Shown here: piece by piece, positions 1 to 64,000 of the stretch
How the letters are laid out: the number at the start of each line of letters is the position of its first letter
Position numbering within the stretch: the first letter of the stretch is position 1
Source of the DNA: Escherichia coli
GTDB taxonomy: Bacteria > Pseudomonadota > Gammaproteobacteria > Enterobacterales > Enterobacteriaceae
Assembly: GCF_044324785.1 (NCBI RefSeq)
Contig: NZ_CP172127.1
Strand: one strand, 5' to 3'
DNA length: 64,000 nt
Made by a program: the position numbers and the translations under genes
The notes under the pieces: generated by a model
What the model was told of the DNA's origin: nothing
What the model saw: only the letters and a program-made list of their open reading frames with translations
Databases searched by the model: none

Positions 1-11600: not shown

Positions 11601-12364
11601 CACAAAGAGGACGAAAAGATTCGCTGCAGCCACGTAAAATTATCTCCAGCCCCACATGGTCTGGTCTGGAAAGCGATCACGTCTCCTATAACGCGGGATA
11701 CACCAACGTTCATGAGTTAATTCCGTGGCGCACGCTGTCGGGACGCCAGCAGCTTTATCAGGATCATCCGTGGATGCGTGCCTTTGGTGAAAGCCTGGTG
11801 GCTTATCGCCCGCCTATCGACACCCGTAGCGTCAGTGAAATGCGCCAGATACCGCCAAACGGCTTCCCAGAAAAAGCACTTAACTTCCTGACGCCGCATC
11901 AGAAATGGGGCATTCACTCAACCTACAGTGAAAACCTGCTAATGCTGACGCTCTCTCGCGGTGGACCGATTGTCTGGATTAGCGAAACCGATGCCCGTGA
12001 ACTGACCATTGTCGATAACGACTGGGTGGAAGTGTTTAACGCCAACGGCGCGCTGACTGCCCGCGCGGTGGTCAGCCAACGTGTACCGCCGGGTATGACC
12101 ATGATGTATCACGCCCAGGAACGCATTATGAATATTCCTGGTTCGGAAGTAACTGGCATGCGCGGCGGCATTCATAACTCGGTCACCCGCGTTTGTCCGA
12201 AACCAACGCATATGATTGGCGGTTACGCGCAGCTGGCCTGGGGCTTTAACTACTACGGCACCGTCGGCTCGAACCGCGACGAATTCATCATGATCCGCAA
12301 GATGAAGAACGTTAACTGGCTGGATGATGAAGGTCGCGATCAGGTACAGGAGGCGAAAAAATGA
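8640..12364 (+). pseudogene. narZ: respiratory nitrate reductase Z alpha subunit, reading frame broken near 11625
   Basis: NarZ/NarG-like protein in frame 0 from MSKLLDRFRYFKQKGETFADGHG to ...HLALHKEDEKIR, then continues in a different frame (...QPRKIISSPTWSGLESDHVSYNAGYTNVHELIPWRT... to stop at 12364); span is 3725 nt, not a multiple of 3. Confidence 0.75.
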
Positions 12365-13905
12365 AAATACGTTCGCAAGTCGGCATGGTGCTTAATCTCG
12401 ATAAATGTATCGGCTGCCATACCTGTTCGGTGACCTGTAAAAACGTCTGGACCGGACGCGAAGGCATGGAGTACGCATGGTTTAACAACGTCGAAACCAA
12501 ACCGGGCATTGGTTATCCGAAAAACTGGGAAGATCAGGAAGAGTGGCAAGGCGGCTGGGTGCGTGATGTGAATGGCAAGATCCGCCCGCGTCTGGGCAGC
12601 AAGATGGGCGTAATAACCAAAATCTTCGCCAACCCGGTGGTGCCGCAGATTGATGATTACTACGAACCTTTCACCTTCGACTACGAACATTTGCATAGCG
12701 CACCGGAAGGCAAACATATCCCTACTGCTCGCCCGCGTTCACTGATTGACGGCAAACGGATGGACAAAGTGATCTGGGGGCCAAACTGGGAAGAATTGTT
12801 GGGCGGCGAATTCGAAAAACGCGCCCGTGACCGCAACTTCGAGGCCATGCAAAAGGAGATGTACGGGCAGTTTGAAAACACCTTCATGATGTACCTGCCG
12901 CGCTTGTGCGAACACTGCCTCAATCCCAGTTGCGTGGCGACCTGCCCAAGCGGCGCTATCTACAAACGCGAAGAAGACGGCATTGTGCTGATCGATCAGG
13001 ATAAATGCCGTGGCTGGCGTTTGTGCATTAGCGGTTGTCCGTACAAAAAAATCTACTTCAACTGGAAAAGCGGCAAGTCAGAAAAATGTATCTTCTGTTA
13101 CCCACGAATTGAGTCAGGCCAACCCACCGTGTGCTCAGAAACCTGCGTGGGTCGCATCCGGTATCTGGGCGTGCTGCTCTACGACGCCGACCGCATCGAA
13201 GAAGCAGCGAGTACCGAACGCGAGGTTGATCTCTATGAACGCCAGTGCGAAGTGTTCCTCGATCCGCACGATCCCTCGGTGATCGAAGAAGCCCTGAAAC
13301 AAGGTATTCCACAAAACGTGATTGACGCTGCCCAGCGTTCGCCTGTCTACAAAATGGCGATGGACTGGAAACTGGCACTACCGCTGCACCCTGAATACCG
13401 CACCCTGCCGATGGTCTGGTACGTTCCTCCGCTGTCACCGATTCAGTCCTACGCTGATGCGGGAGGTTTGCCGAAAAGCGAAGGCGTGCTGCCCGCCATC
13501 GAAAGCCTGCGTATTCCGGTGCAATATCTCGCCAATATGTTGAGTGCCGGTGATACCGGTCCGGTACTGCGGGCGCTGAAACGGATGATGGCGATGCGCC
13601 ACTATATGCGTTCACAAACCGTGGAAGGCGTTACTGATACTCGTGCCATCGACGAAGTAGGCCTGAGCGTCGCCCAGGTCGAAGAGATGTATCGTTACCT
13701 CGCCATTGCCAACTATGAAGATCGTTTTGTTATCCCGACCAGCCATCGGGAAATGGCGGGCGATGCCTTCGCAGAACGCAACGGCTGCGGTTTTACCTTT
13801 GGCGACGGTTGCCACGGTTCGGACAGTAAATTCAACCTGTTCAACAGTAGCCGTATCGATGCCATCAACATCACCGAAGTGCGCGACAAAGCGGAGGGCG
13901 AATAA
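12361..13905 (+). CDS. narY: nitrate reductase Z beta subunit (Fe-S), 514 aa
   Basis: MKIRSQVGMVLNLDKCIGCHTCSVTCKNVW...; ATGA overlap with narZ stop. Confidence 0.92.
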   Translation: MKIRSQVGMVLNLDKCIGCHTCSVTCKNVWTGREGMEYAWFNNVETKPGIGYPKNWEDQEEWQGGWVRDVNGKIRPRLGSKMGVITKIFANPVVPQIDDYYEPFTFDYEHLHSAPEGKHIPTARPRSLIDGKRMDKVIWGPNWEELLGGEFEKRARDRNFEAMQKEMYGQFENTFMMYLPRLCEHCLNPSCVATCPSGAIYKREEDGIVLIDQDKCRGWRLCISGCPYKKIYFNWKSGKSEKCIFCYPRIESGQPTVCSETCVGRIRYLGVLLYDADRIEEAASTEREVDLYERQCEVFLDPHDPSVIEEALKQGIPQNVIDAAQRSPVYKMAMDWKLALPLHPEYRTLPMVWYVPPLSPIQSYADAGGLPKSEGVLPAIESLRIPVQYLANMLSAGDTGPVLRALKRMMAMRHYMRSQTVEGVTDTRAIDEVGLSVAQVEEMYRYLAIANYEDRFVIPTSHREMAGDAFAERNGCGFTFGDGCHGSDSKFNLFNSSRIDAINITEVRDKAEGE

Positions 13906-14600
13906 TGCAGATCCTCAAAGTGATCGGCCTGTTGATGGACTATCCGGACGAGCTGTTATGGGAATGTAAGGAGGACGCGCTGGCGTTGATCCGCCGCGAC
14001 GCACCGATGCTTACGGATTTTACCCGCAACCTGCTTAACGCGCCGCTGCTGGATAAACAGGCCGAATGGTGCGAAGTGTTTGACCGTGGACGTACCACAT
14101 CGCTGCTGCTGTTCGAACATGTTCATGCCGAGTCCCGCGATCGCGGCCAGGCAATGGTGGACCTGCTGGCGGAGTATGAAAAGGTCGGTCTGCAGTTGGA
14201 TTGTCGAGAACTGCCCGATTATCTGCCGCTGTATCTGGAGTACTTAAGCGTACTGCCGGACGATCAGGCGAAAGAAGGCTTGCTCAACGTTGCGCCGATC
14301 CTCGCCCTGCTTGGCGGACGCTTAAAACAACGCGAGGCACCGTGGTACGCGTTATTTGACACCCTGTTGCAACTGGCAGGAAGTACACTTTCAAGTGACA
14401 GTGTCACAAAACAGGTGAACAGTGAGGAGCGCGATGACACCCGCCAGGCACTGGATGCGGTGTGGGAAGAGGAACAGGTGAAGTTTATTGAAGATAACGC
14501 CACGGCGTGTGACAGCTCGCCGCTTAATCAATATCAGCGACGCTTTAGCCAGGATGTCGCGCCGCAGTATGTCGACATCAGTGCGGGAGGTGGGAAATGA
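13905..14600 (+). CDS. narW: nitrate reductase Z assembly chaperone (NarJ paralog), 231 aa
   Basis: 231-aa ORF between narY and narV. Confidence 0.9.
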
Positions 14601-15277
14601 TTCAGTATCTGAACGTCTTTTTTTATGATATCTACCCGTACATTTGTGCGACGGTGTTTTTCCTCGGCAGCTGGCTGCGCTACGACTACGGGCAGTACAC
14701 CTGGCGCGCCTCCTCAAGTCAAATGCTCGATAAACGCGGGATGGTGATATGGTCGAATCTGTTCCATATTGGCATTTTGGGGATTTTCTTCGGGCACCTG
14801 TTCGGCATGTTAACGCCGCACTGGATGTACGCGTGGTTTTTGCCAGTGGCAGCGAAACAACTAATGGCGATGGTACTCGGCGGCATTTGTGGTGTGTTGA
14901 CGTTGATTGGCGGCGCAGGACTGCTGTGGCGCAGGCTGACTAATCAGCGCGTGCGTGCAACTTCCACTACGCCGGATATTATCATCATGAGCATTTTGCT
15001 GATCCAGTGTCTGCTGGGGCTAAGTACCATACCGTTTTCAGCACAGTATCCTGATGGTAGCGAAATGATGAAGCTGGTGGGTTGGGCGCAAAGCATTGTC
15101 ACTTTCCGTGGTGGATCGTCAGAAATGCTTAACGGCGTAGCGTTCGTTTTCCGCCTGCATCTGGTATTGGGAATGACCATCTTCCTGCTCTTCCCGTTCA
15201 CCCGACTGGTGCATGTGTGGAGCGCTCCGTTTGAGTACTTTACTCGTCGGTATCAGATTGTGCGTTCGCGGCGATAA
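14597..15277 (+). CDS. narV: nitrate reductase Z gamma subunit (cytochrome b), 226 aa
   Basis: 226-aa membrane ORF overlapping narW stop. Confidence 0.9.
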
Positions 15278-15356
15278 TTTTCACCCTGGCCGGATAGCCC
15301 TTCGCTCTCCGGCCACTTGCAGGCTATGATAGTTCTCCAGCCACAGGAGAACGTTA

Positions 15357-16250
15357 ATGAAACCGCAGGTGTACCACGTCGATGCTTTTACATCACAACC
15401 GTTTCGCGGCAATTCTGCCGGTGTTGTTTTCCCCGCCGATAATCTCAGTGAAGCGCAAATGCAGCTTATTGCCCGCGAATTAGGTCATTCGGAAACTGCT
15501 TTTCTGCTGCACAGCGACGACAGCGATGTGCGCATCCGCTACTTTACGCCAACGGTTGAAGTTCCGATTTGTGGCCACGCGACAGTAGCTGCGCACTATG
15601 TACGTGCAAAGGTGTTAGGTTTAGGAAATTGCACGGTCTGGCAAACGTCACTGGCAGGAAAACACCGCGTGACTATCGAAAAGCATAACGATGATTATCG
15701 TATTTCGCTGGAACAAGGTCCGCCGGGCTTTGAGCCACCGCTGGAAGGTGAAACACGTGCAGCGATTATCAACGCGCTTCATCTCACTGAGGACGATATT
15801 CTGCCAGGCTTGCCAATTCAGGTGGCAACAACAGGACACTCAAAAGTGATGATCCCGTTGAAACCAGAAGTGGATATCGACGCCCTTTCGCCTGATCTTG
15901 CTGCGCTGAGCGCTATCAGCAAACAGATTGGCTGCAATGGTTTCTTCCCGTTCCAGATCCGCCCAGGCAAAAACGAAACCGATGGTCGTATGTTCTCGCC
16001 TGCCATTGGTATTGTGGAAGATCCGGTGACTGGCAATGCCAATGGCCCGATGGGTGCATGGTTGGTACATCACAACGTATTGCCCCACGATGGCAACGTG
16101 TTGCATGTTAAAGGCCATCAGGGGCGCGCATTAGGGCGTGACGGCGTGATTGAAGTGACGGTGACAATTCGCGATAACCAACCGGAGAAAGTCACCATTT
16201 CTGGCACAGCGGTGATTTTGTTTCATGCCGAATGGGCAATTGAATTCTGA
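15357..16250 (+). CDS. yddE: PhzF-family isomerase-like protein, 297 aa
   Basis: MKPQVYHVDAFTSQPFRGNSAGVVF... Confidence 0.9.
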   Translation: MKPQVYHVDAFTSQPFRGNSAGVVFPADNLSEAQMQLIARELGHSETAFLLHSDDSDVRIRYFTPTVEVPICGHATVAAHYVRAKVLGLGNCTVWQTSLAGKHRVTIEKHNDDYRISLEQGPPGFEPPLEGETRAAIINALHLTEDDILPGLPIQVATTGHSKVMIPLKPEVDIDALSPDLAALSAISKQIGCNGFFPFQIRPGKNETDGRMFSPAIGIVEDPVTGNANGPMGAWLVHHNVLPHDGNVLHVKGHQGRALGRDGVIEVTVTIRDNQPEKVTISGTAVILFHAEWAIEF

Positions 16251-16290
16251 AACCGTTGCCTGGTGCGCTTCTCTTATCAGGTCTACAACC

Positions 16291-16317
16291 GAGCTAACGT
16301 ATGCCGGATAAGGCGTT
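16291..16317. repeat. left half of a REP/palindromic unit split by the IS insertion
   Basis: GCCGGATAAGGCGTT...; joining both flanks with one copy of GTT restores GCCGGATAAGGCGTTTACGCCGCATCCGGC. Confidence 0.7.
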
Positions 16318-16841
16318 TGAACTGCACCCCAAATGTTGGACATAATCTGACATCTGAAGGTGCAGTTTATGAAACATTCATTTGAAGTAAAACTTGCCGC
16401 TGTAAATCATTACCTGGCTGGTCATGCAGGCATCATTTCTACGGCAAAACTCTTTCAACTTTCTCACACCAGCCTCTCACACTGGATTAATCTTTTTCTT
16501 CTTCACGGTCCTCGGGCACTGGATTGCAGACACAAGCGTAGCTATTCTCCTGAAGATAAACTTTGCGTGGTTCTTTATGCTCTCGGGCATTCTGAGTCTC
16601 TACCCCGGGTAGCTGCCCGGTTTAACATTCCCAGCCACAACACGGTTAAAAACTGGATAAAAGGCTACCGCAAATCTGGTAATGAGGCCTTTATCAGGCG
16701 CAGGAAGGAGAAAAGCATGACCCGTTCTGATGATACCCATGAAAACGAGGCAAACATGACGCCGGAAGAGATGAAGAATGAGCTGCGTTATCTTCGCGCA
16801 GAAAATGCATATCTGAAAGCCATGCAGGAGCATCTCCTGGA

Positions 16842-17749
<908 letters not shown>

Positions 17750-17776
17750 GTTTACGCCGCATCCGGCAACCTGACA
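17750..17776. repeat. right half of the REP/palindromic unit split by the IS insertion
   Basis: GTTTACGCCGCATCCGGCAACC. Confidence 0.7.
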
Positions 17777-17780
17777 TAAA

Positions 17781-18626
17781 TTATTTTCCCGCCTCCGGGT
17801 GCGTATCAAACGCCGCCATCACCAGCGCTAACTCATCCACGGTAAAGCCATGTTTCGCATCATCCACCCCCAGACCAAACTGTTCCTGCATCACGGCATA
17901 TAACGACGCCACATCTGGTAGATTTCGCTGCTCCACCGCGTGCCCATTTTCATAATGGGTAAAATGAAAATTGGTCAGTGTCAGCTTGCCGCCGTCCGGC
18001 AAATGGCGGCACATCAGCAAATGATGGCGAAAATGCGACTGCGGCCAGTGCGCAGACCAGAAATTGCCCATTACATAATCGCTTTGTTGCTGCTCGCAGA
18101 GATCAAAACGGTACATCGACTGCCAGTGCTGATGATGATTAAACTGCAACACCCAATCATCACCCGCCTGTAACAACCGATACTCTCCGTGTGGCGTGAT
18201 CTGCACGAGATCGGGAACTAAACGAATCGGCGCGGTTAGCGTCTGTCCACCGAAACCGACATCAGCAATCCATTTTTCCCCTTCCAGTTCCACCAACAAC
18301 AAACGATGGGTGCGCGGCGGTAATGCTGGCGGATTTGATAACACTACGCGCCCTAACAAGCTGCGAACGTTAAACCCCAGCTCGCGTAACACCCGCTCAA
18401 ACACGCCATTCTGCTCAAAACAGTAACCGCCACGACGGGCTATCACCAGTTTCTCTTCCAGCGATTGATCATCAAGCTGTATTTCCCTCGGCAGCAAAAC
18501 GTCGAGATTTTCAAACGGAATGGTGCAATTGTGTTTCAGGTGCAATGCACGCAGCGTATCAATATTGGCCGCAGCAGCTCCCGACCAGTTAATACGGGCA
18601 AAATAATGATTCAGAATGGGCGTCAT
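17781..18626 (-). CDS. nhoA: arylamine N-acetyltransferase, 281 aa
   Basis: MTPILNHYFARINWSGAAAANIDTLRALHLKHNCTIPFENLD... Confidence 0.9.
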   Translation of the reverse strand: MTPILNHYFARINWSGAAAANIDTLRALHLKHNCTIPFENLDVLLPREIQLDDQSLEEKLVIARRGGYCFEQNGVFERVLRELGFNVRSLLGRVVLSNPPALPPRTHRLLLVELEGEKWIADVGFGGQTLTAPIRLVPDLVQITPHGEYRLLQAGDDWVLQFNHHQHWQSMYRFDLCEQQQSDYVMGNFWSAHWPQSHFRHHLLMCRHLPDGGKLTLTNFHFTHYENGHAVEQRNLPDVASLYAVMQEQFGLGVDDAKHGFTVDELALVMAAFDTHPEAGK

Positions 18627-18798
18627 CAGGCGTTTCCCTTAGTGGTTTTCTCAACTTATAACCTGGAATAGACGCCGCACCGGCTATTTTGTGCGATCGC
18701 GGACATGCATCACGTTTGCAAATCGCCAATCCCGTTAATTTCGTTACTTATTGCGTTACGGGCTACGCTTAAAAAAACCTTCTTCGCGAGGCGATACC

Positions 18799-19368
18799 AT
18801 GAGCCGATTTATCCCCGTCGAATTACACCATGCCAGCCGTCTGTTAAATCATGGCCCAACTATTTTGATAACAACTTTTGATGAAAAATCACAGCGACGT
18901 AATGTGATGGCTGCGGCCTGGTCGATGCCGGTAGAGTTTGAACCGCCACGTGTTGCGATCGTGGTAGATAAATCGACATGGACCAGGGAGTTGATTGAAC
19001 GTAACGGTAAATTTGGCATCGTTATCCCGGGCGTTGCAGCAACTAACTGGACGTGGGCGGTGGGAAGTGTGTCGGGGCGTGATGAAGATAAGTTTAATTG
19101 CTATGGTATTCCGGTTGTGAAAGGTCCGGTACTTGGTTTGCCTCTGGTCGAGGAAAAATGTCTGGCGTGGATGGAGTGTCGCCTGCTACCTGCGACTTCT
19201 GCGCAAGAAAAATACGACACACTGTTTGGCGAGGTAGTATCAGCAGCGGCAGACGCACGGGTATTTGTCGAAGGCCGCTGGCAGTTTGATGATGATAAAC
19301 TCAATACACTACATCATTTAGGTGCTGGCACGTTTGTTACCAGCGGCAAGCGAGTCACCGCGGGCTAA
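18799..19368 (+). CDS. yddH: flavin reductase-like protein, 189 aa (alternative upstream start 18751)
   Basis: MSRFIPVELHHASRLLNHGPTILITTFDEKSQRRNVMAAAWSMPV... Confidence 0.85.
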   Translation: MSRFIPVELHHASRLLNHGPTILITTFDEKSQRRNVMAAAWSMPVEFEPPRVAIVVDKSTWTRELIERNGKFGIVIPGVAATNWTWAVGSVSGRDEDKFNCYGIPVVKGPVLGLPLVEEKCLAWMECRLLPATSAQEKYDTLFGEVVSAAADARVFVEGRWQFDDDKLNTLHHLGAGTFVTSGKRVTAG

Positions 19369-19434
19369 AGAATCATATGCAGCAACCAAGTTGCTTAAGC
19401 AATGTTTCAATATGAGTTAAAAGCATATTTTATC

Positions 19435-19635
19435 TCACGATTGCATATTTTTAGTGAAGATTAATTTATCCTCACCAACATCATAGTAATTGCGTATTAT
19501 AGCTTCATTGATAAAGCCCTGTTTTGTATAAAATGCGCGGGTGGCACTAAAATCGATATGGCTGGAAGTCTCTACTAAAAGTAGTCTTGCGTGATTGGGA
19601 CAGGTCAAGAAAAAGCAGTTTTGCAGTTTTTTATT
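19435..19635 (-). pseudogene. remnant of a GNAT-family acetyltransferase (C-terminal motif only, no start codon)
   Basis: Minus-frame translation ...HIDFSATRAFYTKQGFINEAIIRNYYDVGEDKLIFTKNMQS* resembles the C-terminal motif of RimI-type GNATs; open frame bounded upstream by a stop. Confidence 0.3.
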
Positions 19636-19997
19636 TTAGGGCACAGTTGCGAAAATTGAATCCCTTATGGACTAATGTGAGAAAATCCCGAGGTATGACT
19701 GTTTTGATATAGTGGACAATCAAGCGTCTCGAATTAACAATGAATTTCAGGTGCCAAGCCTTACAATTTGTAGCATGACGGATATAGGACAACATTAGGA
19801 AATCGGACAGAAAATTCATCATAATAAAATGACAACTTATCTCTTTCTCTCACTTTCTGAGAAATTTCACAAAAGTATAAACTGAGCCAATATGCCTTTA
19901 TATATAAAAAATACTCATGTTTATTATTATCGGAAAAAGCCAAGATTTGATTAAGGTGTATTAGTCGCGACTTGATCTGACACTGAGCCCTGAAAGG

Positions 19998-20243
19998 TTG
20001 AGAGTTACCGGTTTTGATATGGGTGTCGAATCCTTATACAAAACACGGGTAACTCTCATGCTTCATACTACCAATCCCGTTATCAAACACAAAGCCAGTT
20101 TGCTCAATCTGGCTGAAGAACTCAGCAACGTATCAAAAGCCTGTAAAATCATGGGCGTTTCGCGTGATACGTTTTATCGTTACCGCGAACTGGCCGATGA
20201 AGGCAGGGAAAGATTACGAAAGCCCGCTCCCTGCAAGGACTGA
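19998..20243 (+). pseudogene. transposase N-terminal HTH fragment (IS481/IS3-like), truncated
   Basis: 81-aa ORF ...[34 protein letters not shown] matches the GxSRxTxYxWxxRY HTH pattern; 3' end overlaps the H-repeat transposase. Confidence 0.3.
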
Positions 20244-21287
20244 CGCCAGGTAGTTTCTGTCCATGGCTGCTTTTCGCATCTTACGTCTTAACCCTGCCTT
20301 GAATACCTTATCATTCGTTAAAATATTAATAGCGATGTGCCGTATCCCTGAAAATAATTCTGCTGCATTTCCTCTTCTTATTTTGCAGTCGTCTTCATTC
20401 ATTACCACGTCCAGACGCCAGTGCAGCTTATTCTCCACGTGCCAGTGATTTCGGATCGCTGTGGCGAACTTCTCAGCGGTTAAATCAGCAGAACTGATGT
20501 AATATCTGACCGTCATTTCTGGCTCTTTCTTTTGTTCTGCTATTATGGACCGAAAGGAGACTGCCACGCATAATTTCTTCAGTCCTTTCCATTCAAACGT
20601 GAAATCAATAAGTTCATCAGGGACATCGCAAACAATATGAAGACGGATTTCTTCTCTGCCTTGACTTTTTTCACTAATTGCGTAACTGTCATGCTCTGGA
20701 TTATTTAATTCTTTCAGTGGGAATTTTTCCTCAAAGGCTTTATTAAGCCGCCCCTGATTTCCTTTTACAGCGAATAAATAATCACCGCCCTGTTTTTGTA
20801 TCTTCTCTGCGATATCTTTCTGGCAACCCATCGCATCAGTTGTGATAATTTTTCCTTTAATATCCAGCATGTTAAGAAGTTCAGGGATAGCTGTGATCTC
20901 ATTGGATTTCTTATCCGTCCTGATCTGTCCGATGACAAGACTGTGCATTGTTGAGAACGCACTAATGACATGAATCGCTCCCCTGCGGCGACTCTTGTCA
21001 TAAGAATGCCGGAGCGTTTTTCCATCAATTGCAATAACGTCTTTATCATCTGAAGAATGGCAGTCACGCATCCCGTTAATAAAGCACTCGTGAAATTTTA
21101 CAGGACTGATACAGGATACAACTCTGGCAATGGTATCGTGAACAGGAATACCATTTTCAAAATCACCATATTGCTTCAAAAAATCGAGATGTGTTTCCCC
21201 AAAATCCTCTATATCTTCCCAGCATTCTGCACCAGAAATAACGGCACAAATAGTCAACAGTAGAATATCCGACAATTTATGTTCCAC
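20214..21287 (-). CDS. ISAs1-family (H-repeat-associated) transposase; frame extends to ATG at 21350 but is interrupted by an in-frame TAG at 21291..21293
   Basis: 357-aa ORF (V/M)[35 protein letters not shown]... typical of Rhs-linked H-rpt ORF-H; upstream in-frame MELKKLMEHISIIPDYRQA-TAG-K. Confidence 0.8.
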
Positions 21288-21630
21288 TTTCTAGGCTTGT
21301 CTGTAATCGGGGATAATAGAAATATGTTCCATCAATTTTTTCAGTTCCATTTTGTTCTCCTTAATTATGTAAGGAGTATTTGATCATGTATACGCAATAA
21401 AAAACAGCTTTAGGTAATAAGGAATATCTCAATTTTTAAACATAAAATGCGAATTATTTAGTACAAAAAGTGAACTTCTGATGATCTTTCCCTGCCCATT
21501 GGGTTCATTAAGATCAAGAATAATGGGAATATGCTCAAGAAGACTTTGAATGTTCACCAGACGTCCTTTTCTAATATATTTAATTATTTGGCGATTAAAT
21601 TTTAATCAAATCAACAAGGTAAAACCAAGA

Positions 21631-21660
21631 TTAAAGTTGTGATGATAATCACAACTTTAA
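21631..21660. terminator. perfect 13-bp inverted repeat (TTAAAGTTGTGAT-GATA-ATCACAACTTTAA), candidate terminator downstream of the Rhs immunity gene
   Basis: seen directly; on the minus strand it is followed by TCTTGGTTTT. Confidence 0.4.
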
Positions 21661-21696
21661 TGATCTTCCCCTGATTCCTCCAGTCCTTTTATTTGG

Positions 21697-22071
21697 TTAC
21701 TCTAATGGTTTTATTAATTGTAAATTTTTAAATGTCATGCTTAATAAGCCATCAGAAAAATAAAGAAAAAATTTATATATCCTTTTGTTTTTTAATTTCT
21801 TTATATACCCATTACTTATATTACCTGACTTGTGATTATCGATTAACTCAGCAGAATCCATAGCGAACACTAAATCATCTACATCAGAAAATTCAACTAT
21901 CATTTTTTCCCTAATGTTCTCATTTTTATAAATGTCAATAAATAACGTCATGTTAAAATGAGATTCTTTGAATGTCGTTTTTACTTCTAACAAAACCCCA
22001 TCATGCCAGTCAATTGAACTCACAATGTCAAAATCGCTCATTATATAATCTCCATTATCCGTTTTAATCAT
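21697..22071 (-). CDS. ydcD: Rhs-associated immunity protein (YdcD-like), about 124 aa
   Basis: [31 protein letters not shown]...; ATG (22071..22069) overlaps the Rhs stop TGA (22070..22068) as ATGA; no signal peptide; AT-rich. Confidence 0.7.
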
Positions 22072-25000
22072 GGAGTAACAACGTTTGCAGGTATTGACCA
22101 CCAAAGAGGTGGTGCAAGTGAAGGTATAAATCGAATCACTCTATATATAACATACCCTGCGCCAATTGTAGCACCAGTTGCAAGAGCCGCATCAGTAGTT
22201 GATAGCCCGGAGGTTTTGCATGACAGATCTTTACTTGGTTCTGGCTCGAAACCATATTTTTTTGCACATTTCTTAATGCTATTTGGTGCTGATGAGTAAT
22301 CCTCACCATGGGACATACCTCCAAATTCCCCCATTACACCACTCCCATTTTTACACTCCCAATGCAAATGTCTTCCGTCACCAACAGCATCGCCATCTAT
22401 TCGGATTCGACAACCTTTACCACAGTCCTTCCATTTTCCTGAAGTATGAGCTAATCCCAATGGATCAATCCATTGCACAGGATTGTTCATAACATAACTG
22501 TACGGGTTTATTCCCCCCGCCAGCCCTATCGGATCCTGGATGATATACCGCCCCTGCAACGGATCGTAGTACCGGTGACGGTTATAATACAGCCCCGACT
22601 CCTCATCGTGTTGCTGCCCAGGCAGACGGTAGGGCTGGTGCAGGTGATGCGGGTTTTCCTCATTCAGCAGGTTTCCCCACTCATCATACTCCCCGCTCCA
22701 CGCCGTATTGCCGTCTTCGCTGATGAGCGCCAGCGGCAGGCCCCGGTGGTCGCAGTGGTAAAGATGAACTTTTCGCGCCGGTGTGTATTCCGGCTCCACC
22801 TGTCTGGCCAGTTGCTCTACCGTCAGCCCGCACTGCGCAAGCCACGCCCGGCTTTCACTGCTCACGCGGTCTGCCCGGATTTCCCCCTCCAGCCTGTCCA
22901 GCATCCTCACAAGTTCTGCCGGGAACACCACACCGTGTCCGTTCTCGCTCCCTTCCTGCTGCAACTTCTCCGCCAGGCTCCGCCGCTGCGTTTTCTCCCG
23001 CTCGCCGTTGTCTGTTTCGATGCGGATGAGTGGTGTGAAGCTTCCCGGCTCGTATACCGTCTGGATACGTGTGCTGTCGGTCTGCACCGTCGTCAGGTGG
23101 TCGCCGTCCCAGCCGTACCACGTCACCTCCGGTTTACGCGACAGCGACATCCACCCCGTCAGGTCACGTACCCGCCGCCACACCCGTTTACCCGTCCGGC
23201 GGCCCAGCGGGTCGTAGAGGTAGCGGCTCTCCACCTGCGGCTCGCCATGCTGTATCCGCGTGTAGAACACCAGGCGGTGCTGGCTGTCGTAGTGGTAGTG
23301 GTGGGTCCGCTCGTCGTCCGTCCGTATCACACCCGCCGGGATGCGGTCCGTCTTCTCCGTCAGCCTGCCGTATTCATCGTGGCGGTAGACATAGTGCGCA
23401 TCCTCCGCGATGCGGTTATCCGGCCACACTGTGAGTGTACTGTCCGGGTGCAGCTCCGGGTCCGGCAGCCGGTTGCCCGCCGGGTCCGTGGCATACGGGA
23501 TGCGGATGTCCAGGTCCGGTGCGAGGGTGCGCACACTCTCCAGCCTGCCCGTGGCGCTGTAGCCGTATTCCCGCGTCTGTCGCGGGCCGCTGATGCGCAC
23601 CAGGTCGCCGTTGTCATTCCACCCGTAGTCACGGTCATACACCAGGCTGTTCAGGTGCTGGCTCTGTAACTGGCCTGCGGGGGTGTATGTGCTGGTCAGT
23701 TCGTATGCGGCATTACTGCCTGCCATGCTGCCGAAGCTGCGCACCGTCTCCCGGTGCAGCCTGTCCCGCGTATACTCGACCCGCGGCGTCCCGCCCAGCT
23801 TCATTCCCGCCAGGTAACCGCTGCCATACGTCAGCCACTCCACCGGCGGCAGGCTGTCCGGCGTGACGCGGTTTGCCAGCCCCTGCTCGTTGTATGCGTG
23901 TTTCGTCTCATGCTGCCACAGCAGTTCCCCCGTCTCCGGGTTCTCCACCGTCTGGCGTTCGCCGGTCAGGCGGCCTTTATCGTCATAGCCGTAGTGGACC
24001 GCCACACGGTGGCCTTCACTGATATGGCTGAGGGTGGTTAACCACCCGTGCTCATCATACTGCCACTGCTCTGCCGGGTCGCCGTTCACCGTCCGGTGCG
24101 TGATGCGGTCTGCTTCATCGTAGTACCACTGCGTGACCTGCCCCTCATCCTAGCTGCGGATGAGCTGCCCTGTGGCGCTGTACCGGTAACGCTGTGTCCT
24201 GCCATCAAAGCCGCGCTGCTCCGTCAGGCGGTCCAGCACATCGTAGGTAAATTCACTCCGGCTGCCGTTCTCGTTGGTCAGCACGGTGATGCGCCCGGCA
24301 GCGTCATACCCCATGCTGCGCGTCAGCCCGCCTTCCGTCACACTCACCGGACGCCCGCGTTTATCATATGCGATGGTGCTGCGTTTACCGTCCGGTGATA
24401 TCGTTGCTGTCAGGTCGCCTGCGGCACTGTACTCATAACGGGTTTCACGCCCCTGCGCATCCTTCTGCCCTGTCAGCCTGCCGCGGCTGTCATAGAGACT
24501 ATAAATACTGAGACCTTCCTCCCGGTGAACGGCGATTTGTTGACCGTACCGGTCATACTCATACCGCGTCATGTACCCCGAGCAGTCCGTGAAGGCCCGA
24601 AGCTGACCGTACCGGTTTCGCGTTATTCTCCGCGTTACCCCGATTCCGTCTTCCACCGCGCCGGGCAGGCTACTGCGGGGGGAGTCATAAAACCAGCGTG
24701 TAATGTTACCGTTGCGCGAGGTCTCTTCTGCCAGTCGGCCCTGACGGTCATATTTCCGGCTGCTGCGTAAACCATCCGGATATGTCACTGAAGTCAGTTG
24801 CAACTGGCTGTTATAGCCATACCACACCGTCCTGCCGTCCGGCAGTATCACTGAAGTCAGCTTTCCAGACGCCATATGCAGCCGGTTCACCGTCCGCCGC
24901 CCCGCCGCATCCGTCTGCGCCTTCAGCCTCCCCGCCTCATCATACTCGCTGCGGGTGATGCTCCCGTCCGCATGCTCCTTCTTCACCACCCGCTTCAGAC

Positions 25001-26242
25001 CACCTTCGCCTTCCGTGTACAGCACCTCCCGCCGGTTCAGGCTGTCCGTGATGGTCACACGGTCCTGCCCGTACTCAAAGCGGTAGTCCAGTCCCTCCTG
25101 GTTGACCTGCTCCGTCACCCGCCCGGTATCATCATACCGGTAGCGGCTCTCCGGCCTCCCTGCATAATGGCGCGCCACCATCCGCCCGGCGTGCTCCGCA
25201 TCATAAGTAAACCCGCGCACCTGCGTCCCGCTGCGGTCATACACCGCCCGCAGTTCTCCGCTGGCCGTGTACGTGTAGCGCGCCAGCGGCGCAGTCGGCT
25301 GTTCATCCGGGTATGCCGGGTCGTGTGTCAGCCACACCGCCTCCAGACGGATACCGTTATCCGTGCCGTATTCTGTACCGGCGGGCAGCGTGTCGGGGAA
25401 AGCTGAAGAAGAGGAAGCAGAACGGGGACCTGCAGGGGAAGATAAAGACGTGGCGCGCTGTTTACGGAGGGCTTCCGCCCGCTGCGCCTGTGTGGTCAGC
25501 GCCAGATGAAAACGGCGGCCCGCGCCGTCCGTCACCCCCGTCACCGCGCCCGCCGCTTCCCCCTCTGCCGCCCGGTGGAAGGCCAGCGTCCGCCCGAAGC
25601 CGTCCACCACGCCCGTCAGCACCCGGTATGCGGGCGGCTCCGGCGGCAGCACCTCGTCCGCCTCCGGCACCCGCTCCGGCCAGCCGAGTATCAGCCACTG
25701 CCCGGTTGTGCTGGCAGCCATCATATAGATGTGTGGACTCAGACGGACCGCTTCCGGCAACGCCCGCCAGAGCCGCGCAAGCGGGTGGCCTTTGTGCTGT
25801 TTCAGCACCCCGCCCCGCGCCAGCCAGAACGACTCACTGCGGCTGTAACTTATCTCGCCGGGAAACAGGGGTTCAAAGTGAATACTTCTGCCGCCACTGT
25901 CGTTGAGTATCAGGCCTTCATCGCGTATCTGTAAGCGGATATCGAAGGGGGCTTTCCAGCCGGGACCAAACACCCCACCGGCGCGGGTGTCCTGGTCCGG
26001 TAGCTGCTGTAAGCGCGAGAAAGAATAAACGGCAGCGGGCCGGGCAGCGCAAGGTCCGTCTCGCCCGGCAGCACCTTCGCACCCAGTAGCGGGTTCAGCG
26101 GGTTAGCATAGGTAATCCCTCCCGGACACACCGAGCAGGCCACTCCCGTCGGCGCACCTATCAGCCCCCCTGCTGAACCCTGCACAATATCCAGTCCCTT
26201 GCGGGTCATGTCACCCTGCCGCGCCGCCGGTTTTCCGCTCAT
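22068..26242 (-). pseudogene. rhsE: Rhs family protein, full-length copy inactivated by a 1-nt deletion (about 25968) and an in-frame TAG (24150..24152); C-terminal tail differs from the upstream Rhs
   Basis: Three collinear minus ORFs (25910..26242, 24150..25973, 22068..24089) together align along the intact Rhs at 26781..31043; core ends ...[28 protein letters not shown] then a 127-aa unique tail. Confidence 0.8.
22480..24089. repeat. Rhs core segment nearly identical to 27286..28895 (direct repeat, constant offset 4806 bp)
   Basis: Identical encoded protein over about 380 aa ([28 protein letters not shown]...KLQQEGSE) and identical antisense ORFs at 22473..23669 and 27903..28475. Confidence 0.85.
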
Positions 26243-26318
26243 GGTTTATTCCTTTTCTTTTACCTTACATGTCCATACAAATAGTTACCTATACTGTCTT
26301 TGAATATTGCCCTACCAT

Positions 26319-26768
26319 TTAAAGCCCACCTATTTCTTGCGACAGAAAAGGGATTTCTTTTTTAATCCAATCTACCATTTCATTTTTTTCAAAACATACG
26401 TTAATGCCATTCACACTTCCACATTCACCAAAACCATCAAAATAAATTTCACATTTATTATTTTTATTCGAAACAATGTCAATCCCCCATCTTATATCGT
26501 TATTCTCCTCCTTCCTGAAATACTTCATTTGCAATAAATCAATTATCTCACCAGCATAAAAATCGCTAACCCCATTCACCACCACTTTATGTTTGTATAT
26601 TCTCTTGAGACCTTCCTTGCTAAGCGGGGTTAAGGTGGTAACATATGCTGGAAGATTAATTATTTCTATCGTTTTCACACTATCTATTCCACACAATTCA
26701 TTCACTCGCCCCATCCCCAATACCGAAGCAGAAAATAGAGACAATAAAACCATCAAATATTTCATCAT
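26319..26768 (-). CDS. candidate immunity protein for the Rhs HExxH tail; predicted exported (N-terminal signal peptide), 149 aa
   Basis: Starts 12 bp after the Rhs stop; MMKYLMVLLSLFSASVLG hydrophobic N-terminus; four Cys (C26, C116, C123, C131); AT-rich. Confidence 0.7.
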   Translation of the reverse strand: MMKYLMVLLSLFSASVLGMGRVNELCGIDSVKTIEIINLPAYVTTLTPLSKEGLKRIYKHKVVVNGVSDFYAGEIIDLLQMKYFRKEENNDIRWGIDIVSNKNNKCEIYFDGFGECGSVNGINVCFEKNEMVDWIKKEIPFLSQEIGGL

Positions 26769-26780
26769 AAAAAAATCTCA

Positions 26781-29700
26781 CTATTCTGGCGTGCCATTTA
26801 TTGTTGCCGTCTGTGTTGGTGTATTCACACGATAATACACTCCATTATATGCTGTTCTGGTACACTCACCTAAAGTTTTCGCCGCATGCTGTTCAATTAA
26901 AGTGATAACTCTCGCCTCTTCTTTATTTTTATATTGTTCATCCGCACGTCTCACAAGCCCCATATAGCCATCCTTATCAATAAGATATAAGTGCGCATGA
27001 GCAAACTCATGCCCCAAACCTAATGCAGGTGATTGTGATTTCGATTTTAAATCAGTTGAACAAAATAAAGCCGCCTTACCATTCCAATATATAGTCATTT
27101 TATCCGGGTCAAATCTAACGTCGGTTTCATCAATATACTCTATCTTTATGGTTTCTTCAGAGCTTGATAAAAAATCTATAGCTTCTTTCATTCGTGAATC
27201 TTGTTTTAAATACTCAACAGCCTGATTAAAATCACTTGGATCATCGTTAACATGGAATTTTAAACCCAAAGAATCTATAAACCGAACAGGGTTTAATGGA
27301 TATTTATACAGATTCCATTCACCTCTTAGCCCGATTGGATCCTGGGTGATATACCTCCCCTGTAGCGGGTCATAGTACCGGTTCCGGTTATAGTACAGTC
27401 CTGATTCCTCATCATGCTGCTGCCCCGGCAGACGGTATGGCTGGTGCAGGTGATGCGGGTTCTCCTCATTCAGCAGGTTGCCCCATTCATCATATTCCCC
27501 ACGCCATTCCGTTGCTCCTTCGGTACTGATGAGCGCCAGCGGCAGCCCCCGGTGGTCACAGTGATAAAGATGAATTTTTCGCTCAGGTAAATAAACCGGC
27601 TCTATCTGTGCCGCCAGCCGCTCCACCGTCAGCCCGCACTGTGCCAGCCACGCCCGGCTTTCACTGCTCACGCGGTCTGCCCGGATTTCCCCCTCCAGCC
27701 TGTCCAGCATCCTCACAAGTTCTGCCGGGAACACCACACCGTAGCCGTCCTCGCTTCCTTCCTGCTGCAACTTCTCCGCCAGGCTCCGCCGCTGCGTTTT
27801 CTCCCGCTCGCCGTTGTCTGTTTCGATGCGGATGAGTGGTGTGAAGCTTCCCGGCTCGTATACCGTCTGGATACGTGTGCTGTCGGTCTGCACCGTCGTC
27901 AGGTGGTCGCCGTCCCAGCCGTACCACGTCACCTCCGGTTTACGCGACAGCGACATCCACCCCGTCAGGTCACGTACCCGCCGCCACACCCGTTTACCCG
28001 TCCGGCGGCCCAGCGGGTCGTAGAGGTAGCGGCTCTCCACCTGCGGCTCGCCATGCTGTATCCGCGTGTAGAACACCAGGCGGTGCTGGCTGTCGTAGTG
28101 GTAGTGGTGGGTCCGCTCGTCGTCCGTCCGTATCACACCCGCCGGGATGCGGTCCGTCTTCTCCGTCAGCCTGCCGTATTCATCGTGGCGGTAGACATAG
28201 TGCGCATCCTCCGCGATGCGGTTATCCGGCCACACTGTGAGTGTACTGTCCGGGTGCAGCTCCGGGTCCGGCAGCCGGTTGCCCGCCGGGTCCGTGGCAT
28301 ACGGGATGCGGATGTCCAGGTCCGGTGCGAGGGTGCGCACACTCTCCAGCCTGCCCGTGGCGCTGTAGCCGTATTCCCGCGTCTGTCGCGGGCCGCTGAT
28401 GCGCACCAGGTCGCCGTTGTCATTCCACCCGTAGTCACGGTCATACACCAGGCTGTTCAGGTGCTGGCTCTGTAACTGGCCTGCGGGGGTGTATGTGCTG
28501 GTCAGTTCGTATGCGGCATTACTGCCTGCCATGCTGCCGAAGCTGCGCACCGTCTCCCGGTGCAGCCTGTCCCGCGTATACTCGACCCGCGGCGTCCCGC
28601 CCAGCTTCATGCCCGCCAGGTAACCGCTGCCATACGTCAGCCACTCCACCGGCGGCAGGCTGTCCGGCGTGACGCGGTTTGCCAGCCCCTGCTCGTTGTA
28701 TGCGTGTTTCGTCTCATGCTGCCACAGCAGTTCCCCCGTCTCCGGGTTCTCCACCGTCTGGCGTTCGCCGGTCAGGCGGCCTTTATCGTCATAGCCGTAG
28801 TGGACCGCCACACGGTGGCCTTCACTGATATGGCTGAGGGTGGTTAACCACCCGTGCTCATCATACTGCCACTGCTCTGCCGGGTCGCCGTTCACCGTCC
28901 GGTGCGTGATGCGGTCTGCTTCATCGTAGTACCAGAGGATGACAAGCCCCTCATCTTCACTCTGCGTGAGTTTTCCGGTCAGGTCATAATGATAACGTTG
29001 CGTCCGCCCGTCAAAGCCGCGCTGCTGTACCAGGCGGTCCAGCGCATCGTAGCTGAAGTCGCTGTGACTGCCGTTCTCGTTGGTCAGGCTGATGACACGT
29101 CCGGCAGCATCGTACTCCATACTGCGCGTCAGCCCGCCCTGCGTGGTGCTGACCGCCTTTCCCCACGCATCGTACTGTGTCTCGCTCCGGTTGCCGTCCG
29201 GGGTGATAACGGCAGTCAGGTCGCCTGCGGCGTTGTACTCATACTGCGTTTCACGGCCCTGTGCGTCTTTCACCGAGGTTAACCGGCCACGGTTGTCATA
29301 GCGGCGGTAACGGCTGATACCTTCCTCACGGTGGACCGCCGTCATCTGACCAAAGCGGTCGTATTCATAACGGGTCTGGTAGCCCGAGCAGTCGGTGAAC
29401 GCCAGCAACTGCCCGTAGCGGCTCCAGGTCATCTGCCGGGTGCTGCCCGTCGCATCCGTTGTCGTCGCCGGTAATTCACTGTGCGGATTATCATAAGCAT
29501 ACCGGATGACGTCCCCACTGCGCGATGTCTCCGTTACCAGCCTGCCCGGTTCATCATATGCCCGGCGGCTCTCCAGCCCGTCCGGGGACACCACTGCCGT
29601 CACCTGGTTCCCGTCGTTATAGTAAAATTTCGTCTCCCGCCCGTCCGGTGTGGTGATGTCCGTGATATCGCCTGACACCACATTCAGACCGTACTCTGTC

Positions 29701-31043
29701 CGCCGTCCCGCCGCGTCCGTCTGCGCCGTAAGCCGCCCCACCGGGTCATACCCGCTGCGCGTGACGCTGCCGTCCGCCAGTTCTTTTTTCACCACCCGTT
29801 TCAGCCCGCCTTCACCTTCTGTATGCAGCACCTCACGCCGGTTCAGGCTGTCCGTGACGGTGATGCGGTCCTGCTCATACTGGTAGCGGTAACTCAGGCC
29901 TGCCGGGTTCAGCTGCTCCACCACCCGCCCCGCATCGTCGTAGCGGTAGCGCATCTCCGGCCTTCCCGCGTAACGGTGCGCCACCATCCGGCCCGGGTGC
30001 TGCGCGTCATACGTGAAAGCGCGCACCTGCGTATTGCTGCGGTCATATACCGCCAGCAGTTCACCGGCTTCCGTATACGTGTACCGCGCCAGTGGCGCAC
30101 CGGGCAGATTCTCCGGGTATGCCGGGTCGTACATCAGCCACACCGCTGAAAGACGGATACCCCTGTCGGGGCCGTATTCCGTACCGGGCAGTGTGTCGGG
30201 GAAAGCTGAGTCTGAAAGAGGGCGGGGGGTGTCAGGGGAAAATAAGGAAGCGGTGTGCTGTTTACGGGCCTCTTCCGCCCGCTGCGCCTGCGTGGTCAGC
30301 ACCAGACGGAACTCCCGCCCGGCACCGTCCGTCACGCCGGTGATTTCCCCGGCCAGGTCACCGGCGGCCTCACGCCGGTACGCCAGCGTCCGCCCGAAGC
30401 GGTCTGCCAGCCCGGTAAGCACCCGGTACGGCGGCAGCGGCGCTGGCAGTACGTCCTCAGCACCCGGCACCCGCTCTGACCACCCCAGTATCCACCACGG
30501 CCCCTGTGCGCTGTTGGTCGCCAGGTAAAGATGCGGGCTTAACCGGATATCCGGCGGCAGCGCCCCCCACAGCCGTGCCAGCGTGTGGCCGTCCGGCTGC
30601 GCTGCCTTACCACCGCGCACCAGCCACATTGACTCGCTGCGGCTGTACACCGCCTCACCCGGCAGCAGCGGCTCAAAGTGAATGCTCCGCCCGCCGTTGT
30701 CGTTGAGTATCAGTCCGTCATCACGTAGCTGTAAGCGGATATCAGAAGGCGCTTTCCAGCCGGGGCCGAAAACGCCCACCGGCGCAGGCGTCTTCGTCCG
30801 GTAGCTGCTGTAGGTGCGGGAGAGAATGAACGGCAGCGGGCCGGGCAGCGCAAGGTCCGTCTCGCCGGGCAGCACCTTCGCCCCCAGCAGCGGATTTACC
30901 GGGTTGCCCGAAGTCATCCCGCCCGGACACACCGAGCACGCCACGCCGGTGGGCGCGCCAATTCTTACACCTGCCGAACCCTGGACAATGGGACCGCCAT
31001 ACTGAGTCATATCTCCCTGACGCGCCGCTGGTTTTCCGCTCAT
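26781..31043 (-). CDS. Rhs family protein with conserved PAAR-like N-terminus, YD-repeat core and C-terminal tail containing an HExxH motif, 1420 aa
   Basis: [42 protein letters not shown]...; YD repeats; core ends ...[27 protein letters not shown]; tail 26781..27260 contains [10 protein letters not shown] (codons at 26997..27011). Confidence 0.9.
27286..28895. repeat. Rhs core segment nearly identical to 22480..24089
   Basis: see paired repeat. Confidence 0.85.
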
Positions 31044-31109
31044 GATTCAATTCCTTCTTCTGTTTATTTTTAATGCTTGTTTGTTACTGAATACCGAACA
31101 GGTACGGGA

Positions 31110-33218
31110 TCAGTACTCTCTCATATCCGGCGTATCCTGCTTTTCATCAGGGGTCTTCGGTGGGGATTTCGAGGCTGCACAGTTCCAGTTAATCAACAGT
31201 GAGTCACCATTAACCTGCTCCTTACCCTGCAAATGAATTTTTGTGCCGTTGAGAAAAATTTGTCCGTCCTTAGTCAGCACCAGCCTTGCCTTACCACAGC
31301 AGAGTTCCAGATGCTCACCGGCGGAGTAAATCGCGGTCTGCCCGGTATCATCCTTTTTCGTTTTACCAACGGTGAAGGTAACGTTATTTCCGACTTTGAC
31401 GTCATAACCCAGCCCGACCCTCAACGATTTATGCAAACCGATCTGCGAGGACTGCATCAGGGCCACCGAGGTGTTCATAATGCCACCTACCGTCGTCTGA
31501 TACGCCACGCCCACAGTCAGCGCACGCACAAGTCCAATCGTTTCCACCTGAACAGAGCCCACTTTAATGATCTGGTTACTGCCCACCGTCTCTATCTGGT
31601 TAACACCCACCGTCTGTATCTGATTGTTGGTAACCGCAATCATCTGATTGTTGCCAATGGTCTCAGCATGGTTGTTTATCACATCCGTGGTGCGGTTATT
31701 CAGCACCTCGGTGTTCATATTCTTCTGCGCGTGGATGTAGACCTGTTCTTTCCCTGTCGCATCGTCAAACTTCAGTTCATTAAACCCGCTGCCCTTATAG
31801 GTTTTCGAACGAATGGTCATCTGCGTCTTTGTTCCCGGCAGGCTGCCGGGGGTGCGGTTTTCCTGGTGGTAGGTACGCCCCATAATAATCGGCTGGTCCG
31901 GATCGCCGTTGAGGAAGTCCACAATGACTTCCTGACCCACACGCGGTATCGCCAGGTTGCCAAAGCTGGTGCCTGCCCACGCCTGTGCCACACGGATCCA
32001 GCATGAACTGTCCTGGTTTGACGGGTTATAGCGGTCCCAGTTAAATTTCACCCGCACGCGGCCATGTTCATCACAGAAGATTTCCTCGCCTGCCGGTCCT
32101 GTCACGACGGCGCTCTGCGGGCCATCCACCAGCGGTTTCAGCAACGGCTGTGGTCGCCATGTTCTGTCTGCCGGTATTACCGCAAAGTGGTTATTCAGTG
32201 TGGTACCCGAACCACTGCGTCCCGGCACCGCCTGCGGCTGCTCGCCGTGCAGATCGCTCGCCACCACCTGCCATTCACGGTTCAGGTTCGCCTGCGGATG
32301 CCCCGTCAGCGCAATTCGCCGTCCCGGCCATATCTCCGGCGAACGGCTTGTTCCGCGCGCCACTTCTGCGTTGTTTCGCCAGCCATCCATCTGCCAGCGG
32401 GCAAAGTTCTGCCCGTGGGCACCCTTGAAACGTCCGGGGTAGTCATACACTTCATACTGTGTGCGCTGGTAATCCTGGTGCTGGCCTTCCTGATCAAAAC
32501 GCCCTGCCCAGCCGGGTCGTTTAAAGGTGTAGTCTTTGGTCACCACGGAAGATGGGCGGATTTGTGCGCTGTAGCGGAACTGGCTGATGCAGAGGGTGCT
32601 CACCTCGGTACGGGTGTTCGGATTCCAGGGGATCTCAAAGGACTCCGGCAGATAACGCACGGTGTCGCACAGGACCAGGCTCTGGTCGGTACTTTTTTGC
32701 GCGTGCTCCTCATAAAAGAAGATGCCTTCCTCCGCCGCCATCCGGCACAGGAAATCGTAATCGGTCTCACCGTACTGGACACAAAATTCACGGGAAGGAT
32801 GCGGCTCGCTGAACAGCGGACTCCACTCGGTCACCCCGTTTTCTTTCAGGATCGTCACGAGGATGCTTTCGATGTCCTCATTCTGGAAGATACGGAAGTT
32901 CTGGCGCAGCCCTGTGCGCCACAGCGGTGGGCACACCTTCATGCTGTACAGCATCTGGTTTTTGTCGTTCTCCCCCAGTTCAAACCAGGTCACCACACCT
33001 TTCACCCGGCGCTGTACGTCATCGCCCTGCCATACCGTCAGGTAGGCCATTTTGTCCAGCACCTGCGCAAATTCAAGGGAAAGAAACTGCTGACTGACCA
33101 GAGAAAGGTCGAGGGAAAAAAGTGAAGAGAGTGACTGGTTCAGATGAAAGGAGACCACCGCAAACGCGTCCGGTGGCAGGCCGTCCACTTCCAGCGTGAA
33201 ACGTAATCCGGTTGACAT
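31110..33218 (-). CDS. vgrG: VgrG (type VI secretion spike protein), about 702 aa
   Basis: MSTGLRFTLEVDGLPPDAFAVVSFHLNQSLSSLFSLDLSLVS... with GGAGG RBS; ends 67 bp before the Rhs start; track ORF extends to 33323 but the RBS supports 33218. Confidence 0.88.
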   Translation of the reverse strand: MSTGLRFTLEVDGLPPDAFAVVSFHLNQSLSSLFSLDLSLVSQQFLSLEFAQVLDKMAYLTVWQGDDVQRRVKGVVTWFELGENDKNQMLYSMKVCPPLWRTGLRQNFRIFQNEDIESILVTILKENGVTEWSPLFSEPHPSREFCVQYGETDYDFLCRMAAEEGIFFYEEHAQKSTDQSLVLCDTVRYLPESFEIPWNPNTRTEVSTLCISQFRYSAQIRPSSVVTKDYTFKRPGWAGRFDQEGQHQDYQRTQYEVYDYPGRFKGAHGQNFARWQMDGWRNNAEVARGTSRSPEIWPGRRIALTGHPQANLNREWQVVASDLHGEQPQAVPGRSGSGTTLNNHFAVIPADRTWRPQPLLKPLVDGPQSAVVTGPAGEEIFCDEHGRVRVKFNWDRYNPSNQDSSCWIRVAQAWAGTSFGNLAIPRVGQEVIVDFLNGDPDQPIIMGRTYHQENRTPGSLPGTKTQMTIRSKTYKGSGFNELKFDDATGKEQVYIHAQKNMNTEVLNNRTTDVINNHAETIGNNQMIAVTNNQIQTVGVNQIETVGSNQIIKVGSVQVETIGLVRALTVGVAYQTTVGGIMNTSVALMQSSQIGLHKSLRVGLGYDVKVGNNVTFTVGKTKKDDTGQTAIYSAGEHLELCCGKARLVLTKDGQIFLNGTKIHLQGKEQVNGDSLLINWNCAASKSPPKTPDEKQDTPDMREY

Positions 33219-34036
33219 AGCAACCTCCGTGAAAATGAATAATAATCCGCACATATTGCATGTACAACATGTCGGGCGGATGAGATAAGCGAGTCGACAT
33301 CTGGCGTTACCGGGGAATATCAAAAAATGTCATGGTTATGTGATGATTTAGTCTGGGATTTTACTTCAGAGAAACGGGTGTCTGTTTAGTCAACAAAATA
33401 ATCACAAACGCAACGGATGGGTTCTCGACGTTATTCACGACAGGCTCGTACATTACAGCGAGTAATAAAAACCTGATATGCAAAGTCAAACCAATATTCA
33501 TAATGTCTTTTTATTCACAACAATAAATAATTCAATAACAATCATTGAAATGAATGATGGTTTGTATAAGGAATATACGCTGCCGCCCCACCCTGATAAC
33601 ATGATCTGCACATTGCCATCTTAACGTCGTTAAACACTGGCTTAATAGTGGATATTTAAAATTAGGAATTTATTAAATTCACCTGATGAATATCATAAGC
33701 AAATAGCATAGAAAATAATGACAACTCCCCCGAGGGGACCATTTCCAAAGCACTGCACCACCACCTGGTGCCCGGATGATCTTGCTTCAGTGGTAAGAGT
33801 ACCTGATTCATTGTTCCCAAAATGGTGTTTTCCCCTGCCCCTCCAATAATGTGCAGCTCTCACGTGATAATCTATTGATTAGGTTATATTAAGAATCAAT
33901 ATTTGAAATACATCCATTTTCTTGAATAAATCAACATGTTTATTTATCAATTGCTGTTTTAGCTCTGACTCATCAAGCTCTCCATATTTGTCCTACAGAT
34001 AATCGCGAATAAATACAGAGAACGCCATTTATCCTT

Positions 34037-34249
34037 TTAGCATACCTGCCGGATATTTTTATTTGTATTAATATTAATTGCATCTCCAACTCCGAGCATA
34101 TCCATCATTAAAAACATTTTGAGATTATAGAATGCCTGTAATAACAACTGAAACATCAGCACAATGTGAATAGTTAGTTTCTTTTCAGAGGAAATGAAAT
34201 AGACAAGCTGAATGAAAGGGAGAGTGATATAAATTAAAAAACATAACAT
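34037..34249 (-). CDS. yncH: small 70-aa ORF at the position of yncH (DUF5445); could also be noncoding
   Basis: Size and position downstream of yncG match K-12 yncH; sequence is hydrophobic and AT-rich, so coding status is uncertain. Confidence 0.35.
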   Translation of the reverse strand: MLCFLIYITLPFIQLVYFISSEKKLTIHIVLMFQLLLQAFYNLKMFLMMDMLGVGDAININTNKNIRQVC

Positions 34250-34324
34250 GAATCTAATTAATTACGTTCATCATTGTGGATAAAGTTACTGAATAATAAA
34301 TAACATAATCTTCTGGTATCCCAC

Positions 34325-34942
34325 TCAAATAATTCCATTCCTTTTTAATACTTCTTGTAATTTCGGTAACTGACATACAGCATCAGCAATCGCACTGATA
34401 TTCGTGGCATTATCCTGAAACCATTCATGCCCAGGCCCCCATGTGCGCATAGTGCAAAGATAACAGTCCACCAGCGTTAGTTGCTCACCAAACGCATAAG
34501 GTTCAGCGGTCAATTGTGAATTCAGCCATATATAAAGTGATTTGCGATATTCAATAACATTCTTCTTTAACTGTTCAGGTGCGTCAGGAGCCCAACGCTC
34601 AGGGTAATCGGCGAAAGTGAATGTTGGATAGACATTAGCAACCAGCCAGACCAATAGCCGTTGAAACTGCTGACGTTCGGCGCGCCCAACCGGTGGCGCA
34701 AGGTCCGGGCGACGATCGAGAACCATCAATGCAATCGCCGCTGTCTCCGTCATAATCTCGTCATTTTCCAATGCCAGTGTCGGAACCTGACACAACGGGT
34801 TCAGGGTTTTCAATAACTCGCGTGAAGCTCCCTCGTGGTCAAAACCACTGACATCAACGAACTGATAAGGAATATCAGCCAGTGTTAGCATGAGCTCACT
34901 GATTGTAGAGCCCCATTCGGGTACGCCATACACCTTAATCAT
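34325..34942 (-). CDS. yncG: glutathione S-transferase homolog, 205 aa
   Basis: MIKVYGVPEWGSTISELMLTLADIPYQFVDV... Confidence 0.88.
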   Translation of the reverse strand: MIKVYGVPEWGSTISELMLTLADIPYQFVDVSGFDHEGASRELLKTLNPLCQVPTLALENDEIMTETAAIALMVLDRRPDLAPPVGRAERQQFQRLLVWLVANVYPTFTFADYPERWAPDAPEQLKKNVIEYRKSLYIWLNSQLTAEPYAFGEQLTLVDCYLCTMRTWGPGHEWFQDNATNISAIADAVCQLPKLQEVLKRNGII

Positions 34943-35208
34943 ATGCCCCTCACAATCTTTTAAAGATTAAGTGTAGGACAGTACACAGGTTAACCAGCAA
35001 AAGGATTTGTCATTTTTTCGTCAGTTGTATTAATCCCCTTCAGGATTGTAAGGGGATGTTTTGCATCGTTTATCGATAACGGGTAGGATGCTGCGCCGAT
35101 AGTTTTATACCCATAAAGAATAATGGTGATAACTATCATCGCCAGGATGAATAAACATTGTTCATGGCAACTTATATGACTTTTTCATTAAAGCAATCAG
35201 GGAGAGCA

Positions 35209-36708
35209 ATGAGTAAACACGACACCGACACTTCAGATCAACACGCCGCGAAACGCCGCTGGCTTAATGCCCACGAAGAGGGGTATCACAAAGCGATGGG
35301 CAATCGCCAGGTACAGATGATCGCCATTGGCGGCGCGATTGGTACGGGTTTGTTTTTAGGCGCGGGAGCCCGACTGCAAATGGCGGGGCCAGCACTGGCA
35401 CTGGTCTATTTGATCTGCGGCCTGTTTTCATTTTTTATTCTGCGTGCATTGGGTGAGCTGGTGTTACACCGCCCTTCCAGTGGCAGTTTTGTCTCTTATG
35501 CCCGTGAGTTTTTAGGAGAGAAAGCCGCTTACGTTGCAGGCTGGATGTACTTCATCAACTGGGCGATGACGGGGATTGTCGATATTACCGCCGTCGCTCT
35601 GTATATGCATTACTGGGGTGCGTTTGGCGGCGTGCCGCAGTGGGTCTTTGCGCTCGCTGCGCTGACCATCGTTGGCACCATGAATATGATCGGTGTGAAA
35701 TGGTTTGCTGAGATGGAGTTCTGGTTTGCGCTTATTAAAGTGCTCGCCATTGTGACCTTTTTGGTCGTGGGTACAGTGTTCCTCGGTAGTGGTCAGCCGC
35801 TGGATGGCAACACCACTGGCTTTCATTTAATTACCGATAACGGCGGCTTCTTCCCCCACGGTTTGCTGCCTGCGCTGGTGTTGATTCAGGGCGTAGTGTT
35901 TGCTTTTGCCTCCATTGAAATGGTGGGTACAGCTGCCGGAGAATGTAAAGATCCGCAGACCATGGTGCCTAAAGCGATTAACAGTGTGATTTGGCGTATT
36001 GGCCTGTTTTACGTCGGCTCCGTGGTGTTGCTGGTTATGTTATTGCCGTGGAGCGCGTATCAGGCGGGGCAAAGTCCGTTCGTGACGTTTTTCTCTAAAC
36101 TGGGTGTGCCATATATCGGCAGCATTATGAACATTGTGGTGCTGACCGCTGCCCTCTCCAGCCTGAACTCAGGTCTGTACTGCACCGGACGTATTCTGCG
36201 CTCGATGGCGATGGGCGGTTCCGCACCGAGTTTTATGGCGAAAATGAGTCGTCAGCATGTGCCGTATGCCGGAATTCTGGCGACACTGGTTGTGTATGTC
36301 GTCGGCGTATTCCTCAACTATCTGGTGCCGTCGCGCGTATTTGAGATTGTGTTGAACTTCGCGTCGCTGGGAATCATCGCTTCATGGGCGTTTATCATCG
36401 TGTGCCAGATGCGCCTGCGTAAAGCGATTAAAGAAGGCAAAGCAGCGGATGTCAGTTTTAAACTGCCTGGCGCGCCCTTCACTTCCTGGCTGACATTACT
36501 GTTTTTGCTGAGCGTCCTGGTGCTGATGGCGTTCGATTACCCGAACGGGACTTATACCATCGCGGCGCTGCCGATTATCGGTATTCTGCTGGTTATAGGC
36601 TGGTTTGGTGTGCGCAAACGCGTTGCTGAAATTCACAGCACTGCGCCAGTCGTCGAGGAAGATGAAGAAAAACAGGAAATTATGTTTAAACCTGAAACGG
36701 CGAGTTAA
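35209..36708 (+). CDS. ansP: L-asparagine permease (APC family), 499 aa
   Basis: MSKHDTDTSDQHAAKRRWLNAHEEGYHKAMGNRQVQMIAIGGAIGTGLF... with GGAGAG RBS. Confidence 0.9.
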   Translation: MSKHDTDTSDQHAAKRRWLNAHEEGYHKAMGNRQVQMIAIGGAIGTGLFLGAGARLQMAGPALALVYLICGLFSFFILRALGELVLHRPSSGSFVSYAREFLGEKAAYVAGWMYFINWAMTGIVDITAVALYMHYWGAFGGVPQWVFALAALTIVGTMNMIGVKWFAEMEFWFALIKVLAIVTFLVVGTVFLGSGQPLDGNTTGFHLITDNGGFFPHGLLPALVLIQGVVFAFASIEMVGTAAGECKDPQTMVPKAINSVIWRIGLFYVGSVVLLVMLLPWSAYQAGQSPFVTFFSKLGVPYIGSIMNIVVLTAALSSLNSGLYCTGRILRSMAMGGSAPSFMAKMSRQHVPYAGILATLVVYVVGVFLNYLVPSRVFEIVLNFASLGIIASWAFIIVCQMRLRKAIKEGKAADVSFKLPGAPFTSWLTLLFLLSVLVLMAFDYPNGTYTIAALPIIGILLVIGWFGVRKRVAEIHSTAPVVEEDEEKQEIMFKPETAS

Positions 36709-36820
36709 TTGCAAAATTGCCCGGCTACGTGCCGGGCAAATTCAAATTACTGACGAAGGTGCCGGATACGGCGTGATAAAAGTCAGGCAAGTCTCTCCGT
36801 TTTCACCCTCGCCATATCTA

Positions 36821-37882
36821 TTACAGCGCAATACGAATCACATCATCCGGCTGGGTTGCTTCCTGCTGTTTAGTGGATTTTTGTTTCACACTGACATACA
36901 GCGTTTTACCATCGGCAGACAGCGCCAGGCTGTTCGGATGAGTCGGCGTATCGAACGTTTTCACCACTTTATAGCTTTTCGCGTCAATCACACTGACTTT
37001 ACCTGCCTGACGATGCGTTACGTAGGCTTCATTACGCGCGGGGTTAAACAGCACAGCCAGTGATTCCGGTGCCGCAACCTTCGCCAGAATATTGCCATTA
37101 CGGGTATCGACCACTAACACTTCTGCCGCTTTAGAATCGGTGATAAATGCACGCTGCCTGGCGGTATCAAGGCTGATGTTGATAAAGAAGTGCTCTTTGC
37201 CGTCATCCAGCAGCTTTTTACGGCTGAGGATTTTATTGTCGGCGGTGTCGATGGTAATCAATTCACCGTCAGCGTTAGTGGTGTAAAGACGTTTGCCTTT
37301 GCTATCCAGCGCTAAACCGGTACTCATTTTACCGGTGTTCTGGATGGCGGTTTTCAGTTTGATATTCTCGCCATCAACGACCCAAATCACGCTCTCTTTA
37401 CCAATACCACTGATGTAAACGGTGTTCGTGGCATCGTCTGCCACCAGCTCACGCGGTTGCAGCGGGCGCACCTCTTCAGTGCGCTTACGATCATCCAGCA
37501 CCAGACGGCCTTTCACTTCGCCCGTTTTGGCATCTATCGCCGTGACCGCGCTGTTTACTGTGTTACCAAACCACAACGTCTGAGTCGTGTTATTGATGGT
37601 GGCACCAAACGGCTTGAGATCGTTATGGATCGCCTGCGTCACTTCCAGAGTGACCGGATCAAGACGATAAACCACGCCGCCTTTATCCAGTTTGCGGCTT
37701 TGCGAAGTGGCGAGCCACAGCGCGTTTTCTTGCTGGCTATAAGCCATTTCGTAGGCACCTTTACCTACCGCTTTACGCAGCATTTCTTCTGCGGCCTGCG
37801 TACTGAATGATGAAGCAACAAGCAATGAACCTAACAGTAATGAACCACGCAGGCGCGATGAAAACAGATGACGTAAATGCAT
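36821..37882 (-). CDS. yncE: PQQ-like beta-propeller protein, exported, 353 aa
   Basis: MHLRHLFSSRLRGSLLLGSLLVASSFSTQA signal peptide; 353 aa. Confidence 0.88.
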   Translation of the reverse strand: MHLRHLFSSRLRGSLLLGSLLVASSFSTQAAEEMLRKAVGKGAYEMAYSQQENALWLATSQSRKLDKGGVVYRLDPVTLEVTQAIHNDLKPFGATINNTTQTLWFGNTVNSAVTAIDAKTGEVKGRLVLDDRKRTEEVRPLQPRELVADDATNTVYISGIGKESVIWVVDGENIKLKTAIQNTGKMSTGLALDSKGKRLYTTNADGELITIDTADNKILSRKKLLDDGKEHFFINISLDTARQRAFITDSKAAEVLVVDTRNGNILAKVAAPESLAVLFNPARNEAYVTHRQAGKVSVIDAKSYKVVKTFDTPTHPNSLALSADGKTLYVSVKQKSTKQQEATQPDDVIRIAL

Positions 37883-38123
37883 GACGACTCCCTTTGATGA
37901 ACCGATATTTTTGCTGCTTCACAATGCTTCGCTAAGCGTAATCATCGTTACGCCCTTGTTATAAATGGGAATGGTAATCATTATTTTCTCAAATGTGGAG
38001 CATTTCTTGCCGTTACGACTACAATTTTCTCAATTACTTAACGTATCGTGCCGTTTCGTTTTCCATAAATTTACAATTTTATTACCATGACGGCGTTTTC
38101 CCATTCTTAACCTGGCTTTTTTC

Positions 38124-40226
38124 ATGAAGATTTTTTCCGTCCGACAGACCGTTTTGCCCGCACTGCTTGTCCTTTCCCCCGTTGTTTTTGCCGCTGATGA
38201 ACAGACCATGATTGTCAGTGCCGCGCCGCAGGTGATTTCAGAACTGGATACCCCAGCAGCCGTGAGCGTGGTGGATGGCGAGGAGATGCGCCTGGCAACA
38301 CCGCGCATTAACTTGTCTGAATCACTGACTGGCGTGCCTGGTTTGCAGGTACAAAACCGGCAGAACTATGCGCAAGATTTACAGCTGTCGATTCGCGGAT
38401 TTGGCTCCCGCTCCACTTACGGAATTCGCGGTATTCGCCTGTATGTGGACGGTATTCCCGCCACCATGCCCGACGGACAAGGGCAAACATCCAACATCGA
38501 TTTAAGCAGTGTGCAAAATGTGGAAGTGCTGCGTGGCCCCTTCTCTGCCCTGTATGGCAACGCGTCTGGCGGTGTAATGAATGTCACCACCCAGACCGGA
38601 CAACAGCCACCAACCATTGAAGCCAGTAGTTACTACGGCAGTTTTGGCAGCTGGCGCTATGGCCTGAAAGCAACGGGCGCAACGGGAGACGGCACACAGC
38701 CTGGCGATGTCGATTACACCGTCTCAACCACGCGTTTTACGACCCACGGCTATCGTGACCATAGTGGCGCACAGAAAAATTTAGCTAATGCCAAACTGGG
38801 TGTACGCATTGATGACGCCAGCAAATTAAGCCTGATTTTCAATAGTGTGGATATCAAAGCAGATGACCCTGGTGGGCTAACCAAAGCAGAATGGAAGGTG
38901 AATCCACAACAAGCGCCTCGTGCAAAACAGTACGACACGCGAAAAACCATCAAGCAAACTCAGGCTGGGTTGCGCTATGAACGTAGCCTGAGCGCTCAAG
39001 ATGATATGAGTGTGATGATGTATGCCGGAGAGCGAGAAACGACCCAGTACCAGTCAATCCCGATGGCCCCCCAACTTAACCCGTCGCATGCGGGCGGCGT
39101 GATTACTCTGCAACGCCATTATCAGGGGGTAGACAGTCGCTGGACACACCGTGGCGAGCTGAGCGTTCCGGTCACGTTCACTACCGGCCTGAACTACGAA
39201 AACATGAGTGAAAACCGCAAGGGCTACAATAACTTTCGCCTGAATAGCGGCGTGCCGGAATACGGGCAAAAAGGTGAGTTGCGTCGCGACGAACGCAATC
39301 TGATGTGGAACGTCGATCCCTATTTACAGACGCAGTGGCAGCTGAGCGAAAAACTGTCGCTGGATGCTGGCGTGCGCTACAGCTCCGTGTGGTTTGATTC
39401 CAACGACCATTACGTTACTCCGGGTAACGGCGATGACAGCGGTGATGCCAGTTATCACAAATGGCTACCTGCCGGATCGTTAAAATATGCAATGACCGAT
39501 GCCTGGAATATCTATCTGGCAGCCGGGCGCGGTTTTGAAACGCCGACGATTAATGAACTGTCTTATCGTGCTGACGGTCAAAGCGGTATGAACTTTGGTT
39601 TAAAACCATCCACCAACGATACCATTGAAATCGGCAGTAAAACGCGTATTGGTGATGGGCTGCTTAGTCTCGCATTGTTCCAGACCGACACTGATGATGA
39701 AATTGTTGTCGATAGCAGTAGCGGTGGGCGTACCACATATAAAAATGCCGGAAAGACCCGTCGTCAAGGCGCTGAACTGGCATGGGATCAACGTTTCGCG
39801 GGAGATTTTCGCGTAAAAGCGTCCTGGACCTGGCTTGATGCGACCTATCGCAGCAATGTTTGCAATGAACAGGATTGTAACGGTAACCGGATGCCAGGGA
39901 TTGCCCGTAATATGGGCTTTGCGTCGATAGGTTATGTACCGGAAGATGGCTGGTATGCAGGTACAGAAGCGCGTTACATGGGCGATATTATGGCAGATGA
40001 TGAAAATACGGCCAAAGCGCCGTCTTATACTCTCGTCGGCTTATTCACCGGGTATAAATACAATTACCACAATTTAACTGTGGATTTATTTGGTCGTGTC
40101 GATAATTTATTCGATAAAGGATACGTTGGTTCTGTCATTGTCAATGAGTCAAACGGGCGATATTACGAACCTGCGCCCGGGCGAAATTATGGTGTCGGCA
40201 TGAATATTGCGTGGCGATTTGAGTAA
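38124..40226 (+). CDS. yncD: TonB-dependent outer-membrane receptor, 700 aa
   Basis: Signal peptide, TonB box region, C-terminal ...NIAWRFE beta-barrel terminus. Confidence 0.88.
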   Translation: MKIFSVRQTVLPALLVLSPVVFAADEQTMIVSAAPQVISELDTPAAVSVVDGEEMRLATPRINLSESLTGVPGLQVQNRQNYAQDLQLSIRGFGSRSTYGIRGIRLYVDGIPATMPDGQGQTSNIDLSSVQNVEVLRGPFSALYGNASGGVMNVTTQTGQQPPTIEASSYYGSFGSWRYGLKATGATGDGTQPGDVDYTVSTTRFTTHGYRDHSGAQKNLANAKLGVRIDDASKLSLIFNSVDIKADDPGGLTKAEWKVNPQQAPRAKQYDTRKTIKQTQAGLRYERSLSAQDDMSVMMYAGERETTQYQSIPMAPQLNPSHAGGVITLQRHYQGVDSRWTHRGELSVPVTFTTGLNYENMSENRKGYNNFRLNSGVPEYGQKGELRRDERNLMWNVDPYLQTQWQLSEKLSLDAGVRYSSVWFDSNDHYVTPGNGDDSGDASYHKWLPAGSLKYAMTDAWNIYLAAGRGFETPTINELSYRADGQSGMNFGLKPSTNDTIEIGSKTRIGDGLLSLALFQTDTDDEIVVDSSSGGRTTYKNAGKTRRQGAELAWDQRFAGDFRVKASWTWLDATYRSNVCNEQDCNGNRMPGIARNMGFASIGYVPEDGWYAGTEARYMGDIMADDENTAKAPSYTLVGLFTGYKYNYHNLTVDLFGRVDNLFDKGYVGSVIVNESNGRYYEPAPGRNYGVGMNIAWRFE

Positions 40227-40261
40227 TTACCTTGATGCCCGGTATTTGCCGGGCATTTACT

Positions 40262-40927
40262 TTAACGATTGTATTGCTGATATAAAATAGCAATATTCTG
40301 TTGCATAATTTCAGCAAGACAATGTCTGCATCCCTCTTTGTCTTTTGCTTTTAACGCGGCGAGTAATAGATGATAGTTTTCTATACGCTCCCGTAATTCT
40401 GCTGGATTAATCGTTTCATAGAGATAATGTAAACCAGGTCCCATCCTGACCCACAGTTGCTCAATCATCTCACACAGGATGGGCATATTTGAACGATGAT
40501 AAATCGCTAAGCGAAATAGCCTGTTCGCATTAATGATTTGTTCCATGTCGCCCTTTTCTTGCGCCTGCTGTAATTTCTCGAGTAAATCATGGAATTCCGC
40601 CAGGTCTTGCTGGGTGAGGTTTTCAACAGCCAGAGCAACTGCCATTAATTCCAGTTCGTAGCGGATCCGATTGATTTCGTCTAATTGACGTTTCCCCACT
40701 TCCGGAACTGTAAATGCTTGCGCAGGTGCGACAGAGAGCGCATTCACCGAAACCAGACGTAATAATGCTTCACGCACGGGTGTAATACTTATACCTAATT
40801 GCTCCGCCAGATTTTTAGTAATCAGGCGTGCGCCAGGTTTTAGTGCTCCAATACTAAGCTGATGTTTCAGGTCGTTCTCAACCTTCATAGTTAAACTGAT
40901 ATGCGGTATTTTTTCCGTTCCAGGCAT
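40262..40927 (-). CDS. mcbR: GntR-family transcriptional regulator, 221 aa
   Basis: HTH ...LAEQLGISITPVREALLRL...; 221 aa. Confidence 0.85.
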   Translation of the reverse strand: MPGTEKIPHISLTMKVENDLKHQLSIGALKPGARLITKNLAEQLGISITPVREALLRLVSVNALSVAPAQAFTVPEVGKRQLDEINRIRYELELMAVALAVENLTQQDLAEFHDLLEKLQQAQEKGDMEQIINANRLFRLAIYHRSNMPILCEMIEQLWVRMGPGLHYLYETINPAELRERIENYHLLLAALKAKDKEGCRHCLAEIMQQNIAILYQQYNR

Positions 40928-41125
40928 GTTATTTCCTTCAGGTGTTTTCGTTCCAACTCTGCCAGCACAGCAGAAGTCGTTTACCTGGCGTATGAAGCTG
41001 AATAATCATTATCCACTCACCTTTATTGTTATTAGCTACAGAACAGAGAAGTGGTAAGTTAATTAAAGCTGGAAATAAGATTTTTGCCTGGATTTTTATG
41101 GCGGCTTTACGCCGCCGTCGTATCT

Positions 41126-42163
41126 TTAATCATCACCCGCCACGCGGATCACCACTTTGCCGAAGTTTTTACCCTTCAGCAGGCCGATAAATGTCTGTGG
41201 CGCATTCTCTAAACCGTCAGTAATTTCTTCGCGGTAGTGGATTTTATCCTCTTTCACCCATTGCCCCATCTCCTTCTGAAACTCATGGATGCGGTGACCA
41301 TAATCCTGAGCGATAATAAATCCTTGCAAGCGAATACGTTTTTTCAGCACCGTAGCCATCAACAGAGGTAATCGATCCGGGCCGGGTGGTAGCTCTGTAG
41401 CGTTATAGCTGCTCACTAAGCCGCAGACGGGAATGCGCGCAGATGTATTAAGTAACGGTAGCACCGCATCGAATACCTTACCGCCCACGTTTTCATAATA
41501 GATATCAACGCCTTTTGGGCACGCTTTCGCCAGTTGTTCGGCAAAATCATCCGCGTGGTGATCAAGGCATACATCGAAGCCTAACACCTCGGTAGCATGG
41601 CGGCATTTTTCCGCGCCACCGGCTATCCCCACCACCCTGCAACCTTTAAGTTTGCCGATTTGACCCACCGTCGCCCCCACTGGTCCTGTCGCCGCAGCTA
41701 CCACCAGCGTTTCGCCCTCTTTGGGCTGACCGATATCCAGCAGCCCCATATAAGCGGTAAAGCCTGGCATCCCCAGCACACCCAGCGACCACGATGGATT
41801 TTGCGGATGATCGCCAAGTTTCACCAGATCATCACCACTGGATATGTCATAGTCCTGCCATCCACTGTAGCCCAGCACCCAGTCGCCAGGCTGATAATCA
41901 GGATGATTCGACTCCACGACACGGCTCACCGTGCCGCCGACCATCACGCCGCCAATATCAACCGGCGGTGAATAAGATGGCTCATCGCTCATACGTCCAC
42001 GCATATACGGGTCCAGTGACAAATAAACTGTGCGCAGTAACACCTGTCCTTCACCCGGTGTGGCAACATCATCTTCTTCAAGACGGAAATTTTCCTGAAC
42101 CGGCGCGCCATGCGGACGCGAGGCCAGAACCCAACGTCGATTACGCTGCTTTTGTTGCCCCAT
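41126..42163 (-). CDS. curA: NADPH-dependent curcumin/dihydrocurcumin reductase (MDR family), 345 aa
   Basis: MGQQKQRNRRWVLASRPHGAP...; Rossmann AATGPVGATVGQ. Confidence 0.88.
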   Translation of the reverse strand: MGQQKQRNRRWVLASRPHGAPVQENFRLEEDDVATPGEGQVLLRTVYLSLDPYMRGRMSDEPSYSPPVDIGGVMVGGTVSRVVESNHPDYQPGDWVLGYSGWQDYDISSGDDLVKLGDHPQNPSWSLGVLGMPGFTAYMGLLDIGQPKEGETLVVAAATGPVGATVGQIGKLKGCRVVGIAGGAEKCRHATEVLGFDVCLDHHADDFAEQLAKACPKGVDIYYENVGGKVFDAVLPLLNTSARIPVCGLVSSYNATELPPGPDRLPLLMATVLKKRIRLQGFIIAQDYGHRIHEFQKEMGQWVKEDKIHYREEITDGLENAPQTFIGLLKGKNFGKVVIRVAGDD

Positions 42164-42343
42164 AATGCTCTCCTGTGCTTTTGGCATGAATCCATCAATA
42201 GTAGCAGGCTCACGGGATTGGTTTTGTTTGCAGCCGTCACACCCCCTCTGCAACACGCGATAATTTCATCGGGGAATCCGTTGCTTCGGGCTGTTTTCGA
42301 TAGTATTGATAACATCATCATCATTATTTTATCGAGGCCAGAC

Positions 42344-42862
42344 ATGTCCATCCGTTTTGCCCGCAAAGCCGACTGTGCTGCCATTGCGGAAATTTATAAC
42401 CACGCTGTGTTGTATACGGCGGCTATCTGGAATGACCAAACGGTGGATGCAGATAACCGCATTGCCTGGTTCGAAGCGCGGACTTTAGCAGGTTATCCAG
42501 TGCTGGTGAGCGAGGAAAACGGCGTAGTGACGGGATATGCCTCGTTTGGCGACTGGCGTAGTTTCGATGGTTTTCGCCATACCGTGGAACATTCGGTTTA
42601 TGTCCATCCCGATCATCAGGGCAAAGGTCTGGGGCGTAAATTGTTAAGCCGATTGATTGATGAAGCGCGGGATTGCGGGAAGCATGTCATGGTCGCGGGG
42701 ATCGAATCACAAAATCAGGCTTCGCTGCATCTGCACCAGTCGCTGGGATTTGTCGTCACCGCACAAATGCCGCAGGTGGGCACTAAATTTGGGCGCTGGC
42801 TGGATCTGACATTTATGCAGTTGCAACTCGACGAGCGCACTGAACCGGACGCGATTGGATGA
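42344..42862 (+). CDS. mnaT: GNAT acetyltransferase (methionine sulfoximine/sulfone N-acetyltransferase), 172 aa
   Basis: MSIRFARKADCAAIAEIYNHAV...HQGKGLGRKLL. Confidence 0.88.
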   Translation: MSIRFARKADCAAIAEIYNHAVLYTAAIWNDQTVDADNRIAWFEARTLAGYPVLVSEENGVVTGYASFGDWRSFDGFRHTVEHSVYVHPDHQGKGLGRKLLSRLIDEARDCGKHVMVAGIESQNQASLHLHQSLGFVVTAQMPQVGTKFGRWLDLTFMQLQLDERTEPDAIG

Positions 42863-43308
42863 ATCAGTCGCTTACCCTTGCTTTTTTGATTGCCGCCGGA
42901 ATTGGTCTGGTGGTGCAAAACACGCTGATGGTGCGCATCACCCAGACCTCCTCTACCATTCTCATCGCCATGCTGCTGAACTCACTGGTGGGGATTGTGC
43001 TCTTTGTATCTATTTTATGGTTTAAACAAGGCATGGCGGGGTTTGGCGAACTGGTGTCCAGCGTGCGCTGGTGGACACTTATACCTGGCTTGCTGGGATC
43101 GTTTTTTGTCTTCGCCAGTATCAGCGGATATCAGAATGTGGGGGCGGCTACGACTATTGCGGTACTGGTCGCCAGTCAGTTGATTGGCGGTCTGGTGCTG
43201 GATATCTTTCGCAGTCATGGCGTACCACTACGGGCGTTGATCGGCCCAATTTGTGGCGCAATTTTACTTGTGGTTGGTGCCTGGCTGGTGGCCAGGCGCA
43301 CATTTTAA
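42859..43308 (+). CDS. ydcZ: DUF606 inner membrane protein, 149 aa
   Basis: 149-aa membrane ORF overlapping mnaT stop. Confidence 0.85.
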   Translation: MNQSLTLAFLIAAGIGLVVQNTLMVRITQTSSTILIAMLLNSLVGIVLFVSILWFKQGMAGFGELVSSVRWWTLIPGLLGSFFVFASISGYQNVGAATTIAVLVASQLIGGLVLDIFRSHGVPLRALIGPICGAILLVVGAWLVARRTF

Positions 43309-43542
43309 TCAGAGGATGGTGCCACCTTTGGTTAACTGTTCGTGGCGCGCTTCCATATCTTCTTTATGCTTGCGACCGTGATGAGCAATAGCGGTGCGCA
43401 AACGCTGCTGCTGGGTGTAGCGATCTTCCCGACTTAACTCCGCGTCATCGCTCAGGGCGATTAATAATTCGTTCATATGGGCAATGACGCTCTCTTCAAT
43501 CGCGGCATCCACGCGCGCGATGACTTCATCCAGATGCGACAT
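43309..43542 (-). CDS. ydcY: DUF2526 protein, 77 aa
   Basis: MSHLDEVIARVDAAIEESVIAHMNELLIALSDDAELSRE... Confidence 0.8.
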   Translation of the reverse strand: MSHLDEVIARVDAAIEESVIAHMNELLIALSDDAELSREDRYTQQQRLRTAIAHHGRKHKEDMEARHEQLTKGGTIL

Positions 43543-43627
43543 ACTTTCTCCTTAGCCACTTGTGAAATTTATCGATTCATCCAAATGATATAAGTCTGCG
43601 TGGTGCCGTCAAGCCAGTGCGTAAGAT

Positions 43628-43801
43628 TTAAAACAGAGAAAACAACAGCGCCACCGGGAAACTCATCGGCCATGTAGCCCCCACCAGAAAGGCACTTAAG
43701 AAACGGATGCGTTTCTTATCGTGAGAAAGAAACCAGGTGATAAGAAATGCGATTGCTGCCATAACCGCATAAAAAACAAGCATGTGTTGATAGAGAGACA
43801 T
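43628..43801 (-). CDS. ortT: orphan membrane toxin OrtT (YdcX), 57 aa
   Basis: MSLYQHMLVFYAVMAAIAFLITWFLSHDKKRIRFLSAFLVGATWPMSFPVALLFSLF. Confidence 0.8.
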   Translation of the reverse strand: MSLYQHMLVFYAVMAAIAFLITWFLSHDKKRIRFLSAFLVGATWPMSFPVALLFSLF

Positions 43802-43995
43802 GTACGGGCGTCCAGCCAGATGAATAAAACGCGCGCAAATATGCGTCATTTTTTGACGTGCATCAAGTTTTTTAACCGGTTTGAGAAGAAAACATCAAAC
43901 AGCAACTTGCCCTTATCCATCTTCAGAATGAGTATTATTGCGGATTTTCTTAACCCGTACTATACACATAGGGGCAATGATAAAAGGTGGCAAAA

Positions 43996-44091
43996 ATGAA
44001 TGTTTCCAGTAGAACTGTAGTACTGATAAATGTCTTTGCTGCTGTTGGTTTGTTTACTCTTATCTCTATGAGATTTGGCTGGTTTATTTGA
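43996..44091 (+). CDS. yncL: small protein YncL, 31 aa, single transmembrane helix
   Basis: MNVSSRTVVLINVFAAVGLFTLISMRFGWFI; not in ORF track (<60 aa), read directly from DNA. Confidence 0.7.
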   Translation: MNVSSRTVVLINVFAAVGLFTLISMRFGWFI

Positions 44092-44114
44092 TGTAGTGAT
44101 TTTGCACGCAGCAC

Positions 44115-44147
44115 GTACTGTCAGAGAAATCAACTCTCTGACAGTAC
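44115..44147. repeat. perfect 12-bp inverted repeat GTACTGTCAGAG / CTCTGACAGTAC with 9-nt loop, downstream of yncL
   Basis: seen directly; no flanking T-run on either strand. Confidence 0.5.
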
Positions 44148-44492
44148 ACAAGATCTTCTCATACTCTCCAGGTTTACAACATTATCCTTAATATTTACTT
44201 CTTTTTGCTGGCATCTACATTGAAATGAGTAGAAAACATCCCCCTACTGTCGTCTATACAAACAGCTTACTGATTCAAAGGGAATCTTGTTTTCACATTT
44301 TTCTATCATCAATACTTTAGACGCGCGGGAGTCTATAAATGCTTTATACTTTCAAGGAATAACGTAAATATAAAAAGATGGCGTAAAGTATATGCATGGC
44401 AGGATGATTGCAACCTCCTTGATGACGCTGTCCCATTGAAATTGCAAACCCCGCACTGGTTATCTTACTCATTTATCATGTAAAACAGACAA

Positions 44493-45302
44493 TTATAGGT
44501 CTCTGAATATCTCAGAAAGATTGAATTTTTTATAGTCCCTCTCTTGAATATTTCCATTTGATATCAATCGATTCATCTCTTCAACAAAATAATTTATATC
44601 ATCACATTTGTTATTATCCGGAAGATCTGAGTAATTATAATTCCACCACTTTATTCTCAACAATTCATCAATAATATTTGAATCAAATCTAAATCTGATT
44701 ATTTTTGCAGGAACTCCTGCAACTATGGCATATGGGGGCACATCTTTGGTAACAACGGAATTGGCAGCAATAACAGCACCATCACCTATTGCGATACCAC
44801 CTTTCAATACAACATCATTTCCTATCCAGACATCATTTCCTATAATCGGATTTTCAGGTTTGGTAATGAATGGTTTCAATGCCCAGCTACGTTCAAACTC
44901 ACTCATAGCAAACTTATCAAATTCACCGTTATAAGTCATCATGTGAGTAGTAAAACGATTCAAAGGATGATTTCCACCCATTATTTTTACATTTGATGCA
45001 ATACTACAAAATCGACCTATATGTATATTCCCTGTAAAATGACAGGTCGGAAATGAAAAAGCGCCGACACTGGAGAAATTTTTTACAGGCATTGTTGAAT
45101 ATTCTTCAGCAATAACATTATCTTCAATTGTTATCTTGTCACCTTTTGAGAAAAGAAATAAATTCCTTTCTTTATACGACTTCTTCCCCTTATGATTTAA
45201 AAAGATTTTATTATCCATACAAAACTCAAAGTGTTTTTTCGTCCACCTGAAGGTAAGGGTTTTATTTTTATCTTCCGTGAATTTATACAATTGAACTTTC
45301 AT
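44493..45302 (-). CDS. hexapeptide-repeat xenobiotic acetyltransferase, Vat/CatB-like, 269 aa (start uncertain)
   Basis: HIGRFCSI...GGNH...IIGNDVWIGNDVVLKGGIAIGDGAVIAANSVVTKDVPPYAIVAGVPAKIIRFRFDSNIIDELLRIKWWNYNYSDL closely parallels streptogramin A acetyltransferase motifs; strongly AT-rich. Confidence 0.75.
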   Translation of the reverse strand: MKVQLYKFTEDKNKTLTFRWTKKHFEFCMDNKIFLNHKGKKSYKERNLFLFSKGDKITIEDNVIAEEYSTMPVKNFSSVGAFSFPTCHFTGNIHIGRFCSIASNVKIMGGNHPLNRFTTHMMTYNGEFDKFAMSEFERSWALKPFITKPENPIIGNDVWIGNDVVLKGGIAIGDGAVIAANSVVTKDVPPYAIVAGVPAKIIRFRFDSNIIDELLRIKWWNYNYSDLPDNNKCDDINYFVEEMNRLISNGNIQERDYKKFNLSEIFRDL

Positions 45303-45524
45303 TGTTAATACTTCTACTTATAAATTATTAGGTTAATAACGATACTCTAAAGCCTTATGCGAATCAACTATGACAGGATGAAAAATCACCAACATACATT
45401 TAGATCATAATAACTGCCTAATTTTTCCGCTAGTTATTAATGTAATCATTCTGATACTTAATCACCATTACACTCAGAACCTAAAACGATAGTGGCCGCC
45501 CTATAACAGCCACTAACATTTAAC

Positions 45525-46949
45525 TTAATGTTTAACCATGACGTGGCGGACGACGGTGTAATCCTCCAGCCCATAAAGTGACATATCCTTGCCGTAACCA
45601 GAAAGTTTCTGCCCACCGTGCGGCATTTCACTTACCAGCATGAAATGGGTATTGACCCAGGTACAACCATATTGCAGCCGCGCGCTGACGCGATGCGCCC
45701 TGCCCACATCTTTCGTCCATACCGAGGATGCAAGTCCGTACTGGCTGTCATTTGCCCAGTTCACCACCTGTTCTTCGTTGTCGAAATGCGTAACACTCAC
45801 TACCGGACCAAATACCTCTTTTTGCACGATGGCATCGTCCTGTAATGCGCCAGCCAGTAGCGTCGGCGCATAGTAATAGCCATTACCCTTGCGCTTTTCA
45901 CCGCCAGTGATCACTTTGATGTGCCCTGTCGCTTTCGCCTCTTCTACCGCTTTGCTGACGCGTTCGAGATGCGCCAGCGAGCTTAAAGGTCCAAGCTCCG
46001 TAGACTCGTCATCCGGTGCACCAGATTTTAACGTTGCCACTGCAGCACCGAGTTTTTCCACCAGCGTATCGTAAATACCTTTTTGCGCGTAGATCCGACA
46101 AGCCGCAGTACAATCCTGTCCGGCATTGTAATAGCCAAAAGTACGTACACCTTCGGCCACCGCTTCAATATCCGCATCATCAAAAACTATCACTGGCGCT
46201 TTGCCTCCAAGTTCCATATGAGTACGCTTTATGGACGGCGCGGTATGGCTGATGATGTGCTCGCCAGTGGCGATAGAGCCCGTCAGTGACACCATCCGCA
46301 CTTTGGGATGTCCGGTCAGCGGATCGCCCACCGTTTTGCCTCTGCCAAACAGTACGTTAATCACGCCTGCCGGGAAGATATCTTTCGCCAGCTCTGCCAA
46401 CTTCAACGCTGTCAGCGGGGTAATTTCTGATGGTTTGAGCACTACGCAGTTCCCTGCCGCCAGCGCCGGAGCCAGTTTCCACGCAGCCATCATCAGCGGA
46501 TAATTCCACGGTGCGATAGAAGCCACGACCCCCAACGGATCGCGACGGATCATCGAAGTATGACCTTCAAGATATTCACCTGCCGCCAGACCATGCAGGC
46601 AGCGAGCTGCTCCGGCGAAAAAGCGAAAGACATCGACAATCGCCGGAATTTCATCATTGAACGCACTATGCAGCGGTTTACCACAGTTACGGGACTCCAG
46701 TTCGGCAAAAACCTGACCATTTTCTTCGATAACATCAGCCAGTTTCAGCAGGCATTCCGCACGCGCTTTCGGCGTGGTTTGCCCCCATTCGGCAAATGCT
46801 GCATCTGCCGCGCGCACAGCAGCATCCACCTGTTCTGCGGATGCCTCGGAAATCTCCAGTAAAACGTCCCCCGTTGCCGGATTATAGACAGGCTGTTTTT
46901 CCCCTTCGCCGCTAACCAGTTCTCCGTTTATCAGTAACTTATGTTGCAT
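45525..46949 (-). CDS. patD: gamma-aminobutyraldehyde dehydrogenase, 474 aa
   Basis: [33 protein letters not shown]... aldehyde dehydrogenase family. Confidence 0.9.
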
Positions 46950-46970
46950 AGCATATTCCTGTATCAGTGG

Positions 46971-47765
46971 TTATTGACCATTGTCGCCTTCGCGGGTTAG
47001 CCACCAGGCTCCCAGGATCGGCAAGGTTGTTACCAACATAACCAGCAGTGCCACCACGTTGGTTACCGGTACATCACGCGGTCGCCCAAGCTGATTGAGC
47101 AACCACAACGGTAACGTTCGTTCATGACCTGCCGTAAAGGTCGTCACGATGATTTCATCGAACGACAAGGCAAACGCCAGCATTCCTCCTGCCAGTAGCG
47201 CCGAACTGAGATTCGGCAACACTACGTAGCGGAAGGTTTGCCAGCCATTGGCCCCAAGATCCATTGACGCCTCAACCAGACTCCAGGAGGTGCGGCGAAA
47301 ACGGGCGATGACATTGTTAAACACCACCACTACGCAAAAAGTCGCATGACCGACCACGATGGTGAAAAATCCCGGCTCCAGATCGATGGTTTTAAAGGCG
47401 GTTAATAGCGCCAGACCAGTGACAATGCCCGGCAGCGCAATGGGCAGCAGCAGTAACAGCGAAATGGCGTTTTTGCCGAAAAAGTCTCGTCGCCACAGCG
47501 CGGCAGCGGCCAGCGTCCCTAACACCAGCGCAATTAATGTCGCCAGCGCCGCCACTTTAAGTGACAGTGTCACGGCATCAAGAATATCACTACGCTGTGC
47601 TGCCACGCTAAACCAGCGCAGCGTCAGGCCTTGCGGTGGAAAACTAAACGCCGCATCTTCAGTGTTAAACGCATAGGCGGCGATAATCAGGATGGGAAAA
47701 TGTAGGAAAACTACGCCGCCCCAGGCCGCCAGTTTGAGGAAAAACGGTGCGCGTTCAGAGTGCAT
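46971..47765 (-). CDS. ydcV: ABC transporter permease, 264 aa
   Basis: 264-aa permease ORF in ydcSTUV order. Confidence 0.88.
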
Positions 47766-48696
47766 CGAACGCTCCCAGACGTTTCACGAACGCCAGGTAC
47801 AGTGCGATGAGAACAATCGGCACCAGGGTGAATGCCGCCGCCATCGGCATATTGCCAATCGCCCCCTGCTGGGAATAAACCATATTGCCGATAAAATATC
47901 CTGGCGGGCCAACCAGCTGCGGGACGATAAAATCGCCCAGTGTGAGTGAGAAGGTAAAGATAGAGCCAGCGGCAATACCCGGGATCGCCAGCGGCAGCAC
48001 CACATAGCGAAAGGTTTGCCGTGGACGTGCGCCGAGATCAGCTGACGCCTGCAACAATGACGGCGGCAAACGCTCAAGCGCCGCCTGCACGGGCAGGATC
48101 ATGAACGGCAGCCAGATATAGAGAAACACCAGAAAGCGCCCCAGCCCGGAAGTTGACAGCGTATTGCCGCCCACCGCTGGTAATGTAAGGAACGCAGTCA
48201 GCAGTGGTTCCAGCCCCAGATGTTGTAAAAACCACTGAGCCACGCCATCTTTTGCCAGCAATAACGTCCAGGCATAGGCTTTAACAATGTAGCTCGCCCA
48301 CATCGGCAACATTACCGCGATATAAAAAAACGCTTTCATTTTTCCGCTGGTATAGCGCGCCATATACCACGCCATTGGAAAAGCCAGAATGGCGCTGGCG
48401 ATAGTGACTGCCACAGCCATAGTCAGCGTGCGGAGAATGATGTCGTAATTCGCCGGATTAAACAGCGCACGGATATTCGCCAACGTCAGTTCCGGCGTTA
48501 CCGACATGGTGAAATCGTCAAAGGTATAAAAGCCCTGCCATAACAGCGTTAGCAGCGAGCCGAAATAGACAATGCCAAACCACATTAGCGGGCCAAGCAG
48601 CAGTAAAAACAGCCCCAGCCCCGGATTATGCCAGAAGAAACCGGACACCTTACCCAGACCTGGACGTGAAGGTGATTGCAATACATTCATCGCCAT
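47755..48696 (-). CDS. ydcU: ABC transporter permease, 313 aa
   Basis: 313-aa permease ORF. Confidence 0.88.
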
Positions 48697-49710
48697 TCAC
48701 CTCTCCTCAACCAGCGGTACCATCACATCACGCGACCAGGAAACCATCACCTGTTGTCCGGGCGTGAGCGCGGCAGGCAGTTCTTCGCCTGTCATATTGG
48801 CCTGACTCACAAGCAGTTTTTCACCGCCGTTCAATTTCAGTTCAAAACGAGTTGCCGCGCCCTGATATTGCACCGCCTGGATCGTGCCATTGGCCTGCAG
48901 TTCACCAGGGGTGTTGAGGCGGATATGTTCCGGTCGCAGGGCGAAGCTTCCCGTCATGCCACAAAGTTTCTCTGCCATCAGTCCATCAAAAACATTCGAT
49001 GTCCCAACGAATCCCGCAACAAACGGCGTGCGCGGGCGCATATAGAGATCGCGCGGGGAATCGACCTGCTCAATGCGACCATTGTTGAATACCGCCACAC
49101 GATCGGACATCGATAACGCTTCGCCCTGATCGTGGGTAACGAAGATAAAAGTGATACCGAGAGACTGTTGCAGCTTTTTCAGTTCCAGCTGCATCTGCTC
49201 ACGCAATTTGAGATCCAGTGCGCCGAGCGGTTCATCCAACAGCAATACGCGCGGTTCATTCACCAATGCTCTGGCGATAGCAACCCGCTGGCGCTGACCA
49301 CCAGAAAGTTGTGACGGTTTACGTTGCTGTATAAACCCCAACGCCACTTTCTCCAGCGCCTCTTGCGCCATTGCGTGCCGCTGCTTTTTATTCACGCCTT
49401 TGACCATCAGCCCATAGGCGACATTGTCAAGAATCGACATATGCGGGAATAGCGCGTAGTCCTGAAAGACAGTATTCACGTCCCGCTCCCACGGTGGCAG
49501 ATTGCTGGCGGGTTTACCAAAGATAGAGATAGCCCCGCCGGAAAGCTGTTCGAAGCCAGCAATCAGGCGCAGGCAGGTGGTTTTGCCGGAGCCGGACGGC
49601 CCCAGCATAGAGAAGAACTCACCATCTTTTATCGCAATACTGACGCCATCTACTGCGCGCACGTCACCGTACAACCGCGAGACGTTGTCAAACTCCACTG
49701 CGTACGTCAT
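48697..49710 (-). CDS. ydcT: ABC transporter ATP-binding protein, 337 aa
   Basis: Walker A GPSGSGKTT, signature LSGGQRQR, Walker B LLLDEP. Confidence 0.9.
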   Translation of the reverse strand: MTYAVEFDNVSRLYGDVRAVDGVSIAIKDGEFFSMLGPSGSGKTTCLRLIAGFEQLSGGAISIFGKPASNLPPWERDVNTVFQDYALFPHMSILDNVAYGLMVKGVNKKQRHAMAQEALEKVALGFIQQRKPSQLSGGQRQRVAIARALVNEPRVLLLDEPLGALDLKLREQMQLELKKLQQSLGITFIFVTHDQGEALSMSDRVAVFNNGRIEQVDSPRDLYMRPRTPFVAGFVGTSNVFDGLMAEKLCGMTGSFALRPEHIRLNTPGELQANGTIQAVQYQGAATRFELKLNGGEKLLVSQANMTGEELPAALTPGQQVMVSWSRDVMVPLVEER

Positions 49711-49727
49711 AAAACACCCCAGCGAAG

Positions 49728-50873
49728 TTAGCGACCGCCCATAATGGCAATGTAATCCTGCGTCCAGCGACTGTAGGGAACAAACTTGCCCCCTTCTGCT
49801 ATAGGCGTTTTCCAGAAGGCGATTTTATCGAAATAGTTAAAACCGTTGGTTTCACAACCTTTTTCGCCTAATAACGGACTGGCTTTACACCCTTCCGGCA
49901 CTACCGGTAACGAGCCAAACCAGGCCGCCACATCACCCTGCACTTTTGGCATTAATGACCAGTTCATCCATTTGTAGGCGCAAACCGGATGTTTCGCTTC
50001 GCTATGTAGCATGGTGGTGTCAGCCCAACCGGTAACGCCCTCTTTCGGGAAAACGGTAGCGACAGGCTGGCCTTCGGCTTTCAAGGCGTTGGCCTGATAG
50101 GGCCAGGCACTGGAAGCAACCACACCCTCGTTTTTGAAATCGCTCATTTGCACGGTAGTGTCATGCCAGTAGCGATGGATCAAACTATGTTGATCGCGCA
50201 GCACTTTCAGCACCGCCTGGTACTGTTCTTCGGTGAGTTGATACGGATCGCTGATGCCCAACTGCGGCTGAGTGGCTTTAACGAACAACGCAGCGTCCGC
50301 AATGTAGATAGGGCCATCATAAGCCTGGACGCGGCCTTTATTGCTCTTGCCGTCCGGCAGATTCTGCTCAACAAAAACCACTTGCCAGCTATCCGGCGGC
50401 GTCGGGAAGGTTTTAGTGTTGTACATCAGCAGGTTCGGCCCCCATTGGTAAGGTGTGCCGTAAACTTTGCCACTAACGTTAAACCAGTCGCCTTTAACCA
50501 CGCGCGGATCGAGCGTTTTCCAGTTGGGAATCAATGCGGTATTAATCGGCTGCACGCGTTTGCCCATAATCAGGCGCAGCGAGGCATCGCCGGATGCCGT
50601 AACCAGATCGTAACCCCCTTTGGCCATCAGACTGACCATTTCATCAGAAGTCGCGGCGGTTTTAACATTCACCGCGCAGCCTGTCTCTTTTTCGAACTGC
50701 GTTACCCAGTCGTATTGTTTATCAGTTTGTCCGCGTTCGATGTATCCCGGCCAGGCGATAATATCCAGTCGCCCTTCCGGTTTATCTAAATTGGTAGGTG
50801 GTTCGGCGGCGTGAGCGGTCATTATTGTCATGGTGAGCGCACACAGGCTGCTGCGGGCAAATGTCTTGCTCAT
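49728..50873 (-). CDS. ydcS: periplasmic substrate-binding protein of ABC transporter, 381 aa
   Basis: Signal peptide MSKTFARSSLCALTMTIMTAHA; 381 aa. Confidence 0.88.
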   Translation of the reverse strand: MSKTFARSSLCALTMTIMTAHAAEPPTNLDKPEGRLDIIAWPGYIERGQTDKQYDWVTQFEKETGCAVNVKTAATSDEMVSLMAKGGYDLVTASGDASLRLIMGKRVQPINTALIPNWKTLDPRVVKGDWFNVSGKVYGTPYQWGPNLLMYNTKTFPTPPDSWQVVFVEQNLPDGKSNKGRVQAYDGPIYIADAALFVKATQPQLGISDPYQLTEEQYQAVLKVLRDQHSLIHRYWHDTTVQMSDFKNEGVVASSAWPYQANALKAEGQPVATVFPKEGVTGWADTTMLHSEAKHPVCAYKWMNWSLMPKVQGDVAAWFGSLPVVPEGCKASPLLGEKGCETNGFNYFDKIAFWKTPIAEGGKFVPYSRWTQDYIAIMGGR

Positions 50874-51117
50874 AAAGTCTTACTCCTGTCGTAATTAATT
50901 GTTCAGCCGCCGTGCCGTAAAAATATCTCCTTGTTTAACCATAGACGGCGGCTAGCAGGCACACCTTCGCCCCTGAGAAAATTTAATCAGGTTGTGAGCT
51001 ACCGCGCATTATGCCGTCTGTAAGGTTATCTTCTGGAGTATAGACAAGGAGTTAGGAATTATGACTGCTATTCGAAATTCATATTACCCAACCTGAGAGG
51101 AATTTAATTAAACGCTA

Positions 51118-52524
51118 TTACAGCCGTTCTTGAATAAGTTTGCCTAATTGTTTAACCGCCTGTTCTTCGCGCTCGCCCCACTGCCACGCGGTATTAAAAC
51201 GGAAAAAACGTGACCAGTTTTCACCGGTAGAAAACATTTTACCCGGCGCAATACTGATATGATGCGTCAGTGCCGCCTGGCTTAATTCGCCCGCATCTAA
51301 CGGCGCGGGGAGCTCCAGCCAGAGAAAATAACCGCTGTCATTATGATGAATTTTCACTTCCGCAGGCAGATAACGCAGCAGTGCCTGCCAGGCACGTTGT
51401 TTACGTTCCGCGAGCTGGCGACGCAAGCGACGAAGATGGGCGTCGTATCGGCGCGTGGAAAGGTAATCCACCAGTGCAAGCTGCATCGGTGAGCTGGTGG
51501 AAAGCGTACTCATCAACTGCAAGCGTTGAATTTTACGTGCATGTTTTCCGGCGGCGACCCAACCAATACGAAAACCAGGCACCAGGCATTTCGAAAACGA
51601 AGAGCAATGCAAAACACCATCGTGGTGATCCCACGCTTTCGCAGGCAGCGGTTTTTCCCGTCCAAAATAAAGTTCGCTATAAACGTCATCTTCAATCAGC
51701 GTTACGTTGTACTGATTGAGCAACGCTACCAGCCGCGCTTTTTTCTGCGGCGTTAAGGTAAATCCGAGTGGATTCTGGCTATTAGTCATCAGCCAGCACG
51801 CTTTCACCGGATACTCCTGCAACGCCAGTTCCAGCGCCTTGAGATCAATCCCTTCTTTAACGTCCGTCGCCACCGATAACGCCTTCAGCCGTAACCGCTC
51901 CAGCGCCTGCAACGCGCCGTAGAAACAAGGATTCTCTACTATCACCCAATCGCCCGGTTCAGTGACCGCTTGTAAACTGAGGTTTAATGCCTCTAACGCC
52001 CCGGCGGTAATGACAATTTCATCAGGAGAAATAGTGATGCCCTGTAAGGCATAGCGACGAGCAATAGCCTGACGCAGTTCTGCGTTTCCTGGCGGTAAGT
52101 TTTCAATCACGCTCATCGCCGTGGCGGTTTTGCTTACCTGCGCCAGCGAGCGGTTTAGTTGTTGGAGGGGGAAAAGTCGCGGGTCGGGAAAGGCCGAGGC
52201 AAACGGAACGACCGACGGGTCGCGACTGGCCTGCAACATATCAAAAATATAGGTGTTGATATCGACTGCTTCATCTCGAGTGACTGGAATGACTGGCGCT
52301 TTCGGCATTTTTATTGCCTGTGGCGCAACGTAATAACCCGACTGCGGTCGCGCGATAATATGTCCCTGACTTTCGAGCAACTGATAGGCATGGCTGACAG
52401 TCATAAAGCTCATGCCAGAAAGCGCCACCTGGTCACGCAACGAAGGCAAACGATCGCCGGGTTGCCAGATACCCGACGCAATCTGCTCGCGTAATTGTTC
52501 TGCAAGCTGCTGGTATTTTTTCAT
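51118..52524 (-). CDS. ydcR: MocR-type regulator (GntR HTH fused to aminotransferase-like domain), 468 aa
   Basis: N-terminal HTH then PLP-fold domain; 468 aa. Confidence 0.88.
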   Translation of the reverse strand: MKKYQQLAEQLREQIASGIWQPGDRLPSLRDQVALSGMSFMTVSHAYQLLESQGHIIARPQSGYYVAPQAIKMPKAPVIPVTRDEAVDINTYIFDMLQASRDPSVVPFASAFPDPRLFPLQQLNRSLAQVSKTATAMSVIENLPPGNAELRQAIARRYALQGITISPDEIVITAGALEALNLSLQAVTEPGDWVIVENPCFYGALQALERLRLKALSVATDVKEGIDLKALELALQEYPVKACWLMTNSQNPLGFTLTPQKKARLVALLNQYNVTLIEDDVYSELYFGREKPLPAKAWDHHDGVLHCSSFSKCLVPGFRIGWVAAGKHARKIQRLQLMSTLSTSSPMQLALVDYLSTRRYDAHLRRLRRQLAERKQRAWQALLRYLPAEVKIHHNDSGYFLWLELPAPLDAGELSQAALTHHISIAPGKMFSTGENWSRFFRFNTAWQWGEREEQAVKQLGKLIQERL

Positions 52525-52602
52525 TATCGAATCGTAATTATGTGCAGATGATTCGGCAGTCTATATCAGTTGTTAAAAATGACAACTTTTCATTAACTGT
52601 TA

Positions 52603-53019
<417 letters not shown>

Positions 53020-53064
53020 AATTTCGACTGTCTCTCGCATGTCATTAACCTTTCTAATTGGCGA

Positions 53065-53241
53065 TTAACTCAAACCGAGTTGTTTCAGGATTGCTTTACG
53101 CAATGGTTCTTTAATCTCATCGCAGGGGTGACGCGGCATGACACTGCGCCTCCCATGAAACCTGAGTTTCAAATGGTTGCTGCCATTCGCTACATCGACG
53201 CCCTGAGATTCGAGCCAACGTCTGAACTCGCTTTGTTTCAC
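53065..53241 (-). CDS. hicA: HicA mRNA interferase toxin, 58 aa, GTG start
   Basis: Read from DNA: (V)KQSEFRRWLESQGVDVANGSNHLKLRFHGRRSVMPRHPCDEIKEPLRKAILKQLGLS; not in track (<60 aa). Confidence 0.85.
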   Translation of the reverse strand: MKQSEFRRWLESQGVDVANGSNHLKLRFHGRRSVMPRHPCDEIKEPLRKAILKQLGLS

Positions 53242-53462
53242 ATCGCCTCCCTGCCGCTGAGTATATCAACAAAGTAAACATTAGTGTTTACCTCCGTGTG
53301 TAATTTGCTCGAAAATAGCACTAAATCGCCGCAACGGCAGAATGCAATGCAAAATCAGGAAGGAAGATTCCAGAATTTCTTTGCGCTAATTTGCAAAACT
53401 GAATAATAACCTCAAGAAACGATCGGCATCATAGCGGCAAAAGGTAAGAAAAAGGTGGCAGG

Positions 53463-53693
53463 ATGTTTACGAAGGCGTTATCGGTTGTCTTATTAACGTG
53501 TGCGCTGTTCTCAGGACAACTCATGGCAGGGCACAAAGGACATGAATTTATGTGGGTAAAGAATGTGGATCATCAACTGCGTCATGAAGCGGACAGCGAT
53601 GAATTGCGTGCTGTGGCGGAAGAGTCGGCGGAAGGTTTGCGCGAGCATTTTTACTGGCAAAAATCGCGCAAACCAGAAGCGGGACAACGTTGA
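53463..53693 (+). CDS. yncJ: small exported protein, 76 aa
   Basis: MFTKALSVVLLTCALFSGQLMAGHKGHEF... Confidence 0.8.
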   Translation: MFTKALSVVLLTCALFSGQLMAGHKGHEFMWVKNVDHQLRHEADSDELRAVAEESAEGLREHFYWQKSRKPEAGQR

Positions 53694-53784
53694 GTCAGTT
53701 ATTGCCGGATGCGGCGTGACGCCTTATTCGGCCAACAATATCATGCAGATTCAATAAGTTGTGAGTAACCAGAAAACTGGCGTT

Positions 53785-55788
53785 TTACCCTTTTCGCTTC
53801 GGCAATGTTTTCAGCAGCTCATCCGGACTTACGGAGGCGACAACACTTCCCGGTAACGGCATTTTCAGAATGTGATTTTTAATTTTGCCGATGACGTGCA
53901 TCTCACACGGACGGCAATCGAACTTTAGCGTTAATACTTCATCGCCATTAACCAGTTGCATTGGCGTCGCCTTCCAGCTTTTGATATTGCCTTTCGCCTG
54001 TTTCGGGCACAAATTAAAGGCAAAGCGCAGACAATGCTTGGTGATCATCACCGGGACTTCGCCCTTCTCTTCATGTGCCTCATACGCCGCGTCAATCAGC
54101 TGCACACCATAGCGATGATAAAATTCACGCGCTTTCTGGTTGTATACGTTCGCGAGGAAACTCAGATGCGTTTGCGGATAAACCGGCGCAGGATCAGCAA
54201 CCGGTTTACGGCTGCCGCGCTGGTAACTGGCAAGACGCGCAGCATCCAGCATGTCGGCGGCTTCACGGCGGAACTGGTTTAACAGACTGTTTGGTACAAA
54301 CAGCGCCCCGGGCAAATTAATTTGCACATCGCGGGCGTAATAGATGGTTTGCCCCAGTTTTGCCAGACCATCCTTCAGATTGTTCATTGCTTTTTCGGCG
54401 TTATTGGCTTCGTCGAATTGCCCGTCCAGGGTATGCGTGACGCTGACACCCTCTTCACTGGTGAGGGTCAGAATCAGTTGTTCCTGCCAGCCGCCCAGTT
54501 CAATGTCTACCGCCACCCGACGTTCGCTGGAGGTTTTTGTCAGTGCCTGCTGCCAGTTATGATCAAGATTACGGTTTAGTGGGTGATGCGGGCGAATTTT
54601 GTGCAAATCTGCTGGCATTTCATTGGGCCAGACGCGGTACTGATTTTCTCCGGTTTTTTCGACTGTATTGGCGCGAAAGCCAACCACTTCACGTTTAATC
54701 ATCACATTCAGACCATCGCCATTTGCTAACGGCTCGGTGACGGCAACATCGAGATGATCCTTCGCCACTTTTAATACTTCACCGACCGGGAGGCCGATAA
54801 ACTTGGGGGAGTCGAACGCGCCGATATCCCCTTTACGGGCGTTAACAAAGTAGTCGGTACTGCCACGATGGAAGGTTTTTTCCGTCGACGGTACGAAGAA
54901 ATGCTCGGTACGACCGGATGAAGCACGCGCCAGATCGCCACGTTCGTCAATAATGGCATCCAGCATCTGGCGATAATGCGCGGTGATATTCTTCACGTAG
55001 CTCATATCTTTGTAACGCCCTTCAATCTTGAAGGAGCGCACGCCAGCATCAATCAGCGCGCCAAGGTTGGCAGTCTGATCGTTATCTTTCATCGACAGCA
55101 GATGTTTTTCATAAGAAACCACCCGCCCCTGATCGTCTTTCAATGTGTATGGCAAACGGCATGCCTGCGAGCAATCGCCACGGTTGGCGCTACGCCCTGT
55201 TTGCGCATGAGAAATGTAGCACTGACCAGAATAGGCCACGCACAATGCACCATGAATAAAGAATTCAATGGTCGCGTCCGTGGCCTGGTGAATCGCGCGG
55301 ATCTGCTCAAGATTCAGCTCTCGCGCCAGCACAATCTGCGTGAAGCCAACATCAGAGAGGAACTTCGCTTTTTCTACTGTGCGAATATCGCACTGCGTAC
55401 TGGCGTGCAGTTCAATCGGCGGAATATCAAGTTCCAGAATCCCCATATCCTGAACAATCAGCGCATCGACGCCGGTCTGGTAGAGGTCAGTAATCAGCCG
55501 TTGCGCGGGTTCCAGCTCATCATCATGCAAAATGGTGTTAAGCGTGACGAAAATTTTTGCACCATAACGATGGGCAAATGGCACCAGTTCGGCAATATCT
55601 TTCAGGCTATTACTGGCATTATGACGAGCACCAAAACCAGGGCCGCCGATATAAACAGCATCGGCACCGTGCAAAATAGCTTCGCGGGCAATGGCGGCAT
55701 CGCGTGCCGGGCTTAACAGTTCAAGTCGATGAGAAGATACGGTCACATTCTTATCCAGTAGCTGAAAAATGGCGGCTATTTTAGCCAC
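53785..55788 (-). CDS. rlhA: U32-family peptidase-like protein, 23S rRNA hydroxycytidine synthase RlhA (YdcP); annotated start may be the internal GTG at 55746
   Basis: 667-aa ORF; U32 family features. Confidence 0.85.
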   Translation of the reverse strand: MAKIAAIFQLLDKNVTVSSHRLELLSPARDAAIAREAILHGADAVYIGGPGFGARHNASNSLKDIAELVPFAHRYGAKIFVTLNTILHDDELEPAQRLITDLYQTGVDALIVQDMGILELDIPPIELHASTQCDIRTVEKAKFLSDVGFTQIVLARELNLEQIRAIHQATDATIEFFIHGALCVAYSGQCYISHAQTGRSANRGDCSQACRLPYTLKDDQGRVVSYEKHLLSMKDNDQTANLGALIDAGVRSFKIEGRYKDMSYVKNITAHYRQMLDAIIDERGDLARASSGRTEHFFVPSTEKTFHRGSTDYFVNARKGDIGAFDSPKFIGLPVGEVLKVAKDHLDVAVTEPLANGDGLNVMIKREVVGFRANTVEKTGENQYRVWPNEMPADLHKIRPHHPLNRNLDHNWQQALTKTSSERRVAVDIELGGWQEQLILTLTSEEGVSVTHTLDGQFDEANNAEKAMNNLKDGLAKLGQTIYYARDVQINLPGALFVPNSLLNQFRREAADMLDAARLASYQRGSRKPVADPAPVYPQTHLSFLANVYNQKAREFYHRYGVQLIDAAYEAHEEKGEVPVMITKHCLRFAFNLCPKQAKGNIKSWKATPMQLVNGDEVLTLKFDCRPCEMHVIGKIKNHILKMPLPGSVVASVSPDELLKTLPKRKG

Positions 55789-55818
55789 AAGCGCGACGTT
55801 GCGAAATAGTTTTCCCGC

Positions 55819-64000: not shown

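Follow-up and report, generated by a model that had tools for sequence, protein, structure and literature searches.

Probable multi-layered scar of gene and mobile-element remnants beside yddH at the distal boundary of an Escherichia coli Rhs element

The stretch of Escherichia coli DNA analysed here (64,000 nucleotides of contig NZ_CP172127.1, hereafter the window) includes the intact genes nhoA (17781-18626, minus strand) and yddH (18799..19368, plus strand), the latter encoding a protein of the flavin reductase family (Pfam Flavin_Reduct, 1.3e-21), and, on the far side of yddH, a Rhs element capped by an H-repeat. Between yddH, which is the conserved left anchor, and the H-repeat lies a junction of about 850 bases (19369-20243 with the overlapping ends), which we compared with other E. 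coli and with outgroups. Its GC content is 31-40%, versus about 50% in yddH. Ten other E. coli genomes made up the comparison set, and more intact states of each layer of the junction were found among them; every breakpoint given below was placed by alignment with eight strains, namely K-12, N3, 1190, 2013C-4282, UTME-7, 2014C-3075, CFT073 and AF40. Such an alignment with K-12 and other strains had been proposed in the initial annotation of the junction, and together with the outgroups it allowed the ancestral state, with pptA convergent to yddH, and the layers that followed to be reconstructed. In the RefSeq annotation of N3, which is near-identical to the window strain, yddH is found at equivalent coordinates. 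The window strain is not N3 itself, because an IS3-family element at 16360-17717, between yddE and nhoA (two ORFs, the second matching NCBIfam transpos_IS3 at 3e-89), is absent from N3, as it is from K-12 and the other strains examined. Across nhoA-yddH the identity to K-12 ranges from 83 to 100% in 100-nt segments, with the segments of 83% and 88% lying inside yddH; a clean recombination boundary in this interval was considered and rejected, as the profile is mosaic.

In K-12 MG1655 the order is rhsE'-ydcD-yncI'-ydcC(H-repeat)-pptA><yddH, with pptA and yddH convergent and 4 nt shared between them, and the pair is a predicted excludon (PMC12288877). The initial annotation had described K-12 yddH as being followed by pptA, which is right as to position and wrong as to orientation, pptA being on the opposite strand. 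It had also found no pptA in the window, and this is borne out. In a tblastn search of all 64 kb with K-12 PptA (77 aa) the best match had E=0.017 (an unrelated stretch of 34 aa with 26% identity, at 8443-8544), and blastn of the K-12 pptA region against the window returned noise only. The 64 kb hold no ORF for this 4-oxalocrotonate-tautomerase-like protein, though a decayed 3' relic of about 50 nt remains at 19369..19418 (minus strand), corresponding to approximately the last 16 codons, with the frame broken by a 2-nt indel. When the alignment is anchored at the yddH stop, the 3' ends of pptA from E. coli, E. whittamii, Escherichia sp. and E. albertii share 32-33 of the 50 nt with the relic, with z=8-10 and no equal among 500 shuffles; against K-12 pptA, none of 2,000 shuffles reaches the score. 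An unanchored local alignment of the 66-nt spacer, which separates the yddH stop from the stop of the gene remnant described next, with K-12 pptA is not significant (228 of 2,000 shuffles). This spacer occurs in all strains that share the haplotype of the window, and the relic within it is only about 65% identical to pptA. From the anchored alignment we infer that the spacer is a decayed vestige of pptA, left after replacement of the remainder of the gene; alternatively, it could represent a conserved yddH 3' flank that is not strictly a pptA remnant.

The expected slot of pptA, which would follow the yddH stop immediately on the minus strand, is occupied in the window by a fragment of a GNAT family N-acetyltransferase gene. 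The minus-strand frame at 19438-19632 is open over 65 codons and ends in FYTKQGFINEAIIRNYYDVGEDKLIFTKNMQS followed by a stop. A GNAT C-terminus without a start codon had been reported in it; the frame and its tail are confirmed, and just 51 of the 65 codons derive from the acetyltransferase, while the frame has no ATG but does have a mechanical TTG at 19606-19608. The last 51 residues agree at 49 positions (96%) with residues 105-155 of a 155-aa protein that is intact in UTME-7, and this defines a 3' remnant of codons 105-155 plus stop at 19435..19590 (minus strand). The intact protein exceeds the Pfam thresholds for Acetyltransf_7 (6.6e-10) and Acetyltransf_1 (5.6e-8), is weakly RimI-like below the NCBIfam cut-offs, and is annotated as a GNAT family N-acetyltransferase in UTME-7 and 2014C-3075. 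The GNAT profiles are matched by this intact parent only, the 65-aa window fragment by itself giving no Pfam match at E<=1; the superfamily assignment of the fragment thus follows from its identity to a parent which matches them. As the fragment begins at residue 105, and motif A (QRQGVG, approximately residues 83-88 of the parent), which binds the acetyl-CoA pyrophosphate, falls in the deleted part, the window holds a remnant of a GNAT member and not a functional one. The parent protein (WP_000470660.1; UTME-7, LHM10-1 and many draft genomes) is encoded at the same position and in the same orientation relative to yddH; the window differs from it in lacking codons 1-104 and the upstream region, which makes its copy a pseudogene fragment. 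No antitoxin-like ORF of at least 40 aa was found in the 456-bp gap upstream of the intact UTME-7 gene.

The missing part of the acetyltransferase gene was removed by a deletion of about 463 bp, whose junction zone lies at 19590..19599: positions 4900-5212 of the UTME-7 locus correspond to 19284-19596 of the window and positions 5676-6031 to 19594-19955, so that the gene has lost codons 1-104 along with about 150 bp of the DNA upstream. Of 5,426 complete E. coli genomes, 222 (~4%) match an 81-nt probe across this junction, in all cases on the chromosome and in single copy; hence the junction is an inherited lineage marker, present for example in E. coli 042. Beyond it, the non-coding segment at 19600..19760, which in intact strains lies downstream of a 211-aa ORF, is collinear with UTME-7, 2013C-4282 and AF40, and shows no Rfam match and no excess of promoters or terminators. 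It is followed on the minus strand by the 3' remnant of the 211-aa ORF itself (19761..19955; last 64 codons and stop), the window remaining collinear up to 19956. This remnant was overlooked in the initial annotation, which had counted two remnants where the junction holds four or five. The ORF is intact in 2013C-4282 (L003 3461-4096; WP_032184207.1), AF40 and 042, and its product bears the RefSeq names 'hypothetical protein' or 'aminopeptidase'. The intact protein has no match in NCBIfam and none in Pfam that exceeds a threshold; the sole Pfam match, RRM_occluded on the truncated UTME-7 allele (E=0.051), reaches 13.9 bits versus a cut-off of 30. We accordingly found no support in these profile libraries for the name 'aminopeptidase' that some alleles carry.

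At its truncated end the 211-aa ORF is joined to the left end of an IS481-family element. The heptamer ATTAAGG at 19950..19956, the would-be target duplication, is native to the 211-aa ORF in IS-free strains, and the element starts immediately after it at 19957..20203 (plus strand), comprising its left inverted repeat (19957-19982), the leader and transposase codons 1-49, beginning at the true transposase start, ATG 20058. In complete IS481-family copies of E. coli (e.g. L009 2501-3701, L021, L022) the left end is 98.8% identical to this stub; these copies are 1,201 bp long, with 26-nt inverted repeats (TGTATTAGTCGCGACTTGATCTGACA) and AT-rich 7-bp target duplications (ATTAAGG, TTTAATG, TATAATG), and the left end of the element, if not more of it, is found in about 3,000 of the 5,426 complete genomes. 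The full-length transposase homologue matches NCBIfam transpos_IS481 above cut-off (1.1e-86), and the 49-aa fragment, which includes the HTH, matches positions 2-39 of the same profile at 6e-06. What the window retains is 247 bp with a single inverted repeat; the right 954 bp, with the DDE domain and the right repeat, are gone, the breakpoint set against a complete copy falling at 20203/20204, where the H-repeat terminus begins. In N3 the interval 20058-20204 is annotated as a partial HTH protein without its C-terminus, an incomplete pseudogene. Since the ATTAAGG flank is native to the 211-aa ORF and fits the target preference of the family, the stub goes back to a true transposition. The complete copy of CFSAN018748, between a RelE/HTH pair and dgcI, resembles it closely: over the left 248 bp, which take in the inverted repeat and transposase codons 1-49, the two are 98.8% identical, and the ATTAAGG flank is the same, whereas the window has the left 20% only. 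Recombination from that copy, with which a 10-nt flank (TTGATTAAGG) is shared, was considered and rejected, as other copies duplicate similar AT-rich 7-bp sites.

The initial annotation had described in this region an 81-aa plus-strand ORF with an HTH resembling transposase N-termini, overlapping the stop of the H-repeat ORF. The ORF exists (19998..20243), has a winged HTH (Pfam HTH_29, 3.8e-12, residues 32-73) and overlaps by 30 nt the 3' end of the H-repeat ORF at 20214. The likeness to a transposase N-terminus is real, being that of the IS481-family left end, but the ORF does not stand as a single unit: it is a mechanical chimera, in which the IS481 leader and the 49 transposase codons are continued by 12 codons of read-through into the H-repeat terminus, and should not be called as a gene. 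The sole Rfam signal, psRNA2 (RF02349) at 19868-20055 on the minus strand, scores 49.7 bits, under the gathering threshold of 65. The well-aligned half of this match runs antisense to the left end and leader of the IS481 element, and the family also scores 37.5 bits on a complete IS copy (L009 2443-2600, minus strand); in these genomes psRNA2 may describe an IS end and not a free-standing sRNA.

The H-repeat (ISEc1) occupies 20204..21494 on the minus strand, 1,291 bp counted from its CAGGG terminus (CAGGGAAAGAT at 20204). It has the attributes of the ISAs1 family, namely a DDE transposase, terminal inverted repeats and a length of about 1.3 kb: the terminal arms, GGCAGGGAAAGAT at 20202-20214 and 21484-21496, complement each other perfectly, and the transposase ORF (20214-21350, minus strand) matches NCBIfam transpos_ISAs1 (3.7e-120) and Pfam DDE_Tnp_1 and DDE_Tnp_1_assoc. 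Codon 20 of the frame, at 21291-21293, is TAG where Trp is expected, which makes the element, too, a pseudogene; N3 has this defect as well, and the annotation of its orthologue records a pseudogene containing an internal stop. Beyond the element lies Rhs core sequence. A second sequence resembling an H-repeat end, GATCTTCCCCTG at 21655-21675, is found about 170 bp past the far end of the H-repeat, and is probably a stub of another copy, as with yncI'/ydcC in K-12. The whole corresponds to the distal end of RhsE in K-12, with the same site (ansP/yncG ... yddH-nhoA-yddE-narV), the same H-repeat cap and an identical terminus on the yddH side. It differs from RhsE in that K-12 has an intact pptA 99 bp from this terminus where the window has the GNAT-islet haplotype and the IS481 stub, and in that the Rhs element of the window is larger, with a core ORF of 1,420 aa.

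The distribution of these pieces places the window in a distinct haplotype. Among the 5,426 complete genomes surveyed, pptA is present at a coverage of at least 80% in 4,083 (75%) and the GNAT sequence in 660 (~12%), of which 433 are full-length, most of these having the frameshifted form of 467 bp that occurs in CFT073 and other B2 strains. Intact 155-aa GNAT genes convergent to yddH occur in UTME-7 and 2014C-3075 and in many draft genomes, the arrangement in the drafts always being ansP-yncG-(small ORFs)-(165 to 250-aa ORF)-GNAT><yddH-nhoA-yddE with no Rhs element. A YddH scan of species-representative genomes yielded 80 outgroup loci, taken with 4-kb flanks. In roughly half of them pptA lies within the flank, and in about 17 it directly follows yddH on the opposite strand; the outgroups with pptA include E. 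whittamii, E. albertii, other Escherichia spp., Citrobacter, Kluyvera, Kosakonia and Pluralibacter, and none of the 80 loci has the GNAT gene. On the basis of the outgroups, the 75% of E. coli, the relic and the GC content of the junction, pptA is the ancestral convergent partner of yddH, and the GNAT islet is an AT-rich replacement of most of pptA that took place long ago. The 'missing' pptA of the window, and of roughly a fifth of E. coli, is then an alternative haplotype and not an error of assembly or reading.

In the Rhs-free strains (UTME-7, L005 6830-8592; L010-L019) four to six small ORFs (~60-186 aa, with no Pfam matches) form a conserved AT-rich array that extends from yncG to the 211-aa ORF; in the window this array is replaced by the Rhs/H-repeat block (20204 to ~33575). 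The ORFs of the array are candidates for orphan genes of the immunity type, which they may turn out to be.

A further regularity emerges when the H-repeat terminus is compared across strains. Eight different sequences abut one and the same terminus, CAGGG[A/C]AAGATTACG, in nine genomes (window 20204; L002 3711; L003 4301; L004 8963; L006 5615; L008 5132; L104 2500; L105 4981), and the junctions form a nested series stepping towards yddH. Those of the GNAT haplotype are found in 042, 2013C-4282, AF40, 1190, the window together with N3, and 2014C-3075; those of the pptA haplotype are the K-12 junction already mentioned and that of BAA-2469, which lies within pptA and leaves 60 nt of it. Position 6 of the terminus is either A or C, and these two variants point to a pair of H-repeat lineages. 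In the window, the far side of the H-repeat is Rhs DNA and not the continuation of the IS481 element, and positions 6032-8618 of the UTME-7 locus have no counterpart, from which it follows that the DNA between the interior of the IS481 element and the H-repeat terminus has been deleted. Adjacent (nested) deletions are mediated by IS1, IS10 and IS903, and the present junctions resemble them in that the H-repeat end is exactly fixed and the outer endpoints vary across lineages. Junctions of this kind, constant at the IS and variable on the outside, are the classical signature of an IS-anchored adjacent deletion, and suggest that such deletions occurred repeatedly at this site. The difference from those systems is that the role of ISEc1 is read from the junctions, which fit recombination between two copies equally well: a local hop of the element followed by such recombination would give the same product.

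Taken together, these comparisons make it probable, at roughly four chances in five, that the region beside yddH, where the Rhs element has its distal boundary, is a multi-layered scar in which the leftovers of four genes or mobile elements were stacked by replacement, insertion and deletion in at least four separate events of ordinary genome wear. The suggestion of the initial annotation that successive insertions and deletions had left a scar here is therefore supported, with the breakpoints now located and more intact states of the layers at hand in other strains. The scar may have formed as follows. From the ancestral state of the Enterobacteriaceae, pptA><yddH, an AT-rich islet with several small ORFs, the 211-aa ORF and the 155-aa GNAT acetyltransferase gene would, in one E. 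coli lineage, have taken the place of pptA, of which about 50 nt were left. The deletion of about 463 bp would then have taken the promoter-proximal two-thirds of the GNAT gene together with the acetyl-CoA-binding motif, leaving 51 dead codons. In a third step the 1,201-bp IS481-family element would have entered the 211-aa ORF at about codon 147, at ATTAAGG, and in a fourth a deletion from base 247 of this element to the terminus of the Rhs-capping H-repeat would have fused the IS481 stub to the H-repeat end, either by an ISEc1-mediated adjacent deletion or through a local ISEc1 hop and two-copy recombination. The H-repeat transposase would later have gained its stop at codon 20. The anatomy, the breakpoints, the more intact states and the frequencies are observed, whereas the relative order of the second to fourth steps, which is tentative, and the deletion mechanism of the fourth are inferred. 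Among the 5,426 complete genomes the entire 1-kb arrangement is found only in N3 (CP031609, 99.9% identity), and none has the predicted intermediate, in which the 211-aa ORF would contain the IS481-family element in full.

It might be held instead that the junction arose by recent decay of a K-12-like arrangement, in which pptA beside the H-repeat was lost locally and the GNAT and HTH pieces were inserted later. K-12 does have ydcC, pptA and yddH in the same neighbourhood, and a short pptA-like relic does follow yddH in the window; however, the ~65% identity of that relic stands against 83-99% in the flanking yddH, and the spacer and the GNAT sequence are common to hundreds of genomes, including Rhs-free ones with an intact GNAT gene. 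Because they are so widely shared, the replacement is much older than this strain and unconnected with the H-repeat, and we regard recent decay as very improbable. Equally improbable is the proposal that the fragments are functional small genes, encoding a GNAT-tail peptide of 57-65 aa and a 61-aa HTH regulator or transposition inhibitor. In its favor, both frames are open, the HTH_29 domain is complete with its native ATG and leader, and in other IS families inhibition by truncated transposase N-termini is known. Yet the GNAT piece is without residues 1-104, including motif A, and without an ATG; the scan of the junction for promoters and terminators showed no excess over shuffles (promoter sites 1 versus 3.6); the N3 record has IS481 sequence at one place only, which leaves an inhibitor no target; RefSeq flags the HTH piece as an incomplete pseudogene; and the confinement of the arrangement to N3 and this strain gives no sign of selection. 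Judging from sequence, with the catalytic half and ATG missing from the one and the DDE domain from the other, neither remnant ORF would be expected to have a function.

The variety of H-repeat junctions could also reflect independent insertions of the H-repeat, or of a Rhs/H-repeat block, at different targets. ISAs1-family elements can transpose, the terminus variants CAGGGA.../CAGGGC... suggest more than one H-repeat lineage, and Rhs/H-repeat blocks gained by recombination could yield similar junctions; a hybrid course, with a local hop and recombination between two copies, is possible as well. An insertion should, however, be followed by the continuation of the interrupted target, and what lies beyond the H-repeat in every one of these genomes is Rhs-associated DNA. 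The UTME-7 sequence between the junction and yncG is absent, and the junctions are nested in one direction. We therefore consider independent insertions unlikely, if less so than the two preceding alternatives, and retain the layered scar with IS-anchored deletion as the preferred reading.

Literature searches returned no description of this polymorphism of the yddH flank. The kinds of element that compose it are already known, and erosion at a Rhs/IS boundary is ordinary, so that the matter is chiefly one of annotation, with three unannotated pseudogene fragments identified; the comparative series is at the same time a tidy example of Rhs boundary erosion through IS-anchored deletions. Two of the junctions can serve as lineage markers, that of the 463-bp deletion (~4% of genomes) and the IS481/H-repeat fusion (N3 lineage only). 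More tentatively, the slot 3' of yddH might be viewed as a natural 'deletion series' of ISEc1, and the exchange of pptA for GNAT as the convergent partner could alter the antisense (excludon) control that is predicted for the K-12 pair; we put this forward as a speculation which is rather doubtful at present. If true, the series would be field evidence that a long-enigmatic Rhs-associated IS actively remodels Rhs boundaries.

The Rhs side of the locus offers some further observations. The C-terminus of a Rhs core (22068-24089, minus strand) has the DPxGL boundary motif and a short C-terminal tip, and is overlapped by an AT-rich ORF of 135 aa (21697-22104, minus strand) with no NCBIfam match; the tip and this ORF are a candidate toxin-tip/immunity pair. 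Upstream, the Rhs core is apparently split into several ORFs. Just past the H-repeat of 2013C-4282 (L003 5578-7395) lies a group II intron with an ltrA reverse transcriptase and Rfam matches to Intron_gpII and to D1-D4.

Follow-up and report, generated by a model that had tools for sequence, protein, structure and literature searches.

The window analysed here, that is, the whole stretch of 64,000 nucleotides of E. coli DNA, contains on its minus strand a complete copy of the insertion sequence ISEc1 (H-rpt, ISAs1 family), closing a vgrG-rhs cluster at its 3' end (Table 1). The locus is the rhsE/ydcC neighbourhood of K-12, and as in K-12 it presents rhs, H-rpt, yddH, nhoA, yddE and narZ in order. 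The initial annotation had remarked that H-rpt elements are attached to Rhs loci, and this is the case here, RHS core ORFs and a Tox-WTIP tip adjoining the element upstream (22068-31043). The two small ORFs of the cluster occupy the usual immunity-gene position behind Rhs units, and both Rhs genes are annotated as frameshifted in strain N3.

Table 1. Coordinates of the features of the ISEc1 locus and of the changes private to its transposase gene
Feature	Position in window	Strand	Remark or basis
737-aa ORF, vgrG-like by reading of its sequence	31110-33323	-	
Intact 1420-aa Rhs ORF	26781-31043	-	
Small ORF, no Pfam match	26319-26768	-	after the 1420-aa Rhs unit
Orphan Rhs core, three ORFs	22068-26242	-	ends in Tox-WTIP toxin tip (22068-24089)
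Small ORF, no Pfam match	21697-22104	-	after the orphan Rhs core
Remnant (~180 bp) of the left end of another ISAs1-family element, K-12 yncI type	21495..21673	-	truncated at the ISEc1 boundary
Complete ISEc1 (H-rpt, ISAs1 family) element, 1291 bp	20204..21494	-	gapless alignment with copies from unrelated genomic settings
Left terminal inverted repeat IRL, CAGGGAAAGATCA	21482..21494	-	inverted-repeat pattern search
Shine-Dalgarno (SD) AAGGAG of the native ATG 21350	21357..21362	-	anti-SD duplex -9.2 kcal/mol
Probable transposase pseudogene (ydcC-type ORF-H)	20214..21350	-	378 codons, internal TAG at codon 20
L3, synonymous	21342		private to window copy
Amber codon, formerly TGG (Trp20)	21291..21293	-	comparison with five intact copies
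W20*, nonsense	21292		private to window copy
GTG codon 22, sole plausible restart codon, no SD	21285..21287	-	anti-SD duplex energy
A84V, missense	21100		private to window copy
W93G, missense	21074		private to window copy
E147K, missense	20912		private to window copy
H230Q, missense	20661		private to window copy
Right terminal inverted repeat IRR, CAGGGAAAGATTA	20204..20216	+	overlaps TAA stop codon
247-bp 5' fragment of IS481-family transposase gene (HTH_29, MLHTTNPVIKHKASLL...)	19957..20203	+	abuts ISEc1 right end
yddH, nhoA, IS3-family element, then sequence matching N3 yddE-narZ	below 19957		

The ISEc1 element and its junctions

Homology to the ISEc1 copies of isolate SC418 and of K-12 (H-rptE = ydcC, b1460) ends at 21494 and 20204, and the element therefore measures 1291 bp. 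The span reported initially, 20214-21350, is right for the reading frame, and the mobile element is larger (20204-21494). Over its whole length the window copy aligns without gaps to both relatives, with 98.8% identity to SC418 (15 mismatches) and 96.4% DNA identity to ydcC, which has the same length, the same inverted repeats and a 378-codon ORF. Terminal inverted repeats had been suggested at the outset as the means to define the element; they map its ends to 20204 and 21494, read CAGGGAAAGAT(C/T)A, and are both intact. This pattern is matched four times within the 64-kb window, against 0.12 matches expected by chance. The fourth match (31744-31756) lies within the 737-aa ORF and was therefore taken as fortuitous. 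Of 5426 complete E. coli genomes, 4915 have a single match that covers at least 80% of a 1401-bp query made of the element and its flanks. The median number of places per genome is six, and their annotation is 'ISAs1-like element ISEc1 family transposase'.

Target-site duplications were examined at three copies. The flanks of the window copy (...CCCAATGGG and CCTTCATCGG...) contain none, nor do those of K-12 ydcC, while a direct duplication of 10 bp (GCAGTCAGGT) borders the SC418 copy and is a true footprint of transposition. The missing duplication is consistent with a later rearrangement of the flanks, and gives no ground to exclude the copy from ISEc1. Apart from the interrupted frame and the absent target duplication, all sequence criteria identify it as ISEc1/H-rpt. 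According to one paper, H-rpt has not been seen to transpose (PMC3032704); another mentions that circles of ISAs1 may form, very rarely (bioRxiv 10.1101/2024.07.17.603846). The duplication in SC418 suggests that H-rpt transposition does occur in nature.

At its left end, the element abuts a stub of yncI type, made of an IR (CAGGGGAAGATCA), a 5' leader and a GTG start at 21557 with 21 codons (VNIQSLLEHIPIILDLNEPNG). Codons 19-21 of K-12 yncI are caa gga aag, which is nearly the ISEc1 IRL (CAGGGAAAG), and on this comparison the junction between stub and ISEc1, which 354 of the 5426 genomes share, may lie in a 9-bp microhomology. Just inside its IR, the stub has a perfect hairpin of 13-14 bp (21630-21661, minus strand; -17.8 kcal/mol, z = -5.0), followed by a T-run and scored as terminator-like. 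The same subterminal hairpin is found in K-12 yncI (L003, ~8483-8514; -22.6 kcal/mol, z = -6.9), and the sequence differences found in each of its two arms look compensatory by eye. This hairpin may block read-in transcription.

At the right end, the IS481 fragment stands in place of 54 bp that are present in strain 1190, and the ISEc1/IS481 junction was found only in strain N3 among the 5426 genomes. It looks like the outcome of an insertion, then of a deletion that started from the end of ISEc1 and extended outward. Unlike the rhsE/ydcC locus of K-12, that of the window combines a yncI-type element reduced to a stub of ~180 bp, the absence of pptA and the IS481 fragment at the right end. Further along, an IS3-family element of ~1.46 kb (~16285-17750), absent from N3, lies between nhoA and yddE; its 240-aa ORF (16995-17717) contains rve, rve_2 and HTH_21 domains.

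The interrupted transposase gene

The minus-strand frame 20214-21350, as translated from the window, consists of 378 codons and a TAA stop at 20214-20216. It opens at ATG 21350 and reads MELKKLMEHISIIPDYRQA up to the TAG of codon 20, its sole internal stop, after which come AAA and then GTG; the program-made list of ORFs contains a 357-aa ORF started at this GTG (20214..21287). The locus had first been described as an H-rpt/ISAs1-family transposase frame with a single in-frame amber codon, and translation and family profile both agree with this description. Once codon 20 is repaired, the protein matches the NCBIfam profile NF033564 (ISAs1 family transposase) with E=4e-120 and 400.7 bits, for a cut-off of 70 bits, and its Pfam architecture is PF13808 (residues 8-92) followed by PF01609 (residues 102-343). 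Given these three matches, the frame is not a chance ORF. In a large protein collection, thousands of ISAs1-family transposases match, many of them of exactly 376-378 aa, and the hosts of the relatives of this size are Escherichia, Salmonella, Citrobacter, Serratia, Dickeya and Raoultella.

Alignment with intact copies, proposed earlier as a way to find the residue under the TAG, gives Trp20: codon 20 is TGG in all five intact DNA copies (SC418, K-12 ydcC, XJ6.1, JNEC-KY178 and strain 1190), and the change is a G->A at window position 21292. In an alignment with 17 full-length protein homologues (65-96% identity), this position is Trp in 15 and Gly in the other two. Ten of the first 21 residues (M1, L6, I10, I13, P14, D15, Y16, R17, Q18 and K21) are invariant among the 17 homologues, and the PF13808 match, which begins at residue 8, takes in the segment upstream of the stop. 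Since this N-terminus is strongly conserved across the family, ATG 21350 is, on the alignment, the native start. The opposite case, a native start downstream of the TAG, had been named as what would overturn the initial description; it is contradicted by the conservation of residues 1-21 in homologues down to 65% identity.

Three acidic columns, D109, D172 and E306, are invariant in the family alignment and kept in the window copy, and are the putative catalytic residues of the DDE domain. An AlphaFold2 model of the repaired protein, based on an 18-sequence alignment, has a mean pLDDT of 58, with values of 31-43 over residues 1-102, so that the N-terminal domain is not modelled. A search of the PDB with the family profile gave no match better than E = 0.2, hence no solved relative.

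The SD of ATG 21350 pairs with CUCCUU at 21371-21376, forming a 7-bp hairpin (CUCCUUA...UAAGGAG; -8 kcal/mol, z = -2.9). This stretch of the leader (21357-21376, minus strand) is invariant in six of six copies, and so carries no covariation. The hairpin may provide translational attenuation, as in other IS elements. A scan of the element for promoters and terminators yielded counts no higher than in shuffled sequence.

Spread and age of the amber codon

A 61-mer centred on the TAG has an exact match in only one of the 5426 complete E. coli genomes, that of strain N3 (NZ_CP031609.1). It matches 4640 further records at 95-99% identity, those among the matches listed being at 98.4%, with one mismatch. 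In N3, NCBI's annotation pipeline PGAP labels the identical sequence 'ydcC, ISAs1 family transposase', pseudo, 'internal stop'. The window and N3 are 100% identical over the 1401 bp that include the TAG, and differ by 64 mismatches over 11.7 kb, as well as by the additional IS of ~1.46 kb that the window has between nhoA and yddE.

The question arises as to whether the TAG could be a sequencing or assembly error, the true codon being TGG and the gene intact. A single-base G/A difference is indeed the commonest kind of error. However, the same TAG-bearing 1401 bp are found in N3, which is a different genome, given its 64 mismatches and its lack of the IS at ~16285-17750. As the two sequences differ, the TAG stands in two independent assemblies, which makes an error unlikely, and we attach almost no probability to it.

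The left junction, made of the Rhs-tip flank and the left end of ISEc1, is common to 354 of the 5426 genomes. Three of the genomes sharing it were examined, XJ6.1 and JNEC-KY178 (WP_275877217.1) and strain 1190 (WP_000421032.1). Like the window, they have the identical left junction, the Rhs-tip flank and the full 1291-bp element; the shared junction makes their copies orthologous to that of the window. Their codon 20 is TGG, unlike that of the window copy, and their 378-codon genes are open and intact. By this comparison of genomes, an old insertion has acquired a recent, strain-specific stop.

The window copy is a mosaic. Its first ~270 bp, G43C included, match the orthologous copy of XJ6.1/JNEC-KY178, whereas for the other ~1 kb the nearest copy is that of SC418, which stands at an unrelated locus (15 differences, versus 38 for XJ6.1). 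Such a structure suggests gene conversion between ISEc1 copies.

Six changes, five non-synonymous and one synonymous, are private to the window copy among the six copies compared (Table 1). The window copy differs from K-12 ydcC, in particular, by TAG in place of TGG at codon 20 and by the four private missense changes. Two of these affect conserved positions: 16 of the 17 homologues have Trp at 93, and at least 90% have His at 230. The ratio of non-synonymous to synonymous changes is 5:1 among private changes versus 27:47 among four intact copies (Fisher p = 0.035, with only six private sites). This excess of private missense changes points towards relaxed constraint, as far as such small numbers allow. 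D109, D172, E306 and both inverted repeats are intact, and the decay is therefore young.

A comparable case is the yncI pseudogene of K-12, another Rhs-linked ISAs1-family transposase gene inactivated by point lesions. The two differ in age, K-12 yncI having several stops and frameshifts, which indicate old decay, whereas the single stop of the window copy indicates young decay.

Possible products of the interrupted gene

Three readings of the interrupted frame had been left open by the initial annotation: a dead pseudogene, a product restarted downstream of the stop, and suppression of the amber codon. The checks favour the first, and leave the other two unsupported (GTG22 has no SD, no tRNA gene lies in the window and the stop is private to one lineage). 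Very probably, we are dealing with an ISEc1 copy at the rhsE/ydcC locus whose transposase gene lost its function through a recent nonsense mutation (G->A, TGG->TAG), and which is now an ordinary decaying pseudogene. Translation would begin at ATG 21350, with its strong SD, and end after 19 residues. Hardly any transposase, if any, would then be produced, and we infer that functional protein is lacking. The copy would evolve as a pseudogene, gathering missense changes at conserved positions. With regard to what is expected of an autonomous IS, it lacks an uninterrupted transposase frame and retains the acidic residues that are invariant in the family. Self-mobilisation would be impossible, making it a functionally non-autonomous pseudo-copy, although with both inverted repeats intact it could in principle be moved in trans by the transposase of other ISEc1 copies. 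A point against the pseudogene reading is that the putative catalytic residues and the inverted repeats are intact, so that a product of suppression or restart might in principle still be catalytically competent.

Alternatively, ribosomes terminating at the TAG could reinitiate 4 nt further, at GTG 21287. In E. coli, ribosomes are known to terminate at early nonsense codons and then reinitiate, as in the lacI and T4 rIIB restarts. The GTG, two codons past the TAG and in frame, opens the 357-aa ORF, and its product, deprived of residues 1-21, would hold the complete DDE domain (residues 102-343); it might be active, or dominant-negative on other ISEc1 copies in the manner of Inh. However, the anti-SD duplex of GTG22 amounts to +0.1 kcal/mol, versus -9.2 for the native ATG and a mean background of -2.8 over the element: there is no SD, and this codon would be usable only by termination-reinitiation, which is an inefficient process. 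Codon 22 is Val in five of the six copies, and ATG in K-12 ydcC. The restart product would also be devoid of eight invariant residues of the PF13808 domain (I10, I13, P14, D15, Y16, R17, Q18 and K21, in the motif I-x-x-IPDYRQ-x-x-K), and the frame downstream of GTG22 has further damaging-looking changes, W93G and H230Q. Moreover, the TAG allele is private to one lineage, hence not a selected arrangement. An exact-sequence look-up of the 357-aa GTG-started product in a public gene collection returned no record. We therefore consider a restart product with any real effect to be quite improbable.

A more specific version of this scenario is that the restarted protein, without its IPDYRQ segment, could multimerise or compete with full-length transposase, and thereby act as an accidental, Inh-like damper of H-repeat transposition in the lineage. 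The Inh protein of IS50/Tn5 is an N-terminally truncated transposase produced from an internal start, and is conserved and dedicated, with its own initiation signals. The hypothetical GTG22 product would resemble it in being a DDE_Tnp_1-type transposase without its N-terminal segment. In contrast to Inh, the internal start has no SD here, and the arrangement is a private mutation; no dedicated internal initiation signal (SD and start codon) for an Inh-like product was found. By analogy, such a role is conceivable, and we hold it to be very improbable.

Finally, a suppressor tRNA or near-cognate readthrough could decode the TAG and so yield full-length transposase, at a level both low and regulated. 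Some basal readthrough of UAG does occur in E. coli, and the frame is favourable in that this is the only stop, the remainder being open. However, the 64-kb window contains no tRNA gene, and none of the other ISEc1 copies examined has the stop, nor do 5425 of the 5426 genomes, so that it is not a conserved recoding site; the position is a sense codon in five of five aligned copies and in all 17 protein homologues. The excess of private missense changes also speaks against continued selection on the frame. To our knowledge, IS elements use programmed frameshifting, not stop readthrough. We thus find it scarcely credible that the TAG is decoded in this way.

The pseudogene reading being retained, its novelty is limited. 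Defective H-rpt copies are already known, as is this exact allele, through PGAP in N3; literature searches for ISEc1, H-rpt and ISAs1 gave no report of amber-interrupted copies. One more point-inactivated IS copy, already flagged by PGAP in the sole complete genome that shares the allele, carries little weight. For annotation purposes, the locus should be called an ISEc1 pseudogene, 20204-21494, rather than a 357-aa gene started at the GTG. Together, the private TAG and the unique ISEc1/IS481 junction constitute a handy lineage marker, which ties the source strain of the window to E. coli N3.

Follow-up and report, generated by a model that had tools for sequence, protein, structure and literature searches.

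Two stacked ISAs1-family left ends and a palindrome with a CRP-box centre beside an Escherichia coli Rhs array

The interval that separates the H-rpt transposase pseudogene from the last gene of the Rhs array in our window (i.e., the whole stretch of Escherichia coli DNA that was analysed, 64 kb in length and corresponding to the RhsE locus) is an ordinary mobile-element relic, with one of its two insertion-sequence ends unannotated in RefSeq. By alignment, the 346 bp from 21351 to 21696 are the left ends of two related ISAs1-family elements, arranged head to tail on the minus strand. The whole reading, to which we assign a probability of roughly 0.6, is that of two stacked ISAs1-family left ends, the older of which carries an ISEc26-type palindrome with a CRP box at its centre that most likely binds cAMP-CRP. 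Two mobile-element ends, rather than a regulatory-looking spacer, would account for both the palindrome and the repeated motif that had drawn attention to this interval.

Two insertion-sequence ends in one short interval

In an identical genome (N3, NZ_CP031609.1, with the palindrome region at 3,396,250-3,396,280), the gene order is narZ...yddH, ydcC (ISAs1), a hypothetical protein, RHS, RHS and VgrG. The hypothetical protein (114 aa; 21697-22041, minus strand; PGAP annotation) is the last gene of the Rhs array and a presumed orphan immunity gene. The original prediction described the adjoining interval as a non-coding spacer; it does lack an intact gene, but 146 bp of it (21351-21496, minus strand) are H-rpt sequence, made up of its 5' UTR and its left terminal inverted repeat (IRL), and 178 bp belong to a truncated second insertion sequence with about 20 codons of its transposase. 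From the sequence and the gene coordinates, the true intergenic spacer is the 22 bp (21675-21696) between the tip of this second element and the stop codon of the upstream gene. Read away from the Rhs genes, the proposed order would be the stop codon (21697), the 22-bp spacer, the IRL of an ISEc26-subgroup element (21674-21660), the 32-bp palindrome (21661-21630), the putative promoter and UTR region of this fossil, its Shine-Dalgarno sequence and first 10-20 codons (to 21497), the H-rpt IRL (21496-21484), the H-rpt 5' UTR, and finally the H-rpt transposase pseudogene.

The H-rpt element (20202-21496, minus strand; ISAs1 family, ISEc1/ISEc5-like) has the full length of 1295 bp and the organization known from the H-rpt of Rhs loci: a unit of ~1.29 kb with terminal inverted repeats, GGCAGGGAAAGAT, that are perfect over 13 bp (20202-20214 and 21484-21496), and a single transposase reading frame of ~378 aa. 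This frame (20214-21350, minus strand; 378 codons) is interrupted on translation by one in-frame TAG at 21291-21293; the PGAP annotation of the identical genome lists it as ydcC, an ISAs1 family transposase with an 'internal stop'. H-rpt sequences occupy a median of five places per E. coli genome (counted as matches to a query spanning the left end), and the copy at this locus is 96-97% identical in three other strains. No 8-10-bp target-site duplication is present at its flanks (...GCCGATGAA and CATTGGGTT...), so we infer that the present junction arose by deletion or recombination and not by clean insertion; because both flanks are unrelated truncated genes, the junctions appear to be secondary.

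The motif TGATCTT(T/C)CCCTG, said to occur twice in the vicinity, was recovered at 21482-21494 and at 21661-21673, and a version longer by one base, ATGATCTT(T/C)CCCTG, extends over 21481-21494 and 21660-21673. The motif is the ISAs1-family terminal repeat, present once per element. Copy 1 (21481-21496, minus strand) is the H-rpt IRL, identified by its inverted-repeat match and by the family consensus; the comparison with the H-rpt terminal repeats that had been proposed as a check thus returned an intact IRL, paired perfectly over 13 bp with 20202-20214. Copy 2 (21660-21674, minus strand) reads TCAGGGGAAGATCAT in the sense direction and aligns with the IRL of intact ISEc26, GCAGGGCAAGATCATGAA, the right end of which is GCAGGGCAAGAGCATGAA as its reverse complement. 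It is alignable with the IRLs of eight ISEc26-type and five other ISAs1 left ends, and gives the second element an outer boundary of the family type (CAGGGnAAGATC..., 21674-21660). Both copies contain a GATC site, and the family-wide IRL consensus, CAGGG(A/C)AAGATC, was seen in nine elements. An extra exact ATCTTCCCCTG at 25433-25443 (minus strand), within an Rhs pseudogene, has no flanking ATG/TCAT context and is compatible with chance.

The second element (21497-21674, minus strand; recognized by homology) is covered by no annotated RefSeq feature. It is a fossil and not a mobile element: it retains an IRL, the palindrome, a Shine-Dalgarno sequence and the first 10-20 transposase codons, but has no right terminal repeat, the remnant ending at the H-rpt IRL (21496/21497). 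An element of this subgroup should have a transposase gene, with PF13808 and PF01609, starting about 115 nt inside the IRL; full-length relatives carry both domains, and here the gene is missing beyond its first codons. Among ISEc26-type elements that are intact or nearly so, the closest left end found is that of a Superficieibacter copy (88% identity to the fossil), followed by a Salmonella and a metagenome copy (80%) and E. coli ISEc26 (69%). Its transposase start (21497-21557, minus strand; VNIQSLLEHIPIILDLNEPN) begins with GTG at 21557 and, by translation and alignment, extends for ~20 codons, of which the first 10 (VNIQSLLEHI) are secure and align with VSIQSLLDYISVTPDIRQ of the K-12-type pseudogene and with other copies, codons 11-20 being weaker. 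The Shine-Dalgarno sequence AAGGA (21564-21568, minus strand) consists of invariant alignment columns within the conserved block AAAAGGACG(T/C)C. Thus the original suggestion that the palindrome belonged to the degraded end of an ISAs1-type element was right as to the family, both the palindrome and motif copy 2 lying in such an end, but the end is that of a different element, from the ISEc26 subgroup.

The same conclusion about its kinship can be drawn from K-12, where homologous DNA to the stretch 21527-21673 lies upstream of, and in the opening codons of, the yncI-type ISAs1 pseudogene (observed in a K-12-like strain), which is itself 98% identical to an 'ISEc26 family transposase'. The K-12 remnant yncI/yncO, located between ydcD and ydcC, lies in the same place and orientation as our fossil, i.e., downstream of the last RhsE-array gene and upstream of H-rpt, and shares with it and with the ISEc26 left end the type of terminal repeat, a palindrome at nt 13-44, the UTR blocks, the Shine-Dalgarno sequence and the N-terminal codons. 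The DNA identity of the fossil to these two relatives is, however, only about 69-72%, and 178 bp survive in the window as against about 1.2 kb in K-12-type strains. Most genomes with the window allele diverge at 21527. In the proposed history, an older ISEc26-subgroup element would have lost everything beyond codon ~20, and H-rpt now adjoins the break.

A palindrome at a fixed position in ISEc26-type left ends

A perfect 13-bp inverted repeat had been reported at 21631..21660. It is real, and its arms are one base pair longer: the 32-bp palindrome (21630-21661, nt 13-44 of the fossil) consists of ATTAAAGTTGTGAT (21630-21643), the loop GATA and ATCACAACTTTAAT (21648-21661), with 100% complementarity over the 14-bp arms. 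No other perfect inverted repeat of the hairpin type in the window is as long, and it folds as RNA with -16.8 kcal/mol on the plus strand (z -7.9) and -17.8 kcal/mol on the minus strand (z -5.3). When the window was simulated with a first-order Markov model, arms of 14 bp were reached just once in 60 runs. For a single palindrome of this length, chance alone is not strongly excluded; that we consider it real is due to its recurrence at the same position in diverged copies.

Every ISEc26-type left end that we recovered has the palindrome at nt 13-44, and the carriers comprise E. coli ISEc26, Salmonella, Superficieibacter and two metagenome lineages, with the pairing perfect in four of eight versions. 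Over the 14 pairs, complementarity is kept in 92.9% of cells (29-49% in slid controls), with both-side, compensatory changes at four of the pairs, and the sequence itself turns over faster than the adjacent UTR (59% vs. 82% identity between the window and Salmonella). The loci were collected by a scan for the palindrome together with the IRL, which found five loci in genome contigs, and by a palindrome-independent scan for the Shine-Dalgarno sequence and start codon, which found 47 loci in metagenome contigs. All of these fall within the same few lineages, so the covariation statistics rest on about six lineages. From these alignments, the palindrome is taken to be a built-in feature of ISEc26-type left ends.

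We rejected the possibility that a left-end hairpin is a trait of the entire ISAs1 family. The first 80 nt of 10 other left ends (from H-rpt, a Salmonella element of 65% identity, Serratia, Raoultella, Dickeya, Citrobacter, Vibrio, ISAs12, ISKpn9 and ISPa60) were folded and showed no significant structure (z -1.6 to +1.3), which makes the palindrome specific to its subgroup. In one relative from Salmonella (L064), it is the IRL that folds back on itself, in a different structure with a T run after it. A search of 20000-22300 against Rfam at E<=10 returned nothing credible: the best match over the palindrome reached 17.7 bits where the gathering score is 70 (E = 6.6), and the lowest E-value in the region, 0.005, belonged to psRNA2 at 20002-20055, whose 23 bits are likewise below its gathering score of 65.

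Intact ISEc26 (GCA_011983965.1) has terminal repeats of 18 bp, GCAGGGCAAGA(T/G)CATGAA, and its palindrome begins at nt 13 of the left end only. The structure could in principle be a subterminal site bound by the transposase, in which case the second arm would form the inner half of a long, two-part terminal repeat shared with the right end. The left end of ISEc26 can be aligned with its reverse-complemented right end over about 45 nt, with gaps, and the Salmonella right end shows, by eye, AAATCACCATTTTTC roughly as far from the tip as arm 2, AAATCACGATTTTC. But the resemblance is weak in a further element (L077; about 8/14), the right-end stretch is coding sequence and hence conserved for another reason, and only two or three elements have both ends available for comparison. 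An extended bipartite repeat is thus suggestive in ISEc26 and Salmonella and weak in the L077 element, and we set it aside; a transposase-binding role for the palindrome seems quite improbable to us.

A CRP box at the centre of the palindrome

The centre of the palindrome, TGTGATGATAATCACA (21638-21653), is a perfect TGTGA-N6-TCACA, matching the consensus core of a box for CRP, the cAMP receptor protein and regulator of sugar starvation, at 10 of 10 positions; two such matches occur in the window, against 0.03 expected. All five ISEc26-type left ends that were scored have a CRP core of 8-10/10 at nt 22-37, and the core is absent from all 10 of the other ISAs1 left ends. The box is perfect in our window, has one imperfect half-site in the K-12-type fossil, and has two in intact ISEc26. 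The inner part, GTGA-N6-TCAC, is invariant in seven of eight ISEc26-type versions (about six independent lineages, which makes for weak statistics); the degenerate ETEC fossil is the only one to have lost it. Variation is found at the outer arm positions.

The site has a counterpart in published binding data. Using SELEX-chip, Shimada et al. 2011 recovered the K-12 locus 'ydcD> >ydcC' as bound by CRP in a cAMP-dependent manner, with the box CGTGATTTACATCACA (PMC3105977 Table S3). By comparison with a K-12-like strain (L002), this box is the core of the K-12-type palindrome, and so lies at the position homologous to ours (about 1,530,490-1,530,520 in U00096.3); it was treated there as promoter-proximal for ydcC, with neither the fossil left end nor the 32-bp palindrome being noted. 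Binding of cAMP-CRP is the palindrome's most likely molecular activity, as detected only in vitro and only for the K-12 homologue, and as expected from its sequence for the window allele. The same K-12 region also scores in SELEX screens with FlhDC and with sigma-S RNA polymerase, and has been called a 'promoter island'; given its recovery in several screens, it may be merely sticky AT-rich DNA.

In a living element, a CRP dimer would be centred 28.5 bp from the tip, upstream of a weak transposase promoter, where it could plausibly tune transposase transcription or bend the element end as a host cofactor. The first of these roles would depend on spacing. From the box centre to the candidate transposase promoters is about -59, -75 or -80, the value varying with the choice of weak -10 and with the transcription start a prediction, and these values are off the standard class I and II positions (-41.5, -61.5, -71.5 and -82.5). 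No strong sense promoter was predicted in most ISEc26-type copies. The second role has a parallel in IS10, where IHF acts as a host cofactor beside the outside end: there too, a site for a DNA-bending host protein lies ~30 bp from the tip at one end only. ISEc26-type left ends would use CRP in place of IHF.

The CRP site covers only the inner ~22 bp, and compensatory changes at arm positions 2, 3 and 7 are outside of it. These outer-arm changes need another cause, either selection for an RNA or DNA hairpin or the 'correction' of quasi-palindromes by template switching. Template switching during replication is an established source of paired changes in palindromes, even without selection, and this opens the possibility that the structure is functionless, i.e., a quasi-palindrome kept perfect by this process, with a coincidental CRP match and incidental binding in vitro. 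In favour of this view, the element is dead in our window, most of the copies found are pseudogenes or fossils, and many CRP sites from SELEX have no known role. However, the position and length of the palindrome are conserved where the flanks differ by 20-30%, four versions are perfect, and the outer arms vary around an invariant GTGA/TCAC core. Moreover, the clearly degenerate ETEC fossil (L004) has lost its pairing, and thereby presents a picture of neutral decay. We regard the functionless alternative as unlikely; within the window, where the element is a fossil, any function of the palindrome may be nil, the structure being the relic of a dead element: an orphaned CRP site together with a hairpin, 35 nt beyond the last gene of the Rhs array.

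Transcription past the palindrome and the edge of the Rhs cassette

Because the arms are longer than the CRP site and their pairing has been kept, a hairpin of about -17 kcal/mol is possible in transcripts arriving from the Rhs genes. The palindrome might therefore act chiefly at the RNA level, as a terminator or insulator that protects the inside of the element from transcription originating outside, and which here ends the transcript of the last Rhs-array gene. The sense-strand hairpin (-17.8 kcal/mol) is followed on the transposase-sense strand by a conserved tail, CTTGGTTTTA (21620-21629, minus strand; family form CYTGGYTTTA), which is a candidate T tract. A simple, permissive scan scores the combination as terminator-like in the window and in another copy (L069), as it does an inner version in Salmonella, and the palindrome lies upstream of the only good sense promoter-like site, TTGAAA-16-TAAAAT of Salmonella. 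Conservation of structure through compensatory changes, with fast turnover of the sequence, is also of the type to be expected for such a barrier.

The IS200 left end provides a precedent for this layout: its inverted repeat at nt 12-34 is a terminator that shields tnpA from impinging transcription (PMC4513863). As in the ISEc26-type elements, a perfect inverted repeat begins ~12 nt inside the left tip, ahead of the point where transposase transcription starts, and is confined to the left end. IS200 is, however, a Y1-transposase element unrelated to the DDE-type ISAs1 family, and its hairpin has been shown experimentally to be a bidirectional terminator, whereas that of the window is AT-rich, is centred on a CRP box and has no T run next to the stem. 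H-rpt may offer a different solution to the same problem. Unlike the fossil left end, its left end has neither the palindrome nor the CRP box, but its 5' UTR contains a predicted hairpin, CUCCUUA-CAUAAU-UAAGGAG (21357-21376, minus strand; -8 kcal/mol, z -3.15), that would sequester the Shine-Dalgarno sequence by pairing it with an upstream anti-SD; analogous SD-containing hairpins are predicted in relatives from Dickeya and Serratia.

Several observations run counter to a barrier. Only 3 of the 14 pairs of the stem are G-C, five nucleotides (CTTGG) separate it from the T run, and the homologues are inconsistent, with the ISEc26 and Superficieibacter copies failing the terminator scan. No 3'-end entry for ydcD, yncO or yncI was found in the Term-seq supplements of three papers. 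In K-12, an opposite-strand transcript passes through the palindrome and expresses YncO, a detected small protein encoded by the outward strand of K-12-type strains; in the window, this outward frame is cut to 11 codons. Nor do G-U versus A-C mismatches favour either strand as the transcribed one, the variants splitting three (sense) to two (antisense), and we dropped this indicator as indecisive. Overall, an RNA barrier as the chief role is a minority possibility, though the one that we would weigh first among the alternatives to CRP binding. The original proposal of a terminator for the immunity gene fares similarly: the minus-strand hairpin and its tail pass the permissive scan, but the few G-C pairs, the distant T run and the homologues tell against it, such that a weak terminator hairpin, 35 nt past the stop codon of the upstream gene, is possible from the predicted fold.

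Control by antisense RNA, as by RNA-OUT of IS10 or art200 of IS200, was set aside. A promoter-like site, TTCACC-16-TATATT (21553-21580, plus strand; recognized by consensus match only), points outward through the palindrome and is antisense to the fossil transposase start; but an RNA beginning there would start upstream of the Shine-Dalgarno sequence in the sense orientation, and so leave the ribosome-binding site uncovered.

Among 5426 complete E. coli genomes, 380 conserve the sequence at this junction and 2465 more have a diverged homologue of it, so that the lack of conservation at Rhs/H-rpt junctions that would have refuted the original prediction was not seen. Identity between strains differs sharply along the locus: H-rpt is 96-97% identical, the fossil 72%, and the upstream gene is unrelated. 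At 21496/21497 it jumps from about 72% to about 96%, and this jump identifies the fossil region as the distal edge of the variable cassette. The original idea of a recombination site at the edge of the Rhs cassette was thus correct about the edge. A dedicated site-specific recombination site is not supported, however: each genome has the palindrome only once, neither a partner site nor a neighbouring recombinase gene was found, and the break in identity falls at the H-rpt IRL and not within the palindrome. An operator for FlhDC is no more convincing: a gSELEX peak near the K-12 homologue was assigned to the palindrome by MEME (PMC9962212), but its intensity of 11 is low against a cutoff of 10, and by our own count the match to the consensus is poor, at about 7 of 14 specified positions per half. 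We rejected this box as probably incidental. With the sequence already explained as part of an insertion-sequence end, we consider either role very improbable.

The boundary between the strain-variable Rhs tip cassette and its conserved flank is therefore exactly the H-rpt terminal repeat; the old insertion-sequence fossil moves with the cassette, for which H-rpt provides a shared anchor. A broader and more speculative model, which in its full form we hold to be doubtful, is that the left ends of ISEc26-subgroup elements have, 22-37 bp from the tip, a conserved cAMP-CRP site set within a hairpin-forming palindrome, through which carbon starvation would be linked to the expression of transposase or the assembly of the transpososome. 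In about half of E. coli genomes, their fossils would have left an orphan CRP site of high affinity, together with the hairpin, where Rhs/T6SS effector arrays have their distal edge. If so, the orphan site and hairpin may still influence the 3' end, or the antisense transcription, of the last immunity gene. The K-12 CRP site that has long been listed under 'ydcC' is, on the main reading, the conserved left-end palindrome of an insertion-sequence subgroup, and its identity as a CRP site hints that a global regulator of the host acts on the little-studied ISAs1 family.

Two insertion-sequence left ends at the RhsE tip

The interval at 21351-21696 consists of two insertion-sequence left ends, one of which carries the palindrome as a conserved component. 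E. coli strain N3 matches the stretch at 100% identity, and its gene order here is narU-narZHWI-yddE-nhoA-yddH, a truncated helix-turn-helix gene, ydcC (annotated as a transposase of the ISAs1 family whose frame has an internal stop), a gene for a 114-aa hypothetical protein and the RHS/VgrG end; beyond the 114-aa gene lie two RHS core pseudogenes enclosing a small gene, and then VgrG. The locus is RhsE. The minus strand carries the transposase as well as every Rhs-side gene, so the palindrome region is downstream of the last gene of the Rhs array (21697-22041, minus strand) and upstream of the H-rpt transposase.

The sequence ATCTTTCCCTGCC (21484-21496) is perfectly complementary to GGCAGGGAAAGAT (20202-20214); these are the terminal inverted repeats of H-rpt, which thus spans 20202-21496 (1295 bp) and encodes a transposase of 378 codons (21350-20214) with a single in-frame TAG. 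The original prediction took all of 21351-21696 for spacer, but the 146 bp at 21351-21496 are the 5' UTR and left end of H-rpt itself. No target duplication was found around H-rpt, whose flanks are two unrelated truncated genes. One is the helix-turn-helix gene (...KACKIMGVSRDTFYRYRELADEG; 20058-20204, plus strand), which is cut by the H-rpt right end, adjoins the right repeat at 20201/20202 and is probably the N-terminus of another IS transposase. In K-12-like strains this position holds pptA, for which the identical genome N3 has no annotation.

Within the H-rpt 5' UTR, the hairpin CUCCUUA-CAUAAU-UAAGGAG (21357-21376, minus strand; 7 bp, -8 kcal/mol, z -3.15) pairs the Shine-Dalgarno, and analogous Shine-Dalgarno-containing hairpins of different sequence are predicted in Dickeya and Serratia relatives. 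As modelled, it looks like a classic 'fold-back' guard against translating read-through transcripts. Its loop holds a promoter-like -10 (CATAAT).

The 200 bp remaining beyond the H-rpt left end are single copy; of 5426 complete E. coli genomes, 380 have them. K-12-like strains show a weaker match (~73% identical) over 'protein YncO | ISAs1 family transposase'; there, 21527-21673 aligns with the upstream region and first 30 nt of a yncI-type ISAs1 pseudogene that lies between ydcD and H-rpt in those strains and is 98% identical to 'ISEc26 family transposase'. The intact or near-intact relatives compared (E. coli ISEc26, an 83% relative from Salmonella, two metagenome lineages and a Superficieibacter copy) all share one left-end layout: the terminal repeat GCAGGGCAAGATCATGAA at the left tip (its counterpart at the right end of intact ISEc26 being GCAGGGCAAGAGCATGAA), a 32-bp palindrome starting at nt 13, a CYTGGYTTTA tail directly after it, conserved AT-rich blocks, the Shine-Dalgarno region AAAAGGACG(T/C)C, and a GTG or ATG start codon ~116 nt from the tip. 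The minus strand of the window reads TCAGGGGAAGATC-ATTAAAGTTGTGAT-TATC-ATCACAACTTTAAT-CTTGGTTTTA ... AAAAGGACGTCTGGTG-AAC-ATT-CAA..., which encodes VNIQSLLEHI.... Since both the layout and this reading match, 21497-21674, over which RefSeq has no annotation, is what survives, as a fossil, of the left end of a second ISAs1-family element. The predicted double occurrence of TGATCTT(T/C)CCCTG was borne out (21482-21494 and 21661-21673), and the second copy is the left terminal inverted repeat (IRL) of this fossil, whose tip is separated from the upstream stop codon (21697) by 22 bp (21675-21696).

Among the relatives found, the Superficieibacter copy is closest to the fossil, at 88% identity; E. 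coli ISEc26 is just 69% identical. The K-12-type homologue occurs once per genome in 2465 of the 5426 genomes; if the two sets do not overlap, it and the window allele would together be present in about half of complete E. coli genomes.

In both H-rpt and the fossil, a Dam site GATC (21483-21486 and 21662-21665) lies inside the left terminal repeat (AAGATC), and every enterobacterial ISAs1 relative in the sample has it there too (IRLs of L005, L007 and L065-L068). The right repeat has no GATC at the matching position (AAGATT in H-rpt, AAGAGC in ISEc26), an arrangement reminiscent of Dam control at the ends of IS10 and IS50.

Mosaic structure of the cassette edge

When the window was compared with three other strains, H-rpt was 96-97% identical, the fossil was 72% or 99% identical depending on the strain, and the upstream gene was either the same as the window's or unrelated. 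The identity break falls at the H-rpt IRL (21496/21497), which places the fossil in the variable Rhs-tip cassette and makes H-rpt the shared flank. Of the older element, ~1.2 kb is retained beside the H-rpt IRL in K-12-type strains and 178 bp in the window, and two further homologous loci, L003 and L004, have still other junctions. About 330 of the 380 carriers of the window-type fossil have an H-rpt junction unlike the window's (L003 3912-4000, strain UK_Dog_Liverpool), with an unrelated ~87-bp insert, bearing its own 7-bp hairpin (TGTCCAT...ATGGACA), in place of fossil codons 11-20 (window 21497-21526).

The tandem pair is evidently able to recombine: a transposase gene on a metagenome contig (P0005, 378 aa; L009) joins an ISEc26-type left end with palindrome to an H-rpt-type right end (GCAGGGCAAGATTACGAAA), and from its sequence appears to be a recombinant of tandem ISEc26-type and H-rpt elements in the K-12-type arrangement. 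Stacked ISAs1 ends also occur at another homologous locus (L077 ~1760-1900), where an intact ISEc26-type element is followed, ~80 bp past its right end, by a solo right-end remnant (TCAGGGCAAGAGCACTAATTAAATTTGTG..., reverse complement).

The palindrome and its CRP core

The original prediction was right that a perfect palindrome is present, though its arms are 14 bp rather than 13: ATTAAAGTTGTGAT at 21630-21643 and ATCACAACTTTAAT at 21648-21661, with GATA as the loop. Every other perfect hairpin-type repeat in the window is shorter, and one of 60 Markov simulations reached this length. Its RNA folds (plus strand, -16.8 kcal/mol; minus strand, -17.8 kcal/mol) lie far under those of shuffled sequence. 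Second in rank is GTACTGTCAGAGA-AATCAAC-TCTCTGACAGTAC (44115-44147; 13-bp arms, 7-nt loop), in an inter-ORF gap.

No significant left-end structure was found in 10 other ISAs1 left ends, H-rpt included, which makes the palindrome specific to the ISEc26 subgroup. Across nine versions, representing some six lineages, 92.9% of pair cells are standard (29-49% in controls that shift the partner by 1-3 columns), and four of the 14 pairs, at arm positions 2, 3, 7 and 9, have changed on both sides. Four of eight ISEc26-subgroup versions are perfect, and pairing is lost only in a clearly degenerate ETEC fossil (L004). At the same time, the palindrome turns over faster than the neighbouring UTR (59% vs. 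82% identity between the window and Salmonella). Such paired changes combined with rapid turnover point, as far as sequence comparison goes, to a constraint on self-complementarity and not on the sequence of the outer arms. A palindrome free of function is a less likely alternative; template-switching during replication can also yield paired changes in DNA palindromes without selection. The G-U versus A-C patterns did not identify a transcribed strand.

The inner five pairs, which vary only in the degenerate fossil, form with the 4-nt loop TGTGA-N6-TCACA, the core of the CRP consensus. Perfect matches number two in the window against 0.03 expected, one being that of the palindrome (21638-21653). 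All five ISEc26-type left ends scored reach 8-10 of 10 for this core at nt 22-37, and ten other ISAs1 left ends lack it. A cAMP-dependent CRP genomic-SELEX locus, 'ydcD> >ydcC', is listed for K-12 at ~1,528,520 with the box CGTGATTTACATCACA (Shimada et al. 2011, Table S3; PMC3105977). The K-12-type palindrome, read in the K-12-like strain J31 (L002), has this box at its core. The K-12 homologue binds cAMP-CRP in vitro; the window allele, with both half-sites at consensus, should bind at least as well. The other perfect match (58521-58536, TGTGATTAATTTCACA), in the gap between minus-strand ORFs 57654-58322 and 58625-59218, is likely to be a genuine CRP site for a neighbouring gene.

Other signals have been assigned to the K-12 ydcD-ydcC region, which is AT-rich and recurs in unrelated in vitro screens. 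It has an FlhDC gSELEX peak for which the MEME 'box' is the whole palindrome (PMC9962212). A sigma-S RNA polymerase gSELEX peak lies ~250 bp away, the region has been called a 'promoter island' (612 bp, H-NS-bound), and ydcD-yncO has been named an excludon from RNA-seq. The small protein YncO has been detected in K-12 by epitope tagging; in J31 its frame (61 aa; L002 4112-4297) starts at a GTG inside the palindrome and reads outward, antisense to ydcD, over the terminal repeat of the IS. The window's copy of the frame (21639-21674, plus strand) ends after 11 codons at TGA 21672-21674, and YncO is therefore allele-specific.

Possible roles in living and dead elements

A CRP dimer bound to a living ISEc26-type element would have its centre 28.5 bp inward of the tip, with the terminal repeat on one side and the weak promoter region of the transposase on the other. 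From there it might adjust transcription of the transposase gene, or else act as a host cofactor that bends the end, as IHF does beside the outside end of IS10. The transcriptional version is not well supported, since the CRP centre lies at about -59, -75 or -80 relative to the candidate promoters, none of these being a classical activation position.

The long complementary arms would also form a stable hairpin in any transcript entering from outside, and the palindrome could thus be a terminator: it is similar to the terminator that IS200 has at nt 12-34 of its left end (PMC4513863), and a simple scan scores the site as terminator-like on the minus strand. However, A-T pairs dominate the stem, the T run does not directly follow it and homologues score inconsistently, for which reasons we retain termination as a secondary or rival role. 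In a Salmonella ISAs1 element (65% protein identity; L064 ~1023-1060), it is the left terminal repeat that forms the fold-back (GGGAAAGATC-CTCT-GATCTTCCC, then GGCTTTTATTTG), which, judged by sequence, is the more convincing terminator-like structure; its tail, CC(Y)GGCTTTTA, is similar to the CYTGGYTTTA behind the ISEc26-type palindrome.

All components of the interval are of known kinds: the H-rpt of Rhs loci, a CRP box listed for K-12, and what is left of an ISEc26-type ISAs1 element whose K-12 homologue is yncI/yncO. What is new, modestly, is that a diverged IS remnant is recognised within an unannotated stretch, that the K-12 'ydcC' CRP site proves to be a palindrome conserved at the left end in one IS subgroup, and that the cassette boundary is located at the H-rpt IRL. 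The element in the window is dead and its palindrome a relic, perhaps still capable of binding CRP and of reducing the read-through that passes from the Rhs array into H-rpt.

Follow-up and report, generated by a model that had tools for sequence, protein, structure and literature searches.

Gene content of the island

Within the 64,000-nucleotide stretch of Escherichia coli DNA analysed here (the window), we identified an Rhs island with the gene order vgrG, Rhs1, imm1, Rhs2, imm2 and an ISAs1-family transposase, in which Rhs2 is a pseudogene. The island is flanked by yncH and ydcC, and is the complete form of the site occupied by rhsE in K-12. Its genes are as follows.

31110..33218, minus strand: vgrG, T6SS spike protein, 702 aa, intact, first gene of the island; frame open from M to stop
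26781..31043, minus strand: Rhs1, intact Rhs core protein, 1420 aa, with toxin tip CT1; single ORF
26319..26768, minus strand: imm1, presumed Rhs1 immunity gene, 149 aa; ORF
22068..26242, minus strand: Rhs2, full-length Rhs pseudogene, 4175 nt, split over three ORFs
21697..22041, minus strand: imm2, presumed CT2 immunity gene, 114 aa, intact; GGAG 5' of its ATG
20214..21350, minus strand: transposase of the ISAs1 family (ydcC, 'H-repeat'), interrupted by an in-frame stop (translation YRQA*KVEH); distal boundary of the Rhs element

The intact vgrG adjoins Rhs1, but not Rhs2. Its orthologue in a near relative, E. coli N3, is annotated as 'type VI secretion system tip protein VgrG', and the N3 counterpart of ydcC as 'ISAs1 family transposase; internal stop'; the T6SS-1 cluster is present in N3, with a frameshifted tssA. 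Rhs1 scored 2753.6 bits against the NCBIfam RHS_core model (cutoff 2000). Its CT1 tip contains an HExxH-like motif (GHEFAH), with a weak best family match (Peptidase_M91, E 0.11), and family searches with imm1, imm2 and CT1 returned no significant match. The imm1 protein of N3 is identical to that of the window, and a homologue in strain 100181 has been named 'RHS element protein dsORF-h1'.

Two lesions in a full-length Rhs gene

Rhs2 combines three minus-strand ORFs (25910..26242, 24150..25973 and 22068..24089), and starts from an ATG of its own (26242) with the N-terminus complete, its first residues reading as in the first-pass annotation. We distinguished the following features within it, together with the Rhs1 partner of its repeated tract.

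25973..25976, minus strand: lesion 1, a GGGG run (GGGGG in orthologues); 1-nt deletion causing a frameshift after PAPVG, within the DUF6531 region
24153..26242, minus strand: 5' part, of a divergent core type
24150..24152, minus strand: lesion 2, an amber TAG (Glu codon GAG or GAA in orthologues)
22951..24128, minus strand: 1178-nt tract with one mismatch to Rhs1; gene-conversion tract and potential crossover site
27757..28934, minus strand: Rhs1 partner of the 1178-nt tract
22068..24089, minus strand: distal 673-aa ORF, C-terminal half of the Rhs core plus toxin tip; mechanical ORF
22068..22451, minus strand: CT2, toxin tip of 127 aa that follows the cleavage motif and has a Tox-WTIP domain at its end

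The lesions were called against orthologues in strains 1190, PCN033, 19KM1831, 100181 and TUM14771; Rhs1, as a reference for the lesions, is a paralogue about 70% identical to Rhs2 over the first 2.1 kb. At the first lesion the window reads GGTGGGGTG, as opposed to GGTGGGGGTG in the true orthologues. The second gives IRS*DEG in Rhs2, against SEDEG in Rhs1. The orthologues retain the run of five G and the GAG codon, and both lesions are derived in the lineage of the window.

Repair in silico of these two positions (one G added, T changed to G) produced a 4176-nt ORF of 1391 aa, with the terminal stop, at 22068, as its sole stop. The ORFs and the repair thus bear out the first-pass annotation, which had described a second Rhs, complete with an N-terminus of its own, 3' of the first immunity gene, broken by exactly two lesions and otherwise in frame to 22068. 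Its placing of an in-frame TAG at 24150..24152 in place of Glu agrees with the orthologues, and its 1-nt deletion after PAPVG is likewise real, although the position that it gave, about 25968, lies 5-8 nt away from the GGGG run.

The repaired protein scored 2543.5 bits on the NCBIfam RHS_core equivalog model (NF041261) over profile positions 1-1261, above the cutoff of 2000. Unrepaired Rhs2 has no single uninterrupted frame, and its largest fragment scored 1176.9 bits on the same model, below the cutoff; Rhs2 is therefore a pseudogene of the RHS element core protein family, and not a functional member of it. Its resemblance to Rhs genes is far above chance, with a nucleotide identity of 70-100% over 4 kb besides the profile score. 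It has the YD/RHS repeats and Rhs-associated core (TIGR01643, E 4.6e-47; TIGR03696, E 3.2e-28), with ten Pfam RHS_repeat matches of independent E <= 0.003 (eight with E <= 0.001), and the core-end motif PxxxxDPxGL. The N-terminus contains a literal PAAR (residues 5-8) as well as DUF6531 (residues 47-123); the Pfam PAAR_motif model found no match in a scan of residues 1-734.

The same lesions recur outside the window. The exact 110-aa frameshift product was found on 21 public contigs, and both lesions were present in 10 of the 10 independent contigs that we read (seven draft genomes and three metagenome assemblies), at 99.8-100% identity. Both are also found in N3, even though 210 differences in 20.5 kb separate that strain from the window, and the RefSeq annotation of the N3 gene reads 'RHS element core protein; frameshifted; internal stop'.

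Mosaic structure and gene conversion

Comparison of its parts with other Rhs genes indicates that Rhs2 is a recombinant mosaic, consisting of a 5' region of 2.1 kb of the T6SS-1 type, a 3' core homogenised with Rhs1, and a toxin tip and immunity gene native to the rhsE site. The 5' part is about 70% identical to Rhs1 and 84-98% identical (per 300-column bin) to intact Rhs genes of T6SS-1 clusters, intact relatives of this core type being found in TUM14771 and 100181. Its variable sites comprise 0 concerted and 482-494 paralogue-specific positions.

The 1178-nt tract consists of exact runs of 323 and 854 nt, counted, as were all identical runs between paralogues, on MAFFT alignments. Its variable sites comprise 25-27 concerted and 0 paralogue-specific positions, a pattern that bears the clear signature expected of gene conversion. 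Each of five tandem genomes of the allele group possesses its own run of perfect identity, of 0.5-1.2 kb, and 100181 was the sole tandem genome examined to lack one. Similarity of Rhs2 to other Rhs genes stops at 22451. We identified CT2 and imm2 in 405 of 5426 genomes; in the inspected strains without a tandem, they are attached to a single Rhs at the rhsE locus.

Independent decay in sister lineages

The downstream copy carries different lesions in different lineages. The window and N3 share delG and GAG>TAG; in PCN033 the single lesion is +C, which is joined in 19KM1831 by TAT>TAG and in strain 1190 by CAA>TAA and TAT>TAG. In sister lineages the same downstream copy was knocked out by other lesions and then gained more, and the loss of Rhs2 is one instance of a decay that this copy has undergone repeatedly. 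All five lesions, in the window and sister lineages together, lie upstream of the identical tracts, a distribution that is only weakly non-random (a rough estimate of about 0.07, with the region upstream of the tracts set at about 2200 of 3750 core nt).

The suggestion made in the first-pass annotation that inactivation was recent is partly sustained: the undamaged tip and immunity gene fit a fairly recent decay, but the allele is lineage-fixed and often sampled. Of the derived codon changes in the 5' half of Rhs2 in the lineage of the window, 7 are nonsynonymous and 6 synonymous, numbers too small to demonstrate relaxed selection.

The toxin tip, its immunity gene and a possible crossover

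The last 40 residues of CT2 matched Pfam Tox-WTIP (PF15654; E 3.1e-13, 50.1 bits, model positions 40-79 of 79), and the stretch from DPLGL to this domain gave no family match. A protein search with the CT2 tip recovered fragments of at most 230 aa only, as full-length Rhs proteins disappear into 90%-identity clusters whose representatives bear other tips; annotated genomes were examined for intact CT2 genes in its place. The last 164 aa of Rhs2 are identical to three intact RhsE proteins, and the imm2 protein is identical to WP_001279013.1 of N3, 19KM1831 and PCN033. CT2 and imm2 are undamaged, and protein-identical to functional-looking copies on intact genes elsewhere.

Both lesions lie upstream of the 1178-nt identical tract, so a single crossover would yield an intact Rhs1::CT2 gene. 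Performed in silico, this crossover removes 4806 bp, including CT1, imm1 and both lesions, and leaves a 1389-aa Rhs1::CT2 with 0 internal stops, which matches intact RhsE(CT2) proteins found in nature at 94-96% identity from end to end. A candidate product is found at the T6SS-1 locus of N3, in which a 5' end of the Rhs1 type is joined to the toxin tip that follows Rhs2 in 1190; this is the structure expected from such a crossover, and could instead be the ancestral state. In Salmonella, recombination of main rhs with an orphan rhs-CT over 522 bp at 95% identity activates the orphan toxin, and required a prior duplication (PMC3967940).

The crossover would also remove imm1, exposing recombinants to the Rhs1 of their siblings.

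Comparison with known Rhs systems

The orphan rhs-CT/rhsI modules of Salmonella (Poole et al. 2011, PMC3150448; Koskiniemi et al. 2014, PMC3967940) resemble Rhs2 in having a silent tip and an intact immunity gene 3' of an expressed rhs. Like them, Rhs2 lies 3' of a main rhs gene and its immunity gene (imm1), is untranslatable as a full Rhs and shares with the main gene a homology tract capable of fusion (1178 nt at about 100% here, 522 bp at 95% in Salmonella), in which one crossover gives an expressed chimera with the orphan toxin (in silico here). In contrast, the orphan of Salmonella has no start codon or N-terminal export region and is only a 3' fragment, whereas Rhs2 is whole, with an ATG and an N-terminus that contains the literal PAAR, is silenced by two point lesions only, and has a 5' half from a different core subfamily. 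Rhs2 is orphan-like in its working, but is a decayed full-length paralogue.

The rhsE pseudogene of K-12 (b1456, with ydcD, yncI and ydcC) occupies the same chromosomal site as the window island. K-12 DNA of yncG-yncH matches window positions 35189..33286 at 98%, and ydcC matches 21494..20204 at 96%. The K-12 remnant begins at the equivalent of window position 24041, and is close in extent to the distal 673-aa ORF. It differs from the window in that vgrG and the 5' core are deleted, that there is no second Rhs, and that the toxin tip and immunity gene are others, similarity stopping at window position 22521.

In strain 100181, a T6SS-1 tandem (vgrG, Rhs, dsORF-h1, Rhs, immunity gene, ISAs1) shows the same gene order as the window, with a related imm1 (26 of 150 residues differ), a spacer of equal length (76 nt) ahead of its second Rhs, which has the core type of Rhs2. 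However, both of its Rhs copies are intact, the second being 84-97% identical over the 5' half, and the tandem lies at another locus, beside yafV and fadE, with a different toxin tip.

Finally, single RhsE(CT2) genes were found at the rhsE locus of PCN033 (WP_047938343.1), 2012C-4502 and DETEC-S792, with an identical C-terminal 164 aa and immunity protein. These are lone intact genes with a 5' half of the Rhs1 type, unlike Rhs2; in these strains, it is often vgrG that is broken instead.

Interpretation of the locus

Taking the evidence as a whole, we consider it probable (roughly 0.8) that Rhs2 (22068..26242), the second of two Rhs toxin genes of a tandem vgrG-rhs island located at the rhsE site, is a genuine pseudogene fixed in its lineage. 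The second copy would be dispensable for secretion because Rhs1 holds the expressed position behind vgrG, and would consequently decay. The divergent 5' half, at about 70% identity, would not be repairable by conversion from Rhs1, while the 3' core may be continually overwritten. imm2 may still be useful, as it would give protection from the CT2 toxin, which about 7% of complete E. coli genomes carry, and the silent CT2 cassette might be brought into use by one crossover, by analogy with the Salmonella orphan modules. These reservoir and immunity roles of CT2 and imm2 are putative.

A more far-reaching interpretation, which we regard as unlikely, is that the tandem array is an actively maintained toxin-switching system, in which conversion keeps the tract of about 1.2 kb just 3' of all lesions, so that CT2 stays ready for recombination, and in which a 4.8-kb unit is mobile. 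This unit, comprising the conserved core, CT1, imm1 and the divergent 5' core, would shuttle between the T6SS-1 cluster and the rhsE site, excising at direct repeats and re-integrating in another Rhs core. Such a system, if real, would account for the complementary structures at both loci in N3 compared with 1190 and PCN033.

Compatible with a decayed tandem copy, though doubtful in itself, is the internal expression of CT2 and imm2 as a pair resembling a type II toxin-antitoxin system, from a promoter just 5' of the DPxGL motif, such that the 3' end would be selected regardless of the lesions. Starsta et al. 2020 (PMC7043789) found internal P2 promoters of this kind in Salmonella rhs genes and report similar sequences in E. 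coli; the conservation of CT2 and imm2 is perfect, and we identified a -10-like element (TATTAT/TATAAC) at the homologous position. However, the consensus promoter scan was empty at this position, and when the Salmonella P2 promoter was aligned to Rhs1 and Rhs2 its -35 element was not conserved (CACGAT versus TTGACG), so we do not claim a P2 promoter here. Across 21500..26900, consensus promoter and terminator counts fell within about 1.5 sd of those in shuffled sequence.

It is decidedly improbable that the distal 673-aa ORF is translated from an internal start, as the first-pass annotation had proposed, and yields a free core-tail protein that functions independently. The frame is long and uninterrupted, the toxin tip that it encodes is undamaged, and the K-12 remnant is of nearly equal extent, but the K-12 counterpart is annotated as a pseudogene, and the openness of the frame follows from its having recently been part of a larger gene and being renewed by gene conversion from Rhs1. 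The GTG at 24089 is merely the first start codon past a stop; no Shine-Dalgarno sequence precedes it, and no promoter-like site was found on the minus strand between 24090 and 24400. The fragment covers RHS_core positions 718-1261, scoring about 1177 bits (under the cutoff); its N-terminal region is missing, as is half of the Rhs core. Given the structure of Rhs proteins, such a fragment could not load onto VgrG or close the cage.

The case that Rhs2 is really intact, and that its lesions are sequencing or assembly errors in repeat-rich DNA, is weaker still. The first lesion falls in a G homopolymer, a typical site of error, a perfect repeat of 1.2 kb lies close by, and an older sequence of EDL933 had shown as split the Rhs genes at the rhsE site that are fused in a newer one (PMC7216683). 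Against this, reads map uniquely to the divergent part that contains both lesions (about 70% identity to Rhs1), and the occurrence of the frameshift product on 21 contigs, and of both lesions in all ten contigs read and in the separate strain N3, would require a systematic error shared by all assemblies, which a G>T substitution cannot be. The assembly error that the first-pass annotation had allowed for thus fails on the comparison with other E. coli genomes at this locus that it had itself proposed.

Least credible of all is the decoding of full-length Rhs2 by ribosomal -1 slippage on the G run combined with amber readthrough: slippage of tRNA-Gly by -1 on G-GGG would bring back the original frame exactly, but the 5-bp 'hairpin' at the site is within chance expectation, the amber stop would need readthrough too, and the unrelated, more numerous lesions of sister lineages form a pattern of decay. 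We know of no programmed frameshift site that consists of a 4-G run without a stimulatory element, and programmed -1 frameshifting was rejected on the shortness of the run, the remaining amber codon and the unrelated sister-lineage lesions.

As a decayed second toxin gene, Rhs2 is a real but ordinary pseudogene, explicable by known Rhs biology. Its importance is small apart from annotation, in which it should carry a pseudogene label, as RefSeq gives the N3 gene, and its three ORFs should not be taken for separate proteins. The locus nevertheless illustrates cleanly, in a natural setting, how the downstream copy of tandem Rhs arrays decays repeatedly and independently, how concerted evolution is limited to a conserved 3' core, and how a silent toxin/immunity cassette could be reactivated by one crossover. 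It also makes clear why assemblies from short reads are broken in this region.

The draft and metagenome contigs retrieved in this study were only 3.6-4.2 kb in length, and ended at or near the repeated tract.

Organisation of the locus

The window contains two Rhs genes behind a single vgrG, each Rhs followed by a presumed immunity gene:

31110..33218 (-), vgrG, intact
26781..31043 (-), Rhs1, the upstream Rhs copy, 1420 aa, intact
26319..26768 (-), imm1, small ORF, presumed immunity gene for CT1, the Rhs1 toxin tip
22068..26242 (-), Rhs2, the second Rhs, split into 25910..26242, 24150..25973 and 22068..24089
21697..22041 (-), imm2, small ORF, presumed immunity gene for CT2, the Rhs2 toxin tip
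20214..21350 (-), ISAs1-family/ydcC transposase ("H-repeat") marking where the Rhs element ends, with an in-frame stop (YRQA*KVEH), annotated likewise in strain N3

Both flanks match K-12, through yncG and yncH at one end and ydcC at the other, so the locus represents the K-12 rhsE site in its complete form; in K-12 itself, the beginning of vgrG runs across a deletion straight into the Rhs core, at a point corresponding to window 24041. Among complete genomes the closest is that of E. coli N3 (NZ_CP031609), a separate strain with 210 differences over 20.5 kb.

Rhs2 is a pseudogene with two lesions

The first-pass annotation had described a second Rhs with its own N-terminus, inactivated by only two lesions, and we confirmed both points, including the start sequence. 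The Rhs2 frame shifts after PAPVG, and further on reads IRS*DEG in place of SEDEG in Rhs1. The first lesion shortens a G5 run by one G (window GGTGGGGTG at 25973..25976, versus GGTGGGGGTG in orthologues), a real deletion that had been placed 5-8 nt away, and the second is GAG>TAG at 24150..24152. Repairing only these two in silico opened the whole frame, giving a 1391-aa ORF with no internal stops, which scored 2543.5 bits against NCBIfam RHS_core (cutoff 2000 bits) and also contained YD repeats, DUF6531 and the Rhs-associated core domain. Rhs2 is thus a real Rhs pseudogene.

We rejected a sequencing or assembly artefact, a scenario in which the true frame would be intact. The same gene is labelled "frameshifted; internal stop" in the RefSeq annotation of N3, an exact match to the 110-aa frameshift product was found on 21 public contigs, and both lesions were present in all 10 contigs that we read (7 NCBI draft genomes and 3 ENA metagenome assemblies), at 99.8-100% identity to window ~27,900..24,000. 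Both lesions also fall in a part of Rhs2 with no more than about 70% identity to Rhs1, and therefore cannot have been created by repeat collapse. The contigs read measure just 3.6-4.2 kb, most of them ending at or close to the 1.2-kb tract that Rhs1 and Rhs2 have in common, so short-read assemblies systematically break up the tandem array at this repeat.

Expression of the 673-aa distal ORF (22068..24089) from an internal start had also been proposed. The GTG at 24089 is merely the first start codon past a stop, and we found neither a promoter-like site upstream of this ORF nor a Shine-Dalgarno (SD) sequence before the GTG. Its product would span RHS_core positions 718-1261 only, and the remnant of almost equal extent in K-12 carries a pseudogene annotation. 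Other internal expression may be possible, as from the promoter near DPxGL that expresses the toxin tip and immunity gene in Salmonella (PMC7043789); the window Rhs does not conserve that promoter's -35 element.

Mosaic structure and gene conversion

Identity of Rhs2 to Rhs1 along the gene
Rhs2 nt 1-2100: about 70%
Window 24128..22951 (Rhs1 28934..27757), 1178 nt: identical bar one mismatch
From there to about 22520: about 80%
Toxin tip: unrelated to the Rhs1 tip

The 5' half of Rhs2 is of the core type of the T6SS-1 cluster, adjoining yafV and fadE, and has intact relatives directly behind vgrG in TUM14771 and as the second copy in strain 100181. Within it, a patch of ~300 nt (25500..25800, -) in the window and N3 is only 73-83% identical to 19KM1831, 1190 and PCN033, and 92-97% identical to the intact TUM14771 gene (overlapping 300-nt bins), an additional recombination mosaic.

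The 3' end consists of CT2 and imm2, a module found in 405 of 5426 complete E. coli genomes. CT2 comprises 127 aa after the cleavage motif and ends in a Pfam Tox-WTIP domain (E 3e-13), and the imm2 protein is identical to WP_001279013.1. In the inspected strains without a tandem (a Rhs1-type and a second copy in one array), the module is part of a single Rhs at the same site. That single gene has an open frame in PCN033, 2012C-4502 and DETEC-S792 and a frameshift in 1190 and XJ6.1; over its last 164 residues Rhs2 is identical to the three intact proteins.

CT1-imm1 homologues occur in 1083 of the 5426 complete genomes, one imm1 homologue being named "RHS element protein dsORF-h1". CT1 (26781..27330) carries GHEFAH, an HExxH-like motif, and weakly matches Peptidase_M91 (E 0.11), so is possibly a metallopeptidase toxin.

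Judging from site patterns, the tandem bears the signature of intragenomic conversion restricted to the conserved 3' core. Comparing the window with 19KM1831 and with PCN033, we counted 25-27 concerted sites (both paralogues of one genome differing jointly from both paralogues of the other) and 0 paralogue-specific sites in the identical tract, and 0 concerted and 482-494 paralogue-specific sites in the 5' 2.1 kb. Each of the five tandem genomes of the allele group has its own perfect-identity run between copies, of 500-1034 nt, and the tract varies between these genomes despite identity within each. The longest such run in 100181 is only 146 nt.

Recurrent decay across lineages

A Rhs2-type 5' half with at least 95% identity follows imm1 in about 35 complete genomes, most of which have it in the T6SS-1 cluster.

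Lesions found in the second Rhs copy, by strain
Window and N3: delG, GAG>TAG
PCN033: +C (window-equivalent 24683)
19KM1831: +C, TAT>TAG
1190: +C, CAA>TAA, TAT>TAG
100181: none

Each lineage keeps the ancestral state at the lesion sites of the other, so the second copy was intact in the common ancestor, and the downstream copy was inactivated at least twice before decaying further. The inactivation, previously called recent, is so in a relative sense, although the allele is already fixed in a widely sampled lineage.

We additionally noted that vgrG is often the damaged partner at rhsE and T6SS-1 loci (records L003, L004, L006, L009, L010 and L012). It is frameshifted in 19KM1831, at the rhsE site in 1190 and PCN033 and in PCN033 also at the T6SS-1 cluster, and is truncated by ISAs1 in 2012C-4502 and DETEC-S792. 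With vgrG broken in some strains and Rhs in others, the vgrG-rhs island so seems to be eroding in many lineages along different routes.

Crossover and cassette exchange

Both Rhs2 lesions lie upstream of the identical tract, the TAG by 22 nt. An in-silico crossover within the tract removes 4806 bp, comprising CT1, imm1 and the damaged 5' half, and leaves an intact 1389-aa gene whose product matches natural RhsE(CT2) proteins at 94-96% identity from end to end. At the T6SS-1 locus of N3, the first 3.3 kb of the Rhs are 98-100% identical to window Rhs1, and beyond lies the toxin tip that strain 1190 has after its second copy; CT1-imm1 is confined to the rhsE site in N3 and 19KM1831. These complementary structures are consistent with a deletion or fusion at one locus and the gain of a cassette at the other, in either direction. 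Such a crossover has experimental precedent in Salmonella, where a main rhs recombines with an orphan rhs-CT through a shared stretch of 522 bp (95% identity), following a duplication that keeps the main immunity gene (PMC3967940).

The best reading of Rhs2 is that of a downstream paralogue in decay, whose present behaviour resembles that of an orphan toxin-immunity cassette; that the cassettes form a switching or hopping system under active maintenance seems unlikely. A pseudogene such as Rhs2 is ordinary for Rhs loci, and it is already flagged in RefSeq.

Other observations

Rhs1, intact in the window, is frameshifted in N3 by an extra TTTT at the equivalent of window ~30243 (L001 8075-8078, the N3 record). 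The N3 T6SS-1-locus Rhs (L013 26488-30276) has a frame change at the same place, which suggests interlocus conversion or a shared N3 assembly problem.

A 16-nt deletion relative to N3, at ~11626, splits narZ (nitrate reductase Z alpha subunit) into two overlapping ORFs (8517..11720 and 11549..12364, +), so narZ is probably a pseudogene in the window strain. A 1464-nt segment between yddE and nhoA (16286..17749) is missing in N3; its ORFs 16360..16890 and 16995..17717 look like a candidate two-part transposase of an IS3-family insertion sequence. The sole Rfam match in the window is a SECIS_3 selenocysteine insertion element (974..1032, -; 84 bits), which we take, from K-12 gene order, to lie in fdnG (formate dehydrogenase-N).

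Follow-up and report, generated by a model that had tools for sequence, protein, structure and literature searches.

A two-module Rhs toxin tip and its soluble immunity protein behind an inactivated rhs gene of Escherichia coli

The window analyzed here, a stretch of 64,000 nucleotides from Escherichia coli (GCF_044324785.1, NZ_CP172127.1), contains a genuine Rhs toxin/immunity cassette of a known kind and unsurprising layout, the toxin tip of which is composed of two modules, a small Cys/His domain and a hydrophobic C-terminal module. Neither the Cys/His domain nor the immunity family has an annotation, and both are uncharacterized in the literature searched. On balance, we favor the reading that the cassette encodes a membrane-tethered enzymatic toxin tip and its cognate immunity protein, orphaned in this genome.

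Results

Organization of the rhs island

The island is of the E. coli rhsE type (ansP ... vgrG-rhs-immunity-ISAs1/ydcC ... nar genes) and holds the following genes.

31110-33218, minus strand: VgrG
26781-31043, minus strand: Rhs1, 1420 aa, with an HExxH tip
26319-26768, minus strand: partner gene of Rhs1
22068-26242, minus strand: second Rhs gene, with a PAAR-type N-terminus, a YD-repeat core and a variable tail; pseudogene
Downstream of the second Rhs gene, minus strand: an ORF, followed by the ISAs1 transposase

The ISAs1 transposase beside the cassette carries an internal stop. The Rhs core has a G+C content of about 63%, against about 40% for its tail and 27-31% for the ORF downstream; a drop of this kind fits the expectation for a swapped-in Rhs tip. 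For the HExxH tail of Rhs1, a weak match to Peptidase_M91 was obtained and nothing stronger. Neither the tail of the second Rhs nor its partner is related to its counterpart in the HExxH pair (BLASTP E values of 4.0 and 0.027, single comparisons), in agreement with the preliminary description of this DNA, which had proposed two different toxin/immunity cassettes in the locus.

The tail of the second Rhs comprises two modules

The end of the Rhs core was located with a regular expression on the translation, and the tail behind it is divided as follows.

22452-22535, minus strand: Rhs core end, DPIGL-(18)-DPLGL
22242-22451, minus strand: tail residues 1-70, Cys4/His3 domain (CGKGC, IRID, RHLHWEC, GE, SHG, CA..GF)
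22194-22241, minus strand: linker of 16 aa, Pro/Ser-rich in the family
22071-22193, minus strand: tail residues 87-127, Tox-WTIP hydrophobic module (Pfam match, RVIR and WWSIP motifs)

The DPxGL-(18)-DPxGL pattern marks the core limit and the self-cleavage site in Rhs proteins, as for Tse5 (PMC9637101). The ORF at 22068-24089 (minus strand) contains this core end and then a tail of 127 aa (22071-22451), closed by a TGA at 22068-22070. The tail terminates in a hydrophobic, proline-rich stretch; both its length and its hydrophobic end, as originally reported, were read in the translation. A YD/RHS core with this ending, followed by a variable C-terminal domain, is the architecture of an Rhs polymorphic toxin. 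In the AlphaFold2 model of the tail, computed with a 48-sequence alignment, the pLDDT was 89-97 for residues 1-70, 72 for residues 71-80, about 49 for residues 81-100, and about 50-60 for the remainder. The linker segments in the homologues are variable and often proline-rich.

The Cys4/His3 domain

A full HMMER search with tail residues 1-82 against 1.84 billion representatives returned 65 clusters at E < 1e-3, 47 of them at E < 1e-10, which mostly represent the C-terminus of Rhs/YD proteins, directly after DPxGL. In the 48-sequence alignment of the domain, H28, W31, C33, H48, C62, and A63 are invariant, and C10, C14, R17, R27, H30, E42, S47, and P56 are conserved in at least 90% of the sequences. 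The AlphaFold2 model of this basic domain (pI 8.8; family mean 8.0) contains strands at residues 7-11, 14-20, 27-33, and 36-41 and a helix at residues 57-65.

For this domain, nothing was obtained from NCBIfam, PHROGs, or PADLOC, a Pfam scan of all 48 family members yielded no family, and phmmer and profile searches of all PDB sequences yielded no match. A Foldseek search against AFDB50 recovered the domain's own family alone. An HNH/EndoVII-like His-Me finger was considered on account of the CxxxC...HxH...C pattern; no HMM or fold match to the HNH/His-Me finger or another known nuclease family was found, and the assignment, to which no tool gave support, is speculation. The earlier statement that the toxin family could not be recognized thus holds for the N-terminal part of the tail and fails for the last ~40 residues, which are covered by a Pfam family.

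The Tox-WTIP module and its substitutes

These last ~40 residues matched PF15654 (Tox-WTIP) with an E value of 1.7e-13 and a score of 51.0, over model positions 36-79 of 79. The motifs given for this family, RxxR and Wx[ST]IP (Zhang et al., 2012, PMC3482391), are both present in the tail, as RVIR and WWSIP. In the same survey, Tox-WTIP was predicted to be a pore-forming, RHS-associated toxin with two membrane helices and no known immunity protein (Zhang et al., 2012, PMC3482391), and our literature search on Tox-WTIP returned this 2012 survey only. The WTIP segment in the window is proline-rich, with a maximum 19-residue Kyte-Doolittle hydropathy (KD19) of 1.32, where the cut-off applied was 1.6, and AlphaFold2 modeled one short helix in it (residues 98-107) with a pLDDT of about 50-60.

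Among 53 family members, the C-terminal segment is of the WTIP type in six, a Gly-rich "AEPCG" helix in six, another strongly hydrophobic segment in 25, and weak or absent in 16. In P0020, WTIP lies behind an unrelated N-terminal part.

The second ATG as the probable start of the immunity gene

The features around the start and the end of the immunity gene are as follows.

22068-22071, minus strand: ATGA overlap of the Rhs stop and the first in-frame ATG, read in the sequence and not conserved in relatives
22050-22053, minus strand: GGAG, Shine-Dalgarno-like, 8 nt upstream of the second ATG
21697-22041, minus strand: immunity gene as most likely delimited, 114 aa, soluble, mostly beta, with an invariant H13-D14-G15
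21630-21661, minus strand: 14-bp perfect hairpin, terminator-like, about 35 nt past the immunity stop codon

The ATG at 22069-22071 opens a 124-codon frame that ends at 21697 (minus strand), and its overlap with the stop TGA of the Rhs, noted before, was found at 22068-22071. No Shine-Dalgarno sequence was found upstream of this ATG. All 22 homologues in the 23-sequence alignment start at M11 of the 124-aa frame, and the RefSeq annotation of all six E. coli genomes inspected has the 114-aa form, WP_001279013.1. Among homologous loci, the close relatives L003-L006 carry AATGGA(G/A) 7-8 nt before the position of the second ATG. In place of ATGA, L003 has ATAG and then an in-frame stop, L004 and L016 have ATAA and TAATAA, respectively, both with no overlap ATG, and L007, L008, and L010 have 17-27-nt spacers, again with no overlap ATG. 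Within the 10-codon extension, "NG.Y" seems to be conserved, which coincides with the position of the AATGGAG ribosome-binding site.

Given the GGAG before 22041, the starts of the homologues, the RefSeq form, and the missing overlap ATG in the relatives, the immunity gene most likely starts at 22041 and encodes 114 aa. The resulting gap of 26 nt from the Rhs stop would be near enough for operon-type coupling, and the ATGA overlap appears to be incidental; the translational coupling through this overlap that had been proposed is not supported as a defining feature, given the six relatives that lack it and the homologue starts at M11.

Two terminator-like hairpins were found in the region, where chance would give 1.3, and the one past the immunity gene is therefore weak evidence; a promoter scan of the region returned matches at the chance level (5 found, 5.0 expected).

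The immunity protein is a soluble beta-protein

The product of the window gene, annotated as "hypothetical protein," is acidic (pI 5.3; family mean 5.7), with a maximum KD19 of 0.81 (family maximum, 1.55). There is no hydrophobic segment in the family, and a signal peptide or TM segment was found in none of the 23 aligned immunity sequences. The AlphaFold2 model (pLDDT 89.7, pTM 0.81) is mostly beta with a short N-terminal helix, just past which lies H13-D14-G15, invariant in the family.

The predicted structure has the same fold as PIM7 (PDB 8OWU, chain E). No sequence homology between the immunity family and PIM7 was detectable, a sequence link between the two was discarded, and the cognate toxin is not of the PT7 family; profile searches of PDB sequences with the immunity family also gave no match. 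PIM7 covers the catalytic pocket of PT7, and an Asp at its alpha1-betaA loop contacts catalytic residues (bioRxiv 10.1101/2021.10.19.465003). From the predicted structure, the Asp of H13-D14-G15 may be equivalent to this residue.

A Paraburkholderia homologue with 39% identity (P0106) bears the UniRef name "Immunity protein 50." The Pfam family Imm50 (PF15594) matched neither the window protein (E up to 10) nor seven homologues (E up to 0.1), so that membership in Imm50 is not adopted here, the UniRef name of P0106 being the only link.

The immunity family follows the Cys/His domain

In E. coli, Citrobacter, Paraburkholderia, and metagenomic loci alike, the partner gene lies next to the toxin tip, with which it is co-inherited across genera. 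The toxin/immunity arrangement of the preliminary description is thereby upheld: 405 of the 5426 complete genomes of E. coli contain the conserved pair, and homologues of the two genes are neighbors in distant Proteobacteria. A scan of the genome contigs with the immunity profile gave a single locus, and the derived peptide pattern was narrow.

For loci with the Cys/His domain and WTIP, an immunity homologue was found downstream in L008 (Paraburkholderia; 39% identity, E = 3e-26), L007 (E = 2e-11), and L016 (Citrobacter). For loci with the Cys/His domain and another C-terminal segment, an immunity homologue was likewise found downstream of an AEPCG-type tail (L010, E = 9e-22) and of a Pro-rich tail without TM (L015, E = 5e-18), and one accompanies a short hydrophobic end (L013, HMM E = 8.5e-15, in an ORF missed by the gene caller). 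In L014, a locus with the Cys/His domain, the downstream gene is an unrelated one of 209 aa. At the one WTIP-only locus examined (L011), the downstream gene is unrelated. These comparisons of downstream genes across independent loci, a single WTIP-only locus among them, indicate that the immunity family tracks the Cys/His domain and not the membrane tail.

The carrier Rhs is broken in the window and intact in some other strains

When aligned to its intact orthologue in strain PCN033 (1384 aa, named "RHS element core protein" in RefSeq), the second Rhs gene shows a 1-bp deletion near 25974. A second lesion, an in-frame TAG, was read in the translation at 24150-24152, a position at which the residue of Rhs1 is Glu. 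The frame is split into ORFs of 110, 607, and 673 codons, and the window copy does not offer an uninterrupted frame whose PAAR-type N-terminus could load onto VgrG. The preliminary description, which let the second Rhs carry the tail, was right about the tail and the core end and had overlooked that the frameshift and the TAG make the gene a pseudogene. With a frameshift and a nonsense codon in its carrier, the toxin is undeliverable from the window copy.

The closest complete genome, that of strain N3 (99.7% identity over 12.5 kb), is annotated "frameshifted; internal stop" at this gene. The DNA of the tail and the downstream ORF is present in ~7% of the complete E. coli genomes, and 357 of the 405 copies are at least 99% identical. 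Of six E. coli genomes inspected, four (PCN033, WP4-S18-ESBL-07, JNE23-011, and 19KM1776) carry the tail on an intact Rhs located immediately after VgrG, and two (N3 and elppa4) carry it on a broken Rhs. The tail and immunity frames of the window are intact and 100% identical to those of strains with the intact Rhs.

The two Rhs genes of the window share a block of ~1.1 kb at ~100% identity (about 23005-24105 and 27811-28911); over the 5' two-thirds of the genes, the identity per 100-nt window is only 50-89%. This block suggests, on the evidence of sequence identity, a recent gene conversion between the neighboring rhs genes, and it is a substrate for tip exchange between them.

Discussion

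Proposed function of the cassette

The Cys/His domain is, in our estimate, somewhat more probably than otherwise a toxic, immunity-recognized enzyme that acts in the cytoplasm. Residues 1-70 would form a compact four-strand-plus-helix domain, the toxic unit in the target's cytoplasm. Its four conserved cysteines may hold a structural metal in a Cys4 site composed of the C10/C14 knuckle, C33, and C62, and the cluster of conserved His, Glu, Arg, and Asp residues would be the active site. As to the activity, a metal-dependent nuclease is our best guess, a rather doubtful one. A flexible Pro-rich linker would join this domain to the C-terminal hydrophobic module, here Tox-WTIP, which may target or insert the toxin into the inner membrane, for anchoring or entry, rather than serve as the primary poison. 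The acidic, signal-less beta-protein of 114 aa encoded 26 nt downstream would bind and block the Cys/His domain.

In a more specific form, which we hold only tentatively and consider somewhat less probable than even, the ~70-aa Cys4/His3 mini-enzyme is the real toxin, WTIP is a plug-in membrane or entry module and not a toxin, and the immunity protein is a PIM7/Imm50-like active-site plug. The family would then be spread across proteobacterial Rhs proteins, always tethered by the Pro-rich linker to an interchangeable membrane module, and WTIP, as one of several such modules for T6SS cargo, would play at the C-terminus the part that entry domains play in CDI toxins.

In the genome at hand, the carrier Rhs would have been displaced from VgrG by the other Rhs cassette, and it is inactivated by the frameshift and the nonsense codon, which makes the toxin a silent, orphan-like module. 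The intact immunity gene could still protect against kin firing the intact version, and the tip could be recombined onto the live Rhs1 via the identical block.

Alternative explanations

As the main alternative, the hydrophobic Tox-WTIP tail may itself be the poison, a pore-former or ionophore that depolarizes the inner membrane like Tse5-CT; the Cys/His domain would then be accessory, serving for example in packaging, in solubility, or in the docking of the immunity protein, and the latter would keep the toxin off the producer's membrane. This is unlikely in our estimate. Tox-WTIP is listed under pore-forming toxins with two membrane helices (Zhang et al., PMC3482391), a pore-forming Rhs tip is established for Tse5 (PMC9637101), a strongly hydrophobic segment forms the end of 37 of the 53 family members, and the Cys/His domain matched no known enzyme fold. 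However, known immunity proteins to membrane toxins, Tsi5 among them, are integral to the membrane (PMC9637101), whereas that of the cassette is soluble, with no hydrophobic segment family-wide. The immunity gene also co-occurs with the Cys/His domain whatever the tail, including the tail without TM at L015, and is missing at the WTIP-only L011. Moreover, the tails are interchangeable, poorly conserved, and sometimes absent, whereas the Cys/His domain keeps invariant His, Cys, and Trp residues and a near-invariant Glu, and the WTIP segment of the window is weakly hydrophobic and proline-rich.

The site of action of the Cys/His domain could also be periplasmic, at the outer face of the inner membrane (for example, a lipid carrier or the envelope), with two disulfides to stabilize the domain and a C-terminal anchor to tether it, the downstream protein protecting only the producer's cytoplasm before export. 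T6SS often delivers effectors into the periplasm, and both the four near-invariant cysteines in a 70-aa domain and the tether-plus-anchor architecture of the tail are in keeping with such a site of action. Protection of sister cells, however, needs a periplasmic or membrane immunity protein, which the family, with its lack of signal peptides and TM segments, does not provide, and the CxxxC knuckle, the Cys after strand 3, and the helix Cys would also fit a single Cys4 metal site; we regard a periplasmic action as very unlikely. Just as improbable, in our view, is that the region is decaying remnant DNA in this genome, with neither the tail nor the downstream ORF expressed or selected. The two inactivating lesions in the carrier Rhs, the internal stop in the adjacent ISAs1 transposase, and the chance-level promoter matches are what such decay would leave, but the tail and immunity frames are intact and identical to those of strains with an intact Rhs, the immunity ORF retains its Shine-Dalgarno site, and in other bacteria (L005, L006, and L010) arrays retain orphan modules of toxin tip and immunity gene.

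Significance

Rhs tips are a main source of new antibacterial activities, and the present tip, found in ~7% of complete E. coli genomes, is nevertheless annotated merely as "RHS element core protein" followed by "hypothetical protein." If the Cys/His domain is indeed the catalytic unit, it would represent a new toxin family, matched by an immunity family with a structural link to the PT7/PIM7 DNase system. In that case, hydrophobic ends such as Tox-WTIP would be delivery or anchoring modules, not pore formers, a recast role that bears on how T6SS cargo gets to the cytoplasm. In this genome, where the toxin copy is dead, it is probably the immunity gene that is maintained, and the identical block of 1.1 kb illustrates a route by which neighboring rhs genes can exchange tips. 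The interest is moderate, for specialists in T6SS and polymorphic toxins.

Comparison with known systems

The cassette shares with T6SS Rhs toxins the PAAR-type N-terminus, the YD core, the DPxGL-(18)-DPxGL pattern, the low-GC tip, the small immunity gene, VgrG, and ISAs1 (H-repeat). It differs from them in that the window copy is inactivated, second behind another Rhs and orphan-like, and in that the tip consists of two modules. The match to Tox-WTIP (PF15654) is limited to the second half of the model. In the present family, moreover, WTIP is exchangeable with several other tails behind a conserved domain, and it is this domain, not WTIP, that the immunity family follows.

Tse5-CT of Pseudomonas aeruginosa is likewise an Rhs C-terminal toxin after DPxGL-(18)-DPxGL with hydrophobic, membrane-inserting segments; it forms ion-selective pores, and its immunity protein Tsi5 is integral to the membrane, which it spans with two TM regions (PMC9637101). 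In contrast to Tsi5, the immunity protein of the cassette is soluble. A search of the tail against PDB chains, in a copy in which the presence of a Tse5 entry was not confirmed, gave no sequence match. To our knowledge, Tse5-CT has no separate conserved Cys/His domain.

Imm50 has been tied to the HNH-fold Tox-HHH (Tox-EHHH in the toxin table) and to Ntox24, and is mostly beta (Zhang et al., PMC3482391). The window immunity protein resembles it in being mostly beta and differs in having no Pfam Imm50 match. The structural likeness to PIM7 leads to PT7(Bc), an LXG toxin of Bacillus cereus, which is a Mg-dependent, EDTA-sensitive, non-specific DNase with a novel fold (bioRxiv 10.1101/2021.10.19.465003; PDB 8OWU).

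Sequence shared by the two rhs genes

Rhs1, the upstream rhs gene, and Rhs2, the second rhs gene and a pseudogene, have in common a block of about 1.1 kb with approximately 100% identity:

about 23005-24105, minus strand, copy of the block in Rhs2
about 27811-28911, minus strand, copy of the block in Rhs1

The 5' parts of Rhs1 and Rhs2 are just 50-89% identical to each other in 100-nt windows. Judged from these alignments, the identical block looks as if gene conversion had recently produced it. Just 5' of the block, Rhs2 has its TAG nonsense codon (24150-24152).

Surroundings of the immunity gene and the Rhs1 cassette

The following features, all on the minus strand, flank the Rhs2 cassette, comprising the tail and its immunity gene, or make up the Rhs1 cassette:

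20214-21350, minus strand, ISAs1 (ydcC / H-repeat) transposase adjoining the Rhs2 cassette, with an internal stop near codon 20
21630-21661, minus strand, perfect 14-bp hairpin, ATTAAAGTTGTGAT-TATC-ATCACAACTTTAAT, with a T-rich run after it
26319-26768, minus strand, Rhs1 partner of 149 aa (sequence, Pfam)
26781-27260, minus strand, Rhs1 tip with a HEFAH motif (Pfam)

The transposase reads MELKKLMEHISIIPDYRQA before its frame is broken by the stop, and the same gene in E. coli N3 is also annotated with an internal stop. The hairpin, located about 35 nt 3' of the immunity stop codon, may serve as a terminator.

For the Rhs1 tip, the sole Pfam match was a weak one to Peptidase_M91 (E 0.055). The partner had no significant match in Pfam (best E 0.017), and its hydrophobic N-terminus resembles a signal peptide. 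Thus, the Rhs1 cassette, too, is poorly annotated, and may act in the periplasm.

Variation among strains and relatives

Three sampled E. coli strains, PCN033 (locus L001), WP4-S18-ESBL-07 (L017), and elppa4 (L019), have an annotated frameshift in the VgrG gene upstream of the rhs gene with this tail; two of the three carry an intact Rhs. VgrG is N-terminally truncated in JNE23-011, and intact in the window, N3, and 19KM1776. The delivery competence of the rhs locus therefore differs from strain to strain.

The tip and immunity genes of the Rhs2 cassette recur as an orphan module in the related loci L005 (5586-6237) and L006 (6373-7024). The module begins just ahead of DPLGL and sits, 3' of a different Rhs, among other tip/immunity modules in an array that also contains a gene faintly matching Peptidase_M91. 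In locus L013, an immunity homologue (about 6730-7030, HMM E 8.5e-15), left uncalled in the source annotation, lies directly 3' of an Rhs bearing the Cys/His domain.

Frameshifted variants of the Rhs2 tail were also seen among E. coli and metagenome relatives (P0005, representing 52 member sequences, P0009, and P0014). All three have lost the WTIP end and kept the Cys/His domain, and these natural truncations could be used for probing the need for the WTIP tail.

Follow-up and report, generated by a model that had tools for sequence, protein, structure and literature searches.

The question raised by this locus is how two neighbouring Rhs genes of largely different sequence came to share an almost identical internal segment. 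The window, that is, the whole analysed stretch of 64,000 nucleotides of Escherichia coli DNA, contains the E. coli RhsE locus, represented by two tandem full-length-type Rhs genes behind one vgrG. The genes are arranged in the order vgrG, upstream Rhs with its presumed immunity gene, downstream Rhs with a second presumed immunity gene, and ISAs1 (Table 1), and the chromosomal site, between ydcC/ISAs1 and yncH, is the same as that of rhsE in K-12. The vgrG gene, with a probable ATG at 33218, lies directly upstream of the Rhs pair, and the ISAs1-family remnant forms the downstream boundary of the Rhs element. The Rhs-associated core domain, TIGR03696, matches both Rhs genes; in each of them, the core ends at the DPxGL motif (DPIGL at 22521–22535 in the downstream gene and at 27327–27341 in the upstream gene); next come a variable, AT-rich tip and a small ORF. 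The GC content is 64–65% in the cores, against 37–43% in the toxin tips and 27–34% in the small downstream ORFs.

Table 1. Features of the RhsE locus in the window and the two copies of the near-identical tract
Feature	Coordinates	Strand	Remarks
vgrG (T6SS spike gene)	31110..33218	-	TIGR03361, E 2.7e-188; VgrG in the annotation of N3
Upstream Rhs, intact, 1420 aa	26781..31043	-	RHS_core NF041261, 2753.6 bits
Presumed immunity gene of the upstream tip	26319..26768	-	149 aa, 34% GC
Downstream Rhs, pseudogene	22068..26242	-	Frameshift and TAG stop; Tox-WTIP tip
Presumed immunity gene of the downstream tip	21697..22041	-	114 aa, 27% GC
ISAs1-family transposase remnant (H-repeat, ydcC)	20214..21287	-	ORF; in N3 'ISAs1 family transposase, internal stop'
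Tract, downstream copy	22819..24128	-	Gene nt about 2115–3424 of the downstream Rhs
Tract, upstream copy	27625..28934	-	aa about 704–1140 of the intact upstream Rhs
End of the downstream core to DPxGL, outside the tract	22522..22818	-	297 bp; 82% identical to 27328–27624

The upstream Rhs gene comprises a DUF6531 N-terminus (E 1.2e-18), a RhsD-E-type core, the tract and a tip with an HExxH motif (GHEFAH), and its product covers model positions 1–1261 of NF041261, for which the curated cutoff is 2000 bits. A match of the N-terminus to the PAAR motif was not significant (E 0.14), and no significant Pfam match was found for the tip in the Pfam search. Over gene nt 0–2100, most 150-nt bins are 93–100% identical to rhsD of K-12, with three bins at 83–88%. 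Judging by sequence comparison, the upstream core belongs to the RhsD-E subfamily, and its tip is of the RhsH type. The small ORF behind it, for which no NCBIfam HMM match was found, is identical at 126 of 150 aa to the annotated dsORF-h1 of strain ETEC4091, is a relative of the RefSeq 'RHS element protein dsORF-h1' and is presumed to encode an immunity protein.

In the initial annotation, both Rhs genes were described as cores; the two are indeed homologous, but the downstream one is not an intact gene. It is a pseudogene with two lesions, namely, a frameshift by a 1-nt deletion, which shortens a run of five G to four (25973–25976), and an in-frame TAG at 24150–24152, both located 5' of the tract; the 3' part, 22068–24149, remains open over 693 codons. 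In N3, the closest genome, RefSeq annotates lesions of both kinds ('frameshifted; internal stop'). Pieces of the downstream gene match positions 91–696 and 698–1261 of the RHS_core model, and it is composed of a RhsG-H-type N-terminal half (gene nt 0–1950), an unusual 172-bp segment (24129–24300), the D-E-type tract and a tip with the Tox-WTIP domain (PF15654, E 4e-13). Over nt 0–1350, the N-terminal part is 88–97% identical to the gene at the RhsG locus of E. coli W, with one 150-nt bin at 72%. The protein of the 114-aa ORF is identical to WP_001279013.1, found in N3 and WP4-S18-ESBL-07; a family search with it gave no match, and from its position it is presumed to be the immunity gene of the downstream tip.

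Pairwise alignment bore out a direct repeat between the two genes with a constant offset of 4806 bp, in which 1303 of 1310 positions are identical (99.47%), with mismatches at 22836, 22839, 22937, 22938, 22943, 22950 and 23805. The size of about 1.6 kb initially given to it was too large, since the near-identical part is 1.31 kb, while the interval 22522–24128 (1607 bp) includes 297 bp at 82%. Between 22951 and 24128, 1177 of 1178 positions agree with the upstream copy, and the longest exact run is 854 bp (22951–23804). The block is not a product of chance: when the 422 mismatch positions were shuffled 2000 times, the longest identical run was at most 83 bp. In the 3' flank, 22522–22818, the identity falls to 243/297 (81.8%), and the homology stops at 22522, at the DPxGL motif and the start of the toxin tips; in the 5' flank, 24129–25330, it is 841/1202 (70.0%). 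The low identity of about 70% outside the tract reflects the different Rhs subfamilies of the two genes (D-E and G-H), between which a divergence of about 22–29% is expected. The alignment shows a discrete block with abrupt edges, as had been claimed, and not uniform divergence, and the block is homogenised also at synonymous sites: the 392 codons of the 5' flank contain 112 synonymous and 127 non-synonymous codon differences, while 22951–24128 contains one difference in total. The Rhs products are identical over 395 aa (aa 704–1098 of the upstream gene), ending with KLQQEGSE, in agreement with the protein landmarks previously noted. The tract, which in the downstream gene codes for the C-terminal third of the YD-repeat shell, is in both copies 98–100% identical to K-12 rhsD at gene nt 2250–3000, and hence of the RhsD-E type. 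The antisense ORFs, which had been reported as identical, are so over the 190 codons of the shorter one, with a common stop, but not beyond; they are by-products of the GC-rich cores.

The population comparison covered seven tandem loci. The same tandem with a tract was found in the independent complete genomes N3, 19KM1831, PCN033, 19KM1776 and elppa4, of which N3 is 99.7% identical to the window over 11.8 kb. In contrast, the same tandem lacks the tract in 2013C-4830, where the copies differ at 160 positions of the 775-nt tract core and the identity per 100 nt is 57–95%. In gene nt, the tract extends over about 2115–3420 in the window and N3, about 2290–3300 in 19KM1831, about 2160–2935 in PCN033 and about 2300–2935 in 19KM1776 and elppa4. 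Thus, an older tract core, nt about 2161–2935, whose 5' end lies, depending on the lineage, between about 2160 and 2300, is common to six of the seven tandem loci, while the extension to nt about 2115–3420 is specific to the lineage of the window and N3.

The direction of conversion was scored at 91 sites that distinguish the two copies of PCN033, a genome whose state is possibly not ancestral. On this reference, the downstream copy of the window has upstream alleles at nt 2936–3069 (19 sites), and the upstream copy has downstream alleles at nt 2125–2160 (6 sites), 3114–3171 (16 sites) and 3390–3392 (3 sites). The 58-nt segment 3114–3171 is represented by the downstream allele in both copies of the window, by the upstream allele in both copies of 19KM1831 and by one of each in PCN033; its homogenisation thus went in opposite directions in these two strains, the window's and 19KM1831, with a polarity that hinges on the ancestral state. 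When the tract core of the window is compared with that of PCN033, 25 sites differ between the genomes yet agree between the paralogs, and only one differs in a single paralog.

Because the tract is absent from one strain, its ends vary, one segment is homogenised in opposite directions and the paralogs vary together, the data support gene conversion, and non-reciprocal homologous recombination between the two Rhs copies is the probable origin of the 1.31-kb block. The initial suggestion of a recent conversion therefore holds as to the process, but the single recent tract gives way to several two-way events: the block is, as far as the alleles indicate, a patchwork laid over an older common core. 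By conversion, D-E-type sequence would have taken the place of the 3' third of the downstream core, and the tract would later have been lengthened and patched in both directions, presumably by RecA-dependent strand exchange and heteroduplex repair. The tract is regarded mainly as a by-product of paralog recombination, from which a substrate for switching arises incidentally; it is a real yet ordinary instance of the known recombination behaviour of Rhs elements, by which toxic tips could be exchanged. Several points speak against this reading: some of the identity could go back to the recombination that built the tandem, and a distant paralog could have given part of the sequence, as a 291-bp mosaic haplotype (23040–23330), present twice in the window and at an identity of at least 99% in only 2 of 5,426 genomes, occurs at 99.3% in rhsD of strain ST70; moreover, the Rhs genes contain no Chi sites. 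In N3, two other places also match the 291-bp query.

The first of these points may be taken further, to an identical block that consists wholly of homology duplicated when the tandem was built, by either single-crossover integration of a circular core-tip element or unequal crossover, with no conversion afterwards. Such integrations were proposed by Jackson et al. 2009 (PMC2935791), who found associated and dissociated core fragments to be identical within an E. coli locus; single-gene alleles, which occur at the RhsE locus, provide a possible recipient, and the same vgrG-Rhs-Rhs module is found at two different chromosomal loci, depending on the strain. A single crossover, however, needs prior identity and cannot homogenise. 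The junction of the dsORF-h1-like gene with the start of the next Rhs is also old: tract-free 2013C-4830 has it, and a truncated remnant of it is left in ETEC4091. Loci of the same architecture have different tract ends, and at one and the same locus, the window and 19KM1831 have fixed one segment in opposite directions. This origin is accordingly considered unlikely.

More improbable still is that a third Rhs copy, rhsD or an imported allele, overwrote both genes independently, with no exchange between the neighbours. The close identity of the tract to K-12 rhsD and the rare haplotype in rhsD of ST70 would fit such a donor, and inter-locus exchange does occur, as indicated by a 6-site patch common to Rhs genes at two distant loci of elppa4. 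However, rhsD is missing between mnmH and ybbP in the closest genome, N3, and at gene nt 3000–3300, K-12-type rhsD reaches only 88–89% identity to the window, against about 99% between the two copies of the window; two independent imports that end in one rare mosaic in both neighbours are also less parsimonious than mutual exchange.

The initial annotation had also warned of an assembly hazard. The 1.3-kb repeat is indeed longer than short reads, so that polishing of one copy with reads of the other is conceivable; the arrangement itself is no artefact, since five independent complete genomes, including the closely similar N3, have this tandem with tracts whose ends are strain-specific, and an assembly origin of the block is very improbable. 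Purifying selection on this part of the Rhs shell, the block coding for part of the structural YD-repeat cocoon, is refuted as the cause of the block by the synonymous positions, which are identical too, and has next to no probability given also that the copies of 2013C-4830 differ at 160/775 positions of the same region and that the downstream gene is a pseudogene.

A similar arrangement, the RhsE-RhsH tandem of E. coli at min 32.8, was reportedly described by Wang, Zhao and Hill in 1998, together with the subfamilies RhsA-B-C-F, RhsD-E and RhsG-H, and the abstract of that work is said to mention exchange between cores of different subfamilies. The window resembles this tandem in its locus, in the two tandem Rhs genes of different subfamilies about 70% identical, and in the downstream ORF of the dsORF-h1 type. 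In ETEC4091, the elements are separate and in another order, whereas in the window the upstream gene, of the D-E type, carries the RhsH-type tip together with the dsORF-h1-like gene, and the downstream gene carries the G-H-type N-terminus. Concerted evolution of bacterial paralogs by gene conversion is known for tufA/tufB in Salmonella and for rrn operons. As in these systems, paralogs within a genome are closer than orthologs between genomes, and exchange appears to be non-reciprocal and dependent on homology; in contrast to them, homogenisation is confined to 1.3 kb within genes of 4.2 kb, and the partners are otherwise about 30% diverged, one being a pseudogene.

Rhs core subfamilies are also cited in PMC2935791, where displacement of the C-terminal tip of rhs genes via circular intermediates is described (Jackson et al. 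2009). The window is in line with this model in that core and tip are decoupled, identical core fragments lie upstream and downstream in the locus and the downstream copies decay. The model accounts for the building of the array, but not for the later identity of the copies, and the window differs from it in that the downstream unit has kept its entire N-terminal half and that the tract is not the same in all strains with this array. In Salmonella Typhimurium LT2, the main rhs, which is expressed, and the silent orphan cassette share 522 bp at 95% and recombine to a chimeric rhs, with loss of the main immunity gene through the crossover (Koskiniemi et al. 2014, PMC3967940). As in LT2, the predicted downstream toxin/immunity cassette of the window shares a stretch of high-identity core with the upstream rhs, and crossover would yield a chimera, the in-silico product being an intact ORF. 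In the window, the common stretch exceeds that of LT2 in both length and identity (1310 bp at 99.5%), and the downstream copy is not a truncated orphan but a gene of full length, from another subfamily, that point lesions have silenced.

The tract had also been put forward as a substrate for deletion or tail swapping, which is plausible. A single crossover in it would remove 4806 bp, comprising the upstream tip, its presumed immunity gene and the decayed 5' part of the downstream gene. The downstream gene, dead at its 5' end, appears to keep an open 3' cassette of core end, Tox-WTIP tip and presumed immunity gene, and the deletion would join the working upstream delivery part to the predicted downstream toxin. 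In silico, the crossover gives an uninterrupted chimeric ORF of 1389 aa with the Tox-WTIP tip, while the reciprocal product contains 66 stops. Single-gene alleles also speak for this claim: WP4-S18-ESBL-07 and elppa4 contain a single gene at the RhsE locus, of the upstream type to nt 3420 and of the downstream type from nt 3425, with the identical immunity protein, and 224 records match such a chimera at 95–99%. However, no deletion product at least 99% identical to the window was found in 5,426 complete genomes, and the single-gene alleles are either deletion products or predecessors of an insertion. The sole clear hybrid of the upstream and downstream types with the downstream-specific 172-bp segment, in strain XJ6.1, also speaks against the main reading, since its switch lies at nt 1930–1977, outside the tract.

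It is doubtful, although not without some chance, that the tract is a maintained recombination handle and the downstream gene a silent store of a second toxin/immunity cassette (Tox-WTIP) within a shuffling network. If so, the 5' half would be free to decay, the different lesions of different strains all lying upstream of the tract, and repeated conversion would keep the handle identical, so that one crossover, probably after a transient duplication preserving the first immunity gene, could change the deployed toxin when required. Rhs genes at distant loci, namely the RhsE locus, the RhsG/T6SS-1 locus and rhsD, would then be linked by this D-E-type handle into a genome-wide toxin-shuffling network.

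The two Rhs genes located in tandem behind vgrG align at a constant offset of 4806 bp as far as the DPxGL motif, at which their homology stops, and share a near-identical block (hereinafter, the tract), in which positions 22819-24128 of the downstream gene and 27625-28934 of the upstream gene are identical at 1303 of 1310 sites. Within the tract, the region 22951-24128 matches the upstream copy at 1177 of 1178 sites, with an uninterrupted match of up to 854 bp; when mismatch positions were shuffled (2000 trials), no identical run exceeded 83 bp. Identity drops abruptly to 70.0% in the 5' flank (24129-25330) and to 81.8% in the 3' flank (22522-22818). Pairwise alignment of the two genes thus confirmed the discrete block with sharp edges proposed in the initial annotation, and the protein landmarks quoted there are exact, the products being identical over 395 residues between them. 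The repeat is real, but its size of 1.6 kb was overestimated: the near-identical part is 1.31 kb, and the remainder is represented by 297 bp at 82%. Antisense ORFs 22473-23669 and 27903-28475 of the plus strand, described as identical, are not so throughout; owing to their location in the tract, they have a common stop and share the 190 codons of the shorter one. They result from the high GC content (64-65%) of the Rhs cores, and nothing suggests that they are genes.

The only moderate similarity of the cores elsewhere, also noted initially, is accounted for by the affiliation of the two genes with different subfamilies, RhsD-E and RhsG-H (PMC2935791). In a comparison by bins of 150 nt, most bins of the first two-thirds of the upstream gene match K-12 rhsD at 93-100%, which assigns it to RhsD-E. 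The N-terminal part of the downstream gene belongs to RhsG-H: over gene nt 0-1350 its identity to the gene at the RhsG locus of E. coli W is 88-97%, with one exceptional bin (72%). Both copies of the tract are of the D-E type, and their gene nt 2250-3000 match K-12 rhsD at 98-100%. A 172-bp segment of the downstream core adjoining the tract, 24129-24300, is about 70% identical to all other Rhs types found (D-E, G-H and rhsA/B/C). It is present at an identity of at least 95% in approximately 151 of 5,426 genomes and marks the lineage of the downstream gene; it was also found in a hybrid gene of strain XJ6.1.

Features of the tandem Rhs locus and limits of the tract in the strains compared
Feature	Position	Strand
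vgrG	31110-33218	minus
Upstream Rhs gene, intact, 1420 aa	26781-31043	minus
ORF of 149 aa after upstream Rhs	26319-26768	minus
Downstream Rhs gene	22068-26242	minus
ORF of 114 aa after downstream Rhs	21697-22041	minus
ISAs1/H-repeat remnant	20214-21287	minus
Tract limits, window and N3	gene nt ~2115-3420	
Tract limits, 19KM1831	gene nt ~2290-3300	
Tract limits, PCN033	gene nt ~2160-2935	
Tract limits, 19KM1776 and elppa4	gene nt ~2300-2935	

The locus is flanked by the narZ operon, yddE, nhoA and yddH on one side and by yncH, yncG and ansP on the other, which places the tandem at the E. coli RhsE locus. RhsH was reportedly found by Wang, Zhao and Hill in 1998 in tandem with RhsE at the map position of this locus. 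In the K-12 RhsE locus only the 3' part of the core is retained: the rhsE pseudogene (1527890-1529938), compared with window 22524-24041, begins within the tract-equivalent region, about 90 nt from its 5' end, and parts of it match the tract at 99-100%. In strains PCN033, 19KM1776 and elppa4, vgrG, the upstream Rhs gene, a dsORF-h1-like ORF and the downstream Rhs gene occupy the T6SS-1/RhsG locus, where the gene order is tssB, tssC, hcp, vgrG ... ISAs1, yafV; this module is about 97% identical to window 21600-33400. The presence of the vgrG-Rhs-Rhs module at two chromosomal loci indicates that the entire tandem moved between them.

Seven tandem loci from complete genomes were compared. The genome of 2013C-4830 contains the same tandem with the same junction and no tract; its copies are 57-95% identical per 100 nt and differ at 160 of the 775 positions corresponding to the tract core. 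The two PCN033 copies differ at 91 sites, which were scored in the window. In its downstream copy, upstream alleles occupy 19 of these sites (nt 2936-3069); in its upstream copy, downstream alleles were found at 6 sites in 2125-2160, 16 sites in 3114-3171 and 3 sites in 3390-3392. At nt 3114-3171 the upstream allele is present in both copies of 19KM1831 and the downstream allele in both copies of the window; accordingly, at the same locus, this polymorphic pair was homogenised towards the upstream allele in one lineage and towards the downstream allele in the other. In the tract core, 25 sites differ between the window and PCN033 with the paralogs agreeing inside each genome, and only one site differs in a single paralog. 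A mosaic haplotype of 291 bp (23040-23330), of which the window has two copies, was found at an identity of at least 99% in only 2 of 5,426 genomes. As judged by sequence comparison, the combined pattern is the one typically left when paralogs evolve in concert through non-reciprocal recombination. Gene conversion, proposed initially, is retained, but not as one recent tract: several events have been superimposed, patch by patch, on an older shared core.

That the tract was left by the formation of the tandem, as in the circular-intermediate model (PMC2935791), is unlikely: such an event alone cannot turn the copies identical and leaves the differences in the tract between strains unexplained, although it may account for the older core. 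A Campbell-type origin of the junction between dsORF-h1 and the Rhs start is unnecessary, the same 76-bp junction and the Rhs start after it being present in 2013C-4830 and, in truncated form, in ETEC4091. Overwriting of the tract by a third donor is possible in principle: rhsD of strain ST70 carries the rare 291-bp haplotype at 99.3%, and two D-E-type Rhs genes of elppa4, located megabases apart at the RhsG and RhsE loci, have a common 6-site patch (gene nt 2936-2941), although K-12-type rhsD is only 88-89% identical in a region where the two window copies match each other at about 99%, and N3, the closest complete genome, lacks rhsD at the canonical site between mnmH and ybbP. The elppa4 patch, not found in the corresponding genes of related strains, suggests gene conversion between distant loci as well. 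A same-genome rhsD was rejected as the donor on the basis of its absence from the canonical site of N3, where the surrounding 50 kb (4370000-4419999) contains no match to the tract; two other places in N3 match the 291-bp query. A separate decayed Rhs/ISAs1 cluster beside nrfB in N3 has no similarity to the tract. Constraint on the Rhs shell does not explain the block, since 2013C-4830 has no tract; synonymous sites agree with this, 392 codons of the flank having 112 synonymous differences and 1178 bp of the block only one difference. An assembly artefact is excluded by independent assemblies carrying the tract.

Chi sites (GCTGGTGG) were rejected as the cause of the tract ends: none is present in 22068-31043, the 9 kb of the two Rhs genes, and the nearest lies in vgrG (32126-32133). 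The window contains 13 Chi sites, whereas shuffled sequences would give about 2.

The downstream Rhs gene is a pseudogene, which the initial annotation had missed; apart from this, the size of the tract and the single-event picture, its interpretation was essentially right. One base is lost from a G run at 25973-25976, and an in-frame TAG is present at 24150-24152, 22 nt 5' of the tract, where other strains have GAG. Both lesions are shared only with N3 (99.7% identical over 11.8 kb), in which the gene is annotated as 'frameshifted; internal stop'. The downstream copies of other strains lack these two lesions, yet most are marked as disrupted by RefSeq, which suggests that the downstream copy decays repeatedly and independently. 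The 3' part, 22068-24149, is still an open frame with a Tox-WTIP tip (the variable C-terminal toxin part) at its end.

Since the tract is located 3' of both inactivating lesions, a crossover anywhere in it would give an intact gene: in silico, the delivery part of the upstream gene is joined to the Tox-WTIP tip of the downstream gene in an uninterrupted gene of 1389 aa, while the reciprocal product contains 66 stops. Such a crossover would remove the decayed 5' half together with the upstream tip and its presumed immunity ORF. The same logic was demonstrated experimentally for the Salmonella rhs main/orphan pair, which, unlike the pair in the window with its 1310-bp tract, shares only 522 bp at 95% (PMC3967940). 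In WP4-S18-ESBL-07 and elppa4, the RhsE locus contains a single Rhs gene, of the upstream type to nt 3420 and of the downstream type from nt 3425, followed by a presumed immunity protein identical to the downstream one of the window; 224 records match the upstream/downstream chimera at 95-99% identity. These single-gene alleles could be deletion products or precursors of an insertion. A search of 5,426 complete E. coli genomes with an artificial junction (downstream tail, tract and upstream 5' flank) revealed no simple deletion product at an identity of at least 99%; the best matches, at 96.6%, were older single-gene alleles. The suggested deletion or tail swap is plausible in view of the intact in silico product and of alleles with crossover architecture, but no such product was encountered at that threshold. 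The single hybrid gene of XJ6.1 was rejected as a deletion product, its switch at nt 1930-1977 being upstream of the tract, not within it.

Rhs proteins are major weapons delivered by T6SS in bacterial competition, and the deployed tip decides whom the strain kills. The RhsE locus is a clean natural E. coli example of how two diverged Rhs paralogs recombine, with an unconverted pair, pairs differing in the extent and direction of conversion, and single genes with crossover architecture all sampled in nature; it shows how a decayed downstream Rhs gene may still supply a usable toxin cassette. Rhs recombination of this kind is well known, and the present case, from a long-studied locus, adds finer detail and leaves the view of Rhs evolution unchanged. 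As regards the assembly hazard noted initially, the 1.3-kb identity and the pseudogene lesions are possible error points for short-read assembly and automated annotation.

The upstream tip and the ORF following it are of the type named dsORF-h1 by RefSeq (126/150 aa identity). In ETEC4091 the RhsE and RhsH elements are separate, whereas in the window core and tip are combined differently, a dsORF-h1-type tip on a D-E-type core, which indicates shuffling of core and tip relative to ETEC4091. No significant family match in NCBIfam or Pfam was found for the two presumed immunity ORFs and the upstream tip, the best Pfam match of the latter being Peptidase_M91 (E 0.089). The tip (26781-27326) contains an HExxH motif (GHEFAH) and may represent an unclassified metallopeptidase toxin.

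What the first reader, a model, noticed from the sequence alone, without database searches (positions are those of the whole stretch)
26319..31043. Intact Rhs toxin with an HExxH (zincin-like) C-terminal tail and a signal-peptide, cysteine-containing candidate immunity protein
The 1420-aa Rhs has the conserved N-terminus and YD-repeat core, and the core ends at ...[27 protein letters not shown]. It is followed by a 159-aa tail (26781..27260) whose only recognisable motif is [10 protein letters not shown], an HExxH zinc-binding signature (codons at 26997..27011). The tail and the downstream gene are visibly AT-rich against a GC-rich core, the usual sign of a swapped toxin/immunity cassette. The ORF 12 bp downstream (149 aa) begins with a hydrophobic signal-like segment (MMKYLMVLLSLFSASVLG) and has four cysteines, which suggests an exported, disulfide-bonded immunity protein. 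A periplasmic immunity protein would imply the toxin acts in the target-cell envelope (peptidoglycan, lipoprotein or periplasmic protein), which is unusual for Rhs tails. I cannot assign the tail to a named toxin family from sequence alone.
Basis: partly seen in the sequence, partly recalled or inferred. Interest (0 to 1): 0.72.

Follow-up and report, generated by a model that had tools for sequence, protein, structure and literature searches.

The report
Rhs toxin with botulinum-like zinc protease tail
This is an intact E. coli Rhs contact-weapon toxin whose swapped-in tip is a small zinc protease of the NleD/HopH1 (M91) family, folded like the botulinum toxin light chain and paired with an exported antidote protein; the toxin class is already known, but its likely action in the rival cell's periplasm and its target are unresolved.

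Summary
Every stated coordinate holds. The Rhs ORF (26781..31043, minus strand, 1420 aa) is intact. Its 159-aa tail carries HEFAH at 26997..27011. A 149-aa ORF with an N-terminal signal-like segment and four Cys starts 12 nt downstream. GC falls from 0.63 (core) to 0.37 (tail) and 0.34 (downstream ORF).

The downstream ORF is an allele of the named 'RHS element protein dsORF-h1'. Its homologues follow the same toxin domain in distant bacteria, mostly with a Sec signal, lipobox or membrane anchor.

An 87%-identical cassette is present in about 1000 of 5426 complete E. coli genomes; in the one genome examined it lies in the T6SS cluster. A Salmonella Dublin PAAR-Rhs-M91 pair has shown modest antibacterial activity.

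Target and compartment remain untested.

The parts
31110..33218 (-). vgrG (T6SS spike protein), immediately upstream of the Rhs gene. The likely start is MSTGLRF.
   Evidence: NCBIfam TIGR03361 VI_Rhs_Vgr at 626.7 bits. Annotated as VgrG in strain N3. The ORF stop at 31110 lies 66 nt before the rhs ATG.
26781..31043 (-). Intact Rhs toxin gene, 1420 aa including the tail; the stop codon is included in the coordinates.
   Evidence: Single ORF. RHS_core equivalog matched 1-1261 of 1261 at 2753.6 bits, plus YD repeats and Rhs_assc_core. Pfam DUF6531, RHS_repeat and RHS match; PAAR_motif reaches only E=0.28.
27261..27341 (-). Core end DPIGL-(17 aa)-DSLGL: the paired aspartyl autoprotease motifs after which the tail should be released.
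   Evidence: Sequence read. Two DPxGL-type motifs 17 residues apart, with the catalytic Asp in the second, are described for Rhs1 in PMC8636562. Here the second motif reads DSLGL. Cleavage is inferred, not shown.
26784..27260 (-). 159-aa C-terminal toxin domain: an M91/Tox-HopH1-type zinc metallopeptidase with a minimal botulinum-light-chain-like fold.
26997..27011 (-). HEFAH (tail residues 84-88): predicted zinc-binding His residues and catalytic Glu.
   Evidence: Codons read. H84 148/149, E85 147/149, H88 149/149 conserved.
26916..26921 (-). E114-E115 at the start of the 'glutamate helix': candidate third zinc ligand.
   Evidence: E114 144/149 and E115 146/149 conserved. They lie in helix 113-130 of the model. 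They align with EEAR of NleD. The ligand role is inferred by analogy with BoNT E261 (PMC6367388).
26847..26858 (-). R135-T-A-Y138: an RxxY motif like the BoNT R363-x-x-Y366 active-site motif.
   Evidence: R135 148/149 conserved. Position 138 is His in 141/149 and Tyr in 3, and this allele has Tyr. The BoNT/M91 motif is described in PMC6367388.
26319..26768 (-). 149-aa candidate immunity protein, an allele of 'RHS element protein dsORF-h1'.
26715..26768 (-). Predicted Sec signal peptide of the immunity protein (residues 1-18, MMKYLMVLLSLFSASVLG).
   Evidence: Heuristic scan: one Lys, a 15-17-aa uncharged hydrophobic run, AXA-like sites, no lipobox. Conserved in all E. coli/Shigella alleles. SignalP not available.

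Best explanation
This is a T6SS-type Rhs effector-immunity module of E. coli.

Delivery (inferred). The Rhs protein is encoded right after vgrG and is presumably mounted on the VgrG spike. Its YD-repeat shell encloses a 159-aa C-terminal domain. That domain should be released by aspartyl autoproteolysis after ...IDSLGL.

Toxin. The released domain is a zinc endopeptidase of the M91 / Tox-HopH1 clade, the family of the type III effectors NleD and HopH1. Its fold is a stripped-down botulinum-light-chain core. The predicted catalytic set is HExxH, a downstream Glu as third zinc ligand, further invariant Glu residues, and RxxY.

Immunity and site of action. The cognate immunity protein (dsORF-h1 family) carries an export signal. 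The toxin therefore most likely acts in the periplasm or envelope of a neighbouring Gram-negative cell. There it would cleave a specific envelope protein rather than a peptidoglycan stem peptide. Sibling cells would be protected by the periplasmic immunity protein binding the protease.

Inferred: secretion by the T6SS, autocleavage, periplasmic site of action, protein substrate, and neutralisation by binding.
For: - Intact Rhs directly after vgrG.
- The 87%-identical RhsH-type cassette is present in about 1000 of 5426 complete E. coli genomes. In the one genome examined it lies in the T6SS main cluster as hcp-vgrG-rhs-dsORF-h1 next to tssBCEFG.
- Relatives of the tail hit Peptidase_M91, 9 of 18 at E<=1e-3. 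NCBI names the Hafnia relatives M91.
- Catalytic residues are near-invariant in 149 domains.
- Homologues of the immunity protein lie directly downstream of the toxin domain in Hafnia, L005, L009, L026, L039 and L008. They carry Sec signals, lipoboxes or a membrane anchor.
- An orphan dsORF-h1 is retained after an ISAs1 insertion removed its toxin.
- The Salmonella Dublin PAAR-RHS-M91 pair SED_RS06335/SED_RS06340 (immunity with 1 TM) gave a 2.4-fold effect in competition (PMC8867033).
- Precedent for a periplasm-acting T6SS zincin with an exported, DsbA-dependent immunity protein: VgrG2b/PA0261 (PMC6899460).
Against: - No experiment on this protein exists.
- The tail itself hits PF14891 only at E=0.055-0.11. 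Direct profile comparison with NleD is not significant (E 0.017-0.24, probability <3%).
- Characterised relatives (NleD, HopH1, BoNT) act on eukaryotic cytosolic proteins. A 2026 Salmonella survey lists Tox-HopH1 as anti-eukaryotic (PMC12994826).
- Three Eremiobacterota immunity homologues (L017, L025, L032) show no signal peptide.
- PAAR is not significant by Pfam (E 0.28).
- No EagR-type chaperone gene lies between vgrG and rhs.
- I did not check whether the host strain has a functional T6SS.
- The signal peptide was judged by heuristics only.
- There is no good Shine-Dalgarno sequence before the immunity ATG.
Confidence: 0.6

Rival explanations
1. Periplasmic toxin, but a cell-wall peptidase: the tail cuts peptidoglycan stem peptides or the Lpp-peptidoglycan link. 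This is how the Salmonella literature labels the Rhs-M91 effector.
For: The exported immunity protein fits any envelope target. PMC8867033 and PMC12288458 list the Salmonella Rhs-M91 as 'peptidoglycan hydrolase'.
Confidence: 0.15
2. Anti-eukaryotic effector: like NleD and HopH1, the tail cleaves host proteins such as MAP kinases after T6SS delivery into host cells. The downstream exported protein would not be an immunity protein.
For: The M91/Tox-HopH1 founders are type III effectors against host kinases. PMC12994826 groups Tox-HopH1 with anti-eukaryotic effectors.
Against: Tight, conserved synteny with one small protein family across distant bacteria, many of them environmental MAGs with no known animal host. 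An orphan copy of that gene is retained. The Salmonella pair behaves as an effector-immunity module in bacterial competition. NleD itself is only marginally similar.
Confidence: 0.12
3. Cytoplasm-acting antibacterial protease. The hydrophobic N-terminus of the 149-aa protein would be an uncleaved anchor, or irrelevant, and neutralisation would occur in the cytoplasm, as for most Rhs tails.
For: Most characterised Rhs tails act in the cytoplasm (PMC8636562). Three distant immunity homologues lack any signal. The STEC preprint assumes a cytoplasmic target.
Against: The N-terminal segment has signal-peptide length (15-17 residues) with AXA-like sites and one basic residue. It is replaced by lipoboxes or classical Sec signals in other lineages. 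That pattern is hard to explain if the protein works in the cytoplasm.
Confidence: 0.1

Closest known systems
RhsH-type tail plus 'RHS element protein dsORF-h1' of E. coli (the common allele, found in the T6SS main cluster in the genome examined)
   Same: Same architecture and same toxin and immunity families. DNA is 86.6% identical over tail plus immunity. The tail is 72% and the immunity protein 83% identical at protein level. The core end ...[10 protein letters not shown] is identical.
   Different: This allele is rarer: at least 99% identity in 38 of 5426 genomes. It sits at the yncH-yddH vgrG-rhs island rather than the T6SS cluster. It has Tyr instead of His at position 138. Whether the two immunity alleles cross-protect is unknown.
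Salmonella Dublin PAAR-RHS-Peptidase_M91 effector SED_RS06335 with immunity SED_RS06340 (PMC8867033)
   Same: Rhs beginning [10 protein letters not shown], an M91-annotated HExxH tail, a small downstream gene with a hydrophobic N-terminal segment, and an antibacterial effector-immunity phenotype.
   Different: The Salmonella immunity protein is 110 aa with one TM segment, against 149 aa with a signal peptide here. I could not obtain the Salmonella sequences, so the degree of similarity of tail and immunity protein was not measured.
NleD / HopH1 type III effectors (MEROPS M91; Tox-HopH1 of Zhang et al. 2012, PMC3482391)
   Same: HExxH followed about 27 residues later by EE-R, then RxxY. The same Pfam family is reached through relatives. 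Zhang et al. already list this clade on RHS and T6SS toxins.
   Different: NleD is a stand-alone 232-aa host-directed effector with no immunity gene. Direct similarity to this tail is not significant. Zhang et al. list no immunity family for Tox-HopH1, whereas this subfamily has a conserved one.
Botulinum/tetanus neurotoxin light chains (MEROPS M27)
   Different: The light chains are about 420 aa, with large insertions that grip SNARE substrates (PMC6367388). Sequence identity is only 12-20%. The target and delivery system are different.
VgrG2b C-terminal domain / Tpe1 with PA0261 / Tpi1 (P. aeruginosa, A. baylyi; PMC6899460)
   Same: A functional analogue: a T6SS-delivered HExxH metallopeptidase that is toxic only in the periplasm. 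Its immunity protein needs its signal peptide and DsbA.

Membership tests
Rhs (RHS element core protein) toxins | Full-length YD-repeat core matching the curated equivalog above its cutoff | tested here: met
   NF041261 matched 1-1261 of 1261 at 2753.6 bits against a cutoff of 2000. TIGR01643 YD repeats and TIGR03696 also match. Pfam RHS_repeat x9 and RHS match.
Rhs (RHS element core protein) toxins | Core demarcated from a variable tail by paired DPxGL-type aspartyl protease motifs about 17 residues apart | tested here: met
   DPIGL-17 aa-DSLGL at residues 1235-1261. The motif is described in PMC8636562. The second motif has Ser for Pro. Autocleavage itself was not tested.
T6SS PAAR-Rhs effectors | Genetic linkage to vgrG or a T6SS cluster | tested here: met
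   vgrG ends 66 nt upstream. The sister allele lies in an hcp-vgrG-rhs arrangement beside tssBCEFG.
T6SS PAAR-Rhs effectors | N-terminal PAAR domain | tested here: inconclusive
   Pfam PAAR_motif reaches only E=0.28 over residues 3-20. The same N-terminus ([10 protein letters not shown]) is called PAAR in PMC8867033.
T6SS PAAR-Rhs effectors | T6SS-dependent secretion and killing | not testable with these tools
   Needs competition assays. Whether the host genome has a T6SS was not examined.
Peptidase_M91 / Tox-HopH1 (NleD, HopH1) | Significant match to Pfam PF14891 | tested here: inconclusive
   The tail itself gives E=0.055-0.11. 9 of 18 homologues hit at E<=1e-3 (best 6.6e-9) and 17 of 18 at E<=0.1. 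Hafnia homologues (42-44% identical) carry PF14891 and the NCBI name M91.
Peptidase_M91 / Tox-HopH1 (NleD, HopH1) | HExxH plus downstream Glu ligand and RxxY-type motif | tested here: met
   H84ExxH88, E114/E115 and R135xxY138 are present. They are conserved in 139-149 of 149 domains, with His usual at position 138. The motif list comes from PMC6367388.
Peptidase_M91 / Tox-HopH1 (NleD, HopH1) | Demonstrable homology to NleD itself | tested here: inconclusive
   hhalign of an 18-sequence profile gives E 0.24. A 149-sequence profile gives E 0.017 and probability 2.7% over 106 in-register columns. BLASTP is not significant.
Peptidase_M91 / Tox-HopH1 (NleD, HopH1) | Zincin fold closest to BoNT light chain, the published nearest neighbour of M91 | tested here: met
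   [not shown]
VgrG2b C-ter / Tpe1 metallopeptidase effectors | Sequence or close structural similarity to the VgrG2b effector domain (PDB 6H56) | tested here: not met
   [not shown]
Tox-MPTase1-5 (including the E. coli Rhs-MPTase4) | Match to the Pfam Tox-MPTase models | tested here: not met
   No Tox-MPTase hit at E<=10 for the tail, or at E<=0.1 for any of its 18 relatives.
dsORF-h1 immunity family | Close similarity to proteins named 'RHS element protein dsORF-h1' and a position directly after the cognate tail | tested here: met
   83% identity over 100% of length. Annotated as dsORF-h1 under the matching DNA in hundreds of genomes. The gap is 12 nt.
dsORF-h1 immunity family | Cleavable signal peptide and periplasmic location | tested here: inconclusive
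   Heuristic features are all present and conserved or replaced by a lipobox or TM segment in homologues. No SignalP run and no fractionation. Three distant homologues lack a signal.
dsORF-h1 immunity family | Neutralises the cognate toxin | not testable with these tools
   Needs co-expression or competition assays. Indirect support comes from conserved synteny and orphan retention.

The most novel reading that the evidence does not exclude
Probability: 0.4. Interest if true: 0.65.

Novelty: new member of a known kind. Interest (0 to 1): 0.42.

Why it matters
About one in five complete E. coli genomes carries this toxin-immunity cassette, in this allele or the RhsH allele, and in the genome examined the RhsH allele lies inside the T6SS cluster. 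No substrate is known.

The literature disagrees on whether Tox-HopH1/M91 T6SS effectors are antibacterial or anti-host. The conserved, mostly exported immunity family found here argues for an antibacterial, periplasmic role, and it gives a direct experimental handle.

The domain is only 159 residues yet keeps the botulinum light-chain catalytic core. That makes it a tractable model for how this protease fold recognises substrates, and for where the M27/M91 toxins came from.

Tried and rejected
- NCBIfam on the tail and immunity protein: nothing meaningful.
- PADLOC on the tail, the immunity protein and two relatives: no hits.
- PDB sequence-profile search with the tail family: no relevant hit.
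- Tox-MPTase families were rejected: no Pfam hit.
- Direct NleD comparison was not significant, even with a 149-sequence profile.
- Pfam DUF7584 on the immunity protein (E 0.017) was treated as chance.
- Literature search for RhsH/dsORF returned only unrelated 'rhSHH' papers. The original RhsH description is not in the held library.
- I tried to find the Salmonella Dublin tail among retrieved proteins using a C-terminal peptide deduced from a primer. It was not found, so that comparison is missing.
- The genome-contig scan used a single exact peptide (QSPALGLGH). It is therefore biased to Eremiobacterota MAGs and is not a taxonomic census.
- A fused toxin-immunity AlphaFold run was considered and dropped, because the tool returns no coordinates or PAE from which to judge an interface.
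- Loci L003/L004 (stand-alone homologue) and L007 have no recognisable immunity gene downstream.
Full report
**Observation**

The minus strand carries one uninterrupted 1420-aa ORF at 26781..31043 and a 149-aa ORF at 26319..26768. The two are 12 nt apart, and the HEFAH codons lie at 26997..27011.

The curated NCBIfam equivalog RHS_core matches residues 1-1261 across its whole length (2753.6 bits, cutoff 2000). So the core is complete and stops exactly at ...[27 protein letters not shown]. That stretch contains two DPxGL-type motifs 17 residues apart. This is the arrangement shown for Photorhabdus Rhs1 to carry the aspartyl autoprotease that frees the tail (PMC8636562). Here the second motif reads DSLGL.

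GC is 0.631 in the core, 0.369 in the tail and 0.342 in the downstream ORF. The break lies near 27310.

**Context**

The window is E. coli. The tail region is 100% identical to strain N3. There the locus lies between yncH and yddH and reads vgrG, Rhs, a small ORF, a second broken Rhs, a small ORF, then an ISAs1 transposase. vgrG is confirmed by TIGR03361.

The tail plus downstream ORF at >=99% identity occurs in 38 of 5426 complete E. coli genomes. A sister allele at 86.6% DNA identity occurs in about 985 more. Its downstream gene is annotated 'RHS element protein dsORF-h1'. In strain 14EC029 that sister cassette is the Rhs of the T6SS main cluster: hcp-vgrG-rhs-dsORF-h1 beside tssB, tssC, tssE, tssF and tssG. 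In strain LR-33 an ISAs1 insertion has removed the toxin end, but dsORF-h1 is kept as an orphan in the same T6SS cluster.

**What the tail is**

- Pfam on the tail alone gives only Peptidase_M91 at E 0.055-0.11.
- Homology search finds the RhsH-type tail (72% identical), a Shigella variant (53%), Hafnia alvei proteins (42-44%) that carry PF14891 and the NCBI name 'M91 family zinc metallopeptidase', and many metagenomic relatives.
- Scanned individually, 9 of 18 aligned relatives hit PF14891 at E<=1e-3 (best 6.6e-9) and 17 of 18 at E<=0.1.
- A profile of the family finds 2400 representative clusters (50% identity) at E<=1e-3. Among the 150 best listed, the domain is usually at the C-terminus of proteins of 100 to 3700 aa. 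The full-length proteins inspected (P0096, P0162, P0185, P0061) are Rhs proteins.
- Zhang et al. (PMC3482391) had already defined this clade as Tox-HopH1. It includes HopH1 and NleD, is found with RHS repeats and T6SS, and has no immunity family listed.

**Structure**

This agrees with the published finding that M91 is the protease family nearest to the botulinum M27 family, sharing HExxH, a Glu zinc ligand, a second Glu and RxxY (PMC6367388).

In 149 aligned domains, conservation is as follows:

| Residue | Conserved in (of 149) |
|---|---|
| H84 | 148 |
| E85 | 147 |
| H88 | 149 |
| E114 | 144 |
| E115 | 146 |
| E123 | 149 |
| E132 | 143 |
| R135 | 148 |

Position 138 is His in 141 domains and Tyr in 3. 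This allele has Tyr, giving a literal RxxY. The catalytic apparatus thus looks intact.

Direct comparison with NleD from O157:H7 Sakai (fetched) is in register over HExxH...EE-R but is not statistically significant. I therefore file the tail under M91/Tox-HopH1 through its relatives and its fold, and mark direct NleD homology as inconclusive.

**The downstream protein**

All E. coli and Shigella alleles keep the N-terminal segment MKYLMVLL..FS.S.LG and the four Cys. A heuristic scan shows one basic residue, a 15-17-residue hydrophobic run, AXA-like sites and no lipobox.

More telling, homologous ORFs sit directly after the same toxin domain in distant organisms:

| Locus | Homology evidence | N-terminal feature |
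|---|---|---|
| Hafnia (L002) | BLASTP 2e-23 | Sec-type signal |
| Metagenome contig L005 | profile hit 9e-59 (this sequence is a row of the query alignment, so circular); independent BLASTP only E 0.01 | MKTVFEIVVLLCVLVTLGKA |
| L009 | hhalign 98.4%, E 8e-15 | Lipobox, if started at the in-frame ATG: ...VALSVGVVAC |
| Omnitrophica MAG L026 | iterated profile hit | MKKIITLSIIMFLSAVIVQA |
| Eremiobacterota L039 | iterated profile hit | Lipobox-like LFVAC |
| L008 | weak homology | Membrane anchor |

Three Eremiobacterota loci (L017, L025, L032) have the homologue but no visible signal. In those genomes the toxin domain is a short stand-alone protein rather than an Rhs tail.

Only Cys26 and Cys106 are shared with Hafnia, and none is shared with more distant members. 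So the disulfide idea is weak.

**Mechanism**

The best-supported reading is a T6SS Rhs effector whose released tail is a zinc endopeptidase working in the target's periplasm and blocked by an exported immunity protein. Two published cases support it.

- The Salmonella Dublin PAAR-RHS-M91 protein SED_RS06335 and its one-TM partner SED_RS06340 behave as an effector-immunity pair, with 2.4-fold lower prey recovery (PMC8867033).
- P. aeruginosa VgrG2b is a T6SS zincin that is toxic only in the periplasm. Its immunity protein needs both its signal peptide and DsbA (PMC6899460). However, that protein belongs to a different zincin family.

I favour a protein substrate over peptidoglycan because all close structural relatives are site-specific protein endopeptidases. 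This is an inference.

The main counter-views are two. One is the anti-eukaryotic label given to Tox-HopH1 in a 2026 Salmonella survey (PMC12994826). The other is the cytoplasmic target assumed in a 2024 STEC preprint, which had already noticed an Rhs-Peptidase M91 downstream of vgrG in E. coli O22:H8 and stated that none has been characterised.

**Novelty**

The toxin family, its presence on Rhs and T6SS proteins, the E. coli gene pair and a Salmonella phenotype are all on record. This is therefore a new allele of a known kind.

Three points appear under-described. The first is the conserved immunity family with mostly extracytoplasmic targeting, which Zhang et al. list as absent. The second is the strength of the botulinum-light-chain structural match for a 159-residue domain. 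The third is the cassette's frequency in E. coli.

Target, compartment and T6SS dependence all remain to be shown.

Noticed in passing
window 21697..26242 (minus strand): A second full-length Rhs follows 77 nt after the immunity gene. It is broken into three ORFs (25910-26242, 24150-25973, 22068-24089). Its different AT-rich tail hits Pfam Tox-WTIP (PF15654, E 3.2e-13) and is followed by a 135-aa ORF (21697..22104) that may be its immunity gene.
   Followed up: partly
window 20214..21287 (minus strand): A 357-aa ORF corresponds to the ISAs1-family (H-repeat) transposase. It is annotated with an internal stop at this position in strain N3, at the distal end of the Rhs island. The same element type truncates the sister cassette in strain LR-33.
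   Followed up: partly
L017, L025, L032 (Eremiobacterota MAGs), about 2790..3330 in each: The same M91-like domain occurs as a short stand-alone protein, not on Rhs. It is followed by an immunity-family homologue that shows no signal peptide. The compartment or biology may differ in this phylum.
   Followed up: partly
L061 6001..6450 (E. coli LR-33) and L062 (E. coli 14EC029): An orphan dsORF-h1 is retained after an ISAs1 insertion removed the cognate tail. In 14EC029 the intact sister cassette is the Rhs of the T6SS main cluster next to tssBCEFG.
   Followed up: yes
window 26847..26849 (tail residue 138): This allele has Tyr where 141 of 149 family members, including the 72%-identical RhsH-type tail, have His. 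This gives a literal BoNT-like RxxY motif.
   Followed up: partly
L001 20532..24798 (strain N3): The Rhs gene of strain N3 has a tail region 100% identical to the window. It is annotated as frameshifted (4267 nt), whereas the window copy is one intact 4263-nt ORF. This is either a real difference or an assembly error in N3.
   Followed up: no
L011 (1670-bp contig in a 'Collinsella sp.' MAG): This contig carries the RhsH-type tail (72% identical to the window tail at protein level) and an ORF matching the dsORF-h1 profile (E 6.5e-67). It is most likely a mis-binned Enterobacterales contig rather than a Collinsella gene.
   Followed up: no
[not shown]
   Followed up: partly

Follow-up and report, generated by a model that had tools for sequence, protein, structure and literature searches.

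An adaptor-less vgrG-rhs pair at the rhsE site of Escherichia coli, very probably a second copy of the T6SS-2 spike-plus-toxin module

In E. coli O157:H7 EDL933 (EHEC), an orphan vgrE locus comprising Z2253-Z2262 has been described (PMC12981562), in which rhsE follows a vgrG of its own and EagR is encoded in a separate vgrG island (PMC7216683). The locus has been attributed to the T6SS-2 type (PMC12981562; PMC7216683), and in the published view both it and its T6SS are degenerating (PMC12981562). More generally, E. coli has Rhs proteins that are chaperoned by EagR and, in addition, a class without a chaperone that is related to T6SS2-Rhs (PMC6730261). The effectors bound and served by Eag chaperones combine a prePAAR motif with N-terminal transmembrane domains and a PAAR domain; Eag-dependent Rhs effectors, such as Serratia Rhs1 with EagR1, P. 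protegens RhsA with EagR1, and the product of E. coli vgrGO1-eagR-rhs, have the motif AARxxDxxxH, one transmembrane-helix region, and a full PAAR domain, and their eag gene lies between vgrG and rhs (PMC7773334). A different arrangement is found in P. aeruginosa, where tse5 (PA2684), with tsi5, sits beside its dedicated vgrG1c (PA2685) and away from the main cluster. Tse5 is cleaved between K47 and P48, its DUF6531 domain serves as a plug anchoring the N-terminal fragment, and its residues 1 to 29 are disordered (PMC10684867). The fragment itself is PAAR-like and comprises 47 residues, and Tse5 uses VgrG1c (PMC10684867; PMC7376260).

We analyzed a 64-kb stretch of E. coli DNA (the window; all features given below lie on its minus strand), which contains a locus of the EDL933 kind. 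Synteny with annotated genomes placed this locus at the E. coli rhsE site, with yncH-yncG-ansP on one side and ydcC-nhoA-narZ on the other. Like the EDL933 vgrE locus, which also lies by yncH/yncG/ansP, the window island consists of a vgrG, an rhs with its immunity gene, and a second rhs, with no tss genes nearby. The two differ in that rhsE of EDL933 is in three genes, whereas in the window the first rhs (rhs1) is intact and the second (rhs2) is broken; their toxin tips also differ, as is normal for Rhs proteins. The vgrE-rhsE satellite locus is real, ordinary, and already well known: the yncH-vgrG junction that marks it is present in 2974 of the 5426 complete E. coli genomes, or more than half. 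In K-12, by comparison, yncH is followed by an rhsE pseudogene and vgrG is absent, as stated in an earlier note on this DNA; homology to K-12 ends ∼68 nt upstream of the window vgrG start, and vgrG and most of rhsE have already been lost from that strain. The housekeeping DNA flanking the island has a best complete-genome match of 97.5%, and a divergence of ∼2.5% separates the lineage of the window from most sequenced E. coli. Its closest relatives are GCA_053151395.1, which is 99.8 to 100% identical across the locus, GCA_002468915.1, and N3, the closest complete genome.

The vgrG gene (31110..33218) is intact and of the vgrE type. It begins with an ATG at 33218, preceded at a distance of 5 nt by the ribosome-binding site GGAGG (33224..33228), and ends with a TGA at 31112-31110. 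The start MSTGLRFTLEV and the ribosome-binding site given in the earlier note could both be read from the sequence. The encoded T6SS spike protein of 702 residues, which ends LINWNCAASKSPPKTPDEKQDTPDMREY, scored 626.9 bits against TIGR03361 (cut-off, 186) and 445.6 bits against TIGR01646. An exact-sequence look-up returned no identical protein. Its Pfam matches, Phage_GPD at residues 29 to 327 (E = 1.9e-74), Phage_base_V at 384 to 450, and Gp5_trimer_C at 467 to 621, correspond to the gp27-like head, the gp5 OB-fold, and the gp5 C-terminal beta-helix of a VgrG/TssI spike. No Pfam domain was found past residue 621, unlike in evolved VgrGs, which carry a C-terminal effector or adaptor domain (e.g., DUF2345 or TTR); the conserved helix end is followed by only a 27-residue low-complexity tail. 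The spacer between vgrG and rhs1 (31044..31109) holds the rhs ribosome-binding site GAAGGA, and no terminator-like site was found in it; its length is 66 nt, one less than the 67 bp reported earlier. The ATG of rhs1 follows at 31043.

A near-identical module resides in the T6SS-2 main cluster of N3, which lies in the tRNA-Asp (aspV) island and, like the window, has no adaptor gene in its vgrG-rhs module. The window VgrG matches the main-cluster VgrG of N3 at 697 of 702 residues (99.3%), the 66-nt spacers are the same base for base, and the first 180 residues of the Rhs proteins are identical. Because of this combination of VgrG, spacer, and Rhs N terminus, we consider it very probable that the window island belongs to the E. 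coli T6SS-2 as its orphan vgrE-rhsE accessory locus, located apart from the tss genes, and represents a second chromosomal copy of the main-cluster spike-plus-toxin module. The shared unit extends from 33229 to 27298 of the window (5939 nt, 98.3% identity), with homology beginning only 11 nt before the vgrG ATG. Outside this unit the copies differ: in the main cluster (the module whose rhs is rhsG in PMC10711316), hcp precedes the module and tssB-M flank it, whereas the window copy is preceded by an AT-rich region of its own, and the two carry different C-terminal toxins and immunity genes.

The presence and integrity of the T6SS-2 cluster in the source strain itself are inferred from its relatives, and their state bears on another reading of the locus, in which the island is a relic in a strain with no working T6SS and persists because of gene conversion with other rhs genes or because of the immunity genes it carries. 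Damage is common among these genomes. The T6SS-2 of N3 has annotated frameshifts in tssA and in a vasL-domain gene, that of GCA_053151395.1 has an IS inside tagH, and in several relatives rhs1 or vgrG is split or frameshifted at the vgrE locus. In the window itself, rhs2 is in three pieces. The published view of the EHEC locus and the losses in K-12 described above are consistent with decay as well. Furthermore, the vgrE junction is present without the T6SS-2 sheath genes tssBC in at least 791 complete genomes (2974 versus 2183, of 5426), which indicates that decoupled islands are common and that killing ability cannot be predicted from the presence of the island alone; orphan vgrG-rhs islands are often more numerous than the machines able to fire them. 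Against the relic reading, the window has vgrG (702 aa) and rhs1 (1420 aa) intact, as well as the immunity ORF, each with a good ribosome-binding site, and some of the frameshifts in the assemblies of relatives may be sequencing errors, N3 having many in unrelated genes. The T6SS-2 cluster is also present in both of the closest genomes, N3 and GCA_053151395.1, in the latter on the same contig as the vgrE locus (the two lying at ∼1.19 Mb and ∼2.71 Mb), so that a relic is not supported for the lineage. We regard it as unlikely, and favor a second copy that would still be served by a T6SS-2 machine.

The earlier note had claimed that VgrG and Rhs are coupled directly with no adaptor gene, and this was borne out, antisense frames included. 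At 66 nt, the spacer leaves no room to encode an adaptor. Between yncH and vgrG lies an AT-rich, locus-specific stretch of 818 nt (33219..34036) in which no ORF exceeds 56 aa; searched in its three minus-strand frames, it gave no Pfam match even at E ≤ 10 and contained no adaptor ORF. Likewise, two long antisense ORFs within vgrG and two small ORFs located after rhs had no significant Pfam match, and no adaptor is annotated beside vgrG-rhs in the RefSeq records of syntenic genomes. In all, no Eag/DUF1795, DUF4123, or DUF2169 gene was found in the 64-kb window, whether in ORFs, the spacer, the upstream region, or antisense frames, which sets the pair apart from the DUF4123/DUF2169 adaptor-dependent class, as no such gene lies between or beside vgrG and rhs1. 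Presumably, the operon promoter lies within 33219..34036. A scan for promoters and terminators across 30900-34300 returned sites in numbers no higher than in shuffled sequences, and for this reason no particular promoter is claimed. Genes for tss components and hcp were absent from the 64-kb window, as judged from synteny with three annotated genomes that span it and from NCBIfam scans of the nonsyntenic ORFs. This agrees with the earlier statement that the window has no other T6SS genes and supports its corollary that the machine on which toxin delivery depends must be encoded elsewhere.

The structure of Rhs1 offers a reason for the missing adaptor. The rhs1 gene (26781..31043) encodes an intact Rhs core protein of 1420 aa with a variable C-terminal toxin. 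Residues 1 to 1261 matched NF041261 (RHS_core) with 2753.6 bits (cut-off, 2000), TIGR03696 matched at 1184 to 1261, and TIGR01643 repeats were matched as well; in Pfam, DUF6531 (46 to 123) was followed by many RHS_repeat matches and by RHS at 1157 to 1193. The protein thus has the parts of an Rhs/YD-repeat polymorphic toxin, namely, a core, an N-terminal plug, the Rhs-associated core (the aspartyl protease region of the class definition), and a variable C terminus, with an immunity ORF downstream. Ahead of the plug of the Rhs cage (DUF6531; 30675..30908, E = 5.8e-18) is an N-terminal piece of 47 residues (30903..31043) which, from Pfam and structure alignments, contains one PAAR repeat at residues 2 to 29. 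PAAR_motif (PF05488) was matched by residues 3 to 20 only (model positions 52 to 69, E = 0.28), and the alignment of residues 2 to 29 with the PAAR proteins 4JIV, 9RCE, and 4JIW covered only the last repeat in each (E, 0.008 to 0.24). There was no significant full-length match of Rhs1 to the canonical three-repeat PAAR domain (PF05488).

Among solved structures, Tse5 (8CP6) was the best match to Rhs1 (E = 3.4e-34). The start of its chain B, PVNPMLG, aligned to residue 48 of Rhs1, where the piece ends between N47 and P48 (PVNPLLG), at the position of the Tse5 cleavage site. With an N-terminal piece of ∼47 residues before PVNP.LG, a DUF6531 plug, and no transmembrane domain, all features shared with Tse5, Rhs1 belongs by sequence to the Tse5-like class, and its cleavage between N47 and P48 is predicted. 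The two systems also have in common that the Rhs gene, located outside the main cluster, has a dedicated vgrG as its neighbor. They differ in that Tse5 is from another genus and belongs to the H1-T6SS; the comparison of sequences concerns the Rhs side. The toxins are different too, Tse5 being a pore-former and Rhs1 carrying a putative HExxH peptidase paired with an immunity protein that has a signal-peptide-like N terminus.

The Eag-dependent prePAAR effectors resemble the window module in their vgrG island, cage toxin, and immunity gene, and in the mounting of the Rhs on the VgrG tip. However, Rhs1 differs from them in each of the features that mark prePAAR class I. In its motif, a tyrosine replaces the conserved histidine of AARxxDxxxH, it has no full PAAR domain, and no DUF1795 ORF lies in the window. 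N-terminal transmembrane helices are missing as well; no hydrophobic segment was found anywhere in Rhs1, the highest 19-residue Kyte-Doolittle mean being 0.87. An adaptor is accordingly expected to be missing beside a protein with no transmembrane segment and only one PAAR repeat, and the absence of Eag or DUF4123 genes next to a short, transmembrane-free, Tse5-like Rhs should not be taken as an anomaly. It could still be argued that an adaptor or chaperone is needed and supplied in trans, e.g., by an EagR, which many E. coli strains encode in a separate vgrG-eagR-rhs island (z0706 in EDL933; PMC7216683; PMC6730261). We consider this highly improbable, given that Eag chaperones bind the N-terminal transmembrane domains of prePAAR effectors (PMC7773334), of which Rhs1 has none; that the main-cluster copy of the module in N3 has no adaptor either; and that for Tse5, the closest characterized relative, VgrG1c alone is named and no chaperone is mentioned (PMC10684867; PMC7376260). 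Direct coupling also has a natural precedent in a VgrG-Rhs fusion of 1879 residues (PDB 8QJA). The window VgrG aligned from residue 24 to 619 with residues 24 to 625 of this chain, and the window Rhs from 60 to 139 with 849 to 928; 8QJA is a single polypeptide, whereas the window has two genes 66 nt apart, and it shows that a spike and an Rhs can be joined without an intermediary.

Taken together, these comparisons suggest how the pair might work. vgrG and rhs1 would be cotranscribed from the local promoter. Over its first 500 residues, VgrG hardly differs from the main-cluster VgrG, and its trimeric spike should therefore be compatible with the baseplate and Hcp tube that the latter uses. By homology, and following what has been proposed for Tse5 on VgrG1c, the 47-residue piece with the single PAAR repeat would attach Rhs1 directly to the VgrG beta-helix at its blunt end. 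A helper of the Eag, DUF4123, or DUF2169 type would probably be unneeded, because Rhs1 has no transmembrane segment to shield and the published class definition ties Eag dependence to such segments. Firing would depend on the T6SS-2 machine, whose cluster is located ∼1.5 Mb away in the closest relatives. Understood in this way, the locus is standard E. coli T6SS-2 biology, with little significance beyond its correct annotation.

The earlier note had suggested that the C-terminal tail of VgrG is the docking surface for the Rhs N terminus. This tail (INWNC...PDMREY), residues 676 to 702 (31113..31193), reads INWNCAASKSPPKTPDEKQDTPDMREY and follows the last conserved beta-helix strands. It is of low complexity and hydrophilic, with 63% P/E/S/Q/K/D/T against 40% in the remaining protein. 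In an alignment drawn from short fragments rather than full-length VgrGs (obtained by searching for homologues of the last 143 residues), the tail varied among homologues in both sequence and length. Its extreme end was semiconserved as PDMR[EQK][YF] in several of them despite the variable linker, which speaks for a function of the tail as docking surface or specificity element that substitutes for an adaptor and perhaps completes the one-repeat PAAR-like piece. The same idea draws on the finding that Rhs1 provides one of three PAAR repeats, so that something else may complete the tip, and on joint divergence of the partners. Between two VgrG allele classes, residues 1 to 500 were 96 to 100% identical, but identity fell to 76 to 86% and then 64% in the C-terminal third and to 38% in the tail; the partner Rhs N termini of the same two classes were 72% identical over 200 residues. 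On the other side, joint variation seen in a comparison of two allele classes is equally explained by linkage within one recombination block. Moreover, the tail is the least conserved and most disorder-like part of VgrG, and the conserved block is instead the beta-helix end before it (YSAGEHLELCCGKARLVLTKDG.IFLNG...INWNC). PAAR-type domains are reported to sit at this conserved end of the VgrG beta-helix. We therefore think it quite unlikely that the tail is the docking surface, and prefer attachment of Rhs1 to the beta-helix end itself. A bolder version, in which three VgrG tails (or three Rhs N termini) complete the tip and the tail is a built-in adaptor and specificity code, seems to us a little less probable still; if it were true, the tail code would decide which of the many "neighborless" E. 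coli Rhs proteins a given spike carries.

The toxin that the Rhs cage would enclose comprises residues 1262 to 1420 of Rhs1 (26784..27260; 159 residues) and contains the HExxH motif HEFAH. It is a putative zinc metallopeptidase that falls into no described family; the match to Peptidase_M91 was weak and nonsignificant (E = 0.25), and a comparison of the toxin with solved structures found no relative. Directly after rhs1 is an ORF of 149 aa (26319..26768) that had no family match in NCBIfam or Pfam. It is a putative immunity gene, and an identical 149-aa protein always follows the Rhs1-type C terminus in other genomes. The N terminus of its product is hydrophobic and signal-peptide-like (MMKYLMVLLSLFSASVLG), suggesting that the toxin may act in the periplasm.

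The broken rhs2 (22068..26242), a second full-length rhs in tandem, is divided over three ORFs (25910-26242, 24150-25973, and 22068-24089), which cover RHS_core positions 1 to 100, 91 to 696, and 718 to 1261. Its RefSeq equivalent is marked as frameshifted with an internal stop. The pieces recur in relatives, with the 607-aa and 673-aa pieces both in L004 and L006 and the 607-aa piece also in L007 and L008, and for the near-identical L004 and L006 a Tox-WTIP domain (PF15654) is recorded at the rhs2 C terminus. The Rhs element is bordered distally by an ISAs1-family (H-repeat) transposase gene (20214..21287; NF033564, 400.9 bits), which corresponds to ydcC in K-12 and the relatives.

The 702-residue ORF running on the minus strand from an ATG at 33218 to a TGA at 31112-31110 (MSTGLRFTLEV ... 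LINWNCAASKSPPKTPDEKQDTPDMREY) scored 626.9 bits against TIGR03361 (cut-off 186) and 445.6 bits against TIGR01646, and carries the Pfam domains Phage_GPD (residues 29-327), Phage_base_V (384-450) and Gp5_trimer_C (467-621), with no Pfam domain detected beyond residue 621. These scores and domains identify the ORF as an unambiguous VgrG. Its MSTGLRFTLEV start is preceded, 5 nt upstream of the ATG, by the GGAGG ribosome-binding site read previously. The rhs1 gene, encoding 1420 residues, starts at 31043 on the same strand; the direct coupling of vgrG to rhs proposed in the earlier note therefore stands, but the spacer measures 66 nt (31044-31109) rather than 67 bp. The vgrG-rhs1 feature is real and was correctly described.

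The E. coli chromosome is collinear with the window through fdnG/yddG/narUZYWV/yddE/nhoA/yddH/ydcC on one side and yncH/yncG/ansP/yncE/pqqU/mcbR/curA ... tehAB/ydcK/rimL/opgD on the other, and by this sequence context the vgrG-rhs1 site corresponds to the rhsE locus, known in EHEC as the 'vgrE orphan locus' (Z2253-Z2262; PMC12981562). In K-12, yncH is followed at this site by an rhsE pseudogene without vgrG, and homology to the window ends ∼68 nt before vgrG begins, so the statement in the earlier note that K-12 lacks the vgrG-rhs segment was right. This boundary, at 33286, is where the deletion that removed vgrG and the 5′ portion of rhsE from K-12 starts. A second boundary, at 33229, marks the onset of homology with the module in the main T6SS-2 gene cluster of relatives; it coincides with the ribosome-binding site, 11 nt ahead of the vgrG ATG. 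Of 5426 complete E. coli genomes, 2974 have the yncH-vgrG junction (coverage ≥80%), which is thus the majority state in the species. The pair is a textbook orphan vgrG-rhs island: its class is known and its locus has a name.

We looked for an adaptor gene beside vgrG-rhs1. The 66-nt spacer is too short for a protein, and no ORF longer than 56 aa was found in the 818-nt gap separating vgrG from yncH, whose three minus-strand frames, searched as one pseudo-protein, gave no Pfam match at a threshold as loose as E≤10. Two long antisense ORFs within vgrG and two small post-rhs ORFs gave no significant Pfam match, and RefSeq annotation of syntenic genomes places no gene or pseudogene in either the spacer or the gap. 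Together, these searches bear out the claim that no DUF1795 (Eag) or DUF4123 adaptor flanks the pair, including in an unannotated frame of the gap or among the small and antisense ORFs. Across the 64 kb, no tss, hcp, eag, DUF4123 or DUF2169 gene was present, all other genes being assigned via synteny or NCBIfam, which agrees with the reported lack of T6SS structural genes.

Three traits define the clients of Eag chaperones: the motif AARxxDxxxH, transmembrane helices at the N-terminus and a PAAR domain (PMC7773334). Rhs1 departs from AARxxDxxxH at the corresponding motif, with tyrosine replacing the conserved histidine, its top 19-residue Kyte-Doolittle window averages only 0.87, and it has no full PAAR domain: the PF05488 match is limited to residues 3-20 (E=0.28), and residues 2-29 align solely with the last of three repeats in the PAAR structures 4JIV, 9RCE and 4JIW (E 0.008-0.24). 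Since Rhs1 is unlike Eag-dependent effectors on every defining count, namely motif, hydrophobicity and PAAR domain, no adaptor would be expected. Among solved structures, Rhs1 is closest to P. aeruginosa Tse5 (8CP6, E 3.4e-34), whose shell chain start, PVNPMLG, aligns with P48 (PVNPLLG) of Rhs1. E. coli reportedly has two Rhs classes, one EagR-chaperoned and the other unchaperoned and related to the T6SS-2 cluster Rhs (PMC6730261), and in EDL933 EagR and rhsE lie in different vgrG islands (PMC7216683).

Of the nearest relatives found, GCA_053151395.1 is 99.8-100% identical to the window at this locus and GCA_002468915.1 is 99.9% identical along 9.4 kb; strain N3 is 99.05% identical, and its housekeeping DNA reaches 98.6% in the left flank. 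Against essentially all of the 5426 complete genomes, the housekeeping flanks (1-24000 and 34000-58000) show only 97.1-97.7% identity, and from this flank identity, about 97.5% at most, the source strain looks like a member of a somewhat divergent E. coli lineage common to N3 and GCA_053151395.1. In N3, a walk that started at the rhsE locus and headed for the tRNA-Asp (aspV) island located a T6SS-2 cluster comprising hcp, vgrG, rhs, tssB, tssC, tssE, tssF, tssG, tagH, tssJ, tssK, dotU, clpV, vasI, tssA, tssM, a vasL-domain gene and a second hcp. There, rhs again lies directly 3′ of vgrG; the VgrG is identical to ours at 697/702 residues, the 66-nt spacer matches base for base, and residues 1-180 of the Rhs are identical to Rhs1. 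The shared unit extends over 5939 nt at 98.3% identity, from 11 nt before the vgrG ATG to the toxin-tip divergence. This near-identity of VgrG, spacer and Rhs N-terminus argues that the orphan locus is a second copy of the spike-toxin module of the main cluster, as known from N3 and GCA_053151395.1. In the latter, the closest genome, both loci lie on one 5.68-Mb contig, ∼1.5 Mb apart. Both clusters are damaged: in N3, tssA and the vasL-domain gene are annotated as frameshifted (L021, the N3 sequence, 36962-43340), and in GCA_053151395.1 an IS transposase lies within tagH (L027, its sequence, 13339-15968). Some N3 frameshifts may be assembly errors, since the unrelated genes ecpC, ecpE and ykgL are also frameshifted. 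In the same collection of 5426 genomes, T6SS-2 tssBC occurs in 2183 vs 2974 with the vgrE junction, so at least 791 retain the island without the T6SS-2 machine.

The earlier note proposed the VgrG tail, which spans residues 676-702, as a possible docking surface for the Rhs N-terminal domain. Aligned C-terminal homologues share a nearly invariant block, YSAGEHLELCCGKARLVLTKDG.IFLNG...INWNC; the segment beyond INWNC varies in length and sequence, is Pro/Asp/Glu/Lys-rich and often ends in PDMR[EQK][YF]. The main cluster of strain SB0258h1 encodes a second VgrG allele class, with rhs directly after vgrG (spacer 75 nt). This VgrG is 96-100% identical to that of the window across residues 1-500; identity then falls to 76-86%, next to 64%, and finally to 38% in the tail. 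The accompanying Rhs N-terminus is 72% identical to Rhs1 over 200 residues. Judged from these two allele classes, the VgrG C-terminal third and the Rhs N-terminus vary together, as a matched docking pair would, but simple linkage of neighbouring DNA would give the same pattern; the joint variation, moreover, spans the whole C-terminal third and does not single out the tail. Docking by the tail is thus possible but unsupported.

Rhs1 residues 1-1261 match the full length of NF041261, the 'RHS element core protein' model (2753.6 bits, cut-off 2000), followed by an unrelated 159-residue C-terminus. This toxin tip (26784-27260, minus strand) contains an HEFAH (HExxH) motif and had no significant match among families or solved structures. 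Next comes a separate 149-residue ORF (26319-26768, minus strand), the putative immunity gene, whose hydrophobic, signal-peptide-like start suggests that the toxin acts in the periplasm. The index of the assembly collection lists the identical protein in 206 blocks, and wherever inspected it lies 3′ of an Rhs C-terminus. In tandem behind it is a second full-length rhs, rhs2 (22068-26242, minus strand), broken into three ORFs covering RHS_core positions 1-100, 91-696 and 718-1261. Several relatives have the same 607-aa and 673-aa pieces, which points to old lesions. Near-identical relatives carry a Tox-WTIP (PF15654) domain at the rhs2 C-terminus, and its N-terminus (MTRKGLDIV...) is more like that of the Rhs partnering the other VgrG allele class than that of rhs1. 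Downstream, a small ORF is followed by the transposase of an ISAs1-family H-repeat.

Elsewhere in the window, two adjacent intact ORFs of 421 and 425 aa (4251-6835, plus strand, GC 0.33-0.36) lie in a low-GC insert that separates an ompC-like porin gene from narU. They gave weak leucine-rich-repeat matches (SlrP, internalin and XopAC models), all far below cut-off, and their counterparts in one RefSeq genome are annotated as pseudogenes. An IS3-family element with two ORFs (16360-17717, plus strand; transposase 299.8 bits) sits between yddE and nhoA; among the annotated genomes inspected, this site holds IS1397 in one and no IS in 19KM1831 or K-12. A low-GC patch (∼0.35) between yncL and patD encodes a CatB/Vat-like hexapeptide O-acetyltransferase (44493-45302, minus strand), which scores under the resistance-model cut-offs and is present in strain 746 and not in 19KM1831.
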